From Ostreococcus lucimarinus (lineage: Eukaryota): 64,000 bases of DNA. Below, in pieces: positions 1 through 64,000 of the stretch (positions are counted from its first letter, which is position 1; each line of letters opens with the position of its first letter). The stretch lies in assembly GCA_000092065.1 (NCBI GenBank), contig CP000601.1; one strand, written 5' to 3'. Below the pieces are notes generated by a model, which ran no database searches, was not told the DNA's origin, and saw nothing but the letters and a program-made list of their open reading frames with translations. The position numbers and the translations under genes were made by a program.

Positions 1-278
1 CGCGTAATCATTACTTCACACGTTGGCGGAACGCGATTCGGCAGCGCGAAGAGATGCAACGAATGGTTGTTAGCAAGCGCGTGACTCATAACTTGTTCCT
101 CGATTGGTATTGGGAAACGTTCGGCGAGCAGTTCACACGGCTCATCGAAGGCAACGATACAGACGAGTATCAGACTTTAGTTCGCGTGGACGATCCTGAG
201 GTGGAACTATTCCACACGCCCTTGCGAACGCCTGAAAAGGTGTTCTGGAGTCCACCGAAACCGCGTAGGATTTTATAG
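1..278 (+). CDS. 3' end of an unidentified gene (open to window start)
   Basis: Frame of ORF 54..278 stays open back to nt 3 (RNHYFTRWRNAIRQREEMQRMVV...). It stops at 278 before an AT-rich convergent 3' spacer (279..321). No domain recognised. Confidence 0.3.
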   Translation, partial: RNHYFTRWRNAIRQREEMQRMVVSKRVTHNLFLDWYWETFGEQFTRLIEGNDTDEYQTLVRVDDPEVELFHTPLRTPEKVFWSPPKPRRIL

Positions 279-321
279 TACATAATATTTGCGCGTTAAA
301 AAATCATAAAATCTGAATCCG

Positions 322-1272
322 TCATTCATCCGTCGAACGGAAACTCTCCGACGTGCTCTCGACGACTCTTGTCATCGCCGTCGATACCTGCTTGCTCGCG
401 AGCGCAATCTTTCCCACGATTTCTGCTAGATCTCGTCCTTTAGATTCACCGTTGGCCGCGCCTTGCAGTTGCGTCGACAGTTTTGCCGCGCTCTCCGTCG
501 TTTCCTTCGCCGCTGAGATTGCCTCTGTGAGGGCGTTCTTCCGCCGCGCCTTTTCCGCCGCGCTCAAATTCTTCGCGTCTTCGTCAAACGCACCATCGTC
601 TAAATAAATGCCCACGCTCTGCATGACTAGCCCGAGCTCAAGCGACAAACGCCTGACGTACTCAGTCGCATCGTCTCCCAAATCCCGAAAATCCTTCGTC
701 GGATCTTTCATCTTTGCCGTGAAATCGTTTACGAGCGACTCGACGTACTCCGTCGCATCCAATTTCGACAACGCCTCCCGCGTTTCCGCCGCCAACGCCT
801 CCACCTCTCGCGCGCTCTCTTCCATCGCTTGCAGCGTCTCCGGTAGCTCCTTCGCAGTGTTTTTCGCTAACGCCTCCACTTCATTCGCCGCGCTTTCCGC
901 CGCCGTCGCCGCCGCGTCGACGCTCGCGCTCAGCTCCCGCAGCGACCGCACGAGCGGCGCCACCGCGCCCACCGTCGTCAGCAGCGCCGCGCCGGCGGCG
1001 GCAAATGCGAACGACGTGACGTCGCGCCCGGCGACGGCGACGAGCGGCGGTTTCGGCGCCGCACGCGACGACGCCGTCGACGTTTGCGTCGTCGACCGCG
1101 ACGGCGGCGCCCAGCGGCCGGCGGCGTTCGCGCGCGCGCTGTGGCGCGTTGCGCGTCGAACGTTCGCGTTGCGCGTCGAGCGCGCGCGAACGCTCGGACG
1201 CGAAGCGAACGAAGCGCTCGACGCGAGACGCATGCGCACCGAGGCGTGAAGGTCGCGCGATTGTGGCGTCAC
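322..1272 (-). CDS. hypothetical protein with R/S-rich presequence, one TM segment and a coiled-coil/LEA-like body
   Basis: 316-aa ORF. N-term is MTPQSRDLHASVRMRLASSASFASRPSVRARS... (organellar-presequence-like), followed by a hydrophobic FAFAAAGAALLTTVGAVAPLV and an A/E/K-rich helical body. Confidence 0.45.
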   Translation of the reverse strand: MTPQSRDLHASVRMRLASSASFASRPSVRARSTRNANVRRATRHSARANAAGRWAPPSRSTTQTSTASSRAAPKPPLVAVAGRDVTSFAFAAAGAALLTTVGAVAPLVRSLRELSASVDAAATAAESAANEVEALAKNTAKELPETLQAMEESAREVEALAAETREALSKLDATEYVESLVNDFTAKMKDPTKDFRDLGDDATEYVRRLSLELGLVMQSVGIYLDDGAFDEDAKNLSAAEKARRKNALTEAISAAKETTESAAKLSTQLQGAANGESKGRDLAEIVGKIALASKQVSTAMTRVVESTSESFRSTDE

Positions 1273-1317
1273 CAGCCGCGGGGACGCGACGACTCGCGAG
1301 ACTAAACAATCAATGCG

Positions 1318-2880
1318 TTACAAGCTACGGTCGATCGCCTTGAGAGCGTCGGCTGTGGAGACAAACTTTTCTCGTGGTTTTCCGCGCGCAGCGCCGCGCT
1401 CGCGCTCGAGGCGATCGATTTGAATCCAGTCGGCGGCGCGCACGACGCGGACGCCGCGCTTCTCGAGGAGGCGGTCGACGCCGTCCTCGACAGGATCGGG
1501 AGGTGGGGCGACGGCGAAATCGGCAGCCATTTTTGCGATAGTTTCGTCGGCACACGTGAGATTGGTGCCGATGATTCCTGTTGGTCCGCGTTTGAGCCAG
1601 CCGGTGACGTAGAGACGAGGAATGGTATCGGCGGAATCCGCCGAGACGGCGACGGCGCCGTACGCGTTTGGCACAACGCGATTCTTTTCGTCGAATGGCA
1701 GTCGCAATTGAGTCAAGGATTCGTCTTTGACGGTCATTTGAATCGGTTCTGCACGATATCCCACTGAACGCAGCGCTAAGGCGGTGGGAACCATCTCCGT
1801 TTCGCCAGATGCGATGGATTTTCGCGCGCCGGCGGCGCCGACGAGTTCGTTCCTACCGAGCTTCATCCAACTCAACACACCATTTTCACCCCCGAACGCT
1901 AGTGGACTTGCGAGAAATCGCACATTGAGTATTTTTGTGCATCCATCCTCGCTCGCACACTCCCCTGCGGTCTTTCTCTTGACGAACGCCTCGTGCGCTC
2001 GCCGCCGCGGTCTGTTCTCCGCCAACTCGGCTTCGTCTTCGGGCTCCAGCGTGAGGTTCTCGTCCGAAATCACCACTCTTACGTTCCGCAAATTCAACAG
2101 CTCGCGCAACTCCTTCGGTGAAAATGAAGCTTGCGCTACCCCGCGTCGCCCGATCACGGACACGGCGCGCACGGGATGGGCGCGCAGCACCTCCAGCGCG
2201 TGCTCGCAAATATCCGTCCCCGCGAGCGCATCCGCGTCTCGTAACAACACCCGCGCGCAATCGATGGCGACGTTCCCGACCCCGATCACCGCCACGTGTG
2301 CATCACCATCACGACTACGCAAAGCCTCCACTACCGCCGCGTGCGTCGCGCTCTGCGGCCCGTGTTCGGGATCGCCGTTGAACCACGCGACGAACTCTCT
2401 CGCTCCGAGCACGCCTCGGTGTTCGCCCTCTCCCGGTACCTCCAAACGTCTGTCTCCGCTCGTCCCGCACGCGAGCACGACGCCGTGGTAGCTATCATAA
2501 AGTTCTCCTAAACTCACGTCTCGCCCGAGTTGGACGTTGCCGTAAAACGCGACGTCGTCTCGCGTCGTGAGCGTTTCATGAAACTTGTTCGTCACGAGCT
2601 TCGTCTCCGCGTGGTCGGGCGCGACACCGTAGCGCACCAAACCGAATGGCGCGGGGTAGCGTTCGAACACGTCTACTTTTGCGCCATCGAACGTCTTCGT
2701 GAGCGCCAAGACGGCGTACATGCCCGCGGGACCGCTGCCGACGACGGCGAATCGCCGCGGACTCGGCCCGGCGGCGGATGAGGATGCGCGAAGCGCGAGC
2801 GCGTGCGGAAGATCTACGCGCGCGCACGACGCGTGTGCATCGCGTGCGAACGTCGCGAGACGTCGCGCGAGTCGCGACAT
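1318..2880 (-). CDS. FDXR: NADPH:adrenodoxin (ferredoxin) oxidoreductase, mitochondrial (FDXR/Arh1 family)
   Basis: 520 aa. FAD-binding motif VVGSGPAGMY. Carries RLYVTGWLKRGPTGIIGTNLTCADETI and the C-terminal ADWIQIDRLERERG...GKPREKF signature of adrenodoxin reductases. Has an N-terminal presequence. Confidence 0.9.
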   Translation of the reverse strand: MSRLARRLATFARDAHASCARVDLPHALALRASSSAAGPSPRRFAVVGSGPAGMYAVLALTKTFDGAKVDVFERYPAPFGLVRYGVAPDHAETKLVTNKFHETLTTRDDVAFYGNVQLGRDVSLGELYDSYHGVVLACGTSGDRRLEVPGEGEHRGVLGAREFVAWFNGDPEHGPQSATHAAVVEALRSRDGDAHVAVIGVGNVAIDCARVLLRDADALAGTDICEHALEVLRAHPVRAVSVIGRRGVAQASFSPKELRELLNLRNVRVVISDENLTLEPEDEAELAENRPRRRAHEAFVKRKTAGECASEDGCTKILNVRFLASPLAFGGENGVLSWMKLGRNELVGAAGARKSIASGETEMVPTALALRSVGYRAEPIQMTVKDESLTQLRLPFDEKNRVVPNAYGAVAVSADSADTIPRLYVTGWLKRGPTGIIGTNLTCADETIAKMAADFAVAPPPDPVEDGVDRLLEKRGVRVVRAADWIQIDRLERERGAARGKPREKFVSTADALKAIDRSL

Positions 2881-3178
2881 GACGCACGCCGACGCGCACG
2901 CGCGGGACTCTGACGCCCATCACGCGGCGCGCGAGCCCAACCGTCGAATCGGCGAGACTGCGAAACGTTCCAAGCCCAATAATCAACGCGCATCTACATC
3001 GAAAATCAAAATCATCATCACAAACAGAAGAAACAACACAAATCAAACAAGCGAGCGAGCAAGCAACCCAGCGCCGTTTCACTCTAAATCATTTCACGCG
3101 TATCGTTGAGCGGGACGCTGCTCGCGTCGTTTGCGCGCGGCGTAGTATACAAAAGGGCGCGCGGGGCATTCCTCGACG

Positions 3179-3338
3179 TCACGCATAATACTTTTCTTGT
3201 CCTAGCCCATCGCAACTCACTTTACGATATTTGACGTCGACGATGCCGCGGTGCCTGATCGCGATGGAATCGAACGCCGCGTAGCTCAAATCAAAGTGGC
3301 GCGCGTTTTGTTCGCCACCGCAGCACCATCGTTGATTA
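3179..3338 (-). CDS. expansin-like DPBB protein, exon 2
   Basis: Encodes NQRWCCGGEQNARHFDLSYAAFDSIAIRHRGIVDVKYRKVSC, the conserved C-terminal HFDLS...F..IA...G...V.YR.V.C block of the DPBB/expansin domain. It is in frame with exon 1 after intron removal. Confidence 0.55.
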
Positions 3339-3439
3339 CTGACGCGTGAACACGTGTTCGTCAGTCTCGAGCGCGCGCCGCAAAAGATTGATCGAATTTT
3401 TATCGATCGAGAAATTGCGACACCGACGAATTTCCTCAC
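3339..3439 (-). other. inferred 101-bp GT-AG intron (phase 2) of the expansin-like gene
   Basis: Donor GTGAGG at 3439..3434 (minus). Acceptor ...CGCGTCAG| ends at 3339. Splicing joins ...GHPNP-S-NQRWCCGGEQNARHFDLSYAAFDSIA in frame. The intron contains the perfect palindrome AACACGTGTT (3349..3358). Confidence 0.55.
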
Positions 3440-3960
3440 CTCGGATTTGGATGGCCACACGGGCAACTGTCTGTGATTAGCACTGTGATCGATTTCTCGC
3501 CGTCGCCGTTCGCGCAGCCCGCCCACGGGCCGAGCGCGCTGTCGGCCAGTCCTCGCTGCCGACCCGCGACGCACATCACTTCATAACACGCGCCGCACTC
3601 GTCCGTGAGCCCGTGATCGTATCCACCTGCGCAGTTTATGTTTTCAGAGTTGAAATTCCACGCAGCAGCGTCGGTGTTCAACGTACCGTCGGTATTCAAC
3701 GCGGCCACGTAGTGACTCGGAATGTTCGAGCCGTATTTACAGCTCCCGGTATAAATCGACATGCCGTCGGGGCCTGGACCATTCGGTCCGCCGTACCACG
3801 TGGCCGTCCCGCCTTCGCGCCAACCGAGTCCGTCTTCCGCGCGCGCGGCGCCGCGCCGCGACGAGGCGAGCGCAAACGCGAACGCCAGAAGATGCGTGGT
3901 TCGGGACGCGCGCGGCGCGCGACGGGCGGTGCGAGTGGCGAAATCGCGATTGGGAGGCAT
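3440..3960 (-). CDS. expansin-like / barwin-like DPBB (EG45) secreted protein, exon 1
   Basis: GTATWYGGPNGPGPDGMSIYTGSCKYGS...GACYEVMC...ITVLITDSCPC matches the expansin/DPBB N-terminal half. Hydrophobic HLLAFAFALASS is signal-like. The exon ends at a canonical donor (AG|GTGAGG on the minus strand, intron begins at 3439). Confidence 0.6.
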
Positions 3961-4137
3961 GTCGTTTCGTTTCGCTCGGCGGTCGTTTCGAGTCGGGCGT
4001 GAACGTGCGGCGCGGTGTGAGGCTGGTGCCAGGCTCGTTCGAGACCGAGAACGACGACATCGGCGAGATCGGGCGACGCGACGAACATTGTTAGGAAATG
4101 TGCGTGATTAGTGGCATTGAATGTTTCGAGCGAGATT

Positions 4138-5259
4138 TCACGATCCTCGACGCGCGGAGCGGCGACGGACGGTCGAAGAGGGTGACGCTGTCGGTTTTGC
4201 GTCGGCGCGCGCGACGGCGACTGTGGTTTTTCTCGCGCGAGCCGTTTTGGGCGCGGCGGCGGCGGCGGTTTTCGGCTTCCCACTCATCGCGTACGCGAGA
4301 CCGCCGGTGACAACCATGACGGCGCTGATGGCGCCATTGTAACTCAAACACTGTCTCGCGTCGTCCGAGCAAAATAAGACGTGCGAAAACGCGATGACGC
4401 CGACGCTGCGAATCGCGTTCGAGAGCGCCAACTGCGTGGCGCCCGCTCTGGCGACGACAGCCATCATCATCTTCACCATGAACGCCCGACTGAGCATGTT
4501 TCCTAGGTGCACCTTTAAAATCGATGACACATCTCGCGGCGAGGCGTTGTAATACGCCCATACCATCCCGTCCATATCGCGCGCCGTCCTCGCGAGCGTG
4601 TAAATCGCAAACGCCGCCAACCCGCACGTTCCCATCAGCATCGTCTGCGCGTTCCCGCTCAGACTCGATTTCGACGCGCTCAGGTATTCCATGACCAATC
4701 CCCGAAACCCATAACTCACCGTCGCCGCGTTCGCGATCAAGATCCCCCTCGCGTCGATCGCCGTCCCGCGCCTCGCCGCCTCGTCCGCCACGTCCTTCGC
4801 CTTCACCGCCAGCCCACAAATCACCACCGCGATCGCCCCAATCTGCCCCTTAGTGAACGTGCGTTTCAGCACCACCTTCGACAGCAACGCCGAGAGCGGA
4901 ATGAGCAACCCAGAGATGGTTTGGTACAGCGGTCCCCCGAGCGCTCGCATCGCCTCGAACGCGCACGTCAGCCCAAACAAATCAAACACCGGCAGCAACA
5001 GCGCCGCGCGCGGGAACTTTCCCGCGCGCCTCGCCGTCGCCGTCACTCGCCCGTCTCTTCTCGCGCGTAATCGCGCCATCAGGACGCCCGCGCTCGCGCT
5101 CGCGGCGTCGCTCGCGTAAATCATGCCCGTCAACGGCTGCGCCTCCGGCGACACCAATCGCGCGTCCAACACGCGCTGCGCCGTGAGAAAGTAACACACG
5201 CCGAACGCGACGTGCGCGCACATCGCCGGGATCGCGCTCTTCGGCGCGTCGCGCGCCAT
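4138..5259 (-). CDS. multi-pass membrane transporter, drug/metabolite-transporter (DMT) superfamily-like (SLC35F/CRT-like)
   Basis: 373-aa ORF with about 9-10 hydrophobic helices and an R/K/A-rich soluble C-terminal tail. Family assignment is by overall architecture only. The start could be the later Met (MCAHVAFGV). Confidence 0.55.
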   Translation of the reverse strand: MARDAPKSAIPAMCAHVAFGVCYFLTAQRVLDARLVSPEAQPLTGMIYASDAASASAGVLMARLRARRDGRVTATARRAGKFPRAALLLPVFDLFGLTCAFEAMRALGGPLYQTISGLLIPLSALLSKVVLKRTFTKGQIGAIAVVICGLAVKAKDVADEAARRGTAIDARGILIANAATVSYGFRGLVMEYLSASKSSLSGNAQTMLMGTCGLAAFAIYTLARTARDMDGMVWAYYNASPRDVSSILKVHLGNMLSRAFMVKMMMAVVARAGATQLALSNAIRSVGVIAFSHVLFCSDDARQCLSYNGAISAVMVVTGGLAYAMSGKPKTAAAAAPKTARARKTTVAVARADAKPTASPSSTVRRRSARRGS

Positions 5260-5276
5260 CGCGGCCGCGTCGCGAA

Positions 5277-7829
5277 GTGTCGCGACGCGCCGCGAGCGCC
5301 GCCCCCTCGCGACACTTGGCGACGCGACGAAAACTCGAAATGCCGCGCGCGTCGACCGCCGACGCGGACGCGGACGGGAGCGACGTCGAGTTTAACCCCT
5401 CGTTCACGTTCGACGCGTCGGACGACGACGACGGGCGCGGGACGCGCGCGGGACGAGCGACGAAGGGACGCGGCGGCGGCGGCGGCGGACGCGCGGCGAC
5501 CGAGGCGTGGAACTTTGGCGACGCGCGCGAGGCGCGCGCGCGCGAGCTGCGAGCGAACAAGATGACGAGCGTGGACGAGAAGATCGCGCGGGCGAGAGGG
5601 CGCGGGAGGCGAGGGAGCGCGAGCGCGGGTGGGTCGGAGGACGAGTACGGGAGCGACTCGGAGGACGCGCCGCTGCCGGGCGAGGACGACGGCGAGACGG
5701 ATGACGACGCGAGCGTCAGTGGAGACAGCGAGAGTGGTGAGGAGAGCGAGAGCGGTGATGATGACGACGACGAGAGCGAGAGCGAGCGCGAGCGCGAGCG
5801 CGAGCGCGAGGAGGAAGAGGAGGATGGGACGAGCGAAGGCGAGGAAGAGCGCGAGGCGCGCGAGGAAGACGCGGCGAAGGACGAGAAAGCAAAGACGCCC
5901 ACGGCGACGGCGACGTCGTCGGAGAGTGATTCCGAGTCGGAGGATGGGTTTCAAGAGCGCGCGGTCGTCAAGGGGGCGAAAGGGGACACGACGTTCGACG
6001 CGAAGGCGTTCGACGAGTTGCACCTGTCGCGGCCGCTGACGCGAGCGTGCGAGGCGCTCGGGTATAAGAAACCGACACCGATTCAGGCGGCGGTGATTCC
6101 GATCGCGATGACTGGTCGCGACGTCTGCGGGCGAGCGGTAACGGGGAGCGGGAAGACGGCGGCGTTTATGCTGCCGCAGTTGGAGCGGATGTTACATCGA
6201 GGACCGAGGCCGGCGGCGGCGACGCACGTGTTGGTCTTGGTGCCGACGCGCGAACTTGCGGTTCAGGTGCATCAAATGACGGAAAGTCTCGCGCAGTTTA
6301 CAACAATTCGAGCCGTGCTCGTCGTCGGTGGATTGTCGGCGAACGTGCAAGCAGCTGCGCTGCGCACTCGACCCGAAATTGTCGTGGCGACGCCCGGTCG
6401 CGTCATCGACCACGTGCGAAACACGCACTCGTTTGGGCTAGAAGATCTCGCGACGTTGATTTTAGACGAAGCCGATCGTTTGCTGGAGATGGGATTCTTG
6501 GAAGAGATCAAAGAAATTGTTCGACAATGCCCGAAGAAGCGCCAAACGTTATTATTCAGCGCCACGCTCACCGCCGGCGTCGAGGCGCTGGCGAGTCTTT
6601 CGATGAAGAATCCGGCGAGGCTTTCCGCGGACACGCTCGGCACGACGCCCAAGCGGTTGGTGGAGGAAGTGTTAAAGCTCAAACCTAACCAAAGTGCTCA
6701 GAAAGAGGCGTTCTTGATGGCCATTGTGAGTCGTTCTTACGACAAGTCGACCATTATATTTTCCCAAACCAAGCAAGAGGCGCATCGTTTGAAGATCATC
6801 ATGGGTTTAAGCGACATCAAAGCGGGTGAGTTACACGGGGACATGACGCAGACGCAGCGCTTAGCAGCGCTCGATGAATTTAGGACGGGCACAGTCACGC
6901 ATTTGATCGCCACAGACGTCGCCGCCAGAGGCTTGGATATTCCATCCGTCGACGCGGTGATTTCGTTCGACGCGCCGAAGACTTTGGCGAGCTATTTACA
7001 CCGAGTCGGGCGCACAGCGCGCGCGGGGAAGAAAGGCACGGCGTTGACCTTCATGGAAGAATCCGATCGTAAACTAGTCAAAACCATAGCAAAACGAGGG
7101 GCGAACCTCAAAGCGCGAATCGTGCCCGGGAACATCGTCGCCGAGTGGCACAAGAAAATCGAGGATATGGAGGAGCAAATTGTGCAAATCAACTACGAAG
7201 AGCGCACCGAACGTCAGCTTCAAAAGGCCGAAATGGAGGCAAATAAGGCTTCGAACATTCTCGAGCACGCGGCTGAGATCAAATCGCGACCGGCGAAGAC
7301 ATGGTTCCAGAGCGAACGCGACAAACGCAACGCGCAAAAAGACGCGCTCAAGGCGATGGAAACAGCCGAAATGGACTTGATGGATCGAAAGTCTCACCGC
7401 AAGGGCGCCAAGCGCCGACAGGAAGCGGCCGGTCCCGATCGTTTACCCGACAGCAAGCGCGCGCGACGCAAACTCGCGCAACAGGCGCTATACAAAAAGG
7501 AGCGCGGCGACGACGACACCCCTCGAGGCGGCTTTCGCGTGACCAAGGGCGTCAAATCCGTCAAAGCCATCGAACGCGAGGCCCGCTTGACCGGCGGCGT
7601 CGCCACCAAAGTCGTCCGCATGGTCAAAAACGCGCGCGATCCCAAGGCCAAGGCCAAGCGCGCCGCGCGCGCCGACGTCCACGACGACGACGACGCGCGC
7701 GTCCAATCCTCCGGCCGCGGCGCCGATTTCCGCGGAGGATTTCGCGGCGCGAGCCCGGGCGCCCCCGCCAAGCCCTTCAAGACCGCCCGCGGCAAGTTCA
7801 AGAGCGCCAGCAAGTACCGCAGAAAGTAG
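5277..7829 (+). CDS. DDX27: nucleolar DEAD-box ATP-dependent RNA helicase (DDX27/Drs1-like)
   Basis: 850 aa. Acidic D/E/S-rich N-terminus. Q-motif FDELHLSRPLTRAC...PTPIQ, Walka A AVTGSGKTAAF, DEAD (LILDEADRLLEMGF), SAT, HRVGRTARAG. Basic K/R-rich C-terminus. Confidence 0.9.
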   Translation: MSRRAASAAPSRHLATRRKLEMPRASTADADADGSDVEFNPSFTFDASDDDDGRGTRAGRATKGRGGGGGGRAATEAWNFGDAREARARELRANKMTSVDEKIARARGRGRRGSASAGGSEDEYGSDSEDAPLPGEDDGETDDDASVSGDSESGEESESGDDDDDESESEREREREREEEEEDGTSEGEEEREAREEDAAKDEKAKTPTATATSSESDSESEDGFQERAVVKGAKGDTTFDAKAFDELHLSRPLTRACEALGYKKPTPIQAAVIPIAMTGRDVCGRAVTGSGKTAAFMLPQLERMLHRGPRPAAATHVLVLVPTRELAVQVHQMTESLAQFTTIRAVLVVGGLSANVQAAALRTRPEIVVATPGRVIDHVRNTHSFGLEDLATLILDEADRLLEMGFLEEIKEIVRQCPKKRQTLLFSATLTAGVEALASLSMKNPARLSADTLGTTPKRLVEEVLKLKPNQSAQKEAFLMAIVSRSYDKSTIIFSQTKQEAHRLKIIMGLSDIKAGELHGDMTQTQRLAALDEFRTGTVTHLIATDVAARGLDIPSVDAVISFDAPKTLASYLHRVGRTARAGKKGTALTFMEESDRKLVKTIAKRGANLKARIVPGNIVAEWHKKIEDMEEQIVQINYEERTERQLQKAEMEANKASNILEHAAEIKSRPAKTWFQSERDKRNAQKDALKAMETAEMDLMDRKSHRKGAKRRQEAAGPDRLPDSKRARRKLAQQALYKKERGDDDTPRGGFRVTKGVKSVKAIEREARLTGGVATKVVRMVKNARDPKAKAKRAARADVHDDDDARVQSSGRGADFRGGFRGASPGAPAKPFKTARGKFKSASKYRRK

Positions 7830-8020
7830 TTTTGTCGCGCATCTCCCTCATTCCGTCGATTTCGTCCGCATCCGCGCCTTCGTCTCGTCGCTTCGTCCCC
7901 TCGTCGGCGCGCCGCGAATCCGTCTCGCGCCGGCGCCCGCGCGCGCCCAACCGACACGATGACGCGATCGCGCGTCCGCACAGCCCGGCGCGCCGCGATC
8001 GCGCGACCCGGTCGCGCGAC

Positions 8021-9160
8021 GAGATGACGATCGCGTCGCTCCGCCGCGCGTCTCCGCGCGCCGCGGCGACGCGCCGTGAACGCGCGACGACGACGACGAC
8101 GCGATCGCGCGGCGCGCGATCGACGCGCGCGATCGACGCGCGCGCGCGCCGCGGACGCGTCTGCGGCGGCGACGCACCGCGAGGAGACGTGCGAACGCGC
8201 GCGAAACCGCCGCAGCGCGACACGGGGATCGCGAAAGAGGACGAGGCGTTCGAGGACGCGGACGACGAGGACGACGGCGCGGCGGGCGCGAGCGAGGACG
8301 GCGCGCGAGGCGGAAACCGGGAAACGTCGACGTCCGTGGAGGAGAAGGGAGGAATGAAGACGACGCGAAAGCGAGGATTCGATCGTGGAGAAGGTGGGTA
8401 TCAGTCGAGGTGGTGGACGACGAAGAGAGATTGCCCGGATGGGCGAAGCGGATCGAGCGAGACGCGGTGGGCGAAGTGCGATTTTAGCGGTTACAAGGAG
8501 CTCGGGTTCGAGAAGAGCGGATTTAACGACACGGGTGAGACGTGGTGGGAGACGTGGCGAGAGATCTATTGCCGGGATGATTTTACGGGCGTCGAACACA
8601 TCGAGAGGAGCGCCGATAAGTGGGCGCGAGACGCGCAGAGTAAGGAGTGGCAGGAGAAGTGGTGGGAGCGGTACTACGCCAACGGCGCCGTCGAGCGAGG
8701 GGTGGAAAAGAGCGGGCGAGAGGTTCGACAGGCGTGGTGGGAGAAGTGGGGAGAGCAGTACGATGGCGAGGGCGCGACGCTGAAGTGGACGGATAAGTGG
8801 GCGGAGAACGGCATGGGGATGCGATGGGGCGATAAATGGGAAGAGCGCCGAAGCAAGATTGGCAGCGGACGCAAGAGCGGGGAGACGTGGCGCGTCGGTG
8901 AAGATGGCGAACGGTTCAGCCGGACGTGGGGAGAAGTGTTATCCCCCGATGGTAGCGTGCGAAAGTTTGGGAACAGCACTACGGGGGAGAGTTGGGACAC
9001 AACCGTGGTCGAGAACGTGTACTTTGACAAGAGCAAGCCGCCGACGTGGCAAGAGGTGTTGAGTTCGAGCGAACGCTTAATGTCGATAGAATTGACGCCT
9101 GTGAGCCAAGACGACGACGACGACGACGATAAGTGGTCGCTCGCGAGAAACGCGCCATAA
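8021..9160 (+). CDS. Trp-rich acidic repeat protein with a predicted organellar presequence
   Basis: In-frame ATG at 8021 (MTIASLRRASPRAAATRRERATTTTTRSRG...), after the helicase stop at 7829. The body holds at least 8 degenerate repeats of [KT]WW?E[KT]W..Y / KW.E (WWETWREIY, KEWQEKWWERYY, WWEKWGEQY, KWTDKWAENG, RWGDKWEERR...). It ends in a poly-Asp (GAC)n tract. Confidence 0.5.
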   Translation, partial: EMTIASLRRASPRAAATRRERATTTTTRSRGARSTRAIDARARRGRVCGGDAPRGDVRTRAKPPQRDTGIAKEDEAFEDADDEDDGAAGASEDGARGGNRETSTSVEEKGGMKTTRKRGFDRGEGGYQSRWWTTKRDCPDGRSGSSETRWAKCDFSGYKELGFEKSGFNDTGETWWETWREIYCRDDFTGVEHIERSADKWARDAQSKEWQEKWWERYYANGAVERGVEKSGREVRQAWWEKWGEQYDGEGATLKWTDKWAENGMGMRWGDKWEERRSKIGSGRKSGETWRVGEDGERFSRTWGEVLSPDGSVRKFGNSTTGESWDTTVVENVYFDKSKPPTWQEVLSSSERLMSIELTPVSQDDDDDDDKWSLARNAP

Positions 9161-9220
9161 TTAAGTACTATTCAATTAATTTAACGAAATCTTTCTCTTT
9201 CAATTACACAAGTTCATCAT

Positions 9221-10524
9221 TTAGAATTCCATCCCAGACTGTTGCTCCGCCTTGGCTTGACGCGTCTTTGCGGTGAGCCGCTCGATGTTTTCCCTCGCGC
9301 ACGCGTTCCAGAACGTGTCGTTAAAAGTTTTGATCGCCCCGTCTAAGGTTTGCGCACCGGAATCCAGATCGACGACGGTGGGCACGAGTTCCGGATTGAA
9401 GGAATCCGCGGTGGCGGGATCCATGGGCACGCACACACGCCCAGTTTTTGGGTGAACGCAAAACGGACCCTTCAACAAGTGATTCATGTGTCTAGACACC
9501 TCGATATCGACTCGAGGGTAGATGTGCCAGAGGATTATCTTTTCGAGCGCACCGGTAAGCTTGTAATTATTTTTCTTCAAAGAGTCTTGCACGCGGCGCT
9601 CGATGACACCCCAGCGGTCGACCGAGTTGAGCGAACTCGTCGCAAACTCCGACGCGAGATCCTCTCTAATGTTTTCGTCGGGAATCAGATTGAGGAGTTG
9701 CTCGAGCTTGGTTTTGTCCTCGAGAATTCGCTGCGTGGGCAAGTACGACTCGATCCAATATTGTTTCAAGACGCCGTCGTACGCGCGCTTCACCGAAGGG
9801 TGCATCGGCGTCGACGACAACACGCGGCGCCCCTGACCCTCGCCCTTGACGACGGCGAAATACTCGGCAACCGCAGAGCGAGCTTCGTCGCTCAACTTTC
9901 TCGCGCGCTCATCGCTGATCCAGCAGTGAATACCGCGACGACCGGAATAGACCCACAACAAGTGCTTGAAACCGAAATCCTCGCGCAAGCCGACGTCGAG
10001 CACCTTGAGCGCCACCGTCATCAACGGCCAGCACTTTCCACAGATCCCAGCCTCCTTGCAGCACGTCCGCACGTCGTCGTAATCCGTCATATCGATATCA
10101 AAAACCAACTCCCGCTCCTCCGGTTTTAACTCCACCGTGTGCCTGTCGGACGGTCTGCGGTTACAAATCGGCCCGAATTCGATGCGCGCCGGCTTTTTCC
10201 GCTCCACGTTTGTCTTAAAATCCTTCGCGTCCACGAAACTCTGATACCGCGCAAAAATCTCTCCCCCGCCCTCTTCTTGTTCCTTATCCAGCACGAAACA
10301 AAACTCCCGCCGGCTCGGGTACGTCTTCTCCGCCCTCGCGTGTCGTTCGTCGTTTCCGTGCGCCAACCACTTGAACAACAGATCCGCCGGGTAAAATTGT
10401 TTATAATACCTATACATCAAGCTCTTCACCCGCGCCTTCCCCACGTTCCCCGTGTTGAGCGCGACGTTTTCCTTCTCCCCATCCTCCGTCTTCAATCGCT
10501 TCGTCTCCGGTTCGACCGTCGCCA
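9221..10524 (-). CDS. PRI1: DNA primase small (catalytic) subunit PriS/PRIM1
   Basis: Proposed start MATVEPETKRLK (ATG at 10524..10522). YRYYKQFYP, ELVFDIDMTDYDD (catalytic DxD), CGKCWPLMTVALKVLD, RRGIHCWISD and YDGVLKQYW are all primase small-subunit hallmarks. The upstream in-frame extension to 10822 is low-complexity R-rich. Confidence 0.9.
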
Positions 10525-10778
10525 TCCTTTGTCGATCGTCACCGCGTCGATCGTCACCGCGTCGGCGCGTCTCCCGCGTCGTCTCTCGCGTCGTCTCGCG
10601 TTTGTTCTCGCGTTCGTTCGCGCGTCCGACGCCTCGAAAGCTTCGCCGCGCGCGCGCGTCTCCCGCGTCGCGTCGCGTCGCGCCGCGCGTCGCGCAGTCG
10701 CGCGGTCGTCGCTGGAATTTTAAATTTTTCGCGCCACCTGTCGCGGCGTTTGAAAATCCTCCCGTGTGTGTCTTCGCA

Positions 10779-10835
10779 CTGTTTACCCATACGTGTCGGA
10801 AATCTTGTGACTGTTTACCCATACGTGTCGGAAAT
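10779..10835 (+). promoter_or_regulatory. tandem direct repeat (2 x 25 bp, CTGTTTACCCATACGTGTCGGAAAT, 7-bp spacer) in the primase/USP bidirectional promoter, abutting the USP ATG
   Basis: Copy 1 is 10779..10803 and copy 2 is 10811..10835; the last T of copy 2 is the T of the USP ATG (10834..10836). The related CTGTTTACCCACACGACATCGACG lies at 55681 upstream of UGDH. Confidence 0.5.
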
Positions 10836-12777
10836 GAACGCGCGCGCGCGCGCCGACGCCGCGCGACGACGGACGACGACGCGCGCGATGGCCGCGATGG
10901 ACGACGCGCGCGCGAGCGCGACGGCCGTCGTCGACGCGCACGTCGCGCGCGGCGCGCTGACGACGGACGACGCGCGGACGCTGCGCGAAACGATCGCGCT
11001 GGGACAAGCGCATCTGATCGCGGATTGGCCGGCGCCGGGCGTGGACGACGAGAGGAAGCGCGCGTTCGTCGAGGAAGTGCGACGGGCGGATCGGGGGTAC
11101 CCGGGGGGGGTGGCGAAGTACGTGTCGAACGCGCGCGAGCTGCTGAGGGCGTCGAAGGAGGGGAAGAATCCGTTCGAGGGATGGACGCCGAGCGTGCCCA
11201 CGGGGAAGACGGTGGAGTACGGATCGGCGGCGCACGAGATTCTGGAGAAGATTGGGATGCGGGAGACGGCGGAGACGTGCTTCGTGCTCGTCGCGGGGGG
11301 GTTGGGAGAGCGATTGGGGTACTCGGGGATCAAGGTCGCGCTGCCGGTGGAGCGGGCGACGAACGCGTGCTATTTGGAGTTGTACGTGAAGAATATCTTG
11401 GCGATGGAGAAACGCGCGGAGGGTGCGGAGGGTGCGACGAACGCGGGTGGGTGCGGGTGCTTCGGCGGTGGCGGCGCGAAGGCGAAATCGTCCACGAAGA
11501 TTCCGTTGGCGATCATGACGTCGGAGGACACGCACGCGCTGACGCTCGATTTGCTCGAACGCAACGATTACTTTGGCGCGTCTCGCGATCAAATCACGCT
11601 CATGAAGCAAGAAAAGGTGCCGTGCTTGATGGATAACGATGCACGTTTGGCGGTGAAAGACGACGATCCTTACAAGCTCGCGCTCAAGCCGCACGGCCAC
11701 GGTGACGTGCACTCTCTCCTGCACACGAGCGGGTTGTTATCAAAGTGGATGAGCCAAGGCAAGAAGTGGGTCGTCTTCTTTCAAGACACGAACTCGCTCG
11801 TGTTCCGCGTCATCCCTGGTGCGCTCGGGGTGTCGAAGACGATGAATCTTGAGTTCAATTCTTTGTGCGTTCCGCGAAAAGCCAAGGAAGCGGTCGGTGC
11901 GATTTCGTTGCTAACTCACGAGGATGGACGCAAGATGACCATCAACGTCGAATACAACCAGCTCGATCCGCTTTTGCGAGCCACTACGAATCCCGAAGGC
12001 GACGTCAACGATGCCACGGGCTTCTCCCCATTCCCGGGTAACATCAATCAGCTCATCGTGAGTCTTCCAGAGTACGCAAAACAACTCAAGAAGACTGGCG
12101 GCGCGATCGAAGAATTCGTCAATCCCAAGTACAAGGATGAGACAAAGACGGCTTTCAAATCGCCGACGCGATTGGAGTGCATGATGCAAGACTATCCCAA
12201 GAGCCTCGGATCGAAGGCTAAGGTTGGTTTCACCGTCTTTGCGAACTGGATTGGCTACAGCCCGGTGAAGAACTCTCCGGCGGACGGTTTGGCCAAGTTC
12301 AAATCTAACGGCCCGACGCACACGGCGACGAGCGGCGAGTTTGAGTTTTACGAATCGTGCGCAAACTTGTTGCGTTTGGCCGGTGCCGACGTCCCCGCCG
12401 CCGCCGTCGACGCTGAATTCAACGGTATGAAGCTTCCCATGGGTCCACGTGTTGTGCTCGGTCCGGATGTCGCCACATCTTTTGATGAACTCAAGTCGAA
12501 AGTCGGCGCCGTCAAGTTGGGCGCGAAGAGCGCGCTCGTCGTCGAAGGCTCTGGCGTCAATTTGAAAAACGTCGAAGTGGATGGTGCGCTCGTCATCAAG
12601 GCGTGCGAGGGCGCGGAAGTCATCGTCGATGGTTTGAAAGTGACGAACAAGGGTTGGCAGTGGAAGCCGACCGGCAAAGGTGCGCCCGAAGTCGACGCGC
12701 TCGCGGGATTCGTCGTGAAGAAAAACGAAACGGCCGAGTACGTCTTCGACAAGCCTGGCAAGTACACGCTCCCGTAA
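10834..12777 (+). CDS. USP: UDP-sugar pyrophosphorylase (USP, UTP-monosaccharide-1-phosphate uridylyltransferase)
   Basis: 647 aa from MNARARADAARRR. Motifs FVLVAGGLGERLGYSGIK, IPLAIMTSEDTH, KPHGHGDVH and NINQLIV are characteristic of plant-type USP / UDP-GlcNAc pyrophosphorylase-fold enzymes. Confidence 0.85.
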   Translation: MNARARADAARRRTTTRAMAAMDDARASATAVVDAHVARGALTTDDARTLRETIALGQAHLIADWPAPGVDDERKRAFVEEVRRADRGYPGGVAKYVSNARELLRASKEGKNPFEGWTPSVPTGKTVEYGSAAHEILEKIGMRETAETCFVLVAGGLGERLGYSGIKVALPVERATNACYLELYVKNILAMEKRAEGAEGATNAGGCGCFGGGGAKAKSSTKIPLAIMTSEDTHALTLDLLERNDYFGASRDQITLMKQEKVPCLMDNDARLAVKDDDPYKLALKPHGHGDVHSLLHTSGLLSKWMSQGKKWVVFFQDTNSLVFRVIPGALGVSKTMNLEFNSLCVPRKAKEAVGAISLLTHEDGRKMTINVEYNQLDPLLRATTNPEGDVNDATGFSPFPGNINQLIVSLPEYAKQLKKTGGAIEEFVNPKYKDETKTAFKSPTRLECMMQDYPKSLGSKAKVGFTVFANWIGYSPVKNSPADGLAKFKSNGPTHTATSGEFEFYESCANLLRLAGADVPAAAVDAEFNGMKLPMGPRVVLGPDVATSFDELKSKVGAVKLGAKSALVVEGSGVNLKNVEVDGALVIKACEGAEVIVDGLKVTNKGWQWKPTGKGAPEVDALAGFVVKKNETAEYVFDKPGKYTLP

Positions 12778-13107
12778 GCGTTTCTCTTCTCCCTCGTCCT
12801 AGTAAAAACCACCAGCGACGCAAAAACACGCCATTTGAATTGAAATAACAACACGAATGAATACTTTGTGGACGCACGTGATTACTTTATTACAGTTGCT
12901 CGCGGGAGACAGCGCTGGGCCATCGCCTTCGAGGCGTGCGCGGCATCGTCGAAGTGAGGTGGGACATTTTCAAAATGGTCATGTGCCCCGTTTCCGGCGA
13001 CCTTCTGTCGATAGTGGCTTAAATAACGCACGGAGTGTCGCGAAACGCGGAGACAGAGCTCTCAAATTCATTACAAGCCGACTCGCGTAAAGTAGTCGTT
13101 AATTTAT

Positions 13108-14343
13108 TCACGCGTCGTTCGCGACTTTCATCGTGCCGCAGCACTTGGTCGCCTGACGCGTTTCGGTCGTCGATTGGTGTCCGCAATAAAGTTTGTACGG
13201 ACCTTGGCATCCGCACCAGAAGCACGCACAACCGCTCACGCAGCCCATCAATGGACCACAATATTTATTGTCGTGATCGTACCGGAGCGAAAAGTCGCGC
13301 TTTGTCGTTCGGTCACACACCGCGATTTGGTTGAAGTACTCGCAAAAATCGTCAAACTCCATCCAAAACACGCCGTCGTGATGATCGTTCACGTACGCGA
13401 GCTCCTTCGCGATGGCCGGGTGTTTGTCCCATTCTTTCGATCCATCAGCCCAAGCGCCCTTCCATTCAAACGTCGACCACGGATTGCGAAGCTTGATGAA
13501 ACGCTTTCCACCGACGCCCCAAGAGCGTCCAGCCCAACGCACGGAGATGACGGAGAACAAGTGACCGGACACCAAGCCGGTGGTTTCGTCTTTGCTCTCG
13601 CCATTTTTAGTCATCCTCGACACGGCGATCAGGGACTTGATGCTGTCGTACTGGGTCAGGATGTTGAACAATTTATCGCGCACGATGTTTTCCTCGACTT
13701 CTTCGTGATAGATGCGATCCTTCTTACCGCCGTCACCGGGCTTACCGATAAACTTCATGTTGTGTCGCCGCCACGTGCGTTCGACGTCCATGCGCTTCTT
13801 GAGCAAGAAGACGTTATCGCCCGTGAGCGCGTGCGTGGCCCACGTGCCGAACCCGCCGTCCAGCGCGGCGTAGCTCCCCATAAACTTAGCCATCGCCTTC
13901 TCCACGATCAAAGGCCAAAACTCGTTGTTGTGCGGTTGCATAAATATCGGATTCTTCGTCCCCTTGTAACAAGGAATGAGATCGTCCACCGTCACGGTGA
14001 CCCACCTCTTCTCCTTGCCGTCGTAAAACCGCACGCGATACTTGCCGCGAAGCGACTTTTCCCCGTTCAATATCAACCGTTTGATCGCTCCCGGGTGTTC
14101 CGCCAGGCACGCCAGCGCGCTCACCAACCAACAATCCCCGAGCTGGCCCTGCACGCAGTCCCGAGGTTCGATGATTCCCTGATACAGCACCATCGGCTTG
14201 TCCTCGCTCCCCGCGCTCAGGTCGTCGACGCGCGCCCAATCGCACCCGCGAAATTCGCAATCCACCCCGAGCGCCGCGTCGCCCGCCCAGACCTTATCCT
14301 CGTACCGAAAGCATTCCAGCAGGCAACAGCACAGCGATCCCAT
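13108..14343 (-). CDS. calpain-type Ca2+-dependent cysteine protease with N-terminal MGSLCCC acylation motif and Cys-rich C-tail
   Basis: Catalytic QGQLGDCWLVSALACLAEHP (active-site Cys), papain-like core with His/Asn region (SGHLFSV...RNPW). Preferred start is M at 14343..14341 (MGSLCCCLLE: Gly2 myristoylation + Cys palmitoylation consensus). The ORF also stays open to 14532. Confidence 0.8.
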   Translation of the reverse strand: MGSLCCCLLECFRYEDKVWAGDAALGVDCEFRGCDWARVDDLSAGSEDKPMVLYQGIIEPRDCVQGQLGDCWLVSALACLAEHPGAIKRLILNGEKSLRGKYRVRFYDGKEKRWVTVTVDDLIPCYKGTKNPIFMQPHNNEFWPLIVEKAMAKFMGSYAALDGGFGTWATHALTGDNVFLLKKRMDVERTWRRHNMKFIGKPGDGGKKDRIYHEEVEENIVRDKLFNILTQYDSIKSLIAVSRMTKNGESKDETTGLVSGHLFSVISVRWAGRSWGVGGKRFIKLRNPWSTFEWKGAWADGSKEWDKHPAIAKELAYVNDHHDGVFWMEFDDFCEYFNQIAVCDRTTKRDFSLRYDHDNKYCGPLMGCVSGCACFWCGCQGPYKLYCGHQSTTETRQATKCCGTMKVANDA

Positions 14344-14606
14344 CGCGCCGCGCGCGCCCAGCCGCGCGTACGCGCCGAGGCACGGCGTCAGATACGCATC
14401 GATCGCGTTCCACGCGAGGACGAACGGCGCGACGAGCGCCGCGACCGCGGGGTGCCCGTTCCCGGCGCAGTGCGTCGCCGCGCACGATTCCTGCGACTCG
14501 ACGTCGCGCGCGTTCGAGCGCGCGGGCGCCATGGCGCGCGTCGACGTGACGCCCGACCGTTCGTTCGCGGTCGGTCGACGCGCGCGTCGCCACAGCGCCG
14601 CGCGCG

Positions 14607-16661
14607 ATGTCGAGCGACGGCGACGACGGCGACGACGGCCGAGGGCGCGACGACGGCGACGACGGCGACGACGCGCGGCGCGCGGGCGCGTCGCGCGCGC
14701 GCGCGGACGCGAGAGGGACGAATAATCATCGCAATCACGACGATGGCGTTCGAAATCAACGACGACGACGGTCGAGCGACGACGCGCGCGACGGCGCAGA
14801 CGACGAGACGACGAACGCGCGAGCGACCGACGGTGACGACGAACGAACGGACGCGCGACTGTTCCCGCCGACGCGCGCGGACGAGGAGGGGACGAAGACG
14901 CGGACGCGCGGGGACGAGGCGACGCGCGGGACGAACGAGGCGAAGGAAAACGACGACGAGGGGCGAAGGAAAGCGAACGAGCGCGGGAAAACGCGCGGGA
15001 GGGAAGGCGATGGCGGCGTGGGAGCGACGGGGGGGTCGATCGTGGACGCGGCGAGGGAGAGCGCGACGGCGGGGTTGGCGGTGTGCGGAAACGTGTACGT
15101 GCGGAGCGTGGAGAATAAGCTGCCGCCGGGAGTGCGATCGGTGGTGAAGGGCGCGAGGTGCGAGGTGCGGACGTTCGCGGATGTATTCTTTGCGACGATG
15201 TTCGCGTCGTGCGCGCTGACGGTGCGCGTGGTGGGGGCGGGGGCGGGGGCGGCGCGACGCGCGGGCGAACGGACGATGTCGACGGCGGGGGAGGCGAGCG
15301 CGAGAATCGCGCGCGAGGTCAAGATGAAGACGATGACGATCGCCAAGGGCGGGAACGACCGCAAAGAAGCGCGTGGGGAGGCGTCGAAGGCGTCTGAACC
15401 GTCGTCGGTGGCCTCGTTGGCGAAGGAGAAGACGAAAGAGGCGTTGCGAGGGCTCGACGACGCCAAGCTGGCCGCGCTGGCGAGCGTGAAATCTTTCTTC
15501 GATGACCGAAATAAACCAGGCGGGGACGGGACGAAGTCGAAAAAGAGTGGCGAAGCGTCCGGGTCGAAGTCGAAAAACGCGAAGAAGAAGTCGGTCGATG
15601 TGACGAAGACCAATGGCGACGCGAAGCCGCGGCGGAAGAAGTCGGTCGCGACGGAGGATGGGAAACTGAAAAGGCGCGTCGATCCTTTGCGAAGCCTCGT
15701 GAGCGAAGAAACGTCTAAAAAGGTTAAAGAAAAGTTAAAAGGGTTTGAGGATGCCGTTGGAAGTTGGCCAATGGTGCAAGCGGTGAAGCCACGCGTGGAT
15801 GGCTTCGTTGAAGCGTTCGCGGAGCGTCAACGCGTCGTCGTCGCCAAGCTGCACTCGTCCACCGAAGGCGGCGTCGACACCATACGCGGTGCGCGTGCGA
15901 GCTTGGTCCATCACGCTAAGGGCTTAAAAACACGCGTCGAGGATGGTGTCACCGGCGCGCGCGGTATTTTGGCTGGTGGAATCGCGAGCACGAGTAGACT
16001 CGTATCTCCGCTCCTCCGTCACGACAGGAGCGCGACGCAAAAAAGTCGACTGAAGACGTTTTTAAACCCTGGTTCGAGCGGACGTGCGATTATGAGAGAT
16101 GACGAGTACAGCGCTGCACAGATTGAGCGGCACCACGAGCTGAGTAAACAAGTGGAGCGCGCGGCGAAGCTTTCTCGCGAGGCGGATGGCGAGTTGCTCG
16201 CCAAGCCGCTGCGCGTCGTCGTGCAGCCGGAGGACAATCTGTTCGACATCGCCAGCATCGCTGGCATCAGCGTCATGGATCTCGCGCGCTACAACAACTT
16301 GCGTCCGCATCCAGAGAGCCACTTCCTCAAGATTGACCCCGGCCAGGTCCTGTACGTCCCTTCGCGGTCTTTGCTCGACCGCCTTCCCGCGATCGATCGC
16401 GCTAGAGAGCCCAAATACGAGCTCTCCGTCCGCGTCACCGACGTCCCGCGCGCGGCACCACCACCGACCGCTTCGTCTCGCCTCGTGCATCCATCGCGTC
16501 ACTCCAGGCACAAATCCGTGCGCGAATCCGACGACGCGTTGGAGTCATCCAACTTTGCCGCGTCTCTGGGCGTCTCGCTCGCCCTGTGCGCCGCCGCGCT
16601 CGCCCTGCGCAGCGTTCGCGAAGCCATGAATTCCGACGACGAAGACGTCAACGACGCCTAA
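14607..16661 (+). CDS. LysM-domain protein (low-complexity N-terminus, K-rich middle, C-terminal hydrophobic tail)
   Basis: LysM: VVVQPEDNLFDIASIAGISVMDLARYNNLRPHPESHFLKIDPGQVLYVP. C-terminal SLGVSLALCAAALALRS is a likely membrane anchor. The N-terminal 200 aa is D/G/R low complexity, so the true start is uncertain (possibly MSTAGEAS at about 15277). Confidence 0.55.
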   Translation: MSSDGDDGDDGRGRDDGDDGDDARRAGASRARADARGTNNHRNHDDGVRNQRRRRSSDDARDGADDETTNARATDGDDERTDARLFPPTRADEEGTKTRTRGDEATRGTNEAKENDDEGRRKANERGKTRGREGDGGVGATGGSIVDAARESATAGLAVCGNVYVRSVENKLPPGVRSVVKGARCEVRTFADVFFATMFASCALTVRVVGAGAGAARRAGERTMSTAGEASARIAREVKMKTMTIAKGGNDRKEARGEASKASEPSSVASLAKEKTKEALRGLDDAKLAALASVKSFFDDRNKPGGDGTKSKKSGEASGSKSKNAKKKSVDVTKTNGDAKPRRKKSVATEDGKLKRRVDPLRSLVSEETSKKVKEKLKGFEDAVGSWPMVQAVKPRVDGFVEAFAERQRVVVAKLHSSTEGGVDTIRGARASLVHHAKGLKTRVEDGVTGARGILAGGIASTSRLVSPLLRHDRSATQKSRLKTFLNPGSSGRAIMRDDEYSAAQIERHHELSKQVERAAKLSREADGELLAKPLRVVVQPEDNLFDIASIAGISVMDLARYNNLRPHPESHFLKIDPGQVLYVPSRSLLDRLPAIDRAREPKYELSVRVTDVPRAAPPPTASSRLVHPSRHSRHKSVRESDDALESSNFAASLGVSLALCAAALALRSVREAMNSDDEDVNDA

Positions 16662-16838
16662 CTCGCGCGCGAATCGTTCATTGTATATCTCATTTACCGC
16701 TAGCGCACAATTCCACGACCCCTCCCACGCGTCTCGATCGCCGACAGACTTTACCCGCGCGCGTCCCGGCGGGGACAGTCACCGGGCAATTCTTTCGAAT
16801 CGCGCATTCGCAATCGGTCAAATCGCGACTCGTGCGCG

Positions 16839-17720
16839 ATGCCGACCGCGCTCCGAGCGAGCCGCGCGCGAACGCCGACGAGCGAAAGCGCGCACGCGGT
16901 CGATGGCTTGCCCGGCACGCAACCGCGCGCGAAGAAAACAAAGGAAGTGAGCGGCGAATCGCTCGGCAAGTACCGAGGCGTGTACAAGTGGAAAAATGGA
17001 AAATACCGCGCGATGATCAATAGCGAGGGCAAGACGTACGGGCTGGGCGTGTTTAGCGACGTCGAGGCGGCGGCGATGGCGTTCGACCGGGCGAGCATCG
17101 TGCTCGGGAGGCAACCGAAGAATTTCGCGACGTCGAATCGGTATGAATTTGAGTTGGACGAGCTCTCAAAGTTGAACGGGAACATACAAGCGTTGCGAAG
17201 GATGACGAGCGATAGGGCGCCGGATAAGTCGAAGAGTATGAGCGTGTATAGAGGCGTGCACCGGTGCTCGCGAACGGGACGATATCGGAGCGAGATTGAA
17301 CACAACGGTAAAAAGTTTAGCTTGGGAGTGCACGCAAAGGAGGAGGACGCCGCGAGGACGTACGATCAAGCGGCTATAGTGTGTCTCGGCGGATTGGCCG
17401 TGACGAACTTCGATCGGCAGGAGTACCAACTCGCGCATTTAGACCATTTTGCGGGTGATTTAGACAAATATAGAGCGAGCTTACACATCAAGATTCGAAG
17501 ACAAGGTACCTCTCGATCCCGTTGTACGAGCAAGCACGAGGGTGTACGCAAGTACGAACACACCTGGAAGAGCGGTAAGAAGACTGTCAAATGGCGTGCC
17601 GAAGTTAAGGTTGAGGGTAAATCGAAACAGTTGGGTTATTTCCGTTCCGAGGACGAAGCGGCTCAGGCGGTGAAGACATTCCGCGTTGGGTACGCCGCCA
17701 CGGCCACGGCGGGCGCCTAG
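16839..17720 (+). CDS. AP2/ERF-domain transcription factor with three AP2 domains
   Basis: Three YRGV-type AP2 units: YRGVYKWKNGKYRAMI...GLGVFSDVEAAAMAFDRA; YRGVHRCSRTGRYRSEI...SLGVHAKEEDAARTYDQAA; VRKYEHTWKSGKKTVKWRAEV...LGYFRSEDEAAQAV. Confidence 0.85.
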   Translation: MPTALRASRARTPTSESAHAVDGLPGTQPRAKKTKEVSGESLGKYRGVYKWKNGKYRAMINSEGKTYGLGVFSDVEAAAMAFDRASIVLGRQPKNFATSNRYEFELDELSKLNGNIQALRRMTSDRAPDKSKSMSVYRGVHRCSRTGRYRSEIEHNGKKFSLGVHAKEEDAARTYDQAAIVCLGGLAVTNFDRQEYQLAHLDHFAGDLDKYRASLHIKIRRQGTSRSRCTSKHEGVRKYEHTWKSGKKTVKWRAEVKVEGKSKQLGYFRSEDEAAQAVKTFRVGYAATATAGA

Positions 17721-17792
17721 ACTAGTTCCAACTACTTTTACATGCAATAACATCACAACGAATCTACAAATACCGACTACGAATACTAAAGA

Positions 17793-18557
17793 CTACGAAT
17801 ACTGAGGCCGACCGAGCCACACCGGCAACGAACTGCGACACAACGGACACGAATCGTCTCGCGCCAGCCACTCCTTCACGCAGCGCTCGTGAAACACGTG
17901 CGAAGCGCTGCACGGCATCGCCACGACCACTTCATCCGTCGCGTAGCAATCGAAACAAATTGAACACTTCATCCCTACTTCGTCATCGCGTGGTTTACGA
18001 TATCTCAGCGCTTCCACGCTCACCGTGGACGCCGCCGCGCGCGAACCTTCGCTCTCGTCAAAGTCTCGTTCTAAACCGTCGACGAGACTTTCAAGAGATC
18101 GTCGGCGCGCGGCTAAAATCAAACGCAGCGCCTCGTTCACGACACCATCGACGTTCTCATCCATCGTCTCGTCCTTCGTCTTCGTCTTCGTCTTCGGTGC
18201 CGTCTCGTCCTCGCGCGGCGCCGTCGCCGTCGCCTCGCGCGTCTCGGCCAACGTCGCCAACGCCGCCACCAGCGCCTCCCGATCGCTCCCACCGACCGCG
18301 TCGCGACACGCCTCGATCGCGCGCACGCCGACGTCCCACGCCTCCGCGCGCGCATCGCCGTATCGACTCTTCAGCGTCGTCGCGACGCGCCGTCCCGCGC
18401 GAGCCAGCGCGACGCTCACGCGCGCGTCGCCTTCGTCTCGCGCCCTCGCCGCGCGCTCGATCGCGCGCGCGCCGTCGCTGAACGTCGACCGCTTTCCCAA
18501 CGCCTCGATCGCGCCGTCGAGCGCGCGCGCGCGCGCGTCGTCGTCGGCGCGCGACAT
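17793..18557 (-). CDS. RING-H2 finger protein (putative E3 ubiquitin ligase)
   Basis: C-terminal CSICFDCYATDEVVVAMPCSASHVFHERCVKEWLARDDSCPLCR fits the C3H2C3 RING-H2 spacing. The N-terminal part is A/R-rich helical. Confidence 0.8.
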   Translation of the reverse strand: MSRADDDARARALDGAIEALGKRSTFSDGARAIERAARARDEGDARVSVALARAGRRVATTLKSRYGDARAEAWDVGVRAIEACRDAVGGSDREALVAALATLAETREATATAPREDETAPKTKTKTKDETMDENVDGVVNEALRLILAARRRSLESLVDGLERDFDESEGSRAAASTVSVEALRYRKPRDDEVGMKCSICFDCYATDEVVVAMPCSASHVFHERCVKEWLARDDSCPLCRSSLPVWLGRPQYS

Positions 18558-18577
18558 GACGCGGCACTGTGTGACGC

Positions 18578-19684
18578 ATGCGCGTTCGCCCGTCCGCGAT
18601 GGCGACGGCGTCGAGCGCGCGCGCGGCGACGCACGCGTCCGCGGCGGCGCGGCGCGGATCGACGCACGCGATGCGCGCGCGAGGAGGGGCGCCGCGCGTC
18701 GTCGCGCGCGTCGCGGGGACGGTTTTGGGGATTTGGGCGATGGCGCACTTGGCGCGCGCGACGTCTCGCGCGTTCGCGCCGACGCTCAACGCGCACCGCG
18801 ATCGAAGCGGACGGTGCGAGGAGACGCCGGGGAAGTGGGACGTCGACGCGGCGCGAGCGCGGGCGCGGGCGCTGACGGCAGAGAGCGAGGCGATGCGCGC
18901 GGATGGGTTCGCGGTGCTGCTGAATACGTTTGAAAGACCGGATTTGTTGAAGACGGCGCTGAGACACTACGGGAAATGCCGAGGCGTGGAGGAGATACGC
19001 GTGGTGTGGAGCGAAAAACGCGACGCACCGCGAGAGGGGACGGCGGAGGATGGATACTTTGTGAAGAAGAAGCCGGGATTGGTGCGATACGACGCGCACG
19101 CGGAATCGACGAGCATACAGAATAGATTTGAACCGTTGGATGATTTGCGCACCAGGGCGGTGTTTAACGTGGATGAGGACGTGAGAATTCCGTGTGAGAC
19201 TTTATATAGAGGATTTAAGGCGTGGCAGAAGCACCCTGACGCGTTGGTGGGGTATTACGCGAGGAATTATGCGCCGGCGAAGAAGCCGAGCGACGGGTGC
19301 TCGTGGAGATACGTCGCGAACGAGTTTCAACTTTGGTGGAGTGGGAAGTACAGTATCATCCTCACCAAGGCGGCGTTCATGGATCAAAAATATTTAAAAC
19401 TGTATAAGGAGCATTTACCCGACGGTGTGCGGGAATACATCGACAAGGGGGGGGGGAATTGCGAGGACATCGCGATGCAATTTTTAATCTCCTCGATTAC
19501 GCGCGAGGCGCCCGTGTACGTGCCGGCAAGTTTGATGTATTACACCAAGGCTAAGTTGGGTGGAGTTGGCGTCGCTGGAATTAGCAGTGGTGCGGGACAT
19601 CACCTCAAGCGCGGTGATTGCATCACGGATTTCCAGACGATGTTTGGCGCCGAACACATACCCCTCGTGGAAACGTATCAATAG
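18578..19684 (+). CDS. glycosyltransferase family 64 (EXTL/GINT1-like) type-II membrane protein
   Basis: GT64 block FAVLLNTFERPDLLK, DxD-like VFNVDEDV, and the family-diagnostic GGGNCEDIAMQFLIS. N-terminal signal-anchor VVARVAGTVLGIWAMAHLA. Confidence 0.8.
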   Translation: MRVRPSAMATASSARAATHASAAARRGSTHAMRARGGAPRVVARVAGTVLGIWAMAHLARATSRAFAPTLNAHRDRSGRCEETPGKWDVDAARARARALTAESEAMRADGFAVLLNTFERPDLLKTALRHYGKCRGVEEIRVVWSEKRDAPREGTAEDGYFVKKKPGLVRYDAHAESTSIQNRFEPLDDLRTRAVFNVDEDVRIPCETLYRGFKAWQKHPDALVGYYARNYAPAKKPSDGCSWRYVANEFQLWWSGKYSIILTKAAFMDQKYLKLYKEHLPDGVREYIDKGGGNCEDIAMQFLISSITREAPVYVPASLMYYTKAKLGGVGVAGISSGAGHHLKRGDCITDFQTMFGAEHIPLVETYQ

Positions 19685-19727
19685 CGAGCAATGCATTACA
19701 TATATTCACGCGTCAGCAATCACGCGC

Positions 19728-21260
19728 TCACACCGCGTTTTCGAGGTACTTGCGCGTGAATTCGTCGCTCTCGCCGAGCTTGAAAGCGCGAGAGTGAATT
19801 TCGAGCACCGAACCCACGCGCATGTCGCGCAAGTCGTAAAACGCGCCCGTCTCGTCGCGCTTCCTGACTCTGGCGCGCTCCAGAAACTTGCTCGAGCAAC
19901 TGTCCTTTGACGCTTGTTCGAAAATTGACAACGTCTTGTCACCGACGTGGAACGAGACCACAAAACGACGCGAAGCATCGAATTCGCACACTTCATCAGC
20001 GTCGCTGATCGGGACCATTTCGGCGCGAAACTGCAAAACGATTTCGTCATCCTTCGCGACGTCCTTGCGCGGCGGCTTGGGAATGAGCGAAATGCAGTTT
20101 TGCAAGCTGTCCTCTTCGCTCCCGATGGCGAGACCTGTGTGCTCAGGTATGCGATGCGCTGGAACAGTATCCTCGGGCTCGGTGACGTCGTGCGGCTCGA
20201 AAGCAGCCTCCGTCAACTCGCCCGGGAATTTCGTCAGGTACCACGACTTCGTGAATTCGTCGCAGTCGTAGATGAAGAAATCTCTCTTGTACACTCGAAT
20301 CGTGTCCCCGACGTGCAAGTCTTCCGCGGTGACATAATCGAAATCATCGTTCGCTAGACCTCTGGCGTTCGCATCTTCATCGCGCAGAGGTAATCTGGAC
20401 CTGTGCAGAAGCGTCGAAGACATCCCGCTTCCTCGCCCCGATTTGTTCGCTTCGACTTCGGTGATGGCGACGGTGTCGTCGATGAGAAAGAACGTCAGAA
20501 CAAATCTTCGCCTGTCGCCGAATTTCGACCTGTCGTCCCAAACGCAGTAGAAGCGAAGCACTTGCTTGTCGTGCGTGAGAAATTTCCCTCGAGCATCCTT
20601 CTTCGTAGAACGCGCGGCGCGACGCGCGAGCCGAACCTCCTCCCACGACGGACCGACGCCGTCGGGTTCGCGCTCATCATTCGGGACATCGACGCCGACG
20701 CGTCCGAGGTAATCGCGCGTGAATCCATCGCAGCGATAAATTTTAAACTCGAACCCGTAGATCGTTACCGCTTTGCCAACGTTTAAATCTCCCAAAGTCA
20801 CGCCGCGCACGACGTGACGCTTGAGAAACGCGCCTTGGGGCATGCCGCTGTTCTCCACGCGCGGTTCCGTGATTTTGATCGATCCGTCCTCGAGGAAAAA
20901 GTAAATGACGCATTTCCGGCATCTCGCGCTCTCCTTTTGACCGTTTTCGACGGTTTCATCAAAATACGCGTTAAATCGCAAGACGAGCCCGTGCAATTTA
21001 ACGTACTCGGGCGCGTACGCCTTCGCCTCGCCGCGCGCGGGCGCGTCCGCGAACGCGTTCGCGTCGAACACATCGACCTCGCCGTCCGAGTCTCGAGGAA
21101 TCGCGTAGCCATTCACAAAACTCAGCGATTGCGTCTTCGGTTTCATCGATGCCTGCGCGCGACGACGCATCGACGCTCCGTCGTGAGTCGTTCGAGTCGA
21201 GTCTTCGCGCGCGCGCGACGGCCGCCATCCGCGCGCGACGACGCACCGTCGGCGTTCCAA
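19728..21260 (-). CDS. EFHC1: EFHC1/Rib72-like axonemal protein with three DM10 domains
   Basis: Three repeats of the DM10 pattern (LRF.AYFDE...CVIYFFLEDGSIKITEPRVENSG; LRFYCVWDD...FVLTFFLIDDTVAITEVEANKSG; VLQFRAEMV...FVVSFHVGDKTLSIFEQASKDS), each followed by F.Y.CD.FT..YL. Typical of flagellar protofilament-ribbon proteins. Confidence 0.8.
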   Translation of the reverse strand: MERRRCVVARGWRPSRAREDSTRTTHDGASMRRRAQASMKPKTQSLSFVNGYAIPRDSDGEVDVFDANAFADAPARGEAKAYAPEYVKLHGLVLRFNAYFDETVENGQKESARCRKCVIYFFLEDGSIKITEPRVENSGMPQGAFLKRHVVRGVTLGDLNVGKAVTIYGFEFKIYRCDGFTRDYLGRVGVDVPNDEREPDGVGPSWEEVRLARRAARSTKKDARGKFLTHDKQVLRFYCVWDDRSKFGDRRRFVLTFFLIDDTVAITEVEANKSGRGSGMSSTLLHRSRLPLRDEDANARGLANDDFDYVTAEDLHVGDTIRVYKRDFFIYDCDEFTKSWYLTKFPGELTEAAFEPHDVTEPEDTVPAHRIPEHTGLAIGSEEDSLQNCISLIPKPPRKDVAKDDEIVLQFRAEMVPISDADEVCEFDASRRFVVSFHVGDKTLSIFEQASKDSCSSKFLERARVRKRDETGAFYDLRDMRVGSVLEIHSRAFKLGESDEFTRKYLENAV

Positions 21261-21360
21261 TCATCCCCGGAAGATTCGCCAGAGTCACGCACTCCACCGC
21301 GCGCCGCGTCCTCGCGTTCGTTTCGCCCTCCATCGCGTTCGTTCACCGCTCTCCGCGCGT

Positions 21361-21395
21361 CGCGATGCGTCGCGATGCGTCGCGATGCGTCGCTT
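21361..21395. repeat. tandem 10-bp repeat (CGCGATGCGT)x3
   Basis: cgcgatgcgtcgcgatgcgtcgcgatgcgtcgc read directly, in the long spacer upstream of the EFHC gene. Confidence 0.8.
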
Positions 21396-21631
21396 CGCCG
21401 ACTTCTATTTTCGGCGCTTCGCCTCCCCGACGACGCGCGCGCGGGAAGCGCGCCCGTAACAACGAACGCTGTTACGTCGTTCGACGCGGCCGTCACCGCG
21501 CCGCGCGTCGACGACCGCCTCGCGCGCGCGTCGACGACGACGCGTCGCGATCGACGCGGCGTCGCGCGTCGCTCGACCGTCCCGCGCGCGCGCCGCGCAT
21601 TCGCGCGTCGTCGTCGACGCGCGCGCGACGC

Positions 21632-22015
21632 ATGCGGCACAGGATCGTCGAGCGACGCGCGCGCGCGATGCACGCCGACCAGTTCCGCGATCCCGCGCGC
21701 GAGGACGAGGACGACGACGACGACGACGACGAGATGGACGCGCGGGCGCGGGCGCGGGCGTGGGCGCGACTGCCGACGAAGACGAAGTGCCTGGGACCGA
21801 CGCTGCTCGCGCTGGGGACGGCGATGCTCGGGACGCGCGCGCTCTTCGCGCTGGGCGCGATCGAGGCGGACGCGCACGCGGCGCGAGGGACGACGACGGC
21901 GCTGACGGTGGTGGGAGGGATGTGCGCGCTGGCGGGAGGGTACGCGACGACGGTGATGTGGATGACGGCGCGAGGCGCGCGCGGGTGGTCGTACGAGATG
22001 ATTCCGGGGGAGTGA
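21632..22015 (+). CDS. candidate small acidic two-TM membrane protein (speculative)
   Basis: In-frame ATG at 21632; poly-Asp tract; then two hydrophobic helices (CLGPTLLALGTAMLGTRALFALGAI and ALTVVGGMCALAGGYATTVMWM). It lies in an otherwise unexplained 820-bp spacer. No homology recognised. Confidence 0.25.
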   Translation: MRHRIVERRARAMHADQFRDPAREDEDDDDDDDEMDARARARAWARLPTKTKCLGPTLLALGTAMLGTRALFALGAIEADAHAARGTTTALTVVGGMCALAGGYATTVMWMTARGARGWSYEMIPGE

Positions 22016-22080
22016 GGACGACGGGTTCGGGACGCGAGGCGGCGTCGGGTGATGTTACAGAGTCGATGTGAAGCGCGCGT

Positions 22081-23544
22081 CTAGGCGCGTTCGGAGAGCT
22101 CGGCGACGCGGGCGCGGAGACGGGCGTTCTCGTCGCGAAGCTCGGCGATGGCGGTCGCTTGGGCTTGGGCTTGGGCGTAGAGATCGCGGAGGGCGGCGGA
22201 GACGGAGGCGGCGGATTGCGCGACTTCGGAAAAGTAGCGTAGATCCACGCCCATGTCGTCCGCGCCGGCTTCGGAGTGCACGGTGAATCGACCTTTTTGT
22301 ACCGCCTTCTTTGTGCGCGAAACGCCCGGCGCGGGTGAGCTCGCGGGCGTGGGAGACGTGCTTCGGCTGCCGCGCTGGTTGTCCTCGATGATGTCAAACC
22401 GTCCTCGTCGCTGCACCGTTTGCGACGTCGCCGACGACTCGGGCGCGTCTTCGGTGATGATTTCGAATCGGCCTTTCTTCTCGATGCTCCTCTTTTCGCC
22501 CATGTGCATGTTTTCGAGCGCGTTCGCCGCGGCGATGGCGTTGGATTCAGCCACCGCGGGATCGTCCATCGCCGCCGCCTGCGCCTTCAATTCGTCGACG
22601 TCAAAATTCCAATTAGACACCCCGTGCTTGTAAGCTTCGTTCGAAGCGGCTTCCGCTTGCGCCTCACCCACGGCGTTCGATTCCGCGCGCCGTTTCGCCT
22701 CGCGTTCGGCGAGCATGCGCGTGCGATCGCCCAGAGAAGGGATGTTTTCGAGCAACGTCTTCGCGAGCCAATCGGCTTTCTTCGCCTCCTTCAAAAATTT
22801 GTGCTCCAAAAGCTTGCTCGCCGGCGGGCGCTTGGACGGATCCTTTTGCAGGCAAAGACTGACGAACTCGCGAAGGGCGCGAGAGAAATGCCGACCGTCT
22901 TCGGGTTGCTCTTCGAGCGTCGGCGCTGGGTTTTGAAGCGTCATCAAGAGCACCTTCATCGGCGGAAACTTGGAAAACGGCGCGTGCCCGTGGCACAACT
23001 CCAGCACCGTGATCCCGAGCGACCAAATGTCGGCGTGAAAATCGTACCCGTTCTCTTGCTCCATCACCTCTGGCGCCATCCAGCACGGCGTGCCGACAAA
23101 AGTCTGGTGCGACCGCGGTCGGCCTCCCGAACCCCAACACGAAGCGCTCACGCCGAAATCGGCCAGCTTCACCGCCCCGTTCTCATCCACCAAAATGTTC
23201 CCAGCCTTGATGTCTCGATGAATATTCCCATTACGATGAAAGTAATCCAGCGCCTTGAGCGCCGCCTTGACGATGCACGCGATGACGGGTTCCTCGAAAC
23301 CTCCCGGATGCGACCACTTCATCAAATTCAGCGCCGATCCCCCCGCGAGATACGGCATCACCACCCAAAGCGACGCCTCGTTCACGAACGAGCTATAATA
23401 TTTCACCAAATTCGGATGACTCAGCATGCTCATCGTCTGCGCCTCGCGTCGGATCTCGTCCAGGTGTTCCGGCTCGTGTTCCTCGAGATCCAAAACCTTC
23501 ACCGCGACGACTTCGTCGTTCGTCGCGCATCGCGCTCGCCACAC
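22081..23544 (-). CDS. STE20-family Ser/Thr kinase, OSR1/SPAK (GCK-VI)-like, exon 2
   Basis: Begins VWRARCATNDEVVAVKVLDLE (VAVK lysine). HRDIKAGNILVDENGAVKLADFGVS, GTPCWMAPE, DIWSLG. C-terminal regulatory region carries the RFxV/I-like GRFDIIED (PF2-like). The ORF-track start is a GTG at the splice acceptor; the Gly-loop is missing from this exon. Confidence 0.85.
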   Translation of the reverse strand: MWRARCATNDEVVAVKVLDLEEHEPEHLDEIRREAQTMSMLSHPNLVKYYSSFVNEASLWVVMPYLAGGSALNLMKWSHPGGFEEPVIACIVKAALKALDYFHRNGNIHRDIKAGNILVDENGAVKLADFGVSASCWGSGGRPRSHQTFVGTPCWMAPEVMEQENGYDFHADIWSLGITVLELCHGHAPFSKFPPMKVLLMTLQNPAPTLEEQPEDGRHFSRALREFVSLCLQKDPSKRPPASKLLEHKFLKEAKKADWLAKTLLENIPSLGDRTRMLAEREAKRRAESNAVGEAQAEAASNEAYKHGVSNWNFDVDELKAQAAAMDDPAVAESNAIAAANALENMHMGEKRSIEKKGRFEIITEDAPESSATSQTVQRRGRFDIIEDNQRGSRSTSPTPASSPAPGVSRTKKAVQKGRFTVHSEAGADDMGVDLRYFSEVAQSAASVSAALRDLYAQAQAQATAIAELRDENARLRARVAELSERA

Positions 23545-23674
23545 CTGCGTCGCGCGCCGACACCATCGCTCGCCCGTCAGTCCCGCGTCCGTCTCGCGTC
23601 ATCGCGCGCGCGTCGTCTCGCGCGTCGTCGTCGCGTCGCGTCGCGTCGCGTCGCGTCGTTCGCCTCGCGCGCAC
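23545..23674 (-). other. inferred 130-bp GT-AG intron (phase 0) in the OSR1-like kinase gene
   Basis: Minus-strand donor GCGACG|GTGCGCGC (intron starts 23674). Acceptor GACGCAG| ends at 23545, then GTGTGGCGA. Interior is (TCGCG)n/(CGACG)n-rich. Splicing joins EIGHGVSAT to VWRARC..., restoring subdomain I-II spacing. Confidence 0.6.
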
Positions 23675-23791
23675 CGTCGCGCTCACGCCGTGCCCGATCT
23701 CCTCGAGCAGCTCGTACGCCGACGCGTTCGTGGGGTACGCCGACGGCGCGCCCGGCGCGTCGCTCGCGCCCTCGCTCGCGTCGCTCGCCAT
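23675..23791 (-). CDS. OSR1/SPAK-like kinase, exon 1 (start codon to Gly-rich loop)
   Basis: ATG at 23791..23789. Encodes MASDASEGASDAPGAPSAYPTNASAYELLEEIGHGVSAT, a 39-aa segment containing the Y.L.E.IG.G.sA.V kinase subdomain I. Confidence 0.6.
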
Positions 23792-23975
23792 GGCGCGCGT
23801 CGCGCGCGTCGATCGTCCGCGCGCGCGCCGCGAAGTGCGACGCCGCGAAGCGCGACGCCGCACGATGTCGCGCGCGCGCGGACGCGCGGCCGCGGCGGCG
23901 CCGACGCGCGCGCGCGCGAGGCGACGCGCGCGAAAGGGCGGTCGTCGAGCGACGCGCGTCGCGCGCGCGCGCGCG

Positions 23976-24007
<32 letters not shown>

Positions 24008-24014
24008 TGGACGC

Positions 24015-24767
24015 ATGCGAGAGGACGAACTGCGCGCGGCGATCGACGAAGCGAGAGAGATCCTCGCCGAGGCCGCGCGAATGGCGAACGAACAGGCGCG
24101 CGCGGAGCTCGCGCGAACGTTCGACGCGGGCGACGGACGCGGCGCGGCGTTCGAGTGCGTGCGGGTGGAGGAGTTTTTGAAGGGGAAGGGCGCGCGAACG
24201 CTCGACGCGGAGCGCGCGGCGAGGGAGCTGTACATCGGGGACGCGTACTTTCAAGACGTCGAAAAGTTGATGGTGCAGTTCGATCGGTTGGAGCGCGCGC
24301 TGGGAGGGGTGCCGGGAATGAACGTGGGCGCGCTCGTGGGGCGGTGCACGGAGGTGGCGACGTGCGACATCGCGAGGGCGACGGCGAACTTGTTGACGCT
24401 GCGAGGGGCGTTTAAGGTGGGAAAGATTAGCGCCATGGTGATGGATTGTCCGAAACTGTTGATGTGTGACGATTTGGAAGATCGCATACGGCGCACGCAA
24501 GCGTGCATCACGCGGATTTGGGCTTCGGAGAGCGACGAGGATACGATTTACGCGATCTCAGAGGAACCAAATTTGCTCTTCACGCTGTGCGATTTGCCGA
24601 TCTTCGCGGAAGATATCTCGGTCGATATTTCAGAGCTTCCGATGTCGGTGCAAGGTGCGTGTGTTGTCGTCGCGCGCGCGCGCGTTCGTCGTCGAACGGC
24701 GTTTGTTTCTAACCATTCTTCGCGTGTAGAGGCGCTCGTTTTCGCGACTCGAAGGTTCAAAGCTTAA
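24015..24767 (+). CDS. hypothetical protein (weak mTERF-like helical-repeat resemblance)
   Basis: ORF 23730..24767; proposed start MREDELRAAI at 24015. The earlier in-frame ATG at 23790 overlaps the kinase start codon on the other strand. Repeated L..G.....I..m...P.LL motifs (KVGKISAMVMDCPKLLMCD; DTIYAISEEPNLLFT) loosely resemble mTERF repeats. Confidence 0.4.
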   Translation: MREDELRAAIDEAREILAEAARMANEQARAELARTFDAGDGRGAAFECVRVEEFLKGKGARTLDAERAARELYIGDAYFQDVEKLMVQFDRLERALGGVPGMNVGALVGRCTEVATCDIARATANLLTLRGAFKVGKISAMVMDCPKLLMCDDLEDRIRRTQACITRIWASESDEDTIYAISEEPNLLFTLCDLPIFAEDISVDISELPMSVQGACVVVARARVRRRTAFVSNHSSRVEALVFATRRFKA

Positions 24768-24922
24768 CGGTTCATAGACTCACCTCCGGTGGTTTTCCAC
24801 GCTCTACGCGCGCAGCGATGCTCGTGTACGCGTGTGGCATGGAGAACGAGTGATAATGTGTTCGTGTTGTATTCTATCTATAGGCATTTGTGCATTATAA
24901 AACGCAGGCTTGTAAAACGATT

Positions 24923-26524
24923 TCATTTGTAGAATTTCTTCTTGGCTGGGGATTGCGCGGCGCCGGTAAAACCGGCGTACGAACTAAGCTGCGGGATTTC
25001 CACTCCATCAGCCTTGGCTTTTTCCATGGCGGCGATCCTGCGCGGATCCCATTCGTCTAGCACGGCGAGCGGCAAATCGTTCGGGTGTCGCGCCACCACG
25101 TACCCCCAAACTTCGCTACGAGGCAACTTTTTGTGCCACGCCAACACATCGCGCTGCATCGACCCGAAACAGCAGTACCAGAACGACAGAAACGGTGAGG
25201 TACGTTCACCCAGGGCGCCTATGTGCGTTCGCTTGCGACGCGCCTTGGCGCTTTCTTCGCTTTGACCTTTGGCGGCGCGCGCCTTCACCATCGCCTTGGG
25301 TGTCCAATAATAATAACGCTTCTTCGGCGCGATGTAGAATGGCAAGATTTGCGCTCGAGCGGCACCACCACCGTGACGCTTGATACCATCGTCATTCTCC
25401 TCGACGTCATCTTCGTTGTTTTCCTCGTCTTTGCGCTGAAGCTCGAGCGATTTCGCCTTTTCCTTCCCTCGCGAGCCGCCCGTGAGCAACGCGGGCAGGT
25501 AGTAATCCTTGTGAATGACGTACGAGGGCAAGAGCAGCATGTACGGACGGCCGTGTGCAGCAAGATTTTCTGCCGCAAACGTCACGCACTTCTCTATGTG
25601 GTCAGCAGAGTACGGTGGATTTGTCAGGAAGACGTCGTGCTCGGGCACGCGCCCCTCTTCGATGACTTTGTAAAAATCTTCGTTGCGATTGATGACGTTC
25701 GTGAATCCAATCAAAGCCAAGTTCCTTCGCGTACCTCCGGCGCAGTAGTAAGGGTCATAAATCACCAGGTCGGCGGGCGTTTTATTCAAGCGCCCGCACG
25801 CCGCCTTTAAGAAATTCGCTACGTTTTCGTGCGCCTCAGGCGACGTCTCGCAGTGGTCGTCCGCGTCCGTCTCGAACGGATGCTCTACCTCCGCCGGCGC
25901 CTTAAATTCTTCCGCTAACTTCGCGTTCCCCTTAAAGATCGCCGGTATCGTCTCCCCACGCTCGTTCAAAACCGCCCCTTTCTCTTTTCTCTCATCCTTT
26001 TTCTTCTCCGCCGGTTTCCAATACGTATAGCTCTGCGTCGCGTCGTCCCACGTCCCGATCCTGACGTGTTCCCCATTCGCCGTACGCTCCGTGCTCGAGT
26101 ACACGGCTTTAGACTTTTTATCCACGAGCACTAATTCGTCGTTCATCACCACGCCCTCGACGTTAAACGTGCCGTGGAACACCTTGTCTTCGTCGTCGGC
26201 GTTCGCCGCGTCGCCGCCGCCTTCCGTCTCGTCCGTTCCTCGCGGTCGTCCCTCTTCCAGTTTACGCCGTTTTGCGCGCGCTTGCTTGGCCTTGCGCTTC
26301 TTTTCTCGCGCGCGTTCGAGCTTGGACGCGCGATTCGCGCTCACGCGCGCGTCGGCGTCGGTTTTATCGTCGCCGCCGCCGCCGCTCGTCGTCGGCGGCG
26401 ACGCGTCGGCGGCGGCGCTCGCGTCGTCGGCGCCCTCGGCGAGCTCGCGCGCGCGCACGCGAGCGATGAAATCGTCCTCATCGCTCGAGCCTTCGTCGAA
26501 GCGGGAGAGATCGGGCGCGGTCAT
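24923..26524 (-). CDS. putative N6-adenine/N-methyltransferase-like protein (NPPY motif) with acidic/K-rich N-terminal region
   Basis: DLVIYDPYYCAGGTRRNLALIGF (motif I-like) followed by DVFLTNPPYSADHIE (catalytic NPPY, motif IV of amino-methyltransferases). Exact family not resolved. Confidence 0.5.
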   Translation of the reverse strand: MTAPDLSRFDEGSSDEDDFIARVRARELAEGADDASAAADASPPTTSGGGGDDKTDADARVSANRASKLERAREKKRKAKQARAKRRKLEEGRPRGTDETEGGGDAANADDEDKVFHGTFNVEGVVMNDELVLVDKKSKAVYSSTERTANGEHVRIGTWDDATQSYTYWKPAEKKKDERKEKGAVLNERGETIPAIFKGNAKLAEEFKAPAEVEHPFETDADDHCETSPEAHENVANFLKAACGRLNKTPADLVIYDPYYCAGGTRRNLALIGFTNVINRNEDFYKVIEEGRVPEHDVFLTNPPYSADHIEKCVTFAAENLAAHGRPYMLLLPSYVIHKDYYLPALLTGGSRGKEKAKSLELQRKDEENNEDDVEENDDGIKRHGGGAARAQILPFYIAPKKRYYYWTPKAMVKARAAKGQSEESAKARRKRTHIGALGERTSPFLSFWYCCFGSMQRDVLAWHKKLPRSEVWGYVVARHPNDLPLAVLDEWDPRRIAAMEKAKADGVEIPQLSSYAGFTGAAQSPAKKKFYK

Positions 26525-26591
26525 CGCGCGCGCGAGGCGGCGTCTGCGGCGAGTCGAGGCGAATCGGTGTCGTGTACTACAAAGGATTTTA

Positions 26592-27560
26592 TTACGCGGT
26601 ACCGCGCTTGACGTATCGAGCGGGTTGTCCAGGGGCGAGCGGAGGTAAGACTTCCATGTCTTGCATCTCCCCGCCGCCCTCGCCGGTGGTGATCAACGCG
26701 ATCTCAACCTTGTGCTCGTCGCCGTCGATGCGCGTCGCCGCGGCGATGACGCCCGGACCGAAAAACGTCGTAATCTTGCTCACGCGATCGGTCCACTCGG
26801 TGAAGTCCATCTTGGGCGAATCGAACTCGAGGCACAACGCGTAACGATCGTTGATGATCTGTTCGGACAACCCCACGAGCTCGGGGGCTTGGTTTCTTCG
26901 CAAACCGCCCGGTCGGTTGAAGCGGAAAATAATCTTCAGCGCCTCCTCCAAATGTTGCTCATCTCCGTATCTGTATCGCGTCACGTCCCCTCGCACTTGA
27001 GTCAAGATCGGCGTCGTTTGTTCCTCCCGCACTTTCAAAGCGTCCTCGTACGTCACGAGCTTCAACGGTTCCAACTCGGCGTACTTCAGCGCGAAGCCGA
27101 TGAGCGAAATCGGAAAGCCGTAAATCAACATCAACGCCGAGATGTCCGCCCCCGGCAGGAACGAAAAGTACGCGCAGAACCCGTACAGCAGCAGAGGCAA
27201 TCCAACGCTCAGACCGATCGTGCCGAACGACGTCGTGCTCAGCAGCGCGGCTTCCTTTTCGTCGGACACCTTTCGAGACCCGCGGCGCAGCTCAAACGTC
27301 GTCGTCGTCGCCGCCGCCGCCGCGCCCGCCGCGCCCGCCGCGCCCGCGCTCGCGCCGCTCTTCCACGCGTCGATCCACGCCTGCGCCTCCTTCGCGCGCG
27401 CGTCCGGGCTCGCGATCGCCGCGCTCGCGCGCGCGCGGACGGCGGACCGAGCGGATAAGACGCGACGCGCCGTCGTCGTCGTCGTCGTCGCGCGACGCGC
27501 GGGCGCCGCGCGCGCGGGCGGCATCGCGCGCGTCATCGCGTGCGTCATCGCGGCGTGCAT
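26592..27560 (-). CDS. plastid-type conserved membrane protein (two TM helices; cyanobacterial-like DUF)
   Basis: S/T/A/R-rich presequence. Two hydrophobic helices (IGLSVGLPLLLYGFCAYFSF; ISALMLIYGFPISLIGFAL). Then a soluble domain LVTYEDALKVREEQ...YRYGDEQHLEEALKIIFRF. Domain identity (DUF2854-like) is from memory and not verified. Confidence 0.5.
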   Translation of the reverse strand: MHAAMTHAMTRAMPPARAAPARRATTTTTTARRVLSARSAVRARASAAIASPDARAKEAQAWIDAWKSGASAGAAGAAGAAAAATTTTFELRRGSRKVSDEKEAALLSTTSFGTIGLSVGLPLLLYGFCAYFSFLPGADISALMLIYGFPISLIGFALKYAELEPLKLVTYEDALKVREEQTTPILTQVRGDVTRYRYGDEQHLEEALKIIFRFNRPGGLRRNQAPELVGLSEQIINDRYALCLEFDSPKMDFTEWTDRVSKITTFFGPGVIAAATRIDGDEHKVEIALITTGEGGGEMQDMEVLPPLAPGQPARYVKRGTA

Positions 27561-27620
27561 TCGATCGGCGTCGGGCGCGTTCGCGGCGCGCGACGGATTG
27601 TGAAGCGCGCGGTGGATGCG

Positions 27621-27638
27621 TGACGTCGGCTGACGTCA
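27621..27638. promoter_or_regulatory. tandem ACGT-core C-box/CRE-like elements TGACGTCGGCTGACGTCA upstream of the 26592..27560 gene
   Basis: tgacgtcggctgacgtca read at 27621..27638, about 60-80 bp upstream of the ATG at 27560. TGACGTCA is the palindromic CRE / C-box bZIP site. Confidence 0.4.
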
Positions 27639-27775
27639 GCCCTCGGGACGCGAGGCGAGGCCGCGCGAGCGGGACGTCGCGAGGGACGACGACGCGCGAG
27701 GGACGACGACGCGCGTTCGAAAGGATATAAATTAATAATGAATGCGACGACACGAGGGAGATAGGAAGAGAGAGA

Positions 27776-28819
27776 CTAAGGGAAAACGGTGAGGAAGCCG
27801 GAGACGTCGAAGCGCTCGGGGGGCGCGAGGACACTGGAAGGTCCGCGGCGAAGAAAGAGCCAAGATAAGGCGTGGAATAAAGCCACGGCGAAAGCGGCGA
27901 ATGGGGAAGGGTACTCCATCGCGAATTCCATCGCGAATGATGCGATTTTGACGGCGGATTCCGCGGCGCGGGTGTAGGAAACCGACCCGGGCGTCGCATC
28001 CGGCGGAGGCGTCGACGCGAGTTCACGCAGCGCGTCAACTTCCGCTTCAAGCTGCGCTCTTTCACGCTTACACGCCTTATACTTGTCGTGCATGATTTTT
28101 GCGTGCTTTTTCTCGCGTTTGATGGACGATTTGACCTCTGCGCGATATTCATCGAGGTTGTTCAACGCCTCGCGAAGACGCGATTCGCTGACGCGCAAGG
28201 CGTCTTGTAATTCGCCCATTCTCGCGTCCATGCCTCGCCTCTTCGCCTCACTCTTTTCAACTTCATCACATTTTGCTCGAAGCGCGCTCGCCAGCCACTC
28301 TTCGTTTTCAGACGCCGTCTCCAAAGCTTTATTAAACCGCTTCTCCGCGCGGGCGCTCTCCGCCGCCGCCGTCGATTTCGCCTTCGCCAACTCCACCCGC
28401 AGTTCGTTCTCGACCGCCATCGCCGCCGTGGATTCACTCAATCGACTCTTCAACGCTCGCATCGGCGTCGATTCCCGCGCTCGCGAGCCGTTCGTCACGT
28501 CTCGGAGCGGCGCCGCGGTCGACGTCGTCGCCTTGAGCCTCGCATTCTCCGCCCGCAACGCCGCGCACTTCGCCTCCATCGCCGCGTACTTCCCATCACC
28601 GGTGGTATTTCGCGTTTTTTCCACGATTTCTTCCAGCTCCGCGATTCTTCGTTCGAGCACGCGGGCGTAGGACGCGGCGTCGAGTTCGTCGACGGCGGTT
28701 GAAGATGAATCGTCAAGCGTTCTTTCCCCCGTCGACCACGTGCTCGGTTTCACCGTCGCGGGAGAGTGAAATAGCCGCGCGGTCGGGCTCGAGTGCTCGA
28801 AACGCATCGTCGGAGGCAT
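27776..28819 (-). CDS. coiled-coil protein with C-terminal transmembrane anchor (tail-anchored)
   Basis: 347 aa. Long heptad-like A/E/K/R-rich region. C-terminal hydrophobic FAAFAVALFHALSWLFL. Confidence 0.5.
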   Translation of the reverse strand: MPPTMRFEHSSPTARLFHSPATVKPSTWSTGERTLDDSSSTAVDELDAASYARVLERRIAELEEIVEKTRNTTGDGKYAAMEAKCAALRAENARLKATTSTAAPLRDVTNGSRARESTPMRALKSRLSESTAAMAVENELRVELAKAKSTAAAESARAEKRFNKALETASENEEWLASALRAKCDEVEKSEAKRRGMDARMGELQDALRVSESRLREALNNLDEYRAEVKSSIKREKKHAKIMHDKYKACKRERAQLEAEVDALRELASTPPPDATPGSVSYTRAAESAVKIASFAMEFAMEYPSPFAAFAVALFHALSWLFLRRGPSSVLAPPERFDVSGFLTVFP

Positions 28820-28891
28820 GACGCGCGGCTAGCGGGGCGCGACGAGCGCGAGCGTCGTCGAGGAGGCGCGGAATGACGCGATTATGGTGAT

Positions 28892-31012
28892 TTACAAGAC
28901 CGGGATGCGGTGGACCGCGTTTTTCGTGGACATCGGAGCGTACTGGAGCAAAAGTTCGATCTCACCCTTGGCTACGCCTTGAAGCTTGAAAACGTCCTTC
29001 ATTATGACGTTTTGGCGGACGAGTGAGACGTCGATCTCCACAAAGCCGAGCGAGACTTCAAAACCTCTGATTTCGATTCTGAGCGGGTCGACGTCTGGAA
29101 TGACGTTGTAAAAGACGAAACGTTCGTTGAACTTGGGCTGCGAAGTCTTCAATTTGCGCGCACTCGTGTACGTTTGCTTTGCACAAGACACGTGAGCCAT
29201 GGGATTCGGCGGCAAGTCCTTGACACGAAGCAAATTGCGACCTTCGAGAAGTTCGACGGTGAGCAAACCTTGCTCGTAATCCTCATCGAATTCATCCGGA
29301 GCGCCGGTGTCGATGTACTCGAGCTCGACTGTCATCGTCGGGTGCATGAACTTTTTCCCACCAGGTGTTTTCGTCTTGTTCTGTTCCTCGATGCATCGGT
29401 AAAAGTATTTCATGCGCGCCTCATCCGCTTCTTCTTCGCTTTTTTTGTGCCACTCGGTGATTTCGTTGCTGCGAGTCATGATTTGTTCGTGCGTGTAGCC
29501 GTCGGCGGCGGCGAAATACTCGAGTGGGCACTCTTTCTTGTAGTACGTTGGATCGATGAAAGGGAGTTCGAGAACAATCGGACCTGGCCCGCGATCGGCG
29601 ATTTCTCCGCACGTGATCGATGCCTCGCCATAGTTGGAGATACGCTCGGCGCCCTGTTTAAGGAGGCGGAACGTCAAGGGAGTTTCTCGATCGCACAACA
29701 CAAACGAGTCTTCGACGCCATCCCAGCTCGGTGCGTCTCCTAAACGCGGTGGTGTACTCAGCTGGCGCTGCTCGCGAGTCCAATACTTGATAAAGTAATT
29801 GTCCGATTTGAGCATGTTTCGCATCAGCGAAGAAGCCTTGCCTTTCTTGCGCGAGAGGCGGCTATAGTTGCGTCGCTTGTAGAACGCATTTCCCTTCAGG
29901 AATCTAATTCGCATCATCCCCGTCGAAGACTCCTCGATACCGCTGGCCTCCATTATGGGTATGTGCAGTTTATAAGGATATAAGAGCATCTTCTCGATGG
30001 ACGATTTCACGGTGCGCTTGACGAAACCGTGCATGAAGGGGAGCGCCATGAGATCGATTCCGCCCGGAAGGAACAATCCAAAGTCCAAAATCTCAGGCAT
30101 ACCCATCAAGCAAGCTTCGATCGCACCGAGACATGGAATGATATCTACCAACGGATCAAAAGTCACTTGCACCAAGCACTTCAGCTGAAGCTGGCGTAAA
30201 GACACCGGAAATCGTATCCCAAACGCGTACAACGTGACGATGATTTCGCACGACGAAGCCCACGTGAGCTCGATGTCCAAGATGGAATTCTCCATGTGAG
30301 ACGAGTGCGAGCGAATCCCACAAAGCGTCGGTGCGCGCGGACCGAGTGTAAATTTCTCAAAACCAATCCAAGTCACGCTCTCGGGAAGCATGTCGCGTAA
30401 AATCGGCTCGACACTCTCCTTCACCGTCTTGCTCACCCCGGTGTCAATGTTCGGCCAAGCCGCGTCGATCACTCGATTGAGCCAATGCACGCGATTGAAC
30501 GACGCGTCTTCCGTCCATTTCGGCGAATACGTGTTGAATAACGTCTTAAATTCATCCTTAAAGTGTATCTGATCCTGTTCGTTCGTCTCCAACTCCTTCT
30601 TCGCTCGCACGCTCTCCAACCACGTCAACGAGGGCGATGCATCCGCATCCTTTCGCCTGCGACGACTTATCAGCACTCGTCTCACGTAGTCTTTATCCCT
30701 CGTGCGCTTACTCCACACCGTGAGCATCGCCCCGAGGACGAATCCGATCGCCGTCGTCGCCGTCGCCACCGCGATTTGCGTCGTCGTCGCCCGAATCAAC
30801 CACCGCACCGCTTTCACGACGAATTCCAGCGCGCGCACCGTCGCGTTCGACGTCACGCTCGTCTTCGCGTCCACCGTCATCGTCGCCGCGCCTTTCGTCG
30901 CTTCCATCGCCGCGCGCTTCGCCATCGCTCGCGCCGATGCAGAATTCCCGATCGTCCCCGTCGTCGCCGTCGTCGCCGCCGTCGCCGCGCTCCTCAGCCG
31001 CGCGAACGGCAT
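28892..31012 (-). CDS. extended-synaptotagmin/tricalbin-like protein: N-terminal TM, SMP lipid-transfer domain, C2 domain(s)
   Basis: Proposed start MPFARLRSAAT (ATG 31012..31010) after an R/S/P-rich low-complexity extension. TM IAVATATTAIGFVLGAMLTVW. SMP-like block VHWLNRVIDAAWPNIDTGVSKTVKESVEPIL...LQLKCLVQVTFDPLVDIIPCLGAIEACLMGMPEILDF. C2-like LLTVELLEGRNLLRVKDLPPNPMAHVSC...FNERFVF. Confidence 0.8.
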   Translation of the reverse strand: MPFARLRSAATAATTATTGTIGNSASARAMAKRAAMEATKGAATMTVDAKTSVTSNATVRALEFVVKAVRWLIRATTTQIAVATATTAIGFVLGAMLTVWSKRTRDKDYVRRVLISRRRRKDADASPSLTWLESVRAKKELETNEQDQIHFKDEFKTLFNTYSPKWTEDASFNRVHWLNRVIDAAWPNIDTGVSKTVKESVEPILRDMLPESVTWIGFEKFTLGPRAPTLCGIRSHSSHMENSILDIELTWASSCEIIVTLYAFGIRFPVSLRQLQLKCLVQVTFDPLVDIIPCLGAIEACLMGMPEILDFGLFLPGGIDLMALPFMHGFVKRTVKSSIEKMLLYPYKLHIPIMEASGIEESSTGMMRIRFLKGNAFYKRRNYSRLSRKKGKASSLMRNMLKSDNYFIKYWTREQRQLSTPPRLGDAPSWDGVEDSFVLCDRETPLTFRLLKQGAERISNYGEASITCGEIADRGPGPIVLELPFIDPTYYKKECPLEYFAAADGYTHEQIMTRSNEITEWHKKSEEEADEARMKYFYRCIEEQNKTKTPGGKKFMHPTMTVELEYIDTGAPDEFDEDYEQGLLTVELLEGRNLLRVKDLPPNPMAHVSCAKQTYTSARKLKTSQPKFNERFVFYNVIPDVDPLRIEIRGFEVSLGFVEIDVSLVRQNVIMKDVFKLQGVAKGEIELLLQYAPMSTKNAVHRIPVL

Positions 31013-31128
31013 GCCTCGCGTCCCGCGCGCGACGTCGATTCGCGCGCCGACGTCGATTCGCTCGCCGCGCGCCGCGCCGCGCGCGCGCCGAGTCGTGACG
31101 ACGCCGCACTCTCGCGCGCGTCGCGCCG

Positions 31129-32169
31129 ATGCTTCGCGGCGCGCGCGCCGCGACGAACGCGACGCGCGCGACGAACGCGACGAACGCGCGCGCGCGCGCG
31201 CCCTCGCGAAGCGCGTACGGCGTCGCGCGGACGTTCGTCGCGCGCGTGGACGCCGGCGCGGGCGAGCGCGGGGCGACGGTCGCGCTGAGCGACGCGCTGC
31301 GCGCGCACCTGCCGAGCGAATACGCGAGCGCGACGAGCGCGAAGCGAGAGATACGACGGAAGAATGTGCTCGTGAACGGAACGGTGCGCTCGGTCGGGGA
31401 CGCGGTCGCGGACGGGGACGTGGTCGAGGTGCTGGCGCGGATTCGACCGTCCTCGCCGGTTGCGGCGGCGCACAGAGCGGGCGAGAGAGCCGTCGCGCTG
31501 GCGCGGGACGACCCACACTTTGCGATCATGGTGAAGCCGGATGACTGCGTGAGCGTGGGGAAGGGAAGCGATCCGATGAAGTGGAGCGCGGAGCGGCTGT
31601 GCGCGACGGCGCTGACGCCGACGCCGGAGGGCGTCGAAGGCGCGTTGTCGAGGCCTCGGCCGGTGCATCGGTTGGACGAACTCACGGGAGGATTGCTGGT
31701 GTGCGCGAAGACGCGGATGGCGATGACGGCGCTGTCGGCGGCGTTCGAGAAGCGAGAAGTGCGGAAAAGGTATCGGGCGGTGCTGCGAGGACGCGTCGAA
31801 TCGAAGAAGGGGGTGGTCGACGTCCCGCTCGGCGGTCTGGAGGCGCTCACCGAATATAGCGTCGTGCGCGAGTACGAAAGCGAGGAATACGGCGGTATCT
31901 TGACGTTGATTGATTTTTTCCCGAAAACTGGGCGCACGCATCAGCTTCGGCGCCACGCCAAAGCGCTCTGCGCTCCCATCCTCGGCGACGTCAAGTACGA
32001 TTACGCGTCGCGCGCTCACGAGGACGGCTTGTTTCTGTGGGCCACTGGTATCGTGCTTCCGCCGAGCGCCACGCCTTGGCGAGGAGAAGATTGTGGTGAA
32101 TTAATTGTAGACATAGAAGAGGGCGAGAAGTTTGCGCGCGTGCTCGCACGTTGCCAAGAACTCGCGTAG
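31129..32169 (+). CDS. RluA-family pseudouridine synthase (S4-like N-term + catalytic domain), organelle-targeted
   Basis: Catalytic HRLDELTGGLLVCAKT (HRLD Asp), RYRAVLRG, RTHQLRRHAKAL (THQxRxH). N-terminal presequence and S4-like KREIRRKNVLVNGTV. Confidence 0.85.
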   Translation: MLRGARAATNATRATNATNARARAPSRSAYGVARTFVARVDAGAGERGATVALSDALRAHLPSEYASATSAKREIRRKNVLVNGTVRSVGDAVADGDVVEVLARIRPSSPVAAAHRAGERAVALARDDPHFAIMVKPDDCVSVGKGSDPMKWSAERLCATALTPTPEGVEGALSRPRPVHRLDELTGGLLVCAKTRMAMTALSAAFEKREVRKRYRAVLRGRVESKKGVVDVPLGGLEALTEYSVVREYESEEYGGILTLIDFFPKTGRTHQLRRHAKALCAPILGDVKYDYASRAHEDGLFLWATGIVLPPSATPWRGEDCGELIVDIEEGEKFARVLARCQELA

Positions 32170-32592
32170 CGCATAGGCAATGTTTGTAGGAGAGCATCGG
32201 AAGACGATGCAACGGTGTACGAACCATGTGACCTCATTTTGACGCACGCACGCTCGCTTCACGCTTCAAACCAAATCATGGCTTTTATCGTCAATCAACA
32301 CAATCAACGCTTCGCTTACATCGCGCTGATCGTGTTATCTACCCTAGGGCAGTGCGCCGAGTGGTGTAAATACGTTCCCACCGGAGTTTGGGGCGAAGTC
32401 GCGCGGTGTCGCGGCTGTTGAGTCCGGCAAGAATTCGTGAGCGCTCGCGCGCATCTCAAGACCATGAGTAGCTTCGAGACGATTCTTTGATGTTCTTTTA
32501 ATGTTACTTTCGCACCAGTTGTACCTCGAATTACAAGAAAACAAGAAAGAATGAATATACAAGAAGTGTACAAGAGCGAGGCGGTTCGCGAA

Positions 32593-34317
32593 CTAATCTC
32601 GCGTTCGGAAGCGACGCACAAAATTCGATCCCATCCTTCGAATTCTATGACTGAGACTGAAAGAGCGCGTGCTTAAAACGACTGCGGTAGAATCAGGCGC
32701 GTTCACGTCCGTTGAAACCGCAAAGGCGGTGGCAGATCGGTTCACCGTCGTCTCGGCTCGTCCACTGCTGATGAGCTCAACGTTGTTCGCCGCATACTGC
32801 CAATCTAATTCGTCCTTGATCGAATCGAGCGCTTCTCGCGAAATATTTGCCGCAGCAAATTTAGATGACAGGCTGTTTGGCGCGCGTTTTGTCGCCGGCG
32901 CGGCTGACAGCGCTCTTTTCATGAAGTTAGCGTCGAAATCGAGAACGCTTCTCGGCGCGTTCGCGCGCGGTTCCCCAGACGAACCGAGCGAGACAATCCA
33001 AGGATGCTCTAACATTTCTTCCGGCTTCAATCTCGCGCTCGGGTCGAGAACGAGGCATTTGCGGATGAAATCGGCGCCGTGTTCGCTGACGAATGCAGGG
33101 ATCTTGAACGAACCTTGGAGAATCATATCGTACGCTTGCTGTCGACTCGTCGACTGAAACGGCGGAAACCCGACGACGAGCTCAAACGCCAAAGCGCCGA
33201 TGGCCCATAAATCCACAGCCTTGCCGTACCCAGCGCGATTCAATCGGAGGTATCGTTCTCGAAACTCTTTATCGCAGCGTACAACCTCCGGCGCCATGTA
33301 ATCCGTCGTTCCCAAACGCCCGAGCGGTTTGAACCACTCCAAATGTAACGCAAAGCCGAAATCCGTCAGCTTCGCTCTGCCGTCATCGGTGAGTACGACA
33401 TTTTCAGGCTTGATATCTCGGTGTATGACGTTCATCGCGTGCATGTGCGCGACGGCTTTGATGACCCATTTCATAACTCCCGTCACTGCTCGGCTTTCAC
33501 TAAACTTTCCTCCAACTCGCGCCAAAGCGTTGAAAACGTCGCCCCGGTTGTGAAGCTCGTGTATTAAATAATAGTTCCCAGTCGAAGTGTCGATGAACGA
33601 ACCAAAAAATCCCACGATGGCCGAGTGTTCCATGCTATGATGCACCGCAATTTCGTGCGCAATCTGTTCGTACACGTGCAGTTTCAACTTTGCCTTGATG
33701 TAGCACTTCAGCGCCACTTCAAAGTTCATCCTGCGATAAAACGCCTTGTATACCACGGAATATCGCCCGCGACCGATGACGTTGACGAGCTGAAAATCCT
33801 CCAGGCGAAATCTCCACCCGAACATCGACGCATTCAACACGTCCTCTGGTTTCGCCATTCCCAGCGGGTCGGGATCTGCGTCCCATTCCTCCGGGACCGC
33901 CCCCAACGCGCTCCTAAACGTCCCGCTCTGCGAGCTCGACGCGCTCGTCTCCGACAACCGTCCCGACCTCGTCGCATCGTCGTCCCGGTCGTCGTCCGCA
34001 TCGAGCGAACTCCCTATCCACGTTCCATCCTCTTTTCCATTCGCTCTCAGCTCACTCGGCGTCAACCTCCGACTCGCGCGCGCGTCGCCGATCAGCGTCG
34101 CCGTCCAGGCGAGCTTTGCGCCCTCCGACGCCTCCTGTCCCGCCTGCCCGAGACCCTCGCGAGAGCTCTGCGCTGACGATCGCGCGGATAGCGCGCTCAT
34201 CGGACTCGTCGCGCGGTCGTCCGCGCCCTTTCCCGCGTCCGTCGGCGTCGATTCCGTCGTCGTGTCGAAACTGCGGCGCGGCGTCCGAACGAGCGCGGCG
34301 TCGTCGTCGAGCGACAT
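32593..34317 (-). CDS. Ser/Thr protein kinase (Aurora/CAMK-like catalytic domain) with S/D-rich N-terminal region
   Basis: IGRGRYSVVYKA...VALK, HRDIKPENVVL, DFGFA, GTTDYMAPE, DLWAIG. C-terminal extension after HPWI. Confidence 0.85.
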   Translation of the reverse strand: MSLDDDAALVRTPRRSFDTTTESTPTDAGKGADDRATSPMSALSARSSAQSSREGLGQAGQEASEGAKLAWTATLIGDARASRRLTPSELRANGKEDGTWIGSSLDADDDRDDDATRSGRLSETSASSSQSGTFRSALGAVPEEWDADPDPLGMAKPEDVLNASMFGWRFRLEDFQLVNVIGRGRYSVVYKAFYRRMNFEVALKCYIKAKLKLHVYEQIAHEIAVHHSMEHSAIVGFFGSFIDTSTGNYYLIHELHNRGDVFNALARVGGKFSESRAVTGVMKWVIKAVAHMHAMNVIHRDIKPENVVLTDDGRAKLTDFGFALHLEWFKPLGRLGTTDYMAPEVVRCDKEFRERYLRLNRAGYGKAVDLWAIGALAFELVVGFPPFQSTSRQQAYDMILQGSFKIPAFVSEHGADFIRKCLVLDPSARLKPEEMLEHPWIVSLGSSGEPRANAPRSVLDFDANFMKRALSAAPATKRAPNSLSSKFAAANISREALDSIKDELDWQYAANNVELISSGRAETTVNRSATAFAVSTDVNAPDSTAVVLSTRSFSLSHRIRRMGSNFVRRFRTRD

Positions 34318-34491
34318 CGCGCGCGACAGACGCGCGCGAGCGACGCGCGCGAGCGCGTCGCTTCGTCGCGCGCGAGGGGCGCGACGACGGACGCGCGTCT
34401 GCGACTGACGACGCCGGGCGCGCCGCGCCTGTGGAACTGCGCGAGGGACGGGACGGCGAGCGCGTCGCGGCGCGCGTCGTTATTACATCGA

Positions 34492-36603
34492 TCACATCCG
34501 TGATGCGGCGTCGAGAGCTCGAATGGCGTCTCGACTGGCGATGGCATCTTCGATTTCGACCTCGACGTCGACGATGCGGGCGTAGAAGTCGCGGAAGACG
34601 CGGGCGTTTCGCTCGGCTTCCGCCACCGGATCTTCGTTGAGAGGGAAGGTGTCAAAGTAGAGCACGCCGGCGTAGGATATGCGACGTAGCGCGCGGACTA
34701 ATTCCATGGCGGCGTGAGGATGGACGGAGGCGAACATCAAACCGTCTTCGGCGCCGAGACGGGTGTGACCGTCGCCGAGTTGGACGCCGAACAGAGCGTT
34801 TCTCGAAGCCGCCATCGCGATGGACTGGGCTGGATTCTCGCCCGCGGCGAGCGCGTGGCCGACGTCCAGTGTCAGGCCGAAGTTGGGCTCGCCCACGGCG
34901 TCGACGAGTAGGAGTGCGGCACCTGTGGTGGGGATGAAGCTGAAACGGCTCTTTTCGTCCGTCGGCTTGAATTCGACGCTCAACTTGAGCGAGCGACACT
35001 CTTCGCTCGAGGCCACTGCTTTGTAACCGACAATCATGTCCTCCCACGCCGTGGCGTAATCCGCTTGGAGATTGTAATCGTATCCATCGTAGCGAGGCCA
35101 TATGACGACTTCGTCTGCGTCGAGTGCGGTCGCAGTCGCGCACGCCTTGCGTGCCAAAGTCGCCGCGTGTTCGCGAATCACGCCATCGGGATTCGAGAAC
35201 GCGCCCAATCGAAACGGCTCCTCGGGAAATCGCACGCATACGGCGCCAGGGCGCAACTTCGCGGCAAGAATCTTGTCTCGCAATTCCACTGCCGCGAGCT
35301 CGTTGCCGTCTGGTCCGATGAAATGTTCGGGGTAGTTGAGAAACACCGAATGCACGCCCTGAACGCGTCCCATGCGCTTTATGAGGTTGAAGACTTCCGG
35401 AACGTCCGGTTCGGCATCCGTGAATAAGTCTGCGCGAGATTTCATGCTATTCAATCTACTGGCAAATCGAAGTGCCTCGATCGCCGCCTCACTGGACGAC
35501 GAAGACGACGAGATAGGGGACGTTCGGCACGGATCTGAAACGCCAAGAAATTCATCCACGTCGCTCCGAAATGGAAGGCTTGGCATCGCACCCAACTTCG
35601 TCACCGCCAAAGCCCCCGCGGCGCTGGCGAACTTCATGGCGTCGCGCTCGTTTTTATTTTCAGCCATCGCCACCGCGAACGCGGCGCGAAACGCATCACC
35701 AGCCGCGGTGGCGTCCACTTCTTTGGCGCCGGCCGGAAGTTCCATCGATTCGACTCTCGTGACGTCTTCGCCTCTCACGAGCAACGATCCTCGACTCCCC
35801 AGCGTGCACAGAACGGCGACGCGCGACGTTCCTGCGACGATTCTCGCCGCCTTAACGACCGCTTCGTCCCCAGAAGAAACCTCCTCCACGCGCATTCCCG
35901 CCATTCCCGCGAGTTCGCTCTCGTTCGGCGCGACGTAATCCACGAGCGCCAACAACGCCTCATCCGCCGCGTGAAACGAGCCTCCCGCGTCCAGCACGAT
36001 CGTTCGCACACCGATTTCCCTCGCAACCGTCGCCGCTATCACGTTCACGCGTTCCGGCACCTCCCGCTGCAGCATCACCGTCTTCGCGCCTCGCAGCGCC
36101 TCGCGAAACTCGCTCGCCAGCGCCTCGTCGTCCGCGTTCCATCCGAGCGCGTTCGCCCCCCCCACGACCACCGCGCTCGGCGATCCATCGTCCGTCAGCA
36201 TCACGAACCCCATTCCCGTCTCGATTCCGCTCCCTCGCGCCATCGTGACGCTCCCGGACACATCCGTCTCTCGCCGCAGCGCGCGTCGCAGCGTCGTCCC
36301 CGCCTCGTCCTCCCCGAATCGTCCCACGAACGCCGCCTTCCCGCCGCGCTCGCACGTCAATCGCGACGCCGCGACCGCTTGATTCGCTCCCTTCCCTCCG
36401 CACGCGCGCTCGACGCGCGCCGCCGTCGCCGCGCGCGTTTCTCCGCGGCGCGGGACCGATGTTCCGACGCGCGCGATGACGTCGGCGTTCACGCTCCCCA
36501 CGACGGCGATCGACGCGCGGTCGGCGCGCGCGAGCGCGACGCGCGCGAGCGCGGTCAGCGCGGCGCCGAGCGCGAGGCGCCGCGCGCGACGCGCGCGACG
36601 CAT
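34492..36603 (-). CDS. RBSK: bifunctional ribokinase (PfkB) :: xylose-isomerase-like TIM-barrel (sugar-phosphate isomerase/epimerase) fusion protein
   Basis: N-half: IAVVGSVNADVI, GGKGANQAVAASRL, DATAAGDAFRAAFAVAM (ribokinase anion-hole/DTxGAGD). C-half: GLTLDVGHALAAGENP, GVQLGDGH, DTFP (metal-binding TIM-barrel isomerase family). One continuous 703-aa ORF with an N-terminal presequence. Confidence 0.8.
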   Translation of the reverse strand: MRRARRARRLALGAALTALARVALARADRASIAVVGSVNADVIARVGTSVPRRGETRAATAARVERACGGKGANQAVAASRLTCERGGKAAFVGRFGEDEAGTTLRRALRRETDVSGSVTMARGSGIETGMGFVMLTDDGSPSAVVVGGANALGWNADDEALASEFREALRGAKTVMLQREVPERVNVIAATVAREIGVRTIVLDAGGSFHAADEALLALVDYVAPNESELAGMAGMRVEEVSSGDEAVVKAARIVAGTSRVAVLCTLGSRGSLLVRGEDVTRVESMELPAGAKEVDATAAGDAFRAAFAVAMAENKNERDAMKFASAAGALAVTKLGAMPSLPFRSDVDEFLGVSDPCRTSPISSSSSSSEAAIEALRFASRLNSMKSRADLFTDAEPDVPEVFNLIKRMGRVQGVHSVFLNYPEHFIGPDGNELAAVELRDKILAAKLRPGAVCVRFPEEPFRLGAFSNPDGVIREHAATLARKACATATALDADEVVIWPRYDGYDYNLQADYATAWEDMIVGYKAVASSEECRSLKLSVEFKPTDEKSRFSFIPTTGAALLLVDAVGEPNFGLTLDVGHALAAGENPAQSIAMAASRNALFGVQLGDGHTRLGAEDGLMFASVHPHAAMELVRALRRISYAGVLYFDTFPLNEDPVAEAERNARVFRDFYARIVDVEVEIEDAIASRDAIRALDAASRM

Positions 36604-36763
36604 CGCGACGACGAATGCGGCGAGCGGATTGGAATGGAATCGAATCGACGCCGCAGAGCGCGGCGTGCGGCGGCTTCGACGACGCTCGAGCGGCGACGAC
36701 GACGAACGCGACGCGACGCGCGGTCGGGCGAGCGACGGGGCGACGGCGAGGACGAGGCGCGCG

Positions 36764-37567
36764 ATGAAGGCGTCGCGAATCGCGGATTTGGAGGCGCGAA
36801 TGCGCGGGCGCGCTTCGCGCGAGACGGCGTCGAGCGCGGCGACGACGACGGCGCGGGACGCGGACGCGGATCCGACGACGTCGTATTACGCGCCGTCGAT
36901 CGGGGAGGACGAGGAGACGTTCGCGGGCGCGCGGGCGACGGCGCGCGAGGAGGCGGCGGCGCGGAGGGCGTACGCGGAGGCGTACGCGCGGCGAATGCTG
37001 GCGACGCGTCGACGAGGGACGAGCGCGGACGCGGAGGACGATTTGCGAGCGAAGCTGAGCGCGGATAAAGCGCTGGTGCTCGTGAATGATTGGGAGAGGG
37101 TGGTGGACGCGGGGGAGGCGCGAGCGCGGGAGCGGGAGAAGCGCTTCGCCGAGGCGCGCAGAGCGATGATGAGCAAAACGCGATTAAAGAGGGAAGGATT
37201 GTACGGATTGAGGCCGGAACAGTGTACGTGGAGCGCGTTTTCGAAATTGCGCGGGCTGTGGGAAAAGTACGCGCGGGCGCTGGTGAAGGACGCGAAGCGC
37301 GGCGAGGCTGAGGCGCGACTGACGCGCGGGCTCGACTTACACGGTTGCGTGCTCAAAGTCGTGCGTCACGCGCGCGCGCCCGATCTCGTCGGTCGCGAAG
37401 GTGTCGTTGCTTTTATCTCGTCGCGATGTCTCTGGCTCGTCGCGCGCAAGCGCGAGAAACCGATCAAAGTGCTCATCGACGGCGGCACGTTTGAGTTTGT
37501 TTTGGACGAGCGCGTCGTGCGTCTTTCGAGCGAGGACGTGTTGGCGTCCGCGCCGCGTCCGTCGTAG
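36764..37567 (+). CDS. POP4: RNase P / RNase MRP protein subunit Rpp29 (POP4)
   Basis: Proposed start MKASRIADLE at 36764; the earlier part of the ORF (from 36476) overlaps the ribokinase-fusion 5' end. C-terminal LDLHGCVLKVVRHARAPDLVGREGVVAFISSRCLWLVARKREKPIKVLIDGGTFEF matches the Rpp29 fold pattern (L.G..l.V..s....lvG.eGivv.et). Confidence 0.6.
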   Translation: MKASRIADLEARMRGRASRETASSAATTTARDADADPTTSYYAPSIGEDEETFAGARATAREEAAARRAYAEAYARRMLATRRRGTSADAEDDLRAKLSADKALVLVNDWERVVDAGEARAREREKRFAEARRAMMSKTRLKREGLYGLRPEQCTWSAFSKLRGLWEKYARALVKDAKRGEAEARLTRGLDLHGCVLKVVRHARAPDLVGREGVVAFISSRCLWLVARKREKPIKVLIDGGTFEFVLDERVVRLSSEDVLASAPRPS

Positions 37568-37680
37568 CGGACAAAGTTTCATGTAAGACCCATTAGTGTT
37601 AGGCGATTCGCATCCCTGGATCACGAAATCCCCAAAGTCGTCCGCGCCGCGTGGCGCGCGCGGCGCCATAACTCGGCGCC

Positions 37681-39024
37681 ATGGCGTCGGCGGCGGATCG
37701 CATCGCCGCACTTCGCGCGAAAGTCGTGAGCGAGCGAGAAAAAGCGCGCGAGACCTCGCAAATCGCGTCCTCGTCCGCGCGGTCGTCCACAGAAGCGGAA
37801 ACGGTCGCGGATGCTTCCATAGATTTTGAACGAAAACTCGCCGAGTTTCGCGCCGACGCCGACGCGAAGCTGCGCGAGGCCGTCGCGCGAGCGGTCGAAA
37901 AAGAACAAGCGAAGACAGCGGCGATCGTGGAAGCGATGAACGAGGGAAGCGGGGCGACGGAAGGCGCGGATGGAGACGATGCGCGGGCACTGCGGCAAAG
38001 GGTGGCGGCGTTGACGGAGCGCGCGAGCGAGGCGGAACGAATGCGGGGGATGGATCTAGCGAGGAATGCGTCGAGGGAGGACGAACACAAGAAAGAGATC
38101 GCGACGTTGAGGAGTGAGCGCGACAAGATGGCGACGGAATTGAAGAAATTGAGGGCACATTTGTTGGCGCTGGAGGACGAAGAGGACGAGGTGGCGGAGG
38201 AACAGGAACGAGAAATAGACGAGGCGAGAGAGGAGGAAAGGCGAGAATACGAACGGCGTTTAAGCGACTTGAAGAAGAACATGAGTGGAAACGATGCCGA
38301 GGTCACGAGGTTGCGGGAGGTGATAAAGGCTCGAGACGAAGAGGTGGAAAATTTACAAAAGGCGCTCGGGGCATATTACGCTGAAATCGAGAGCGCGGAC
38401 GCGCAGCGCATTGAGTCGGCGAATCTACGACAAAAGCTAGCCGCACTCACCTCGCAGGCGACTGCTGATAGAGCAGCATGCATGGAAGCCAAAGAAAAGG
38501 CGAAGGAAGCGGAGGAAAGGTTGACTAAGTTTGAGGCTCACTTGAAAATCGCCAAGGAGGAATGCATCAAGGCCACGAGCGACGCGAGTAAGCTCAGGAA
38601 AGCGCTCCATCACGCCCTTCAAAAGAGCAGCGATATGATGGTAGAGAGTGAGAAATTGTTGGATAAGCGCATAGTGAGCGATTTATTCATCGCTTATCTC
38701 GAACGCGAACGAGCGGAGGACGTGCTCGATTTGCTCGCAAAAATGCTCGGCTTCACCGACAAACAAAAGGCACGGATGGAAGCTCTAAAGAGACGACAGA
38801 AAAAGCGAGGTGTGCTCGGAACGATCGCGCGCGCGCCCGTGAGCATTGCAGCTGGTGCGATAGGCGTCGCACTCGAAGTTACGGGCGCTACGGGCGAGAA
38901 CAAACCAGTACCAGTCGCAGACTTGTGGATTTCGTTTCTCGAGCAAAACGCAGCCAACGACGAAGAAGTAGAGAACAAAATTCCGTCGTCAAGCGAGCTC
39001 ATCTCAGCCGCGCGCGAATTGTAG
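37681..39024 (+). CDS. long coiled-coil golgin-like protein with conserved C-terminal domain
   Basis: 447 aa, almost entirely heptad coiled coil (E/K/A/L-rich). C-terminal IVSDLFIAYLERERAEDVLDLLAKMLGFTDKQKARM, then hydrophobic GVLGTIARAPVSIAAGAIGVAL. GRIP-like or TM-anchored golgin architecture. Confidence 0.5.
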   Translation: MASAADRIAALRAKVVSEREKARETSQIASSSARSSTEAETVADASIDFERKLAEFRADADAKLREAVARAVEKEQAKTAAIVEAMNEGSGATEGADGDDARALRQRVAALTERASEAERMRGMDLARNASREDEHKKEIATLRSERDKMATELKKLRAHLLALEDEEDEVAEEQEREIDEAREEERREYERRLSDLKKNMSGNDAEVTRLREVIKARDEEVENLQKALGAYYAEIESADAQRIESANLRQKLAALTSQATADRAACMEAKEKAKEAEERLTKFEAHLKIAKEECIKATSDASKLRKALHHALQKSSDMMVESEKLLDKRIVSDLFIAYLERERAEDVLDLLAKMLGFTDKQKARMEALKRRQKKRGVLGTIARAPVSIAAGAIGVALEVTGATGENKPVPVADLWISFLEQNAANDEEVENKIPSSSELISAAREL

Positions 39025-39071
39025 AATAGCAATGTTAGGAATAGCAAAGATAGTAAATTACAAGCGCAGCG

Positions 39072-40277
39072 CTAGAGACGCGATTGCGCAACTTGCCACT
39101 GCTTCATCGCCTGTCTAACACCTAAATCGAGCATAATCTCCTCGCTCCCGCCCGGGATCGCATAAGCGCGAACATCGCGGTAGAGCCGCTCGATCTTTTC
39201 ACCTTGACCTCCCCGGACGTAAGAGGCCCCACCAAACACCTGAGCCGCTTCTCTGGCGCAAAATTCAAACACTTTGGTGCTCTGCACTTTGGCCAACGCG
39301 GTGATACCCGCAAGCGCTTTCGAAGATTCTTCCTTCGTCATGGTATTCATTTGATAGGTGATGGTCTCTAGCAAGTAATGCGTCGCCTCGACTTGTCGAA
39401 TCATCTCAGCGAGTTTGTGTCGAATCACTGGGTGCTCGATGAGTTTCTTACCAAACGTTCTTCGACGGTGCGCGTACTTGAACGATTCCTCATAGCACAC
39501 GCGTGCAAACCTATTCGCCTGAATCACAAACCCCCAACGTTCGTGATTGAAGTTGTGCATGATATACTTGAAGCCTTCGTTTTCTTTGCCGATCAAATTC
39601 TCGACTGGCACTTTCACGTCTTCAAAGGTGATGAACGTGGTGCCGCTCGCCCAAACGCCCATGCAGTCCATGCGGCGACAATCCACGCCAGGCATCGAAC
39701 GCTCGATGACTAGGAGCGAAATCCCACCCATGCCCGGCCCACCCGTGCGCACCGCGACGGTGAAATAATCTGCCCAAATCCCATTCGTGATCCATTTCTT
39801 CTCCCCCGTCACTCGATAAAACTTCCCGCTCGGATCCAACTTTGCCTCGCACCGAATGTTCGCCACGTCGCTGCCGGCGTACGGCTCCGTGATCGCCAGA
39901 CATATGATCCCTTCCCCTCGCAAGCACGGAGCTCCTACCCTTCGTCGCAAATCTTCGCTCCCAAAGTTCAAAACTGGTGGCAAACCGATGTGTATGCCCT
40001 CCAGTAGTCCCCAAAGTACGCCGCCGCTCCCGCACCGCGCGAATTCGTCAAAGACGATCAACTCATGAAAGTAATCAAAATGCTCCGGTTCCTCGCACTC
40101 GGGGACCAAATCCTTCGGCCACGGTTTTCCAACCACCGCGGGTAATATCCCAGCCGCGTACGTCGCTCTGTACACTTCTGGAGGTATGGTTTTCGTCTCG
40201 TCCCACTCGTGCACGTACGGCGCGATGTCCCGCTCCACGAACGCTCGCACCTTGTCTCGAAACTTCGCGTGCGACAT
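39072..40277 (-). CDS. acyl-CoA dehydrogenase family protein
   Basis: 401 aa with ACAD N-terminal, middle beta and C-terminal helical domains. GGSEEIMLDLGVRQ C-terminal signature. LAITEPYAGSDVANI. Confidence 0.9.
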   Translation of the reverse strand: MSHAKFRDKVRAFVERDIAPYVHEWDETKTIPPEVYRATYAAGILPAVVGKPWPKDLVPECEEPEHFDYFHELIVFDEFARCGSGGVLWGLLEGIHIGLPPVLNFGSEDLRRRVGAPCLRGEGIICLAITEPYAGSDVANIRCEAKLDPSGKFYRVTGEKKWITNGIWADYFTVAVRTGGPGMGGISLLVIERSMPGVDCRRMDCMGVWASGTTFITFEDVKVPVENLIGKENEGFKYIMHNFNHERWGFVIQANRFARVCYEESFKYAHRRRTFGKKLIEHPVIRHKLAEMIRQVEATHYLLETITYQMNTMTKEESSKALAGITALAKVQSTKVFEFCAREAAQVFGGASYVRGGQGEKIERLYRDVRAYAIPGGSEEIMLDLGVRQAMKQWQVAQSRL

Positions 40278-40318
40278 CGTGTAATACGGCGAATTAAACG
40301 TCGTGTACCACGACGGCT

Positions 40319-41731
40319 GTGATGACCATCGATTCGTACCGTCGTCAGTCCTCCGCGTCGCGTCGTCCGCGCGTCGCGTCGCGTCGATTCATTCGTTCCG
40401 TCGGGTTAGTAACCGTCCTCGGAATTCCATCGATTCGCGGCAGTCTCGTCGCGCGCGTCCGCGTCGTCCGCGCGCCCGATCGCGTCGCGTCGCGTCGCAT
40501 CGCACGCACGTCGCCGAAAGGCACGCCCTCGCCGAACGGCTCGCGCGTCGTCATGATTGAACGATTCGATCGATTGTGCCGTCGGCTTGAAGTGACGCGA
40601 CGCGACGACACACGCCGACGCCGACGCGGACGCGGACGCGAGGCGCGAGCACCGATGGCGAGGCGCGCGCAGTGGCGGTCGTTCGCGCACGCGAAGTGCG
40701 ACGTCGACGACGCCCTCGCGACGACGTTCGCGCTCGCGAAATCGGTCGAGGTGGCGGTGCCGCGAGGACGGCGCGACGACGAGGACGCGATCGCGCGCGC
40801 GCTCGACGACGACGCGAATGCGATCGTCGGGACACATTTCGAGGCGGAGATGTCGATCGCGGACGCGCTGGACCCGCACTTCGTGCACGAACACGTGCGA
40901 CGGTGGACGGCGGCGAAGACGAAGACGCGCGACGCGGGCGCGACGTTTGGGCTGACGACGATCGACGCCGAGGTAGATTCGGACGATTGTTTTTGCGTGA
41001 CGCCGAAGGGACGATTCGTTGCGTCGCTCATGGCGGACGCAAAGGAAAGTTTGGGGATGCAAACGACGGAGGACGCGCGCGGGAAGGCGCTCGCGAGCGT
41101 GAATTTGACGCGAGAAGAGTTCAAGGTGGGGAATTGGTTTCACGATCGAATCGGGGCGTGTGCGCGGGCGTTTGAGCAGCGAACGGGAAAGTCAAAGGTA
41201 TTGTGCGCGTACATGGTGAGTGGTGCGCACGAGGAGGTCAAGTTTCCACGCACAGTGACGGCGGCGAGGCGCGCAGAGAGCGTCAAGACTTCGTCGCAAG
41301 TTCGCGTCAATTTGGTGAGTCAAAGTGCCGTGTTACTCGCGTCTGCGAGTCCACCGATGAGAGGCGAGGAAAAGGACATCGATGTTGATGATTTAGATCG
41401 GATTTTAGAATTTTGTGGGCGCATAAGTCTAGGAGACGCCTACATGGAGGGCGCCGAGGACGACCGAGGCGACATCGTCGAGACGCGTCGCTGGCGAGGT
41501 TTGATGTTGTATCCAGATACTCGACGCGTGATTGATATCGCGCGAAGGATCGTGAACGATGGGCTCGCACCGTGGGCCGTCGTCACTGTTTGGGCTTTCG
41601 CACACATGCCGAGCGAACTCACAGGTGAGCCGAGAAAGAAAATTGAGCGCGACTCATGCGCGCCAAAGATGGGCGCCGTGTTCACCATCGTCTTGTACCC
41701 CGACGACAAGTATTTGAAATTCGTAGCGTAG
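40319..41731 (+). CDS. hypothetical protein (no recognised domain); R/S-rich N-terminus
   Basis: 470-aa ORF. First 110 aa are low-complexity and presequence-like, so the real start may be MARRAQWRSF at 40655. The body is non-repetitive with ordinary composition. Confidence 0.4.
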   Translation: MMTIDSYRRQSSASRRPRVASRRFIRSVGLVTVLGIPSIRGSLVARVRVVRAPDRVASRRIARTSPKGTPSPNGSRVVMIERFDRLCRRLEVTRRDDTRRRRRGRGREARAPMARRAQWRSFAHAKCDVDDALATTFALAKSVEVAVPRGRRDDEDAIARALDDDANAIVGTHFEAEMSIADALDPHFVHEHVRRWTAAKTKTRDAGATFGLTTIDAEVDSDDCFCVTPKGRFVASLMADAKESLGMQTTEDARGKALASVNLTREEFKVGNWFHDRIGACARAFEQRTGKSKVLCAYMVSGAHEEVKFPRTVTAARRAESVKTSSQVRVNLVSQSAVLLASASPPMRGEEKDIDVDDLDRILEFCGRISLGDAYMEGAEDDRGDIVETRRWRGLMLYPDTRRVIDIARRIVNDGLAPWAVVTVWAFAHMPSELTGEPRKKIERDSCAPKMGAVFTIVLYPDDKYLKFVA

Positions 41732-41878
41732 CGTAGGAAATAGTGTATAGCTTGTGTACTCGTACATATTATTAAAAAGTAGAATCTCGCCAATGTGAAA
41801 TTGTCCAGTGGAAGGTGGTGTGTGGTGTGTGGTACAATTAATCTGTTATCTTGAGACGTATTGAGAAAATTGTGTCCT

Positions 41879-43633
41879 TTACTTGGAGCCTTCGCCTTCG
41901 GCGCCGGAAGAACTTCGGGAGCCTTCTTTCGAACCTTCGTTCGAACCTTCGTTCGAGCCGTGACCGTACTCGTCCACTCCCTTGCCTTCGACTTCGCCGA
42001 CCTTGTTCGCCTCGCTCGCGTTGGTTTCGTTCGACTTTGGTTTGTTGTCCGATCCGTTTGAGACGTTTTCAGTCGTCGTCGTCGTCGTCGTCGTTTCATC
42101 GTTGTTTCGAGTGAACTGTCCGCGAACGCGAGGACGGGATTCCGAGAGCTTTTGTCGCGAAGGGTAAAGAACTTTCTTTTCGAAGTTCCTTTCCTTGCGC
42201 TTCTTCAAAAAGCGTCGAATCGCCGCGGCGCGATGCTCGGCGGCTTGGCTCGAGCTCGTCTGCTGGGTGTGATCGGCCGCAGTTTGTAAAACGTTGAAAA
42301 ACGGATTCGCCATATACGATTGATCCATCACTGAAGCGTCGACCGAAGACGCCGCCACCGCGGCGGCGGCGGCGGCGGCGGCGGAGAATTGGTTCATATC
42401 GGCGTACGGCGGCATCGGCGGCGGCACGGGCATTTCCATCTTCGGCATAATCGGTCCGTAAAATTTGGCGAAATCTGACGGTGGCATCATGGAAGACGCT
42501 TCATAAAACGAGTGATGCTGCTGCGTCAAGTCAACGCTCATCATTTGCACCGCGGTATCCTTGTTTTCGTTCTTAAGGTAGTTTTGAAACCCCTTGAACG
42601 CCGAACGCGAGTTTGATCGTCGAACGACGACGTGCTCAGACGCGTGCTCTGGTAAAGAGAGTTCGAGCATAGTCGTTGCCCCACCGTGCGCCTTGATGAG
42701 TTGCACGCTCAAGCCGCGGAACTTTTCGCCGTCGTTTGGATCACGCTGGCCCGACCCCGAGCCTTCGTGGGAGCCGCTACCGCTTCCCGTGCCTTGACCC
42801 GAGCCGCCCGAGCCGCAGTCTCCCGACCCACCCTCGCGACTGGCCCATCGATCGATCGCTTCGGCTTCGGCGCGTCTCGTGAGCGGTTTTTCGTTGTATT
42901 GATTATCGCTCCCCGAATCGTTTTGCCCACCGCCCGAGCCCCCCGCGACTTTTTCCCTGCTCGTGAGCTTGGTGAGCGACGACTTTGCGCTCCCGCCGAC
43001 GTTGTCGTTTGGATCCATGCAGTTCCCCGAACCCGAACCCTCACCTTCAACGCTACCACTTTCGTGGCTTTTTAACGCCCGCGTGTGCGCCAAGCTCTCC
43101 TTCAACTCGATGCGGTTCACCGGTTTCGTCAAGAAACCGGCGGCGCCCGAATTTTCAAATCGCGTCTTGCACGCCTTGCGCTCGTCCACGGTGGACATGA
43201 TGACGATCGGCACCCCGCGCAGGGTTTCGTTCGCCTTACACGCCTCCACCAGTTCGACTTCCCCGTCGAGTTCGGGCATCAACACGTCGAGCAAAATCAT
43301 ATCCACCGACGTGTCCTCCCTCGCGCTCTTCGGCGCCCCCCGCAAGACGTCCAAGACTTCGTTCCCATTCGTCGCCGCCACCACCTCCACCCCGAGCTCG
43401 CGCAGCATCGATTCCACCATCTTTCGCGTGTGCGCGTCGTCCGTCGCCAGCAGCACTCTCAAGTGCGCGCCCGCGTCGTTCAACCTCGGTCGCGCGCTCT
43501 TCCCATTCGTCTTCGCGCGCGCGCGTCCCGCGCGTCCCCCCCCCCCGCCCGCGTTTCTCGCGCTCGCGTCCTCGACCGCGTCCGCGAGCGCGTCCGCGAG
43601 TCGCGTCGCGCCCATCGCGTCGTCGTCCCGCAT
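41879..43633 (-). CDS. pseudo-response regulator / TOC1-like clock protein (receiver domain + C-terminal CCT motif)
   Basis: Receiver: LRVLLATDDAHTRKMVESMLRELGVEVVAATNGNEVLDVL...DMILLDVLMPELDG...IVIMS...GFLTKP. D-D, phospho-acceptor D and K positions are present. CCT: EHRAAAIRRFLKKRKERNFEKKVLYPSRQKLSESRPRVRGQFTR. G/S-rich middle and acidic C-terminal tail. Confidence 0.85.
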   Translation of the reverse strand: MRDDDAMGATRLADALADAVEDASARNAGGGGGRAGRARAKTNGKSARPRLNDAGAHLRVLLATDDAHTRKMVESMLRELGVEVVAATNGNEVLDVLRGAPKSAREDTSVDMILLDVLMPELDGEVELVEACKANETLRGVPIVIMSTVDERKACKTRFENSGAAGFLTKPVNRIELKESLAHTRALKSHESGSVEGEGSGSGNCMDPNDNVGGSAKSSLTKLTSREKVAGGSGGGQNDSGSDNQYNEKPLTRRAEAEAIDRWASREGGSGDCGSGGSGQGTGSGSGSHEGSGSGQRDPNDGEKFRGLSVQLIKAHGGATTMLELSLPEHASEHVVVRRSNSRSAFKGFQNYLKNENKDTAVQMMSVDLTQQHHSFYEASSMMPPSDFAKFYGPIMPKMEMPVPPPMPPYADMNQFSAAAAAAAAVAASSVDASVMDQSYMANPFFNVLQTAADHTQQTSSSQAAEHRAAAIRRFLKKRKERNFEKKVLYPSRQKLSESRPRVRGQFTRNNDETTTTTTTTENVSNGSDNKPKSNETNASEANKVGEVEGKGVDEYGHGSNEGSNEGSKEGSRSSSGAEGEGSK

Positions 43634-44057
43634 CGTCGCTCGCGCCCGTCGCCGCGCCTCCGTCGCGTCGTCGAGCGCGGTCCGGACGACGCGACGGACG
43701 CTGGTTTTCGCGCCGCGCCGCGCCGCGCCGCGCCGCGCGTCGATCGCGCCGCCGCGTCGATCGTCGCGCGCGTCGTGTGCCTGAGAATGCGGGGCGCGCG
43801 CGACGCGCGATCGACGAGTCGCGACCCGGCGCGGGGGGGCTCGAGCGAATCTTTTCGACGACGCTTTTTCGCCGCGAAAAAGCGAAACGCGGGATATTCG
43901 CAGACGTGTGATAAATGTACGTATTACACGCGTGTTGAAGGGTATGCAAAAGGGATCTCCCGCAATGATGCGTCCCGTTGAAAATATCTTCGAGCCGACG
44001 GCGGCGCGGTGGGCGGTCGGTCGCTCGGCGACGCCGGGCCGGGACGGGAAGGCGGAC

Positions 44058-45008
44058 TCACGCGCTCGAGGCGAGGGCGGCGGCGACGTCGGAGCCGAGG
44101 GCGGAGGCGAGATAATCGCCGATCGACGCGAACGGACGCGCGACGGCGAGGTCGAGGGCGAATAAGGCGAACCAAAACGCGCTGGGACGCGTCAAAAAGG
44201 CGCGGACGTAGTCGGCGTCCGACGAGACGACGTCGCGCGCGCGAAGTGAGGCGCCGAACGTGGACCAGTTCAGGAGCCAAATCAAACCAAACGTGCCGTG
44301 AGCCCATATCGTGGGGAGACCGGGTCTCGCGGCTTCGAGCGCGGCGACGGAGGCGACGTCGAGGACGCGCTGCGCCGGGAAAATTTGAGCTCCGAAACCG
44401 AGCGTGCCGAGCCACACCGCGAGCGCGGCGCGCTTGTCGTCCTTCGTGAACAGGACGATGTATGCCGACGTCATCGTTTGCCACACGAATGGCAACCACG
44501 CCAACCAAAGGGTGTCCAATCCGGGGACTCTGAGCGCGGGATCGACGACGCCCGCGAAGCGAACGCACTCCCACGTCAACACGAACTGAAACGCGATCGA
44601 TCGCGCGCTGAGCTCGGTTTTCCGCCAACCGCGGCTCTTTGAAAGTGGTAGTCCACTCAACGCGCACACCGTCGCCAGCGTGAGCGCGACGCCGGTCAAC
44701 GCGGGGTCCAGCCCCGGAGTCGCGCCGCCACCGCTCGTCAGCGCCGTCGCGTCGTCCAGCGCCCACTGGCCCATCATTCCCGCCCCTAGCGCGGTATATA
44801 ACGTTCCCGACACCGCGTGCGTGTGATACTTGTCCGCCTTGGTCCACATCCTGCGAAACGCGCGCTCGGGAGTCATTTCGTCGTCCTTTGAGCTCGTCGA
44901 CGCCTTCGCGCTCGTCGACGCCCGCGCGCGCGCGCTCGTCGACGCGCGCGCGCGTGGAGACGCGCATGACGACACTGTGTGCTTCGGCCACGCGTGGACG
45001 CGAGACAT
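44058..45008 (-). CDS. polytopic membrane protein of unknown function
   Basis: 316-aa ORF with about 7 hydrophobic helices. Alternative start MTPERAFRRMW at 44876. No motif recognised. Confidence 0.45.
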   Translation of the reverse strand: MSRVHAWPKHTVSSCASPRARASTSARARASTSAKASTSSKDDEMTPERAFRRMWTKADKYHTHAVSGTLYTALGAGMMGQWALDDATALTSGGGATPGLDPALTGVALTLATVCALSGLPLSKSRGWRKTELSARSIAFQFVLTWECVRFAGVVDPALRVPGLDTLWLAWLPFVWQTMTSAYIVLFTKDDKRAALAVWLGTLGFGAQIFPAQRVLDVASVAALEAARPGLPTIWAHGTFGLIWLLNWSTFGASLRARDVVSSDADYVRAFLTRPSAFWFALFALDLAVARPFASIGDYLASALGSDVAAALASSA

Positions 45009-45130
45009 CGTCCGCGATGACGGTGCGCGCGCGCGTGTGCGGGGCGGCGCTATTCACACGTCGAGTATACAGAGCTACTTATTACGACACCCACACATCG
45101 GAGGCGCTACTAGGCGTGACTGCGCTGTGA

Positions 45131-47347
45131 TCACGACGTGTCCATCTTCACCGCCGCGTTGACTTTGATTTTATCGATGAAGTGAATTGTTTCGGCTTTG
45201 GAGACCAACAAGTTGCATGACGTGCGACCGCGCCAGCACGCGATGGCGAGGTCCGCCTTGCTGACGTTGATGGCGGCCAGATCTTCATCGCGAGGAACGA
45301 GAATGCAGCATCCCAAAGTGAGATCGAGCAAGGCTTTTTTGGTTTCGGCGCAAGAGATGACGGCGCGTTGCGGCGCCTCTGCGCTGTACTCAAACGCCAA
45401 CGTGCGACGTTCAAGGATGGCTTTAAAGTCGTCAAAAGTCGGGCGAATGATGCGCTTTCTCACGAACGGGAACATCATCGGTATTCCGTCTTGCGTGAGA
45501 CGGAAATCACACATCGCACCAGAAGTTTCTTCTTGTTCTTTGACTTCATCCTTGATTTCCTGGCGCTCGAACGCCTTGAGCCCGCACGACGTCACGCGAA
45601 GACTTTCGTTGACGTCGCACGCTAAGTACTGGCGCAAGGAGTCGGTGATGGTGTACACACGCTTCGGTCGTGAAGTGTCCGCAGTGCGTGTGACACAATT
45701 TTTGTGTAACGCAATGTCATCGCTTTCGATACCGTAGACACTGTAGATGCTATTGATCACCTTCGGATCGTTCACCGGAAGCACAGGATCGATGCCGAGC
45801 CATCGACTGCCCCCGTTCGGACCCGTCGCGCCTCTGTGTGGGAGCAAATACTCGCCTTTGTCGTCGACTTCCGGAGGTATAGACGCAGTCTGACCCTTGC
45901 GGGCCAACGTGATCACCTCATGTGACATCTCGATCTCGTTCTTCGCGTTCACGTTGAGCGAAAGGCGAACACGCTCCTTCACAGTTTGCTTCTTTGCGTT
46001 CACGTCTTCTTTGATCTCCATGGGCTTAACTTTCTGGAATACGGCGACAAAGAATCCACCAGTGTCTTGATGATGAGGCAAAAGTCGCAGACATCGCTCC
46101 AACGGCAGTTTCTTCGTCTCTTCGTCGGAGAACATCGTCTCGCAGAGCTTGAACATTTGCTCCTCGCCTCGAAAGCTTGGGTGATAGCCAAACTTATCCC
46201 ACACTTGCCAATCGCGCAATCCAGGGCTACGCTTCAAGTCTGGCAATTCGTCACTCACATCGAGAAGCTCCAAAGCACCATCGCATTCCTTCAACAACGC
46301 CGCCACGACAGCTTCGTTTTCAATCGGATTCAGCGAGCACGTGCTGTACACGAGACGACCGCCCACCTTGAGGAGCTGAGCACCGCGAGCAGCGATTCTA
46401 AGCTGTAAGGTATGCAAACCGTTACCATTACCAGGAGTCCATCTGTTCCAGATATCCGGTGCCTTGCGCATCGTCGCGTCGCCCGAGCACGGTACGTCGC
46501 ACAGGATGGCGTCAAAGTCGAAGAGTTCACCCTTTGGGCCTTTGATGATGGGATAGTTTTGCGCTTCATGATTGGTCACGAGTAACGTCGGTGAGTTCGC
46601 TCGCTTCGTTTGATGCGTCAGTAAGTTGCAACGCTTCAAATCGACGTCATTGGCGACGACGATTCCGGTGGGAAGCTTGGTGTTGCCGTCAAAATCACCG
46701 TGCATGCGTTCCAAAATCTGAAACGTCTTGCTTCCCGGCGACGCGCACATGTCCAAAATTCGATGATGCGGTTGCGCATCCAAGAAAAACGGAGGAATCA
46801 TCGATACTGCCTCTTGCCTAGAGATCGACCCGAGCTCGTTAGCGTTCTTGATGAAGTCGAAAATTCCTTGCAGCGCCGGCAACCGTCGCAACTGCGCTCG
46901 CGTATAACTACACTGCCACGCCAATCGCTCGGGATACCACGCCAACGGCTTCGGCGGCGGTAATTCATTTTGTTCCTCATCTTTCAATTCCTCTTTGAGC
47001 AATTCCGCGAACAGTGTCCCCTCCAATTGGTCTCGCATATCCGTCGCGAACTTTCCACTTCCATTGATTCTAAACGTCATCGGCAACGGCGACCGCATGC
47101 AGTCCAAAAACGTCTCCCACTCGCTCTCCGGGACGATATTCTGGGCTTTGTAGTACGTCTCAAACGCTTTGTTCGTCTTCTGGATGTCGTGATAGCCGTC
47201 GTGCGCGTTCCCTCGTTCACCTCGCGCATCCATGCCGCCGCCGCCGTCGCGTTTTTGTCGCTTGAAGTCGCGCGCGAAGGCGCCGCTTTGAGGACCGTTC
47301 CCGCGACCACCGCCTCCTCGACGCTTGTTAAATCGACCCCGACCCAT
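45131..47347 (-). CDS. NSUN2: tRNA (cytosine-5)-methyltransferase NSUN2/Trm4 (NOL1/NOP2/Sun family)
   Basis: ILDMCASPGSKT, FDAILCDVPCSGDATMRK (motif IV, catalytic Cys), LVYSTCSLNPIENEAVV (motif VI Cys). 738 aa with an R/G-rich N-terminus. Confidence 0.9.
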   Translation of the reverse strand: MGRGRFNKRRGGGGRGNGPQSGAFARDFKRQKRDGGGGMDARGERGNAHDGYHDIQKTNKAFETYYKAQNIVPESEWETFLDCMRSPLPMTFRINGSGKFATDMRDQLEGTLFAELLKEELKDEEQNELPPPKPLAWYPERLAWQCSYTRAQLRRLPALQGIFDFIKNANELGSISRQEAVSMIPPFFLDAQPHHRILDMCASPGSKTFQILERMHGDFDGNTKLPTGIVVANDVDLKRCNLLTHQTKRANSPTLLVTNHEAQNYPIIKGPKGELFDFDAILCDVPCSGDATMRKAPDIWNRWTPGNGNGLHTLQLRIAARGAQLLKVGGRLVYSTCSLNPIENEAVVAALLKECDGALELLDVSDELPDLKRSPGLRDWQVWDKFGYHPSFRGEEQMFKLCETMFSDEETKKLPLERCLRLLPHHQDTGGFFVAVFQKVKPMEIKEDVNAKKQTVKERVRLSLNVNAKNEIEMSHEVITLARKGQTASIPPEVDDKGEYLLPHRGATGPNGGSRWLGIDPVLPVNDPKVINSIYSVYGIESDDIALHKNCVTRTADTSRPKRVYTITDSLRQYLACDVNESLRVTSCGLKAFERQEIKDEVKEQEETSGAMCDFRLTQDGIPMMFPFVRKRIIRPTFDDFKAILERRTLAFEYSAEAPQRAVISCAETKKALLDLTLGCCILVPRDEDLAAINVSKADLAIACWRGRTSCNLLVSKAETIHFIDKIKVNAAVKMDTS

Positions 47348-47479
47348 TTCGAGGGAAGTTCCGTCGCGCGCGCGCGAGTGCGGCGGCGACTCGATCGCGA
47401 TTGCTTTGGCGGCCGTGAGGTCAAAAAGTCTCTGACAATCATCGCGAATACAATTTATTACAATTTGGCCGCAACCGCG

Positions 47480-49030
47480 CTAAGATAATATGAATACAAT
47501 GAACAGAGACAATGCAGTGCCGAGGAATATACCGGCGACGAGGGCAAAGCTGAGGACGACGCCCTCGGCTTGACGTTTTGAGAGCGGCGCGCGGCTGGCG
47601 CCGTGCATCATGGCGACGCTCGCGAGCCAACCATTCGTCACCGCGAGGGCGGATATGAAGAGGAAGGGGAAGAAGTCGGACGCAAACACGGTGGGCACGC
47701 GCCAGTTCGGCGTGGTGACGTTGCAGGCGGCGAGAAACGGGATGAAGGCGAATCGAAGCGTCGCCGCGCGCCGCAACGACGCGCCTCTCGGCGGCGTCTT
47801 GGGATACATTCCAGCCAGATGTCGGCCGAGAAAATCGCCCAAGTTGAAGAGTAAGAATAATACCGGCGACCAAAACGCTCCCATTGCGCCGTGCGAGCTC
47901 TCGATTGAGCTCGTGATTGCCGGAAACGCGCAGAGGCTGGCGATAAACGTCAACGCGACGGCGAGTCTATAATCGCGACTCTCGTCGCCGAAATCCTCCA
48001 CGCCTGTGGAAGCTCTCAACGGCGCGCCCTCGACGTCGCTGTCGTACTCATCGACGTCATCATCCCGTAGGAGCGCGTTCATCTCCGACCGGCGCCCATC
48101 TCGATGCCGCTCGACCCCAGTGAGCTCTTCGAATGCGGGCGTCTTGTCCAATCGCGCCGCCGTCGCCGCGCAACCCAGCACCACCGCCGCGGCGACGTAA
48201 AAATACGCCTGTGCGCCTTTCGCGGACGACGAGGACGAAACTGATCCCCCACCATACGCAGTCGTCGCCAGCGCCACCAAAGAAACCACCACCCCACTCA
48301 CCGCCTGCCCGCTCATCGCGCCCTGCGCGAACTCGGGCGGCAACCGACTCGCGAGCGCGAACCCCCCGGACTGCGCCACCGCCGTCGCCAATCCGACCAC
48401 CACGATCACCCCTAGCGTCTGCGCGAATACGACGTCCATTTTCACCCGTTCCACGCCCGCGACGACCCCACACGTCCATATCCCCACCGCCGCGATTCCC
48501 AGCGCGCTCGCCGTCGCTCGCGAACCCGTCGCCGCGCCGCGCGCGTCCCCATATTTCACCAACCCCGCGCATCCGATCAGATTGCTCAGCGCGTACGCGT
48601 TCGCGAACGTCCCTTCGAAATTCGCCGCGAAGAACGACCCATCGTTCGCGCCATCGTTCGCGAACCGTCGCGCGAAGTACGCGCGCTCGGTGATGAAGAC
48701 GTTCCACGGGAACAGCGTCCCCACGCCCACGGCGACGAAGCGCGCGTACAGCGCGCGCGCCGGCGTCATCGAGGCGCGCGTCGCTCGAGACGCGTTCGCG
48801 TCGTCGCCCGCGCGTCGGCGTCGCGCGTCGGCGTCGGCGTCGACATCGTTCGCGTCGTCGTCGTCGTTCGCGTCATCGACCGTCGGGACCGACGCGTCGG
48901 CGGCGGCGGCGGCGATCGCGTCGCGCGCGCCGCGCTCGGAGTCCCCGCTCGCGCGCGTCGCCGGCGTCGCGCGCATCGCGCCCGCGGCGAGGCGCGCTCT
49001 GCGGCGTCGCGCCATTCGTCGACGCATCAT
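47480..49030 (-). CDS. ENT: equilibrative nucleoside transporter (ENT/SLC29 family)
   Basis: VGVGTLFPWNVFITERAYF (ENT TM1 motif), FAQGAMSGQAVSGVVVS, and an 11-TM-like hydropathy. The acidic/R-rich N-terminal 87 aa may be a 5' extension artefact; alternative start MTPARALYA at about 48769. Confidence 0.8.
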   Translation of the reverse strand: MMRRRMARRRRARLAAGAMRATPATRASGDSERGARDAIAAAAADASVPTVDDANDDDDANDVDADADARRRRAGDDANASRATRASMTPARALYARFVAVGVGTLFPWNVFITERAYFARRFANDGANDGSFFAANFEGTFANAYALSNLIGCAGLVKYGDARGAATGSRATASALGIAAVGIWTCGVVAGVERVKMDVVFAQTLGVIVVVGLATAVAQSGGFALASRLPPEFAQGAMSGQAVSGVVVSLVALATTAYGGGSVSSSSSAKGAQAYFYVAAAVVLGCAATAARLDKTPAFEELTGVERHRDGRRSEMNALLRDDDVDEYDSDVEGAPLRASTGVEDFGDESRDYRLAVALTFIASLCAFPAITSSIESSHGAMGAFWSPVLFLLFNLGDFLGRHLAGMYPKTPPRGASLRRAATLRFAFIPFLAACNVTTPNWRVPTVFASDFFPFLFISALAVTNGWLASVAMMHGASRAPLSKRQAEGVVLSFALVAGIFLGTALSLFIVFILS

Positions 49031-49041
49031 CGATCGAGACG

Positions 49042-49494
49042 ATGACGTTCGCGACGACGACGCGCGCGACGACGACGACGGCGCGATGCGCGACGACGCG
49101 ACGCGCGACGACGCGACGCGCGCGCGGCGTGTTCGCGGCCGCGCGGTCGAGCGCGACGCGCGCGCGCGCGACGACGAAGACGATGACGACGACGCGAAGG
49201 CTGGAATCGCCGCGCGTCGGGAAGACCACGCGCACGCGCGCGACGCCCGCGGACGATGAAGGCGACGTGCCGTTCGGGTACACGCGCGCGGACGTGATGC
49301 TGATCGGGACCGGGGTCACGGGCGCGGGATTCGCGGCGTACTACGGGTTGCAATCGTTCGCGGGGATGGATTCGACGAAGGCGGGCAACGCGGTGCAGTT
49401 GACGTTCGTGCTCGGATTGACGCTCGCGTGGGTGGGGTCGTACGTCATGCGAGTGTTCAATAAGGACATGACTTACGCGAAGCAGTTGAAGGAT
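49042..49494 (+). CDS. small plastid-type membrane protein (DUF3007-like), exon 1
   Basis: T/R/A-rich presequence, then PFGYTRADVMLIGTGVTGAGFAAYYGL ... VQLTFVLGLTLAWVGSYVMRVFNKDMTYAKQLKD. The exon ends at donor GAT|GTGCGT (intron starts 49495). Confidence 0.55.
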
Positions 49495-49603
49495 GTGCGT
49501 GCGAAGCGAACGAGGCGAGAGCGCGAGACGAAACGCGAAGGAGAAAGAAAACGCGAACCGAAGACTGACGCTCAGACGTTTCGTTTCGACGATGGTTAAA
49601 CAG
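49495..49603 (+). other. inferred 109-bp GT-AG intron (phase 0) in the DUF3007-like gene
   Basis: Donor GTGCGT at 49495; acceptor TTAAACAG| ends 49603. Splicing switches from the junk-like read-through ...VRAKRTRRERETKREGERKRE to the well-formed tail YENAVMQKRLEEMPASELEKMMDELDEK. Confidence 0.5.
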
Positions 49604-49690
49604 TACGAAAACGCGGTGATGCAAAAGCGTTTGGAAGAAATGCCGGCGAGCGAGCTGGAGAAGATGATGGACGAATTGGACGAGAAGTGA
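49604..49690 (+). CDS. DUF3007-like protein, exon 2 (C-terminal amphipathic helix)
   Basis: YENAVMQKRLEEMPASELEKMMDELDEK* is in frame with exon 1 after intron removal. Confidence 0.5.
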   Translation, partial: YENAVMQKRLEEMPASELEKMMDELDEK

Positions 49691-49731
49691 GTAGTGTTCT
49701 ATTGCAGTGTAAGTGCGGCGCTTTTATCAGT

Positions 49732-50742
49732 TTATCCTCTCGCCCTGGCGCGACGCGCCTCCTCTTCCCCGGCTAAACGATCGCTCACGCTCACCATCCC
49801 ACGACGGTCGAGGAACGGATACTCGCCCACCCAGACGTTAAGGAACGGAAAATACGCCTCGCGAACGGCTTGAAACGTGTAAAAGTACGGGTCGTCTGAT
49901 GTCACGATGAGCTCGACGTCGTCGCCTACGTTGATATCCGCGTACTCCGCTTTTAAAGGAACTTTCAGCGGTACTCGCGCCCCGGATCTATCTCCGACGA
50001 CTAGGTTAAACATCCAATCTACGCTCGACGTCCCGCGCGTCTCCACGGGCTCGACTGAGATGACTCTGGCGCGCCACAGGCCCGCGTATTTAGCGCTTCG
50101 CACCTTTGAGTTACGTCGCGCCGCTAACGCCACGGGTGCCCACAAAAAAAACGTGCTCGCGGGCACGGCGAGCGCCGGCGCCGCATTCGCGGTCAACACC
50201 GTCGTCAACAGCGACAACCCCACGCGTTGAAACGCGGTATCGTTATCCCCCCAAAAGTACCCGTATTGCTCCCCCGTCGCCGCGATGGGCAGCACGCGTT
50301 CGTAATCCCGCTGCGTCAGCACCAGCACGTTCGGTCGCGCTCCACCTCGATCCCGTCGCTCGTTTCGTCGCTCTCGCGGTTCCCTTCGCGCCGCTCGCCG
50401 TTGTCGCGTCGACGCCGACGCCGTCGCCCCTCGCGCGCGTCGCGCCTCGTCCTCGTCCAGCCACCGCGCGTCCTCGGCCGCGCGTCCCGACGCGCTCGCG
50501 CTCGCGTCGTCGTCGTCGTCGTCGTCCATCATAGCGTCGTCCGCGTCCGCACCGCGTCGAGCGACGCGAAGCGCGCGTCCGCGGCGCGTCGTCGAGCCGC
50601 CGCCGGAATTGAATGCCCGCGCGATTCCCTCGCGACTCCTTCGCCGCGCGCGCGCCGCGCCGTTCGTCGCCGCGCGCGTCGTCGCGCGCGATGTCCACCG
50701 CGTCGTCGGCGCGCGCGCGCGCGCGTCGACCGACGCGGACAT
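49732..50742 (-). CDS. hypothetical protein with acidic/presequence-like N-terminus and conserved-looking C-terminal domain
   Basis: C-terminal 200 aa is non-repetitive (NVLVLTQRDYERVLPIAATGEQYGYFWGDND...PFLNVWVGEYPFLDRRGMVSVSDRL). Domain not identified. Confidence 0.4.
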   Translation of the reverse strand: MSASVDARARAPTTRWTSRATTRAATNGAARARRRSREGIARAFNSGGGSTTRRGRALRVARRGADADDAMMDDDDDDDASASASGRAAEDARWLDEDEARRARGATASASTRQRRAARREPRERRNERRDRGGARPNVLVLTQRDYERVLPIAATGEQYGYFWGDNDTAFQRVGLSLLTTVLTANAAPALAVPASTFFLWAPVALAARRNSKVRSAKYAGLWRARVISVEPVETRGTSSVDWMFNLVVGDRSGARVPLKVPLKAEYADINVGDDVELIVTSDDPYFYTFQAVREAYFPFLNVWVGEYPFLDRRGMVSVSDRLAGEEEARRARARG

Positions 50743-50795
50743 CGCGCGACGCCGCAGACGCCGGCGCGCGGCGCTGTGTCGCGCGACCGACGGTG

Positions 50796-51260
50796 ATGCG
50801 CGCGCGAATCGTCGCGCGCGCGCTCGCGCGGTCGTCCGCGGCGCGGCGCGGGATGTCCGCGACGTCGTCGACGCGCGCGGACGCGCTGCGCGAGCGCAGG
50901 ACGTTCACGGCGGACGATTGCGCGGCGTTCGCGCGGTTGACGGGCGATGAGAATCCGATTCACTTCGACGACGGCGCGGTGGGTGACGGCGAGAATCGAT
51001 TGCGAGGACGCGCGGTGCACGGAATGCTGGCGGCGAGCGCGTTCGGGGCGCTGCTGGCGCGCGCGAGGCCGGGGACGGTGTACGCGAGCCAAGAGTTGAA
51101 ATTCAGGGAACCGGTGCGCGTGGACGAGGAGCTGGAGATTGAGTTGAAATTGGTGAAACGATCGGGAACGAGGGCGCGGTACGAGACGGTGGTGCGGAAA
51201 GTGAAGTGTGGGACGGTGTGCGTCGATGGGCACGCGCTGGCGCTGTTGCCGGAGGAGTAG
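50796..51260 (+). CDS. MaoC-like (R)-specific enoyl-CoA hydratase / hot-dog fold dehydratase
   Basis: FTADDCAAFARLTGDENPIHFD, GRAVHGML, and an overall 150-aa hot-dog fold. Start placed at MRARIVARAL; the ORF is open from 50613, where it overlaps the neighbouring gene's 5' end. Confidence 0.7.
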   Translation: MRARIVARALARSSAARRGMSATSSTRADALRERRTFTADDCAAFARLTGDENPIHFDDGAVGDGENRLRGRAVHGMLAASAFGALLARARPGTVYASQELKFREPVRVDEELEIELKLVKRSGTRARYETVVRKVKCGTVCVDGHALALLPEE

Positions 51261-51318
51261 GCTGTCGTAGAGGGGTGTAATTTTATCTAGGCGCGCGAGC
51301 GATGTTGCAACAATATAT

Positions 51319-53490
51319 TCATTCATCCGAGAACGATTCACCGCCGCTGCTGCGGCGACCGAGGTTCGAGAACATGAAGTCGAGTTCGCTCACTTTGTCT
51401 CGACCAGTTCGCGAGAGCGGCGACCCGCGCGGTACGGCTCTTGCGGCGCTCGCTTGCGTGGCTTGGGCGAGACGGGCTTTTTGCGTCTCCCACCGTGCGC
51501 TCGCGGATTCCGGATCGGGATAGGTCGATAGCAGACCTCCTCGAGCGTCGTGCTCGACGTCGTTCCACTCGTTACTATTCGAAGCAATTGGCGGAAGCCT
51601 TTGCTCGCGAGGCGCAGTCTCAGAGACGAAAGATTCGTGCGAGCTTCCGATTTCGGCGCCGTCCATGACTTCGGCGCGTTCCCTGTCTACGATTGACTTT
51701 CCAGTTTCCGTGCTCTCATTCACGTCTTTGTCGCTATCGAATTTAAACCCCTCCACGTTGAGTACGCGTGCGATGCGGTCGAACCAGCCGAGGGCGATGG
51801 CGACGCAGTACAAGCCCAAAAACGTGGGCACGATGATGTTCAGCTCACCCGCGAGCTCTGGGACGTTGTTGGCCATCTTCCGTGAGAAGGTTGTCATCTT
51901 GCCACTCGCGCGAATAATGGGCAAAAGCATGAGAAAGTTGAAACTCAGCGGCGCTGAGTAACGGCATACCAGACTCGCGTTCACCAAGAGCGAAAACGCA
52001 TCCGTGTGTCGAGGCACGAGCGTGTAAAACGAAAACATGCCCAGCTTGTGGAGGGAATGAAACGTGCAAAGGCACATGTAAGCGAGCGGAAACGCCACGA
52101 CGACGTGCATGGAGGTCAAACCCGATGTCGAATCTTCAGCGTTTTCCAGCATCACGCTCAAAAGAGATATCTGATCCGCCTCTTCCCACAGTTTCCCGAT
52201 CCAAATACTGCTCTCTGCGATGATGATGGATACCGAAAAAAAGGCCAAACCAGTGGCGATGACTCTCAAGAGGACGGGCACGATGACGATCGACCACGTG
52301 TACTGCACATCATCCATACACTTTCCGAGCGAGCCGCTACGAGATACCGAGTTTGGCGGGCGATGCAATCGTCGAGTTGACGATGCCCGCGATTGCTCGG
52401 CGGCTTCCGCTTCAAACGCATCCTTCACCGCTATCACGTACTGCGCCTTAGTGCGATCGTACTGCCTCAGCGAACGGCGAACCGCGCGACGCAGCGCAAC
52501 TAAATCGTTCAACTCATCGTAATCGTAATCCAGCACGTCTTCCTCTGTCGCGTCCAACGCTTCATCTAAGCTTCCTCGGTGCATTTCTGAGAACTCTGGC
52601 GTCTCGTTTTCGATGACGCTCATCGCCCAACGCAAACTATGTCGCCGTGGCATCACTCGACTCGTCGTCGTTACCGCCACAACTTGCCGTGCCAAGCGCG
52701 CGTGAGCGTTACCGAGCGCCCGCGACACTCCGGCGACGCGCTTGTACGACCGCGTGAGACGATTATTAAACGCCGCTCGCCGCCAAATCGCCCGCGGCAC
52801 GTCCACCAAACCAAACCCCATGAGTAAAACCCCGGTCGAAATACCCCACACGTTCGCCACCACGATCCCATACGCGCGCATCGCGTCCAAAGACAGCGAC
52901 TCGGTCGCCAACAGCGCCGCCGCGCCCACGAACATCGCCGTCGCCGCGATTCCCAAAAACATCGCGTTCTCCCGCGCCGCTCTCTTCAATCGTCCCACGG
53001 ACGAAAAATCCGCCGCGTCCACGTAACACTGGTGCAGCGGCAGCACGATCCACGTCAGCGCGTACGTACTCCAGTACGCGACGTCCCACGTCGCGTCCAA
53101 CCCGCGCGGCGCCTCTCCCGCGCGCAGCGTCGCCGTCACATCCGTCGGCACGATCCCCACCATGATCAGCGCCAGCGTCCACGCGACGAAACAGTGCGCG
53201 CGCACGGCCGCGCCGACCCGACGATCGGCGAATCGCGCCACGGCGAGCGCCGCGACGCACGCCGCGACGACGAACACGGGCGTCGACCACGACGCGAAGA
53301 ATCCATCGTCCGCACCGCTCCCGGACGATGTTTCCGCCGCCGAGCGCGTCCAGCGCGCGCGCGTCGCGCGCGGGTCCGCGGCGACGTCGCGCGTCGTCCA
53401 CTCCATCGCTCGAGCGCGCGACGTGCGCTCGCGGACGCGCGCGCGCGTGTGCGGACGGCGTCGCGACGGCGCCGGGACGGCTCGGGACAC
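51319..53490 (-). CDS. LMBR1-domain (LIMR family) polytopic membrane protein
   Basis: 723 aa with about 9 TM helices split by a long charged loop. Conserved-looking WDVAYWSTYALTWIVLPLHQCY and ARLARQVVAV...RRSLRQYD regions are typical of LMBR1-like proteins. Confidence 0.7.
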   Translation of the reverse strand: MSRAVPAPSRRRPHTRARVRERTSRARAMEWTTRDVAADPRATRARWTRSAAETSSGSGADDGFFASWSTPVFVVAACVAALAVARFADRRVGAAVRAHCFVAWTLALIMVGIVPTDVTATLRAGEAPRGLDATWDVAYWSTYALTWIVLPLHQCYVDAADFSSVGRLKRAARENAMFLGIAATAMFVGAAALLATESLSLDAMRAYGIVVANVWGISTGVLLMGFGLVDVPRAIWRRAAFNNRLTRSYKRVAGVSRALGNAHARLARQVVAVTTTSRVMPRRHSLRWAMSVIENETPEFSEMHRGSLDEALDATEEDVLDYDYDELNDLVALRRAVRRSLRQYDRTKAQYVIAVKDAFEAEAAEQSRASSTRRLHRPPNSVSRSGSLGKCMDDVQYTWSIVIVPVLLRVIATGLAFFSVSIIIAESSIWIGKLWEEADQISLLSVMLENAEDSTSGLTSMHVVVAFPLAYMCLCTFHSLHKLGMFSFYTLVPRHTDAFSLLVNASLVCRYSAPLSFNFLMLLPIIRASGKMTTFSRKMANNVPELAGELNIIVPTFLGLYCVAIALGWFDRIARVLNVEGFKFDSDKDVNESTETGKSIVDRERAEVMDGAEIGSSHESFVSETAPREQRLPPIASNSNEWNDVEHDARGGLLSTYPDPESASARWETQKARLAQATQASAARAVPRGSPLSRTGRDKVSELDFMFSNLGRRSSGGESFSDE

Positions 53491-53536
53491 CTCGACGCGC
53501 CCGCTCGACGACGACGCGCGCGAGCGACGACGCGCG

Positions 53537-54256
53537 ATGGCGAGCTCGACGACGACGTCCGCGACGACGCTGCGACGCGCGACGCGCGACGCGACGACGA
53601 CGCGACGCGCGACGCCGCGACGCGCCGCCGCGGTGCGAACGCCCTCGGGACGAAGACGCGTCGAGACGCGCGCTGGTGAGGACGAGTGGGGCGCGAAGCC
53701 GTGGGACGACGCGCGCGATGGGGCGGACCCGCTGTCGAACGAGGTGCTGCTGTCGATCGTGCGCTCGGAGCTCGCGGATGAGGAGGTGAACCGGCTGGTG
53801 TGGAACGCGCTGGGCTATCGCTCGCGCGTGGAGCTGGACGCGGAGACGCTCACGGCGAACGAGGTGTGGACGCCGGATGAGGTGTTTCCGAATTGGGCGA
53901 AAAGTTATCCCGAACCACCGGACGTGATCGGGGTGACGAGGAAGTACGATCCGAAGATTGACGCGCCGGTGAAGGTGGCGTGCGCGGCGTTGACGCGGTC
54001 GGTGCCGGAGGAACACAAGCAAGGGATTAAGACGACGCTCACGCCGTTGGGATGGAAAGGGTTTAAGATGGAAGGGTTGACGCCGAACATGACGCGTCGA
54101 GCGCAGGTGGCGAATTGGTTGTTGTTTTACAGGCGCGAGCTTCGAGGGGTGAGCATCGAAGAGTTGCGAGCGCGGCGCGACGCGCGCAAGGCAAAGGAAA
54201 TCGCCGAGGGCAAGCAGGATCGCCCGACGGGGACGACGAAACAAGGGGTGGTTTAG
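53537..54256 (+). CDS. conserved hypothetical protein, organelle-targeted (cyanobacterial-type DUF)
   Basis: Start MASSTTTSATTLRRATRD at 53537 (presequence). Conserved-looking PLSNEVLLSIVRSELADEEVNRLVWNALGYR...PNWAKSYPEPPDVIGVTRKYDP...ANWLLFYRREL. Confidence 0.5.
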   Translation: MASSTTTSATTLRRATRDATTTRRATPRRAAAVRTPSGRRRVETRAGEDEWGAKPWDDARDGADPLSNEVLLSIVRSELADEEVNRLVWNALGYRSRVELDAETLTANEVWTPDEVFPNWAKSYPEPPDVIGVTRKYDPKIDAPVKVACAALTRSVPEEHKQGIKTTLTPLGWKGFKMEGLTPNMTRRAQVANWLLFYRRELRGVSIEELRARRDARKAKEIAEGKQDRPTGTTKQGVV

Positions 54257-54278
54257 ATTTTTGATTTTATATTACGTA

Positions 54279-55556
54279 TTAATACGTAAACTCACCGTAT
54301 TCACTCTTCACCACGACTTCAGACTTGCCATCCTTGGCTTCGACTCTGCCGACGACGCGGGCGTCGATGTTAAAGCTCTGGCTAATATCGATAATCTTTT
54401 GCGCGTGTTCGGGGGAGCAGTAAAACTCGAGACGATGTCCGCAGTTGAACACTTTGTACATCTCGCTCCATTCGGTGTTGGAGCACTCCTGGATCAAGCG
54501 GAAGAGCGGGGGAATGGGGAACATGTTATCCTTGACGACGCGCAAGCCGTCGAGGAGAAAGTGTCCAACCTTGGACTGCGCGCCGCCGCTGCAGTGCACC
54601 ATGCCGTGAATATCCCTCACGTCCATGGCATCGAGCACGGCTTTCACCACGGGGGCGTACGTTCGCGTCGGACTGAGCACCAACTTGCCAACCGTCACGC
54701 CGGTTTCCGGCTCGACGTCGGTGAGCTGATACTTGCCGCTGTACACCAACGATTCGGGTACGTTCGGATCGAACGTTTCCGGATATTTTTCCGCCAAATT
54801 CTTCGCAAACACGTCGTGTCGAGCAGACGTCAATCCGTTGCTTCCCATTCCGCCGTTGTACTCGCTCTCGTACGTCGCTTGACCGAACGACGCCAAACCG
54901 ACGACGACGTCTCCGGCGCGAATGTTGTCGTTACTCACCACCGCGTCTCTTCGCATGCGCGCCGTGACCGTGGTGTCCACCACCACCGTGCGCACTAAAT
55001 CACCCAAATCCGCGGTTTCACCTCCCGTGGACTTCACCCCGACCCCACACTCGCGCAAAGTCTCCAAAACCTCCTCCGTCCCGTTGATGAGCGCGCTCAG
55101 CACCTCCCCCGGAATCAAAGCCTTATTCCTCCCGATCGTGCTCGAGACGAATATGTTATCCACGCACCCGACGCACAACAAATCATCCGTGTTCATCACG
55201 ATCGAATCCTGCGCGATTCCTCGCCACACTCCCAAATCTCCCGTCTCTCTCCAGTACGCGTACGCCAGGCTCGTCTTCGTCCCCGCGCCGTCCGCGTGCA
55301 TGCACGTGCAGTACGCCTCGTCCCCAGCGATGTCCTCCACGATCTTACAGAACGCCTTCGGGAACAATCCCTTGTCCACCTTCTTTATCGCCGCGTGCAC
55401 GTCCTCCTTGGACGCGCTCACGCCGCGCATCGCGTACCGCTCGTCCGCCGCCGCGCTCGCCCTCGCGTTCGCCCTCGCGTTCGTTCGCGTCGTCGCGCGC
55501 GCGCGCCATCGCGACGGCATCGCGCGCGCCGTCGTCGTCGTCGTCGCCGTCGCCAT
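54279..55556 (-). CDS. purM: phosphoribosylformylglycinamidine cyclo-ligase (AIR synthetase, PurM)
   Basis: PurM N-domain MHADGAGTKTSLAY, GEVLSALINGTE, GGETADLGDLVRT, C-domain VHCSGGAQSKV. N-terminal T/A/R-rich transit peptide. Confidence 0.9.
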   Translation of the reverse strand: MATATTTTTARAMPSRWRARATTRTNARANARASAAADERYAMRGVSASKEDVHAAIKKVDKGLFPKAFCKIVEDIAGDEAYCTCMHADGAGTKTSLAYAYWRETGDLGVWRGIAQDSIVMNTDDLLCVGCVDNIFVSSTIGRNKALIPGEVLSALINGTEEVLETLRECGVGVKSTGGETADLGDLVRTVVVDTTVTARMRRDAVVSNDNIRAGDVVVGLASFGQATYESEYNGGMGSNGLTSARHDVFAKNLAEKYPETFDPNVPESLVYSGKYQLTDVEPETGVTVGKLVLSPTRTYAPVVKAVLDAMDVRDIHGMVHCSGGAQSKVGHFLLDGLRVVKDNMFPIPPLFRLIQECSNTEWSEMYKVFNCGHRLEFYCSPEHAQKIIDISQSFNIDARVVGRVEAKDGKSEVVVKSEYGEFTY

Positions 55557-55680
55557 CGCGCGCGTCGGTGTCGCGCGCCGCGCGTCGGTCGGCGCCGGCG
55601 ACGCGCGAGGTCGATTTCGAAATCGAATTCGAAATCACACCCGCGCGCGGTGCCAATACACGACCGACCGCGACGTCGGA

Positions 55681-55695
55681 CTGTTTACCCACACG
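55681..55695 (+). promoter_or_regulatory. third copy of the CTGTTTACCCA[CT]ACG element, 97 bp upstream of the proposed UGDH ATG
   Basis: ctgtttacccacacgacatcgacg at 55681, in the PurM/UGDH divergent promoter. It matches 14 of the first 15 nt of the 25-bp USP-promoter repeat. Confidence 0.4.
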
Positions 55696-55777
55696 ACATC
55701 GACGCCTCGGAGGCGCGCGCGATCCGGTCGCCCCGCACACGCGCGCGCGCGACGACGCGACGCGACGCGATCGCGGC

Positions 55778-55799
55778 ATGACGAGGCCGATCACGACGA
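55778..55799 (+). CDS. UGD: UDP-glucose 6-dehydrogenase, inferred 22-nt 5' micro-exon (MTRPITT + 1 nt)
   Basis: ATG ACG AGG CCG ATC ACG ACG A | GTGCGTGAAG. The exon is terminated by a GTGCGT donor, and the in-frame stop TGA sits inside that donor. A phase-1 junction with TA at 56064 yields Ile, giving [21 protein letters not shown]. Confidence 0.45.
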
Positions 55800-56063
55800 G
55801 TGCGTGAAGAACGACGCGAGCGACGCGACGCGACGCGACGCGAGACGACGCGACGCGCGAGACGACGCGACGAGGGCGATCGCGACGGTCGTCGGAAAGA
55901 TGTCCGGAAACCATCCGCGAGACGCGGCGACGACCGGAGACGCGACGACGGCGACGGGAGAGCGTTGGGACGGGCGCGAAAGATGGGAGAGCGCGCGACG
56001 GTGCGAATGGAGGCGCGCGAGGACGAAGGACTGACGACGCGCGCGGTTTCGGGGACGACGCAG

Positions 56064-57457
56064 TATGTTGCATCGGCGCGGGATACGTGGGCGGGCCGAC
56101 GATGGCGATGATCGCGAAGAAGTGCCCGCAGATCTCGGTCACGGTGGTGGACATCTCGCAGCCGAGGATCGACGCGTGGAACTCGAGCGAGCTGCCGATT
56201 TATGAGCCCGGGTTGGATGAGATCGTGTTCGAGTGCAGAGGGAAGAACTTGTTCTTTTCGACGGATGTCGAAGGGGCTATTCGAGACTGCGAGATGATTT
56301 TCGTCTCCGTGAACACGCCGACGAAGAAGACTGGTTTAGGAAAAGGTAAGGCGGCGGATTTGACGTACTGGGAGTTGGCGGCGCGCACCATCGCGGCGTG
56401 CTCCGAGAGTGATAAGATCATCGTTGAGAAGTCTACGGTGCCCGTGCGAACGGCGGAGGCCATTGAAAAGGTGCTCCAGCGCAACTGCCCGCACGACGGC
56501 GTGCGATTCGACATCTTGTCCAACCCAGAATTCTTGGCCGAAGGTACGGCCATTGTAGACTTGGATGCGCCCGATCGCGTGTTGATCGGGGGTAAGATTG
56601 AAAACGCCAAAGGTCAAGCGGCGGTGGACGCGCTCGTAGGCGTGTACTCCAACTGGGTACCGAAAGAGAACATTCTGACCGCTAACTTGTGGTCTGCCGA
56701 GCTCTCAAAGCTCGCTGCGAACGCATTCTTGGCGCAGCGCATTTCTTCCATCAACGCCATGAGCGCGCTTTGTGAAGCGACCGGCGCGGATGTCCAGCAA
56801 GTTTCGCACGCCATCGGCACCGACACGCGTATCGGCTCCAAATTTTTGAACGCCTCGGTCGGTTTCGGTGGCTCGTGCTTCCAAAAGGATATCTTAAACT
56901 TGGCATACATTTGTGAGTGCCACGGCTTGCCGGAAGTGGCGGAGTACTGGCACAGCGTTGTCGGCATGAACGACTACCAAAAGAGCCGCTTCGTCAAGCG
57001 CATGATTTCCGCCATGTTCAACACGATCAGCGGCAAGAAGATTTCAATGCTCGGTTACGCTTTTAAGAAAGATACGGGTGATACTCGTGAGTCTCCGGCT
57101 ATCGACGTCGGTCACGGCCTCATCGAAGACGGTGCGAAGCTCAATATTTATGACCCGAAGGTTGCTGCGGCGCAAATCGCGTTGGACATGGGCGAGGAAG
57201 CGATGAAATCCATCACGTGCTGCAAGACTCACACTGAGTCTTTGACTGGTGCGCACGCCGTGTGCATTATGACGGAATGGGACGAGTTCAAGACGTACGA
57301 CTGGGAAGCGATCTATGGCGTCATGCAAAAGCCGGCCTTTGTGTTCGACGGCCGCCTCATCTTGGACCACCAGAAGTTGAAGGACATTGGTTTCATTGTG
57401 TATGCGCTTGGGAAGCCTTTAGATCCTTTCCTTTGCTCCGCCGAAGGCGCACCGTAA
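56064..57457 (+). CDS. UGD: UDP-glucose 6-dehydrogenase (UGDH), main exon
   Basis: (I)[21 protein letters not shown] Rossmann start has no in-frame ATG upstream (in-frame stop at 55805). FVSVNTP, catalytic [39 protein letters not shown]. 457 aa, typical for UGDH. Confidence 0.9.
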
Positions 57458-57542
57458 GTATGTACGTCGTGTGTCAGTAGTACGTCGCTAGTGATTGTAA
57501 CGTTTCTACCTAAAATCTCTAAGAATAACAAAGATTGCTGTC

Positions 57543-59159
57543 CTATTTGCGACCTATTCCGCTTATCTCAGCGTCGACCGCCGCTACGTAATCTTGGATT
57601 TGAAACTTTCTCTTGCAACCGGCGTAATTCATATACCGCACTTTACCGAACACCGCGCGCTCTTTCCATCCTTGATCGTGCACACCGGCAATGCTCCACA
57701 TACAACCAACGTAGCCGTTGGGATCGAGACCGTCTAACGCGTAAGCGTCGTTGAGTTGAATCGCCGTCTGCAGGGCCACCTCCGGCGACGGCGTCCACTC
57801 AAGAATCTTCTTCGCCCAGTACATTCTCATGAACCCATGCATTCGTCCGAGATGGTATAATTCTTTCTGAGCCGCGTTCCAAAGCTCGTCGTGCGTGTTG
57901 CCACGCTCGAGTGTTTTGTAATCGTACACGTACTCGCGAACGTCGCGGGCGTGCAAACTCAGTGAATCTTGCGCCCATTGACTCGCTCCTTGCAACGAGT
58001 CGTAATACGGATTGAAGAGACAATAGTTGTCTGATAATTCCCTTCGAACGATGAGCTCTTCCAAGTAGCTATCGATCGCCTCGTCGTCTACGATTCCCCG
58101 AAGTTGCGCAGCTTCCCACGCGGCGCGACGTGGCGACAGCTGGCCGTGATTCAAGTACGGCGAGAGGCGAGACACGGCGCGCGGCGACGTCGGCTTGTTT
58201 CGCTCCCCGTAGAGTGTCAATCGCTGTGGGAGGAAAGAGTCGACATTCGGATCGAGCAGCGCGGCTAAGGCGGCACGTTCACCCGGTTTGATCCAGTCAA
58301 CCTCTGGGACGTGCGCGCCCTTGACGCGCGCGGTGTCAATCAATGCGTCCCAATCCGTCTCACTTGGCGTCAACGCGTCCGGCGCGGCGATGAGATCATC
58401 TAACGCTTGCGGTGCGGTGAGAAAATCCCCGAGATTTCGATGAATCTTCGGCCGAATCGTTCTCGCCGCGTACTCTTGCTTATCGCTCGTCACCCACGCC
58501 GGCACGACGTTGTGCGCGTCCACTTCAATCACCGGAACCTCCACCACACGCGCCACCGCTTCCCTCGCCGCACGCCCCTCTCGCAACGGCGAAAAGTCAC
58601 ACACGACCGCACTCGCATTCAGCGTCTCGCACGTCTCCACGATTCCTCCCGCGACGTCGCTTCCCGTCGTCGTTCGCGTCGACACTCCTCGCGCTCGCAA
58701 ATCCTCATCCAATTCCTTCAACCCCTTCAGCGCGAACACCGCCCTGCGCGCGCCTCCGATGCCGCTCCCGCTCAAATCTGTCCCCACGTGCATCGCCACG
58801 ACGAGCGGGACGCGCCTTTCGTTCGCCAATTCCATCGCTCGTCCCAGCGCGTCGTTATTCGCGCACCGCCTGTCCCGGTCGCACCAGTACACCACCGGCC
58901 CCGCGCTCGCGCTCGCGCTCGCGCTCGCGCGCGCGCGCGCCGACGCATCCAACGCCGCCTTCGCCGCGTCGTTCATCCCTCGGCACCGTCGCGCGTCCAC
59001 GCCATCGCGCGCACCGCGCGTCGTCGTCGCCGTCGCTGTCGTCGTCGTCGCACCGCGCGCGCCCGTCGTCGCGCCCGCGCGCCGTCGCGCGAGCGCGCGC
59101 GCGAGTCGCGCGCGCGCGCCGTGCGCGCGCACGGCGTCTCGAATCGCGAGAGACGCCAT
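57543..59159 (-). CDS. PHR: class II CPD photolyase (deoxyribodipyrimidine photo-lyase)
   Basis: VYWCDRDRRCANNDAL, LSPYLNHGQLSPRR, RELSDNYCLFNPYYDS, HGFMRMYWAKKILEWT, KVRYMNYAGCKRKF are class II photolyase signatures. N-terminal presequence. Confidence 0.9.
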   Translation of the reverse strand: MASLAIRDAVRAHGARARLARALARRRAGATTGARGATTTTATATTTRGARDGVDARRCRGMNDAAKAALDASARARASASASASAGPVVYWCDRDRRCANNDALGRAMELANERRVPLVVAMHVGTDLSGSGIGGARRAVFALKGLKELDEDLRARGVSTRTTTGSDVAGGIVETCETLNASAVVCDFSPLREGRAAREAVARVVEVPVIEVDAHNVVPAWVTSDKQEYAARTIRPKIHRNLGDFLTAPQALDDLIAAPDALTPSETDWDALIDTARVKGAHVPEVDWIKPGERAALAALLDPNVDSFLPQRLTLYGERNKPTSPRAVSRLSPYLNHGQLSPRRAAWEAAQLRGIVDDEAIDSYLEELIVRRELSDNYCLFNPYYDSLQGASQWAQDSLSLHARDVREYVYDYKTLERGNTHDELWNAAQKELYHLGRMHGFMRMYWAKKILEWTPSPEVALQTAIQLNDAYALDGLDPNGYVGCMWSIAGVHDQGWKERAVFGKVRYMNYAGCKRKFQIQDYVAAVDAEISGIGRK

Positions 59160-59253
59160 CGCGCGTCGTCTCGCGCGCGGCGCCGTCGCGCTGTGACGAA
59201 AGGTCGCGGAGCAGCGAAGGCGTCACATCGACGCGTCGTTCGCGCGCCAACGA

Positions 59254-62200
59254 ATGGCGCCGCGCGATGGAAACCTGCGCGTGAGCGTGCCCGCGCACGT
59301 GCACGACGCGCGACCGCGAACGCGGCGGTACCGCGTCGCGAACGCGGTCGGATTGATTCATCTGCCGTTCTTCGTGCTCTACGCGATCTCGCTGAAAAAG
59401 TGCTACGAAACGTCTGGAAACCCGTACAGGGCGGCGCTGGCGCATCACATCGACGCTGGATACGATCCCGCGGTGTTCGATGCGGTCGGGGTGGAGAAGA
59501 CGCGGGTTGGCGAAGGGCGAGTGCGAGACGAGTGGACGAGCGGGGACGGCGGGGACGACGCGAGCGGGGCGTGGGACGCGGGGGAGCCGGAAGCGAGCGA
59601 GGACGACGCTGGGGCCACGGTGGATGAAGAGGTCAAGTATGAAGTACCGCCGACGCTGCCCGCGCGATGGTTGCCGGACTTTCCCACGGTTTTGGCGTTC
59701 GCGTCCATCGCGACGGCGCACGCGTTGTTGCTCTTCGCGCAACATTGGAGCGTTCGTATTCGGTGCTTCGTGCAGTACAAACCCATCAACCGCGTGACCG
59801 AGGGGTCTTACTTTATCATTACTCCGCACGCGCATCAAGGGAAACCGGAAATCGTGCCGGTGTCGCGCTTACGAGTGTTTGACGCGGATGGTAGTTTACG
59901 AACAATGCTTTGGTGCGTGTTTCAGCGCCAGCGGTACGAGTACGTGGAGATTGAGTGGGACGAAGCTCGCGGCAAAGGTCAAGGCGAACTTCGCGAAATC
60001 GAGACGCCAAAAGATTTACCGCTTTCGCATTACGTCAAGTCGAGAGGTCTTTCCGGAGAAGAGGTACACCACAGTCATGAACGATACGGCGACAACGCGC
60101 TCCAAGTCAACATTCCCACGTTTTGGAACTTGTACAAAGAGCAACTCACGGGTCCGGTGACTGTTTTCCAAATCTTTACCGTACTCCTTTGGCTCATGGA
60201 TGAGTACTGGAAGTACGCCCTGTTCAGCGCGTTGAGCTTGTTGATCTTTGAAGGCACTACGGCGTTTTCGCGGCAGAGAAACATCGCCACTTTGCGGGGT
60301 ATGGGTCAAAAAGCTGGGCGCATCCTTGTGCGACGTGGTGGTGTATGGGAAGATCACTCAACTGAAGAGCTGTACCCTGGCGATATCATTTCCATTAAGC
60401 GTAACGGAGGCGAAGAAGTCCCGGTTCCTTGCGACTGCGTGCTCCTTGCCGGATCAGCTGTCGTCAACGAAGCGAGCTTGACCGGCGAAAGTGTCCCGCA
60501 AATGAAAGAGCACATCAACCCGGAGGTGTCGAAGGATGAAAGACTTGATATGAATGGCTTGCACAAAGTACACATTCTCTACAGCGGCACGACGTTGATG
60601 CAACACACCTCAAAGACAGAAAGCGAATCGTCGGCGCTCCAAGTGACCACGCCGGATGGCGGATGCTTGTGCTACGTCCTTCAAACGGGTTTCGCGTCTA
60701 CGCAAGGTAAATTGATGCGTATGATGGAATTTAGCAGTGAGCAAGTCACTGGAGACACAAAGGAAACGCTCGTTTTACTCTTCATTCTCCTCATCTTTGC
60801 TTTAGCGGCGAGTTACAACGTTTACGTCAAAGGCATTGCAGATGGGAAACGGAGTCAGTATGAACTCATCCTGCGATGCATTATGATCGTCACAAGTGTT
60901 GTGCCTCCGGATCTTCCGATGCAAACAGCGATGGCGGTAAACACGGCTCTCATTGCTTTGGTGAAAGCTTCCGTTTACTGCACAGAGCCGTTCCGCGTTC
61001 CCGTCGCCGGTAAGGTGGACTGCTGCTTATTCGACAAGACTGGCACCATCACGAGCGACCGTCTCGTTGCCGAGGGAGTCCTAAGTGATTTGACCAAGGG
61101 CGCTCCGCTTAAACAACCCGTAGAAGCGGACAAGAACGTATCCATTGTCATCGGTGGTTGTCACGCACTGCTTGAAATCGACGGAAAAACGTTTGGCGAC
61201 CCTCTCGAAAAGGCTGCTCTTTTGGGAATCAAATGGAAGTACGATCCCGCCACTCACTTAGGAACGCCAAAACTTGATGATAAGATTACTCGATCGTGGA
61301 CTGGCGCTGAGAACACTTCTGTGAAGATTTTGGTGCGCAATCACTTTGCGTCAGCATTGCAGCGAATGAGCGTCATTGCAGACGTCTCGAGTAATTCAAC
61401 CGTTAGTCGATGGTCTTTGGTGAAGGGTTCTCCAGAGATGATCAAATCACTGTTGAAGAACGTTCCGCAAGGTTATGATGCCGCGTACCGCGGCTTGGCC
61501 GAGCAAGGTATGAGAGTGATTGCTCTGGCGCACAAGGAATTGAGCGCCGAAGAGAGCGCTCGAGTTGGCTCCCAGTCCACACCTTTGACTCGGGATGAAG
61601 CGGAATCAGATCTCGTGTTTGATGGATTTTTTGCGTTCGCTTGCAAGGTCCGCGCTGACTCTGCTGAGATCATTCACGCACTACAGGCGAGTTCTAATAA
61701 TGTGATGATGGCGACAGGCGACGCAACGCTCACGGCGTTACACGTCGGTAACGAAGTTGGGATCGCTCGAGGTGGTCTCGATGGAGCGTTGATATTAGCA
61801 CGTGACCAGTTGGATAAATTGGAGTGGCAGAGCGCTCGAGTTGATGAGCACATGAAGCCTATGAAAGTTTTCCCATACGAAGAAACATCCATTCGCGAAC
61901 TTGCGAAAGAGTACAGTTTGTGCGTCACCGGTAAAAGCCTGAACGTCGCTCTCACGGCTTCCGGTACACTTTGGGATAACCTGGATCAAATTAGCATTTA
62001 CGCTCGTATGTCTCCTGACGACAAGGAGAGAGTTCTAAAACGTTTGAAGACGCAAGGAAAACATACCCTGATGTGCGGCGATGGCGCAAACGATGTCGGC
62101 GCACTCAAGCAAGCGCACGTCGGCGTCGCCTTGTTGAGCGGATTTGGTAGTGCAAACACGAAGAAGCAGGAAGGTGCCGCTACAATTGCCACAAAGACGG

Positions 62201-63519
62201 AAACTTTCGCCGAAAAGATGGCCCGCGTCAAGGAGCAAGCCGAAAAGATAAAGGCGGACAAGGAAAAGGAAAAGCTCGCGCAGGCGGCAGACCGTGCAGA
62301 ATTACAAGTACTTCAAACTCAATGGTACGAAGAGGAGTTGAAGGTTCGCTTAGAAGCTGGAGAAAAGTGGGCTCAATTGAACGCCATGAAAGTGGCGACG
62401 CAACGACTAGTACAAGAGGCAAAGCGTAGACAAGCTGCCAGATCAAAGGTTGCTGGGACTGGGCAGTCGCTGCAGCAAGTGTTTGCAGAGTTGGAAGAGA
62501 CGGACGGGGAAGTGCCGAAAGTTAAGCTTGGTGACGCCTCCATGGCTGCACCTTTCACGAGCAGAGCCCCGAGCATTAAAGCCACGGCTGATATCATCCG
62601 TCAAGGTCGATGCACGCTCGTCTCTGCCATTCAAATGCAGCAAGTGTTGATGTTGAGTTGCCTGATTTCCGCGTACTCTCTATCCGTGTTGTACTTGGAC
62701 GGTGTTCGCAACAGCGAAAGTCAAATGATGGCGGCTGGAACCGCGCTCACGGTAGCCGGGCTTGCGTTTTCGTACGCAACACCGGTCCACACGTTGAGCG
62801 AGGTTCGTCCTCTCCGCTCGATTTTCCACCCGGCAAACTTTTTGTCCCTCTTTGGCCAACTCGTCATCCACCTCGCCGCCATGGTTTACGCTGTACATCT
62901 TGTTAAGTCCGTGACTGGGGAAGAGCTTGCTTTCCCTACTGCTGAAAAGGTGGCTGTGGTGAGTCAGGAGGTTAAAAAAGCAGCGAACGAAACGCAGCGA
63001 AGCTTCTGGGAACAGGGACCGCCTTTTGAACCGTGCTTGCTGAACACCGTCGTGTTCCTCGTTGACACCGTGCAGCGAGTATGTGTCATGCTCGTCAACT
63101 ACAAAGGACGTCCGTTCATGCTCGGTGCGATGGAGAACAAATCTCTCATGGGATCGATGGCGTCTATGGTCATCGGCGCCTTCGTGTGCGCGTTCGAAGT
63201 CATCCCATGGTTGAACAAGAAGCTCCAACTCGTATCGATGCCGGACGACGCTTTTAGATACAAGGTGCTCGGTATTCTCGCGGGATCCGTCATCGGTACC
63301 GTGGGTTGGGATCAACTCATGCTGTTCATTTTCGCTAGGGACATTTTGTTCGCGTCTTATCGCGACACCATCACCGCCATGCCGACGATGCAAGACGCGC
63401 TTCCTTTCATACGCCGAGCCATCATATGGTCCATCATCGCCATCTGGTACGTTTGGAGTGAAGGTAGCGTGTTCATCATGGTTGGCGCGATTCAGGCGTA
63501 TCGACGAGGATACATTTAG
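59254..63519 (+). CDS. ATP13A1: P5A-type cation-transporting ATPase (ATP13A1/Spf1-like, ER)
   Basis: 1421 aa. CLFDKTGTITSD (phosphorylation Asp), TGDATLTALHVG, MCGDGANDVGALKQAHVGVAL. P5A-typical PP(D/E)LP-like VPPDLP motif in M4 and a long N-terminal membrane arm. Confidence 0.9.
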   Translation: MAPRDGNLRVSVPAHVHDARPRTRRYRVANAVGLIHLPFFVLYAISLKKCYETSGNPYRAALAHHIDAGYDPAVFDAVGVEKTRVGEGRVRDEWTSGDGGDDASGAWDAGEPEASEDDAGATVDEEVKYEVPPTLPARWLPDFPTVLAFASIATAHALLLFAQHWSVRIRCFVQYKPINRVTEGSYFIITPHAHQGKPEIVPVSRLRVFDADGSLRTMLWCVFQRQRYEYVEIEWDEARGKGQGELREIETPKDLPLSHYVKSRGLSGEEVHHSHERYGDNALQVNIPTFWNLYKEQLTGPVTVFQIFTVLLWLMDEYWKYALFSALSLLIFEGTTAFSRQRNIATLRGMGQKAGRILVRRGGVWEDHSTEELYPGDIISIKRNGGEEVPVPCDCVLLAGSAVVNEASLTGESVPQMKEHINPEVSKDERLDMNGLHKVHILYSGTTLMQHTSKTESESSALQVTTPDGGCLCYVLQTGFASTQGKLMRMMEFSSEQVTGDTKETLVLLFILLIFALAASYNVYVKGIADGKRSQYELILRCIMIVTSVVPPDLPMQTAMAVNTALIALVKASVYCTEPFRVPVAGKVDCCLFDKTGTITSDRLVAEGVLSDLTKGAPLKQPVEADKNVSIVIGGCHALLEIDGKTFGDPLEKAALLGIKWKYDPATHLGTPKLDDKITRSWTGAENTSVKILVRNHFASALQRMSVIADVSSNSTVSRWSLVKGSPEMIKSLLKNVPQGYDAAYRGLAEQGMRVIALAHKELSAEESARVGSQSTPLTRDEAESDLVFDGFFAFACKVRADSAEIIHALQASSNNVMMATGDATLTALHVGNEVGIARGGLDGALILARDQLDKLEWQSARVDEHMKPMKVFPYEETSIRELAKEYSLCVTGKSLNVALTASGTLWDNLDQISIYARMSPDDKERVLKRLKTQGKHTLMCGDGANDVGALKQAHVGVALLSGFGSANTKKQEGAATIATKTETFAEKMARVKEQAEKIKADKEKEKLAQAADRAELQVLQTQWYEEELKVRLEAGEKWAQLNAMKVATQRLVQEAKRRQAARSKVAGTGQSLQQVFAELEETDGEVPKVKLGDASMAAPFTSRAPSIKATADIIRQGRCTLVSAIQMQQVLMLSCLISAYSLSVLYLDGVRNSESQMMAAGTALTVAGLAFSYATPVHTLSEVRPLRSIFHPANFLSLFGQLVIHLAAMVYAVHLVKSVTGEELAFPTAEKVAVVSQEVKKAANETQRSFWEQGPPFEPCLLNTVVFLVDTVQRVCVMLVNYKGRPFMLGAMENKSLMGSMASMVIGAFVCAFEVIPWLNKKLQLVSMPDDAFRYKVLGILAGSVIGTVGWDQLMLFIFARDILFASYRDTITAMPTMQDALPFIRRAIIWSIIAIWYVWSEGSVFIMVGAIQAYRRGYI

Positions 63520-63569
63520 ATATATGCTACGTTTAATATAACAACTTCCTTCCCGAGTCGCGTTGCGCG

Positions 63570-63992
63570 TTACGCCGCCGCCGTTTTTTTTCTTCGCTTT
63601 TTCGACGAACTCTTCCGCTTCTTCGTCGACTTCATCTCGCTCGAAAGTTTCTTCAACGGTTTCCTCCCCAGCGGCGCCCCACCGAGAAGAGTTCCCACGG
63701 ACACTCTCCCGCTCATCACCGCCGCGCCCAGGCAACAGACGCCGGCGAGGAACAGCTTTACCAGATTATTCGACAGCGCCCCTCCCCCTCGTCTCTGCGG
63801 CATGTTCCCTCCTCGTTTCCACGCCTCCGGCATCGGGCGATCGCCAAACGGTCGTTTCGTTCGCGTTTCGATGAGCTGTGCCGCGATCTCGGGTCGCATC
63901 ACGTCGACTTCGGCGTCGAGATAATCCAAATCATCAACCAAAATCGCGCGCATGGCGTTCGTGATCATGAACTGCACCTTGGCGGACGACAT
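63570..63992 (-). CDS. small basic-tailed protein with one hydrophobic segment; 5' end may lie beyond the window
   Basis: ORF starts at an ATG only 8 nt from the window end. Hydrophobic LVKLFLAGVCCLGAAVMSGRVSVGTLLGG; K/R/S-rich C-terminal tail. No family assigned. Confidence 0.3.
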   Translation of the reverse strand: MSSAKVQFMITNAMRAILVDDLDYLDAEVDVMRPEIAAQLIETRTKRPFGDRPMPEAWKRGGNMPQRRGGGALSNNLVKLFLAGVCCLGAAVMSGRVSVGTLLGGAPLGRKPLKKLSSEMKSTKKRKSSSKKRRKKTAAA

Positions 63993-64000
63993 CGCGCGCG

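Follow-up and report, generated by a model that had tools for sequence, protein, structure and literature searches.

The window, by which is meant the whole 64-kb stretch of DNA (64,000 nucleotides) analysed here, is gene-dense, has a GC content of 60.7% and encodes, among other proteins, a Rib72/EFHC-like protein with three DM10 domains, which suggests a flagellate alga of Micromonas-like type within the Mamiellophyceae. Two of its intergenic regions concern us: the spacer from which the genes for the DNA primase small subunit and UDP-sugar pyrophosphorylase (USP) diverge, and the spacer from which the genes for PurM and UDP-glucose dehydrogenase (UGDH) diverge (Table 1). A preliminary description of this DNA had located a shared element in these two regions and had called both divergent, which the ATG positions and strands of the four genes bear out. 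The UGDH start that it inferred is also right: joining the exons restores the canonical N-terminus, and the 22-nt first exon recurs in the orthologues.

Table 1. Genes and sequence elements of the two divergent intergenic regions (window coordinates)
Feature	Position	Strand	Evidence and remarks
DNA primase small subunit	9221-10525	-	Translation, ATG at 10525; orthologous neighbour carries PF01896; divergent partner of USP
AT-rich box GAATTTTAAATTTTT	10715-10729		Precedes the first 16-mer by 49 bp; invariant columns in the alignment of USP orthologues
Tandem unit 1, 32 bp	10772-10803	+	CTTCGCACTGTTTACCCATACGTGTCGGAAAT; 16-mer ACTGTTTACCCATACG at 10778-10793; exact-match searches
Tandem unit 2, 32 bp	10804-10835	+	CTTGTGACTG...AAAT; 16-mer at 10810-10825; exact-match searches
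UDP-sugar pyrophosphorylase (USP) ORF	10834-12777	+	Translation; homologues carry PF01704; downstream of the tandem copies
PurM (AIR synthase)	54279-55556	-	ATG at 55556; divergent partner of UGDH
Third copy of the 16-mer, ACTGTTTACCCACACG	55680-55695	+	PurM/UGDH divergent intergenic region; 98 bp before the UGDH ATG (55778), 124 bp from the PurM ATG (55556)
UDP-glucose dehydrogenase (UGDH)	55778-57457	+	Exon 1 55778-55799 (22 nt), intron 55800-56063 (264 nt), exon 2 56064-57457

The USP side of the first spacer contains a tandem duplication. A search of the 64-kb window with the 25-bp sequence CTGTTTACCCATACGTGTCGGAAAT finds two exact occurrences, 10779-10803 and 10811-10835; there is no third match at up to 3 mismatches and none at all in 100 shuffles. 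The exact matches and the ATG at 10834 thus confirm that a 25-bp element occurs twice upstream of USP and that its second copy runs into the start codon. What had been taken for a 7-bp spacer between the copies is the diverged 5' end of the second unit: the structure at 10772-10835 consists of two head-to-tail, gap-free units of 32 bp, both containing ACTGTTTACCCATACG and differing from each other at only three bases, all of them at the 5' end. (The tandem-repeat tool does not report this two-copy array, which is established by the exact-match searches.) On translation, the USP reading frame begins with the ATG at 10834-10836, whose A and T are also the end of unit 2, and an ATG in CGG..ATG context is conserved at the aligned position in loci L113, L001 and L068; in-frame ATGs at 10888 and 10897 may alternatively be the true USP start.

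The L113 strain, with 99.4% identity to the window across 13.9 kb (79 differences), has an identical unit 1. Its unit 2 reads CCCGTTTACCCATGCG and differs at 6 positions, and 14 of the 79 differences are concentrated within 10807-10853. The array accordingly displays the two marks of a tandem duplication or minisatellite, head-to-tail units and variation between strains; its second copy is young and strain-variable, and has decayed in L113.

The sequence TGTTTACCCAYACG recurs exactly at 10780, 10812 and 55682, compared with a mean of 0.2 matches in 100 shuffles even when as many as 2 mismatches are tolerated. Each of the three copies is preceded by an A, which extends the shared element to 16 nt, ACTGTTTACCCAYACG; the third copy matches it at 15 of 16 positions. 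The 5' part of the element does therefore recur, with one change, about 100 bp upstream of UGDH, as originally noted; the precise distance is 98 bp. Nor does the window hold a further intergenic copy at up to 3 mismatches, again in agreement with what had been said. The related sequence placed within helicase coding sequence exists, but not at 7438: it is CGTTTACCCGACA, at 7440-7452 in a DEAD-helicase ORF. A weak match with 3 mismatches, AAAGTTTTCCCATACG, at 61864 inside a P5A-ATPase ORF, is at chance level.

Could the recurrence be fortuitous, a single tandem duplication supplemented by an accidental 15/16 match? Prior to the metagenome scan presented below, only two independent sites were at hand, and the sub-window had been picked post hoc. 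Set against this, we estimate that ~0.0015 matches at 15/16 or better are expected in 128 kb (both strands). The scan settles the matter. JGI metagenome contigs were scanned for exact ACTGTTTRCCCAYACG, which has 14 fixed positions, yielding at least 120 loci; 99 of the loci listed are GC-rich (54-75% GC) and Mamiellophyceae-like, an assignment made by composition and gene content, with such genes as those for PsaN and a histidine-kinase rhodopsin. Among the matches listed there are at least 97 non-redundant instances of the 16-mer with unrelated flanks, 63 of them in the commonest form, ACTGTTTGCCCATACG. Around these listed instances, base preferences are weak and confined to positions -4, -2, -1 and +16, the other flanking positions being random. 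In 717 kb of the GC-rich loci listed, 69, 66, 36 and 39 matches are found at 0, 1, 2 and 3 mismatches, respectively; shuffled consensus sequences find ~0, 0, 0.3 and 3.8 in the same 717 kb. With at least 97 independent instances elsewhere, and in such excess over shuffled controls, chance recurrence is excluded.

The 16-mer is thus a discrete, high-information motif, 16-20 bp long, that recurs at many loci in otherwise unrelated surroundings. Its density is roughly estimated at one site per 20-40 kb, which would amount to hundreds per genome; the estimate is made from flanking sequence, counts only copies that the scan had not itself selected, and is not a genome count. A scan of viral contigs, which serves as background only, returned 51 matches, all of them in low-GC phage gene families and with a different mix of variants.

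How the motif has fared at the two sites of the window can be followed through orthologous spacers. The USP loci were fetched through the USP protein, independently of the motif, and keep the gene order primase-USP-calpain-LysM. At the aligned position L001 (USP 94% identical) has CACTGTTTGCCCATACG and L068 (79% identical) has CACTGTTTGCACATACG; just TACCCATAC is left in L004 (70% identical), and L002, L067 and L069, three of the six USP lineages, have no recognisable copy in the USP spacer. All copies in the USP lineages are sense-oriented and lie within ~50 nt of the probable ATG. Apart from the motif, the L001 and L068 spacers cannot be aligned with that of the window, except at the AT-rich box and around the ATG. 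That the USP copy persists where its flanks have diverged speaks for constraint, or selection, at this site. The AT-rich box is found in the L001, L068 and L004 USP loci; an AT box precedes the motif at USP and at the UGDH gene of the window, and no fixed spacing between the two is seen across 69 other sites.

In L001 the motif is followed directly by an inverted copy, the two together forming a perfect palindrome, TGTTTGCCCAT-ACG-ATGGGCAAACA. Since the second copy is direct in the window and inverted in L001, the two lineages have gained it independently. Another locus, L151, has five copies at ~46-bp spacing between the Utp12 and SecY genes. Judged by these three cases, extra copies have been gained repeatedly and independently.

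The UGDH site has a different history. In L007 and L008, whose PurM is 97% identical, the collinear sequence of the UGDH spacer is ACCGTTCGGCACACG, so that the copy is not kept at the aligned position of the closest available relative. Substitutions and one single-base gap separate the UGDH copy from its L007 counterpart; collinearity with this diverged sequence indicates that the copy arose, or decayed, through point changes rather than an insertion event. Inverted sequences related to the motif, CTGTCACCCATAG and CTGCGTACCCATCCG (the latter agreeing at 12 of 15 positions), lie elsewhere in the UGDH/PurM spacers of two other lineages, and in L012 the motif-related sequence is oriented towards PurM. 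The comparison of orthologous promoters that had been proposed as a check gives a mixed picture, with the USP copy kept in L001 and L068 (and in part in L004) and missing from L002, L067 and L069, and the UGDH copy not kept in L007 and L008.

Where the motif lies relative to genes was assessed on crude gene calls, ORFs scored by the window's codon usage. The 61 classifiable matches among those listed comprise 22 in coding DNA and 19, 18 and 2 in divergent, tandem and convergent intergenic DNA, respectively; the background, by bases, is 77% coding, 7.4% divergent, 12% tandem and 3.7% convergent, fractions that fit the published exon and intergenic totals of Micromonas (PMC4815162). Several of the matches scored as coding lie in short introns or over-called N-termini. 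On these crude calls coding DNA is depleted of the motif, and divergent intergenic DNA holds about 4 times its background share. Within non-coding DNA alone, 19, 18 and 2 divergent, tandem and convergent sites compare with ~12.5, 20 and 6 expected, which makes the preference for 5' over 3' regions modest (p ~0.04, chi-square). Intergenic sites of the loci listed that are less than 500 bp from the nearest gene start have no orientation bias towards it, 22 pointing towards and 25 away. The location is promoter-proximal and independent of orientation, to the precision that crude gene calls allow. No strong companion k-mer emerges around 80 solitary sites: CGTGT is 3.3-fold enriched upstream (10 of 80, 3 expected), and TCCATG, probably start-codon context, is enriched downstream.

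Two kinds of mobile or dispersed sequence also carry the 16-mer. The first is transposons. Locus L174 contains a 6.1-kb element that encodes a MULE transposase and an OTU protease and has TIRs of ~165 bp. Two outward-pointing copies of the 16-mer lie in each of these TIRs, among GTATCCGAAA sub-repeats. In the MULEs of L191 and L192, whose transposases are 36% identical to that of L174, the inner TIR edge carries CTCCAGAACACACCTCGCGTA-ACTGTTTGCTCATACG, which brings to three the Mutator-like transposons with the 16-mer in their TIRs. L181 and the group formed by L119, L130, L102 and L110 provide similar contexts, and on L114 a Harbinger-type transposase gene has one copy 89 bp upstream.

These carriers open the possibility, the main rival of the reading set out below and unlikely on balance but to be taken seriously, that the 16-mer is at root a site bound by a MULE transposase or by a relative that has been domesticated. 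Solitary copies may then be MULE or MITE relics left in 5' regions and for the most part functionless, or sites exapted for a factor of transposase descent in the manner of FHY3/FAR1 in plants. The L174 copies and the similar contexts elsewhere point in this direction, as does the conservation of the motif in TIRs of elements whose transposases have diverged to 36% identity. Smaller hints come from GCGCACCCGTGTG upstream of the L001 motif, which resembles GCGCACCTCGTGTG in L174, and from the mild enrichment of CGTGT before solitary copies. Mu-type elements prefer the 5' ends of genes, and this preference would account for the location bias of the motif. The solitary copies, however, have neither a TIR partner nor a shared flank. 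Those of the window are typical in this respect, with no inverted partner and no further copy in the window, and do not look like part of a transposon. The relic version in particular is hard to reconcile with the UGDH copy, which is separated from L007 by substitutions and a single-base gap without any larger insertion, and with the USP copy, which survived the loss of similarity in its flanks. The motif also occurs near a transposase gene of the Harbinger superfamily and in introners that share nothing else with MULE TIRs; one transposase is not expected to range over several superfamilies, and this speaks against a strictly MULE-specific factor. The presence of the 16-mer in TIRs as such fits a transposon origin and a protein-binding site equally well.

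The second kind of carrier is a family of introners, of which at least 34 copies are present among the matches listed. The unit, of ~78 nt, reads AG|GTAAGTATTTCCCATTTACC...-ACTG(A/T)TTGCCCATAC(G/A)-AGACTGAC-polyY-CAG, with the motif sense-oriented and 1-3 nt before the GACTGAC branch point. Introner loci hold up to 12 additional, non-ascertained copies of the motif per ~12-kb locus, mostly on contigs of lower GC content (0.56-0.60); sample identifiers suggest that these contigs are of polar type. Beyond the 16-mer itself, introner units and MULE TIRs have no significant similarity (shuffle p 0.13-0.55). The copies of the window are intergenic and are not introners: there is no splice site, GACTGAC branch point or pyrimidine tract around them.

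A sense-oriented motif next to a branch point invites the thought that the 16-mer functions in RNA, as a translational element of the 5'UTR or as a splicing element of transcripts. The sense orientation of the copies within ~50 nt of the probable USP ATG would suit such a role, as would the introner copies just described and the partial introner motifs that have been found in M. pusilla outside introns, near coding sequence or UTRs (PMC4540971, PMC4815162). The absence of orientation bias at intergenic sites (22 versus 25) and the occurrence of the motif in transposon TIRs are not what an RNA element would lead one to expect. Folding likewise fails to reveal a conserved structure common to the tandem copies, the L001 palindrome and two introner units: the tandem copies of the window score z = -0.98, the two introner units are inconsistent with each other, and only the L001 palindrome does better than its shuffles, as it trivially must. 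A scan of the whole window with Rfam (gathering threshold) and for tRNAs gave no match. A function at the RNA level is, all told, improbable.

The functions of neighbouring genes bear on the proposal from which the analysis started, that the element is a cis-regulatory sequence coordinating the supply of nucleotide sugars through USP and UGDH. Of 47 predicted neighbours scanned, 32 have a match to a Pfam family, and their functions are diverse: ankyrin, Band 7, M18 peptidase, RRM, Myb, PurF, SLC13, PsaN and DNA polymerase A, as well as UPF1, MBOAT, Glu/Gln-tRNA synthetase, SecY, Utp12, histidine-kinase rhodopsin, asparagine synthase and spermidine synthase. The sole nucleotide-sugar gene among the 47 is USP itself, on L113. 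It is true that both sites of the window flank genes of consecutive pathway steps, that the motif is conserved before USP in three lineages and that related inverted sequences occur in the UGDH/PurM spacers of two others. Yet each site also adjoins a gene that has nothing to do with sugars (primase, PurM), the related sequence of L012 faces PurM, the closest available relative lacks the UGDH copy, and the window's own GT64 glycosyltransferase gene has no copy of the motif. Two sites in 64 kb are, besides, about what the rough density of one per 20-40 kb predicts, and a rough post hoc estimate of the chance that both would flank a sugar-related gene is ~0.05.

The diversity of the neighbours leaves a pathway-specific interpretation unsupported and largely refuted; a motif that occurs at many unrelated places, transposon ends and introners included, is no sugar-specific switch, and co-regulation of USP and UGDH through it must be considered highly improbable. 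What survives of the shared cis-regulatory element is its recurrence beyond chance, its conservation at USP and its mostly non-coding location near gene starts; the nucleotide-sugar link does not. The preliminary description had also named what would tell against it: random scatter over the genome without promoter or functional enrichment, or membership of a dispersed repeat family unrelated to gene starts. Half of this has materialized, in that Mutator-like TIRs and an introner family carry the motif. There is a caution here: one motif common to two genes of a pathway in one window does not make a regulon.

These observations can be accommodated by a reading to which we assign a probability of roughly 0.5: the three copies of the window would be instances of a genome-wide 16-bp recognition sequence, ACTGTTTRCCCAYACG, of Micromonas-like Mamiellophyceae, the putative site of one promoter-proximal DNA-binding protein, with no allegiance to a pathway. 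A short, nearly invariant module in unrelated contexts, its enrichment near gene starts regardless of orientation, the gain of extra copies, the survival of the USP copy and the diversity of neighbouring genes together make a protein-binding site the simplest reading. The modest preference for 5' over 3' regions, the limited conservation at USP and UGDH and the decay of unit 2 in L113 count against it.

The proposed mechanism is uncomplicated. One sequence-specific protein would recognise the 16-mer in promoter-proximal DNA, and the putative site, frequently present more than once, would be active whichever way it points and whatever the pathway of its neighbours, more in the mode of a general regulatory factor site than of a regulon operator. 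In the window, the motif marks the primase/USP and PurM/UGDH spacers, the USP site having been duplicated in tandem with a second unit that is still strain-variable; transposons and the introner family carry the same putative site. That a protein binds the 16-mer and affects transcription or local chromatin is what we infer from the pattern of sequence. Rather more doubtful is the extension of this reading in which a single DNA-binding protein, possibly derived from a MULE transposase or of Myb type, serves a site common to hundreds of host promoters, MULE TIRs and the introner family. Were it true, the motif would offer a direct handle on a regulatory network linking transposons and host, and possibly on the machinery that mobilises or targets Micromonas introners. 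Bolder still, the intergenic sites, at a density of ~1 per 20-40 kb, could act as chromatin boundaries defined by sequence or as origins of replication.

Mamiellophyceae are the smallest free-living photosynthetic eukaryotes, with intergenic regions of only 200-300 bp, and to our knowledge almost no cis-regulatory vocabulary has been assembled for them. A near-invariant 16-bp motif, enriched near gene starts, kept at orthologous positions and easily scanned for, constitutes concrete bait for the protein that would bind it. That the motif is also found in Mutator-like TIRs and beside the introner branch point connects promoters with DNA transposons and with intron-generating elements in a way that can be tested. 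The 16-bp genome-wide element is apparently undescribed so far. That the element was unfamiliar from the literature had been remarked at the outset, and no searchable paper prints the motif: the matches to its string in the portion of the literature open to searching are taken as incidental, e.g. primers and HA-tag codons (TACCCATACGAT). The searchable literature on Micromonas and Ostreococcus likewise contains no description of a comparable promoter motif of Mamiellophyceae.

Resemblances to known sites are mostly superficial. TGTTTAC and TGTTTGC fit the forkhead core (RYMAAYA), and GTTTRCC, together with the L001 palindrome, is loosely similar to the RFX X-box (GTTRCC-AT-GGYAAC), with a spacing that misfits; neither factor family is known from green algae, and both likenesses are put down to chance. 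The upstream sequence element of plant snRNA genes (RTCCCACATCG) shares CCCAYA.CG and an adjoining AT box with the motif, but with respect to that box it stands in the wrong order and orientation; there is no snRNA gene, and the AT box does not generally accompany the 16-mer. Resemblances to E2F, TCP site II and telo-box sequences are set aside for misfits of sequence or spacing or for want of the factor family.

Three known systems offer closer analogies. The ~78-nt family is comparable to the introners of Micromonas (Worden 2009; PMC3879977, PMC4540971, PMC4815162), published elements that are likewise short and use a GACTGAC branch point (PMC3879977, PMC4540971); how intron-generating elements insert is, by a published account, not yet known (PMC11282704). 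The copies of the window differ from introners in being intergenic and without splice signals. A second parallel is with MURA sites in Mutator TIRs and with the sites of FHY3/FAR1, domesticated MULE transposases of plants: the 16-mer is conserved inside MULE TIRs and scattered through host promoter regions, as a site bound by a transposase-derived factor would be. The FHY3/FAR1 site, CACGCGC, is unrelated in sequence; solitary copies of the 16-mer, moreover, carry no other MULE sequence, and the motif also lies near a Harbinger transposase gene.

The general regulatory factor sites of yeast, Reb1 (TTACCCG) and Rap1 (ACACCCAYACAYY), furnish the third analogy. The window variant TTACCCATAC overlaps both the Reb1 and the Rap1 consensus, an overlap that may be coincidence; the host is a green alga and not a yeast. 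The likeness in behaviour is broader: the Reb1 and Rap1 sites are, just like the 16-mer, short sequences of high information content, set in unrelated flanks, promoter-proximal, present in both orientations and next to unrelated genes, and often in multiple copies.

The 16-bp motif present at the divergent primase/USP and PurM/UGDH spacers is also carried by a transposon. A metagenome locus, L174, holds at positions 1-6092 an apparently complete 6.1-kb Mutator-like element, whose terminal inverted repeats (TIRs) of ~165 bp are built from GTATCCGAAA sub-repeats and each contain two copies of the 16-mer. Two further loci, L191 and L192, are related elements, with transposases 36% identical. A five-copy array of the motif, spaced at ~46 bp, occupies about 1300-1600 of another locus, L151, as viewed on the minus strand; it lies in the spacer from which a Utp12-domain gene and SecY diverge.

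Upstream of a PIF/Harbinger-type transposase gene (L114:857-2553) the motif is also present, at a distance of 89 bp, and upstream of a gene with a single Myb domain (L092:2177-3074) it stands at 202 bp. Since a Myb-like DNA-binding partner is among the products of Harbinger elements, these neighbours may offer a lead to the putative protein that binds the motif.

Among the matches listed, purine biosynthesis is the only function that recurs in genes neighbouring the motif, and this recurrence is probably due to chance. Two purine-biosynthesis genes, PurF in L097 and PurM in the window, lie near motif copies. The window PurM protein is ~71-72% identical to Bacteroidetes PurM, with green-algal sequences barely closer; this resemblance may reflect an old horizontal transfer. 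On the UGDH side, the first exon is kept in the orthologous loci L007 and L012, and the intron that follows has the donor GTGCGT and a branch point, GGACTGACG, at 56028.

Around the primase/USP spacer, window 4043-17911 and the locus of a near-identical strain (L113) share 99.4% identity, with 79 differences; 14 of these are concentrated in the 47 bp of 10807-10853, a stretch that takes in the second tandem unit together with the first codons of USP. The cluster marks a locally hypervariable spot, possibly generated by slippage or gene conversion. In the same spacer, TTTCGCGC (10727-10734), which resembles the E2F consensus, abuts the conserved AT box, a possible link to the regulation of primase in S phase.

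Elsewhere in the window, the Rib72/EFHC-like DM10 protein is of an axonemal type, which implies a flagellate host and hence favours Micromonas or Mantoniella over Ostreococcus or Bathycoccus.

Coordinates of features in the window and in compared loci
Feature	Locus	Position	Strand	Remark
MULE transposase	L174	193-3351	minus	
OTU-like protease	L174	4198-5916	plus	
TIRs	L191	1815-1986 and 8530-8701		
PurM	window	54279-55556	minus	
PurF	L097	164-1795		208 bp from motif copy
UGDH first exon and intron	window	55778-56063		exon 22 nt, intron 264 nt
Rib72/EFHC-like protein	window	19728-21170	minus	three DM10 domains
~78-nt intron unit, example	L129	around 1500-1600		

A repetitive intron family with a unit of ~78 nt, GTAAGTATTTCCCATTTACC...ACTGWTTGCCCATACR-AGACTGAC-polyY-CAG, was found in L080, L082, L089, L090, L093, L094, L099, L116 and L129, with several copies per gene. 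The carrier contigs are lower in GC (0.56-0.60) and, going by sample identifiers, are presumably of polar type. The family is probably one of the published Micromonas introner families.

Follow-up and report, generated by a model that had tools for sequence, protein, structure and literature searches.

The window analysed here, a stretch of 64,000 nucleotides from Ostreococcus lucimarinus (assembly GCA_000092065.1, contig CP000601.1), contains on its minus strand a protein kinase gene which we read as two exons separated by a short intron. The features of the locus are as follows (PMC2483917 being the source of both consensus sequences).

23675–23791, minus strand: exon 1 of the kinase gene, 117 nt, comprising 39 codons from the ATG at 23791–23789, MASDASEGASDAPGAPSAYPTNASAYELLEEIGHGVSAT (sequence and translation)
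23545–23674, minus strand: predicted spliceosomal GT-AG intron, 130 nt, phase 0, between Thr39 and Val40
23668–23674, minus strand: 5′ splice site GTGCGCG, matching the consensus GTGCGTG at 6 of 7 positions
23602–23669, minus strand: (GACGC)n simple repeat of the intron interior, (TCGCG)n on the plus strand (TRF period 5, 14 copies, 77% matches)
[quoted passage not shown]
23545–23547, minus strand: 3′ splice site CAG, from the sequence
22081–23544, minus strand: exon 2, 487 codons plus stop, opening with GTGTGG at 23544
22792–23716, minus strand: protein kinase domain, split by the intron, residues 26–290 of the spliced protein (Pfam PF00069, 213 bits, profile positions 1–263 of 263)

Exon 1 ends at 23675 as ...GGCGTGAGCGCGACG, its last bases on the minus strand being GCGACG. 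The intron opens with GTGCGCGC and closes with GACGCAG, and the CTGAC core of the branch site starts 36 nt before the opening base of exon 2. These boundaries had been placed correctly in the earlier note, from the 39-codon segment beginning with ATG and ending GCGACG to the acceptor GACGCAG directly before GTGTGG, and the (TCGCG)n repeat that it described in the intron is the one delimited by TRF in the list above.

The short first exon encodes an N-terminal tail, alignable with the N-termini of orthologues, followed by strand beta-1 and by G-x-G-x-x-A of the Gly-rich ATP loop, and ends ...EEIGHGVSAT. The second exon carries VAVK (Lys55), HRDIKAGN, DFG and TFVGTPCWMAPE, then a disordered tail in which RFx[IV] occurs three times, and finishes in a coiled-coil-like C-terminus. 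Across the join, marked here and below by a slash, the peptide reads EIGHGVSAT/VWRARCATNDEVVAVKV, and the full spliced product has 526 aa. The proposal that a separate first exon supplies the Gly-rich loop is borne out by this product, which covers the Pkinase profile from end to end.

The frames of the two exons differ by +1, and removal of the 130-nt GT..AG segment yields a single continuous frame; since 130 is 1 modulo 3, the exon frames connect only with the intron removed. Reading through the intron shifts the frame and leads to a stop after 132 aa, before any kinase sequence. The earlier note had expected read-through to insert a 43-aa R/D-rich segment between subdomains I and II, which is mistaken, as 130 = 3 × 43 + 1. 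Correcting this error strengthens the case for splicing, since the gene is readable only when the 130 nt are taken out. The supposed ‘GTG start’ of the 487-codon ORF at 22081–23544 is no start codon but an artefact of ORF-style reading: this GTG encodes Val40, with which the Gly-loop motif GHGVSATV ends. The intron therefore lies inside the Gly-rich ATP-binding loop (GHGVSAT/V), not merely upstream of it.

The choice of junction was assessed with a profile made only from orthologues that have no intron at the site, against which all 50 in-frame GT..AG pairs of the region were scored. The pair 23674/23545 came top of the 50 with 261.7 bits. The runner-up, with its acceptor at 23568 and 8 additional residues, reached 249.7 bits, and the long ORF alone obtained 217.4 bits against the same profile, 44 below the spliced model. 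When aligned to the sequences of the SPAK and OSR1 crystal structures, the spliced model is gap-free through the junction, and no gap falls at T39/V40 in an alignment of 11 N-termini; the junction is likewise gap-free against seven orthologues without an intron at the site. The normal spacing between Gly loop and Lys that had been claimed for the joined product thus holds over the junction, both against OSR1/SPAK, the comparison suggested at the time, and against intron-less orthologues.

The splice signals point to the same pair. EST-confirmed introns of O. lucimarinus outside chromosome 2 have an atypical 5′ consensus, GTGCGTG, and a branch site containing ACTGAC in 87% and the extended form GACTGACG in 66.5% (Irimia & Roy 2008, PMC2483917). 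The same paper mentions 17,592 public ESTs. Taken singly, neither element is significantly enriched in the window (GACTGACG, 8 instances vs 4.2 expected; GTGCGYG, 85 vs 75 expected). The composite GTGCGYG...GACTGACG...YAG is found four times vs 0.24 expected from first-order Markov simulations, and 23545–23674 coincides exactly with one of these instances. We put at roughly 0.95 the probability that 23674–23545 is a canonical U2-type spliceosomal intron, and the gene a two-exon gene for a 526-aa kinase of the STE20 group. The spliceosome would cut at the GTGCGCG donor and the CAG acceptor, with GACTGACG as branch site, and removal of the intron would join the two frames into an intact kinase. 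We infer that the mRNA of the window's own strain is spliced at 23675/23544; the start at ATG 23791 and the C-terminal 160 aa of the product are predicted from homology alone.

The full intron signal also joins open frames at the three other places in the window. At 40317–40509 (minus strand) the join reads MTTREPFGEGVPFGD/PSWYTTF after a 15-codon first exon; at 49495–49603 (plus strand) it reads ...AKQLKD/YENAVMQKRLEE, near the 3′ end of a gene; and at 55800–56063 (plus strand) MTRPITT/ closes a first exon of 7 codons that lies immediately ahead of a GxGxxG motif. With the kinase intron included, three of the four composite-signal sites sit at the extreme 5′ end of their gene. A possible 75-nt in-frame intron at 24655–24729 (plus strand), near the 3′ end of the divergent neighbour gene that starts near 24015, reads GTGCGTG...TTCTAAC...TGTAG, with a branch motif of the CTAAC rather than the CTGAC type; because this candidate is both in frame and stop-free, sequence alone does not decide its status.

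The same codon boundary is interrupted in genomic contigs of three related lineages, by 117 nt in L006, by 154 nt in the O. tauri-like L010 and by 233 nt in L011. All three introns have a GTG[CA]G donor, a single CTGAY 28–40 nt from the 3′ end and a YAG acceptor, and in each lineage read-through causes premature termination. The interiors of the four same-position introns are not convincingly alignable: scores are modestly above those of mononucleotide shuffles, and are inflated because the introns share a CG-rich composition. The last 21 codons of exon 1, compared across seven lineages, differ mostly at third positions (205, vs 82 and 49 at the others), as coding sequence does.

A transcript-like counterpart exists for one of these relatives. 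Contig L017, from the Logan assembly of run ERR1712159, aligns to genomic L006 as two blocks at 99%, with precisely the 117-nt intron missing, and its structure suggests a spliced transcript of this sister lineage. On L017 (1797–2279, minus strand, with 154–1752, plus strand) only 45 nt separate the spliced kinase ORF from a convergent TMEM230-like neighbour; the two convergent transcripts probably overlap at their 3′ ends and were for that reason assembled into one contig. For the window's own species, the independent assembly L001 starts within the repeat; the last 108 nt of the intron, at its 3′ side, are present there and look identical by eye, which speaks against an assembly artefact.

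Much of the gene is already represented in public databases. XP_001420970.1/ABO99263.1, a partial protein of 354 aa from O. lucimarinus CCE9901, was found as ‘predicted protein, partial’ in the 90%-identity cluster of the ORF product. It is identical at 354/354 positions to residues 13–366 of the spliced model and runs through GVSAT/VWRARC, that is, across the junction. This identity marks the window as O. lucimarinus CCE9901 or a nearly identical strain. Compared with the spliced model it is partial at both ends, being without the N-terminal 12 aa and the C-terminal 160 aa, the latter holding the RFx[IV] motifs and the coiled coil. The homologous junction, GVSAT/VW, is present in O. tauri XP_022840224.1 (529 aa). 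The junction is therefore already in public gene models, and the only new element is that both ends of the model are now filled in.

Two irregularities in these records deserve mention. The 354-aa partial protein exists under two accession pairs on two contigs (ABO99263.1/XP_001420970.1 and ABP01283.1/XP_001422924.1), which suggests that either the annotation or a segment of CCE9901 has been duplicated. A second O. tauri model, OUS46300.1 (P0212; locus L010, 302–455), has a shorter intron and an early end, and its segment from Gly loop to VAVK is longer by 31 residues (VRTGRGTRETSRTETRAEGWKTTRGDAM...); compared with XP_022840224.1 it is probably a mis-prediction.

In a collection of 15 billion proteins the exact 526-aa product is absent, and the 487-aa ORF product is present on at least 164 contigs (metagenome and Logan). 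The value of the two-exon model is mainly one of annotation. The ORF-only reading drops the first 39 residues and falsely suggests a kinase devoid of an ATP-binding loop; the two-exon model restores an intact enzyme and extends the partial O. lucimarinus GenBank model to 526 aa. The locus is also a further example of the strongly constrained splice signals of Ostreococcus.

The abundance of the 487-aa product might be taken to mean that there is no exon 1, and that the protein starts within the long ORF, at GTG 23544 or at the first internal ATG, as a kinase without a Gly loop. ORF-style gene callers do give exactly this product on those 164 contigs, but the records appear to be just such calls, made on metagenome or Logan contigs of a eukaryote, and nuclear genes do not normally initiate at GTG. 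The ORF has its first ATG only after the VAVK lysine, and a protein begun there would be predicted to be catalytically dead. As exon 1 is moreover conserved as coding sequence in seven lineages, and the ORF alone loses 44 bits, the chance that the exon does not exist is close to negligible. It is hardly more credible that the gene is a pseudogene, or that the 130 nt are an assembly or insertion artefact disrupting it. The intron interior is indeed a simple repeat of the kind that fills the intergenic spacers of the window, but the same intron sequence recurs in the independent assembly L001 and introns occupy the same position in three other lineages, while the splice signals are intact and both exons are under coding constraint.

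Other readings accept an intron but vary its use. Another splice pair, such as one with its acceptor at 23568 or 23592 or its donor at 23686, would keep the frame at a cost that leaves 240–250 bits, and the O. tauri model OUS46300.1 offers a precedent for a shorter intron. Such pairs nevertheless add 8–16 residues, or remove 4, in a segment that is gap-free in all orthologues, and with them the GACTGACG branch site would lie either beyond the intron or at too short a distance from its acceptor; with the published O. lucimarinus protein having the 23674/23544 junction, we consider them very unlikely. Frequent retention of the intron, yielding a regulatory or unproductive isoform in the form of the 132-aa truncated peptide or an NMD target, draws on the frameshift and early stop that retention creates. 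It is very unlikely given signals that are strong and near consensus; no sign of retention was found, and it could coexist with splicing at 23675/23544 but not replace it.

The product of this splicing has its best solved-structure matches in human SPAK (5d9h, E = 6e-94) and OSR1 (2vwi, 3.5e-89), the next family being MST3 (4e-71). The T-loop Thr context T-F-V-G-T-P-C-W-M-A-P-E is found at residues 187–198 (TFVGTPCWMAPE) and aligns with that of SPAK. Database names vary accordingly: JGI orthologues are called OSR1/STK39, plant matches BLUS1 or OSR1, and one O. tauri record ‘putative MAP4K alpha1’. OSR1_C (PF12202, the CCT/PF2 domain) has no match in the whole protein, nor in the tail at E ≤ 10, and no Pfam domain was found in the tail. 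Of the assignment to OSR1 and GCK-VI made in the earlier note, the kinase domain, which is Fray/GCK-VI-like, thus stands; the C-terminal CCT domain is absent, and the architecture would be that of plant clade-III MAP4Ks.

The tail has features of its own. Its RFx[IV] motifs, KKGRFEII, RRGRFDII and QKGRFTVH, fall within residues 395–462 (window 22276–22479, minus strand), and the Mamiellales orthologues, that of Bathycoccus among them, conserve all three. Animal OSR1 and SPAK carry a CCT domain that binds RFxV as its ligand. The algal kinase lacks the CCT domain and instead has the ligand-type motifs; a literature search found no paper on RFxV motifs in BLUS1-type kinases. Plant BLUS1-type MAP4Ks have an RRISGWNF regulatory site (PMC8415026), which the tail motif HGVSNWNF resembles. 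From its sequence, the catalytic core may be expected to work like an OSR1/SPAK-type kinase, within what would be the architecture of the plant clade-III MAP4Ks (the BLUS1/TOT3 group).

The distribution of the intron bears on its origin. The four carriers are O. lucimarinus, the O. tauri-like L010, L006 and L011. The site is uninterrupted in three Ostreococcus-like lineages of the same synteny (L002, L007 and L008), and likewise in Bathycoccus (L015) and in a second mamiellophyte genus (L013), probably Micromonas. An ancient intron common to streptophytes was considered and rejected: in Marchantia a single exon holds the first 200 aa, and in Klebsormidium exon 1 covers aa 1–55, including the Gly loop and VAVK, so that neither shares the position. 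Because the intron is absent from all of these lineages, a gain in the Ostreococcus lineage is the most parsimonious reading. That it is a young, Ostreococcus-specific gain whose presence still varies among Ostreococcus-like species is a more tentative proposal, to which we would give slightly less than even odds. In a neighbour-joining tree of the kinase the Ostreococcus-like group forms a star (bootstraps 6–46%), except for the pairs P0002 + P0004 and L010 + L011, and the intron-less Ostreococcus-like lineages may accordingly be basal or may have lost the intron secondarily. Nor do the flanking genes separate gain from loss, since they have diverged too far or are absent.

As to a possible source of inserted DNA, a BLAST search of the intron against the window shows its interior to resemble the CG-rich low-complexity spacer sequence found all over the window. 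An introner element was also considered and, for the window, rejected, as the same search within the 64 kb returned only low-complexity (GACGC)n matches and no second full-length copy. Rfam, at gathering thresholds over the whole window, gave no match to a structured RNA. Introns and intergenic spacers of the window share (CG)n, (GACGC)n and (GAC)n, for example at 55740–55890, 48790–49130, 10540–10930 and 40350–40650, and the 223 bp at 23792–24014 that separate the kinase gene from its divergently transcribed neighbour consist almost entirely of CG-rich repeats.

The Val codon that follows the junction (23542–23544) is GTG in 4/4 carriers and GTT in 3/3 Ostreococcus-like non-carriers. Common descent might explain this correlation, as might selection on the exonic context of splicing or the duplication of a short target site. 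The (GACGC)n interior and the GTG codon would fit an insertion of spacer-like DNA at a G/GTG site, possibly with a short duplication. If this is true, the locus would offer a small, clean and possibly datable natural case of intron gain in an intron-poor genome.

Compared with the canonical O. lucimarinus introns outside chromosome 2 (PMC2483917), the kinase intron is alike in its GT-AG ends, its GTGCG-type donor, the exact GACTGACG near its 3′ end, its length (130 nt, typical values being 100–170 nt) and its position at the 5′ end of the gene. It differs in having C for T at donor position +6 and in its (GACGC)n microsatellite interior, and otherwise in nothing essential. The encoded kinase shares with animal OSR1/SPAK the Gly loop G-x-G-x-x-A-x-V, the spacing from loop to Lys, the T-loop TFVGTPCWMAPE and the ‘YEL.E.IG’ start. 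Those proteins have a C-terminal CCT/PF2 domain; here none is detected, and there is instead a tail with three RFx[IV] motifs. The plant clade-III MAP4Ks, from Arabidopsis MAP4K4/TOT3 to MAP4K10/BLUS1 (PMC8415026), combine a Fray-like kinase domain with a long, mostly disordered tail, as is the case here, but the algal tail is much shorter and the gene is single-copy in synteny at the Mamiellales loci examined. A last comparison is with the introner elements of Micromonas, which belongs to the same order (PMC3879977, PMC4540971). The kinase intron differs from these in having no second full-length copy in the window, and the four introns at its position are not convincingly alignable. Like the kinase intron, however, the introners are lineage-restricted and vary in presence among relatives, and the IE-C introners of Micromonas RCC299 contain the very same branch motif, GACTGACG (PMC3879977, PMC4540971).

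Follow-up and report, generated by a model that had tools for sequence, protein, structure and literature searches.

Evidence for a canonical spliceosomal intron of restricted distribution in the DUF3007 (CPLD38/DAC) gene of Ostreococcus lucimarinus

Analysis of a stretch of Ostreococcus lucimarinus DNA 64,000 nucleotides (nt) long (contig CP000601.1; here called the window) indicated that positions 49495 to 49603 are a canonical U2-type O. lucimarinus intron in a nuclear gene for a DUF3007 protein, the ortholog of CPLD38/DAC. We put the probability of this reading at about 0.97, and we infer that the segment is excised in vivo. The spliced protein, when started at an internal methionine, is identical to an existing reference protein; thus, the junction at 49494/49604 is already known from the reference annotation, and finding it again in the DNA was a correct rediscovery. 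Two points are mildly new: the distribution of the intron, which is lineage specific, and a reference start codon that was probably placed too far downstream. The parts of the gene are as follows.

49042-49494, plus strand: exon 1 of the DUF3007 gene, 453 nt, encoding a presequence and two hydrophobic segments, up to ...NKDMTYAKQLKD; from the open reading frame (ORF) and a Pfam PF11460 match that begins at residue 81.
49495-49603, plus strand: very probable U2-type spliceosomal intron, 109 nt, phase 0, GT-AG; from splice-pair scoring, the empty site in relatives, and the RefSeq junction.
49495-49501, plus strand: 5' splice site GTGCGTG, identical to the published consensus for O. lucimarinus introns outside chromosome 2 (PMC2483917) and kept in 3/3 intron-bearing lineages.
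[quoted passage not shown]
49568, plus strand: presumed branch A, 35 nt upstream of the last intron base.
49601-49603, plus strand: 3' splice site CAG, kept in 3/3 intron-bearing lineages.
49604-49690, plus strand: exon 2, YENAVMQKRLEEMPASELEKMMDELDEK and a TGA stop, encoding most of the family's conserved acidic C-terminal helix; from Pfam profile positions 79 to 95 and the C termini of homologs.

The intron begins with GT (49495-49496) and ends with AG (49602-49603). The GAT codon for the D of KQLKD occupies 49492-49494 and is followed immediately by GTGCGT (49495-49500), and exon 2 opens with TAC GAA AAC directly after the CAG. Removing 49495-49603 joins ...KQLKD to YENAVMQKRLEE..., so that codon 151 (D) is followed by Y in phase 0. 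Because 109 leaves a remainder of 1 on division by 3, the C-terminal helix lies in another frame, and this is the frame switch seen in the DNA. A first-pass annotation had proposed this ORF, donor, and acceptor, with a length of 109 bp and phase 0, and its coordinates were all correct to the base. Without splicing, the ORF runs from 49042 to 49599 on the plus strand, encodes 185 amino acids (aa), and continues beyond KQLKD as VRAKRTRRERETKREGERKREPKTDAQTFRFDDG, the low-complexity tail that had been described. In the mechanism that we propose, the spliceosome would recognize the strict signals of the species, namely GTGCGTG, GACTGACG with a branch A that precedes the acceptor by 35 nt, and CAG; removal of the 109 nt would then give an mRNA encoding a 179-aa precursor (132 aa from the annotated internal start).

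The spliced and unspliced products were compared with their homologs. Against the Pfam DUF3007 profile (PF11460; gathering cutoff, 25 bits), the spliced product scored 117.9 bits and passed over the full profile (positions 2 to 95 of 96), versus 83.6 bits and positions 2 to 78 for the unspliced product. We retrieved 284 homologs, and KQLKDYE[DEN].VM.KRLEE is uninterrupted in each one that we examined. Those examined included O. tauri XP_003082649.2, proteins from Bathycoccus and Micromonas, EukProt/MMETSP transcriptome proteins, and proteins from Marchantia, Ceratodon, and Amborella; the spliced product aligned without gaps to all of them, from prasinophytes through land plants. The homologs thus have the KQLKDYE..A...RLEE-type end that the first-pass annotation had predicted. 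Arg/Glu-rich tails after KQLKD were found only in metagenome ORF calls from the same or sister lineages (P0001, P0002, P0076, and P0105), and these tails differ among themselves. Because the homologs are unbroken at KQLKDYE and Pfam coverage reaches 95/96 only after splicing, the comparison supports the intron interpretation.

These results also bear on the alternative that there is no splicing, so that the 185-aa read-through ORF is the real product and the downstream frame is a chance likeness or a decaying remnant. In keeping with it, the ORF stays open for 34 extra codons, and prokaryote-style gene callers report the read-through on many metagenome contigs. However, the tail is not conserved between lineages in sequence, length, or stop position. 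The third-position GC content, 0.90 in exon 1 and 0.76 in exon 2, is down to 0.51 in the read-through stretch, and the Pfam profile ends there at 78/96. Apart from the metagenome ORF calls just mentioned, no homolog has such an end, whereas exon 2 is 90 to 97% identical across lineages, has no indels or other gaps, and is biased to synonymous change. We therefore give the absence of splicing almost no credence.

The insert exists in three diverged versions: one in the window, L001, and L002 (109 nt), one in L003 to L005 (109 nt, with internal indels), and one in L006 (132 nt). All three retain GTGCGTG, GACTGACG, and CAG. Between the window and L006, the exons are 92 to 93% identical and align without gaps, while the intron is 65% identical with 31 gap columns. 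Between the window and L003, the domain encoded in exon 1 has 7 synonymous and 0 nonsynonymous codon differences. The 132 nt of the L006 intron are a multiple of three, but they include two in-frame stops. Since the read-through reaches exon 2 in no lineage, the conservation of exon 2 can be understood only if this exon is joined by splicing. The interior of the L006 intron (467-537) holds a tandem array with 12- and 18-nt periods (CGAAGGCGAACG, about 4.8 copies), and slippage in this array accounts for the difference in length between 109 and 132 nt.

An error of sequencing or assembly, or a pseudogene, could also lie behind a frame switch, and an indel error would indeed resemble a frame break in a short gene. 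In this case, however, repair requires that 109 nt be removed, not one base. The same structure was present on more than 200 independent contigs from many samples, two more lineages have a homologous insert (109 nt in one, 132 nt in the other) that retains the splice signals, and the substitutions in the exons are mainly synonymous. The unspliced ORF (P0121, one residue different from that of the window) was found on 228 contigs, and a separate 32-aa ORF of exon 2, "MVKQYENAV..." (window positions 49592-49690; cluster P0278), on 208 contigs; with each on more than 200 independent contigs, there is no assembly error. The comparative data thus effectively refute a frameshift or pseudogene, which we rate as wildly improbable. 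Two scans of the metagenome contigs, one with a 53-nt degenerate pattern and one with a 29-nt lineage-specific pattern, gave 0 matches to the spliced junction in a collection that may hold no cDNA and for which there was no positive control. The same two scans found no intronless allele of the O. lucimarinus type.

The splice signals were evaluated against chance and against the published consensus. Among expressed sequence tag (EST)-confirmed O. lucimarinus introns outside chromosome 2, the 5' consensus is the atypical GTGCGTG, ACTGAC is present in 87%, and the extended motif GACTGACG is present in 66.5% (Irimia and Roy 2008, PMC2483917). The donor and branch motif of 49495-49603 are identical to these strings. 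Like the canonical non-chromosome-2 introns (PMC2483917), the intron is of the GT-AG type with GTGCGTG at its 5' end and GACTGACG near its 3' end, and nothing substantial sets it apart from them. When 201 GT/GC-AG pairs were scored against an intronless relative, 49495/49603 was the single best, and it was the only one of the 201 that aligned without gaps to intronless relatives. The hexamer GTGCGT is not enriched in the window (54 sites versus 63.5 expected), and for this reason we dropped it as stand-alone evidence. The full combination of GTGCGTG, GACTGACG, and AG occurs 3 times in the window versus 0.245 times expected under a second-order Markov model. The other intron candidates in the window, two with strict signals and one found with slightly relaxed signals, are as follows.

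55800-56063, plus strand: strict-signal intron candidate with GTGCGTG and GACTGACG, directly upstream of the UDP-glucose dehydrogenase (UGDH) ORF.
40509-40317, minus strand: strict-signal intron candidate with GTGCGTG and GACTGACG.
3574-3339, minus strand: slightly relaxed intron candidate with a GTGCGT[GC] donor and GACTGACG.

The intron at 49495-49603 shares a length class of about 100 to 260 nt with the other canonical introns of the window. The distance from the branch point to the AG is 22 to 29 nt in the other three candidates, so that the 35 nt at 49495-49603 is the longest of the four and places this intron at the long end of their range. The UGDH ORF at 56087-57457 matches its Pfam profile from profile position 12. 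The first-pass annotation had claimed that the same donor is used by introns in a kinase gene and in the UGDH gene. This holds for UGDH, where GTGCGTG and GACTGACG are both present at 55800-56063. For the kinase, the strict signals gave no confirmation: the supposed donor, GTGCGTC at 32619-32614 on the minus strand, has no ACTGAC within 500 nt and was not confirmed as canonical. That site lies near the 3' end of a Ser/Thr kinase ORF (32593-34317, minus strand), and the sequence after it is AT rich and resembles an untranslated region. We also considered a structured or self-splicing element, or an RNA hosted by the intron at 49495-49603, and rejected these: the fold z score was 0.01, and Rfam gave 0 matches at an E value of ≤1.

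Translation of the spliced sequence from the ATG at 49183-49185 gives a 132-aa protein identical to XP_001421107.1 and XP_001422847.1 (ABO99400.1 and ABP01206.1). The record of XP_001421107.1 reads "predicted protein [Ostreococcus lucimarinus CCE9901]," and the UniRef name is "Transmembrane protein"; the representative of its 90% cluster is a fragment of 71 aa. The junction and the C terminus of the reference models are the same as ours. Because the RefSeq model is a prediction from 2007, this agreement is not fully independent experimental proof. The models differ in that they start at 49183 and not at 49042, and the 179-aa spliced protein from 49042 had no exact match among protein records.

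On the sequence comparisons, 49042 is probably the better start, as the first-pass annotation had it, and the RefSeq model is probably truncated at its N terminus by 47 residues. In the sister lineage L003 (P0002), Thr is found at the position of the annotated Met, and the next Met comes only within the first membrane segment, which leaves the upstream ATG as the sole workable start in L003. In addition, the variants P0124 and P0130 have in-frame deletions of 21 and 5 aa, respectively, upstream of the annotated Met, and their ORFs stay open. These deletions are weaker evidence for the start because the region consists of tandem repeats with periods that are multiples of three. The presequence region at 49050-49197 contains CGACG-type tandem repeats with periods of 3, 15, 18, and 39, which account for in-frame length polymorphism among the environmental variants P0124, P0126, and P0130.

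The first-pass annotation called the product a DUF3007-like plastid protein, and this was correct in that the family is CPLD38/DAC. DUF3007 corresponds to Chlamydomonas CPLD38, Cre01.g000850 (PMC8448359), and to Arabidopsis DAC, At3g17930. This protein of the thylakoids has a conserved acidic coiled coil at its C terminus and is predicted to contain two transmembrane helices (PMC3591612). When CPLD38/DAC is lost, the level of cytochrome b6f falls by about 85%; PetD is an interaction partner of DAC, and the cyanobacterial gene adjoins ndhL (PMC3591612, PMC9279372). That the accumulation of cytochrome b6f requires CPLD38/DAC is known from Chlamydomonas and Arabidopsis mutants only (PMC3591612, PMC9279372); family membership suggests that the Ostreococcus protein has a role related to cytochrome b6f. 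The O. lucimarinus protein is presumably targeted to the plastid.

Like CPLD38/DAC, which has orthologs across the green lineage, the O. lucimarinus protein has a full-length PF11460 match, and its architecture runs from a presequence through two membrane segments to an acidic helix at the C terminus. About 75 residues rich in Thr, Arg, and Ala form an N-terminal extension, the length of which varies between relatives. Two transmembrane helices had been noted in the first reading. The second segment, residues 117 to 139, is clearly hydrophobic and passes a Kyte-Doolittle cutoff of 1.3, but the glycine-rich first segment, VMLIGTGVTGAGFAAYYGL, does not, and the description of the protein as having two helices is taken from the family literature. 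We counted the protein as having the two transmembrane segments and acidic coiled coil of DUF3007/CPLD38/DAC, the first segment being below the cutoff. In the peptide encoded by exon 2, 9 of the 28 residues are acidic; in place of this acidic helix, the unspliced tail is net basic, with 13 basic and 8 acidic residues among 34.

In gene structure, O. lucimarinus has a single intron, located at LKD/YEN (here and below, a slash marks the site of the intron), and has none of the introns found at the land plant and Micromonas pusilla sites. Exact reconstruction of coding sequences placed the Marchantia and Amborella introns at K/[IV]PFGYTR, GLE/[AF]FG, and VMQ/KRLE, all in phase 0, and an intron of M. 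pusilla CCMP1545 at K/VPFGYTR, also in phase 0. None of the outgroups sampled has an intron at LKD/YEN. O. tauri, other Ostreococcus-type lineages, Bathycoccus, and Micromonas lack the intron; in L007 and L008, the empty site reads exactly AAGGAT/TACGAA. On long genomic contigs, the ORF is uninterrupted in at least 6 other Ostreococcus-type lineages, including O. tauri, and genomic contigs gave the same result for three Bathycoccus-type lineages and for Micromonas-type lineages such as P0078 and P0079. Apparent introns at the last codon of P0074 and P0104 in the exon mapping were disregarded as spurious. The M. pusilla intron is 285 nt long (L010 762-1046; compare L009 789-1087 and L011 2480-3457) and has the exact position and phase of the Marchantia/Amborella intron. 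The K/VPFGYTR intron is probably ancient; M. pusilla would have kept it, and Ostreococcus, Bathycoccus, and other Micromonas-type lineages would have lost it.

In a neighbor-joining tree of the 100-aa domain, which carries no support values, the three lineages that carry the intron group together as a single clade, and this clade is nested among Ostreococcus-type lineages without the intron. The most parsimonious history is a single recent gain on the stem of the O. lucimarinus-type clade, and we consider this probable, with room left for other histories. A little more cautiously, the gained intron seems to have brought with it the 7-nt donor and 8-nt branch consensus in exact form and to have entered a site that has no intron in any other green-lineage species sampled. 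Alternatively, the intron may be ancestral, with independent losses in O. tauri, other Ostreococcus, Bathycoccus, and Micromonas, or it may be the plant VMQ/KRLE intron displaced by sliding. Mamiellales are known for massive intron loss, the land plant phase 0 intron is just 7 codons downstream, and the tree is the short one described above. Yet the carriers are one nested clade and no sampled outgroup has the intron, so that one gain stands against at least 3 to 4 exact losses; nor, to our knowledge, is the sliding of an intron by 21 nt a well-supported mechanism. We consider an ancestral intron fairly unlikely.

A recent gain, if it occurred, raises the question of the source. The intron could be a copy of a mobile introner-like element, or an existing intron that was transposed, which would explain its perfect consensus signals, and an apparently lineage-specific gain that bears both strict motifs is what such an origin would give. 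The IE-C introners of Micromonas RCC299 have the same GACTGACG branch motif (Verhelst 2013, PMC3879977), which makes a mobile origin conceivable but unsupported. The intron is also like Micromonas introners (PMC3879977; Simmons 2015, PMC4540971) in its presence or absence between close relatives. It is unlike them in having no repeat copies in the 64-kb window, no target-site duplication, and an interior made of simple repeats. With blastn-short, the donor heptamer and low-complexity 10- to 19-mers were the only matches elsewhere in the window, the best secondary match being 19 nt of low complexity, and a comparison with the gene's own exons gave no similarity to the flanking exons and no exon duplication. 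The boundaries, AAGGAT/GTGCGTG and AAACAG/TACGAA, have no common direct repeat, and the interior is a low-complexity repeat of the GCGAA type that evolves by slippage. Weighing these points, we regard a mobile or transposed origin as quite unlikely.

The order of genes in this part of the window is NSUN2 methyltransferase (minus strand), ENT nucleoside transporter (minus), DUF3007 (plus), a gene of unknown function (minus), MaoC dehydratase (plus), and LMBR1 (minus). This order around DUF3007 is conserved on metagenome contigs of related Ostreococcus lineages, and the adjacency of ENT and DUF3007 is also found in Micromonas pusilla. The protein encoded by the long ORF at 24926-26524 (minus strand) is identical to XP_001420969.1 of Ostreococcus lucimarinus CCE9901, and the CCE9901 models XP_001420959.1 and XP_001420960.1 belong to the clusters of the ENT transporter and NSUN2 ORFs.

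If the longest ORFs are used, the divergent ENT ORF (47480-49030, minus strand; 516 aa) starts 11 nt from the DUF3007 start. It matches Pfam Nucleoside_tran from residue 207 onward, and the CCE9901 protein of its cluster is only 319 aa long. ENT therefore probably starts well downstream, or the CCE9901 model is imperfect too. The convergent neighbor is a 336-aa ORF (49732-50742, minus strand) without a Pfam match. Only 41 nt separate its stop codon from that of DUF3007, and its cluster includes a CCE9901 model of 198 aa, XP_001420958.1, labeled "partial." Every matched O. lucimarinus protein (for example, those of 24926-26524, 45131-47347, 47480-49030, and 49042-49690) has two GenBank/RefSeq accessions on two contigs, one in the ABO99xxx and the other in the ABP01xxx series, and the pairs run in opposite order. 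From these paired accessions, the CCE9901 assembly seems to contain the region in two copies, one inverted relative to the other.

Our results show that a true intron of the O. lucimarinus genome can be recovered by reading the raw sequence; beyond its distribution, the value of the finding is mainly for the quality of annotation. If the reference start is indeed 47 codons late, much of the targeting presequence is lost from the model, which could mislead predictions of localization for a GreenCut/PlastidCut protein. Metagenome catalogues list two pseudo-proteins from this one gene, a systematic miscall of a picoeukaryote gene by prokaryote-style gene finders and a small caution about eukaryotic gene calls from picoplankton in metagenome protein catalogues. 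The intron itself is a candidate recent gain that could be used in studies of intron evolution, since it is present or absent among Ostreococcus species at a position common to no outgroup. If that history is true, it would be a tidy natural case for studying how new introns come about, for instance by transposition of one that already exists, where a genome is poor in introns and its splice signals are very strict.

Follow-up and report, generated by a model that had tools for sequence, protein, structure and literature searches.

The UGDH locus

The window, that is the whole 64-kb stretch of Ostreococcus lucimarinus DNA analyzed, contains one copy only of the gene encoding UDP-glucose 6-dehydrogenase (UGDH). 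The parts of the gene and its two neighbours are located as follows:

54279-55556, minus strand: AIR-synthase-type (PurM-like) gene, upstream neighbour, divergent
55764..55777, plus strand: 5' UTR of UGDH, the minimum with transcript support (nt 31-44 of the contig L001, described below, match the window from 55764)
55778..55799, plus strand: coding part of exon 1, a 22-nt micro-exon (ATGACGAGGCCGATCACGACGA) specifying MTRPITT and opening an Ile codon with its final base, the same in L001 and in XP_001421104.1
55800..56063, plus strand: spliceosomal intron, phase 1, 264 nt (3 x 88), missing from L001 and kept in three environmental genomic contigs
56064..57457, plus strand: exon 2, the remaining UGDH coding sequence, from the TA of the Ile codon to AEGAP and the stop TAA at 57455-57457
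57543-59159, minus strand: DNA photolyase gene, downstream neighbour, convergent

The reading frame of the micro-exon is opened by the ATG at 55778-55780. Immediately after the 22 nt of ATGACGAGGCCGATCACGACGA the window reads GTGCGTGAAG, with the GT donor at 55800-55801; the AG at the other end of the intron is at 56062-56063, and is preceded by ACGC. Joining 55799 to 56064 creates an ATA (Ile) codon split in phase 1 (A+TA). The UGDH frame extends without interruption from 55808 up to the stop (57455-57457), the codons of the conserved N-terminus begin with the TGT at 56066, and no in-frame Met codon is found between the TGA at 55805-55807 and this TGT. An earlier note on this DNA had described an open frame devoid of ATG, the TGA at 55805..55807, a GT donor at 55800, an acceptor ending at 56063 and an intron of 264 bp, and all these coordinates were confirmed in the sequence. 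Exon 2 is not interrupted by any further intron in the UGDH coding sequence, as seen in both the transcript contig and the window.

The 471-aa spliced product is letter-for-letter XP_001421104.1/ABO99397.1 of O. lucimarinus CCE9901, as found by exact-sequence look-up in NCBI and UniRef, and is annotated as predicted protein or UDP-glucose 6-dehydrogenase. The identity includes the MTRPITT-I N-terminus, with no difference at any residue, and the annotation therefore uses the same micro-exon and intron. The gene model is hence already in the public annotation, and nothing in it is new. All three UDPG_MGDP_dh domains (NAD-binding, central and UDP-binding) were found by Pfam in the order PF03721 (9.7e-62, residues 7-190), PF00984 (1.8e-32) and PF03720 (1.7e-30). 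In the spliced product, residues 12-18 (GAGYVGG) form the GxGxxG dinucleotide-binding motif, and the protein is 66-70% identical to plant and chlorophyte UGDHs over 97-99% of its length. Domains, motif and level of identity are those of the UDP-glucose/GDP-mannose dehydrogenase family, and the predicted activity of the product is the oxidation of UDP-glucose to UDP-glucuronate. Since the Pfam NAD-binding domain begins at residue 7, the residues encoded by the micro-exon and by the split Ile codon are part of the fold.

The same 471-aa sequence carries a second NCBI accession pair (XP_001422850.1/ABP01209.1, in addition to XP_001421104.1/ABO99397.1). The observation concerns the whole gene (55778-57457), and suggests that a second, identical UGDH copy resides elsewhere in the O. 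lucimarinus genome.

Splice signals

EST-confirmed O. lucimarinus introns located outside chromosome 2 were analyzed by Irimia & Roy 2008 (PMC2483917). The consensus derived for the non-chromosome-2 introns is GTGCGTG at the 5' splice site and CGCAG at the 3' boundary; the branch consensus is GACTGACG, with ACTGAC found in 87% of introns, and a branch-to-AG distance of about 20-35 nt (PMC2483917). The signals found in the UGDH intron are:

55800..55806, plus strand: 5' splice site GTGCGTG, exact match to the consensus
56029..56036, plus strand: branch-site motif GACTGACG, with the putative branch A at 56034
56059..56063, plus strand: 3' splice site CGCAG, match to the consensus

ACTGAC and AG are spaced by 26 nt, a value inside the 20-35 nt range. 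Donor, branch, spacing and acceptor are all alike those of the non-chromosome-2 introns (PMC2483917), and no difference in signals was noticed. The intron differs in length, being longer, with its 264 nt, than both the median (111 nt) and the mean (168 nt) reported for all introns in the table of the same paper (PMC2483917). Outside the repeat described below, its sequence is G/A-rich and T-poor (6% T).

The strict composite GTGCGTG...GACTGACG...10-40 nt...AG occurs three times in the window vs. 0.13 in shuffles, none of the 200 shuffles reaching three, and the arrangement is therefore not a product of chance. A loose scan of the window for GTGCGT…ACTGAC…AG showed no enrichment over shuffles (5 observed vs. 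4.5). The UGDH intron is a typical, ordinary member of the strongly constrained intron class of this genome.

Two more candidate introns featuring the full consensus (GTGCGTG … GACTGACG … AG), both flanked by ORFs, were observed in the window:

49495-49603, plus strand: candidate intron, 109 nt
40509-40317, minus strand: candidate intron, 193 nt, with CGACG repeats in the sense orientation

A spliced contig spanning the junction

L001 (Logan SRR17229554_21929), a public assembled contig of 1,825 nt, encodes the UGDH protein without interruption. Its nt 31-66 correspond to window 55764-55799, and its nt 67-1825 to window 56064-57822, the junction falling exactly at 55799/56064. This is the same join, with the same ATA codon (A+TA, Ile), that had been proposed from the raw sequence, and the resulting product is the annotated 471-aa protein. 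A single mismatch, synonymous, separates L001 from the window (56464 T>C). L001 is the only spliced contig found for O. lucimarinus. We infer its RNA origin from the missing intron, a cDNA being the simplest reading; L001 would then be the spliced transcript across 55799/56064 that the proposed micro-exon predicts.

L001 might alternatively be genomic DNA, derived from a natural allele lacking the intron. The SNP at 56464 shows that L001 comes from another clone or population, and the contig runs past the UGDH stop for 365 nt, into the photolyase gene. Against this, the intron is carried by four out of the four genomic versions seen (the window and the three environmental contigs L011-L013), and its precise loss would need to have occurred exactly between splice sites that fit the consensus perfectly. 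We regard an intron-less allele as highly improbable; even such an allele would leave the mature coding sequence unchanged.

Read as a cDNA, L001 is not a perfect contig at its 5' end. The first 30 nt (GGTGCCAAGTCCCCTGAATTGGCAAAGAAG) have no match in the 64-kb window or in any fetched locus, and join the window at 55764. They could represent a leader or an additional non-coding exon located farther upstream, and the micro-exon would then be internal, not first. The join is not preceded by a canonical acceptor, window 55762-55763 being GC, not AG, and the start of the divergent AIR-synthase gene lies no more than about 220 nt upstream, leaving an additional exon very unlikely; the coding model is unaffected either way. 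The length of the tip equals k-1 if contigs were assembled with k = 31, which we take to be the value used, and this would suggest a chimeric tip. The three environmental genomic contigs are identical to the window upstream of the join at 55764, and nt 1-30 therefore probably represent a chimeric tip.

At the opposite end, the segment of L001 located beyond the UGDH stop (57458-57822) covers ~280 nt of the photolyase gene, which is convergent, at its 3' end; only 85 nt separate this gene from UGDH. Either the 3' UTRs of the two genes overlap, or their transcripts were merged in an unstranded assembly.

Environmental contigs and truncated gene calls

Three genomic contigs, all unspliced, were retrieved by scanning JGI metagenome contigs for exon 1 (L011-L013, comprising MDSW01182789.1, a Tara scaffold and Ga0206682_10000812). 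All keep the intron, and are identical to the window in the exons and in the 180-nt upstream region. In the Tara contig (L012) the intron has 10 additional bp, and its size increases to 274 nt; the insertion is not a multiple of three, as befits a non-coding stretch free of coding constraint.

The insertion bears on the possibility that the mRNA is not spliced at all, translation starting either at a non-AUG codon in the 55808-56065 interval, or at an internal Met (MAMIAKK, 56102). Models of this type are produced by prokaryote-style gene callers: UGDH versions of 449-451 aa, beginning with MAMIA… or MIAKK…, recur on metagenome and Logan contigs by the hundreds (the 449-aa form on 360 of them), and an ORF with a GTG start is found at 56087. 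However, a start at the internal Met would delete the GAGYVGG NAD-binding motif of a domain beginning at residue 7, and the 86 codons that precede the motif, on which a non-AUG start would rely, encode an Arg/Asp/Thr-rich repeat that relatives do not conserve and that varies in length by 10 bp in nature. L001, which is spliced, contradicts both. Non-AUG and internal-Met starts were rejected on these grounds, and the likelihood that the mRNA is translated unspliced seems negligible. Prokaryote-style callers systematically truncate UGDH at the intron, with loss of the NAD-binding motif, and 5' micro-exons of this sort are to be expected when the genes of picoeukaryotes are mined from metagenomes.

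Conservation of the intron in relatives

Genomic contigs of relatives were fetched via their mis-called proteins. The AIRS-UGDH-photolyase order is kept in all three Ostreococcus-type contigs (L005, L002 and L006). The organization of the UGDH 5' end in these contigs, and in one M. commoda-like contig, is as follows:

L005, UGDH 94% identical to that of the window: exon 1 of 22 nt, donor GTGCGTGA, intron of 228 nt, N-terminus MTREIKK-ICC
L002, UGDH 90% identical to that of the window: exon 1 of 19 nt, donor GTGCGTG, intron of 205 nt, N-terminus MVEIKK-ICC
L006, O. tauri-like: exon 1 of 19 nt, donor GTGCGTC, intron of 200 nt, N-terminus MVTVTK-ICC
L008, M. commoda-like: exon 1 of 19 nt, donor GTGAGTG, intron of 182 nt, N-terminus MVKVTT-ICC

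In all four the intron is in phase 1, interrupts the same codon, and has an interior that cannot be aligned; the acceptor precedes T[A/C]-TGY-TGC. A micro-exon of 19-22 nt followed by a phase-1 intron is thus found in each ortholog, a result that corroborates the structure advanced in the earlier note. The position is common to Ostreococcus lineages and Micromonas, and the intron is therefore old, not a recent insertion.

The spliced N-terminus of L006, MVTVTKICC, is the start of the annotated O. tauri protein, and the MVKVTTICC predicted for L008 is one residue off the annotated M. commoda MVKITTICC. A similar short leader is found directly before ICCIGAG in Micromonas MMETSP transcripts (MNNITKICC, MVHITEICC). 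The N-terminus of the spliced O. lucimarinus product had been said to match the canonical UGDH start both in the Ile codon and in length. The former holds true, the latter does not, as Ile is preceded by seven residues here, by three in land plants (MVK-I), and by six in O. tauri and Micromonas (MVTVTK-I, MVKITT-I).

The UGDH genes of O. tauri (XP_022840214.1/CEG00125.1) and M. commoda (XP_002503269.1) share with the gene in the window the phase-1 position before Ile-Cys-Cys and a very short exon with the ATG, and the neighbour genes are alike in Ostreococcus (O. tauri vs. the window). Both differ in having a micro-exon of 19, not 22 nt, one codon fewer, and introns of 200 and 182 nt, respectively, which are unrelated in the interior and have no TGA at the donor. 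The GTGCGTG donor of O. lucimarinus is replaced by GTGAGTG in Micromonas.

Further variation was observed outside this set of features. In a Bathycoccus-like contig (L010, 1-290), an acceptor (…aacag/GTGACGGTGGTT) precedes VTVVDLNQQ, and CT/GA-rich repeats lie ahead of it. The acceptor marks an intron lying ~20 codons farther downstream than that of Ostreococcus and Micromonas, in a contig too short to reach the 5' exon. In L008, an apparent extra intron in the 5' UTR (1037-1246; …cgtg/gtgagtcc … ccgcag/atttgatcgaaaagcgATG) was noticed by eye just upstream of the 19-nt micro-exon.

Repeats and stop codon inside the intron

Two features stand out in the 5' half of the intron:

55805..55807, plus strand: TGA spanning +6 to +8 of the donor, in the frame shared by the ATG and UGDH
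55812..55872, plus strand: (CGACG)n microsatellite, period 5, 13 copies, score 73 (Tandem Repeats Finder)

The intron had been described as packed with repeats. A CGACG array is indeed present, but accounts for no more than about 61 nt out of 264 by Tandem Repeats Finder. The tract matches many other spots of the window, one of them in another consensus intron; after low-complexity filtering, no other copy of the intron was found in the 64-kb window searched. The CGACG tract is a lineage-specific microsatellite, and its presence is incidental.

Repeated families of introns, known as introner elements, are described for Micromonas pusilla (PMC4540971). The UGDH intron resembles them in being a green-algal intron with repetitive sequence, and differs from them because no other copy resides in the window after low-complexity filtering, and its position is common to Ostreococcus and Micromonas. 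An introner-type repeated element was rejected, as only the microsatellite part has matches elsewhere in the 64 kb, none of which survives low-complexity filtering.

An mRNA retaining the intron would encounter a stop after MTRPITTSA, and the location of this stop within the donor had been implied to be significant. When a codon is split in phase 1, a GTGCGTG donor is read as N/GT GCG TGN, and a TGA is therefore formed whenever position +8 is A, as in this intron. The TGA is found at the donor of L005 also, and is absent in L002, L006 and L008. It is an incidental by-product of the GTGCGTG consensus when the intron is in phase 1 and position +8 is A; no evidence of selection on it was seen, and the significance attached to it is not sustained.

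Organization of the UGDH 5' end

The 5' end of this nuclear UGDH gene is almost certainly made up by a 22-nt coding exon 1 and a phase-1 intron, 264 nt in length and of the canonical U2 type, which is removed. The junction, the identity of the protein, the splice signals and the conservation in relatives, all directly observed, concur on this. Transcription would start in the short promoter that UGDH and the AIR-synthase (PurM-like) gene, divergently oriented, have in common. The mRNA would open with a short exon, the last 22 nt of which specify MTRPITT and the first Ile base. Upon removal of the 55800-56063 intron, probably by way of the branch adenosine assigned above, the Ile base would be joined to the TA at 56064, and translation from the ATG at 55778 would yield the 471-aa enzyme, with the N-terminal Rossmann motif intact. 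The correct micro-exon and intron had been worked out in the earlier note from the raw sequence, an outcome of little import beyond quality control.

Possible regulatory role of the intron

The divergent promoter, a very compact one, lies within about 100-300 nt of the intron. The latter may have been kept in an intron-poor genome for a function, either as a promoter-proximal regulatory intron, or as an off-switch for UGDH, based on intron retention and the immediate stop that follows; we deem a function of either kind unlikely.

A short inverted element (GGAA-N4-TTCC-like / CCGGAA) is found 80-100 nt after the donor in four Ostreococcus-type introns that are otherwise unalignable. The GGAA-N4-TTCC-like sequences are located at:

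55896-55912 of the window (GGAAAGATGTCCGGAA)
2400-2411 of L005
2430-2441 of L002
1344-1355 of L006

The exact GGAA-N4-TTCC sequence was observed 0 times in the window vs. 0.98 expected, the window's own copy being imperfect (GGAAAGATGTCC). The GGAA-N4-TTCC-like sequence may represent a conserved element, either intronic or promoter-proximal. The 10-bp insertion of the Tara contig sits exactly at this element.
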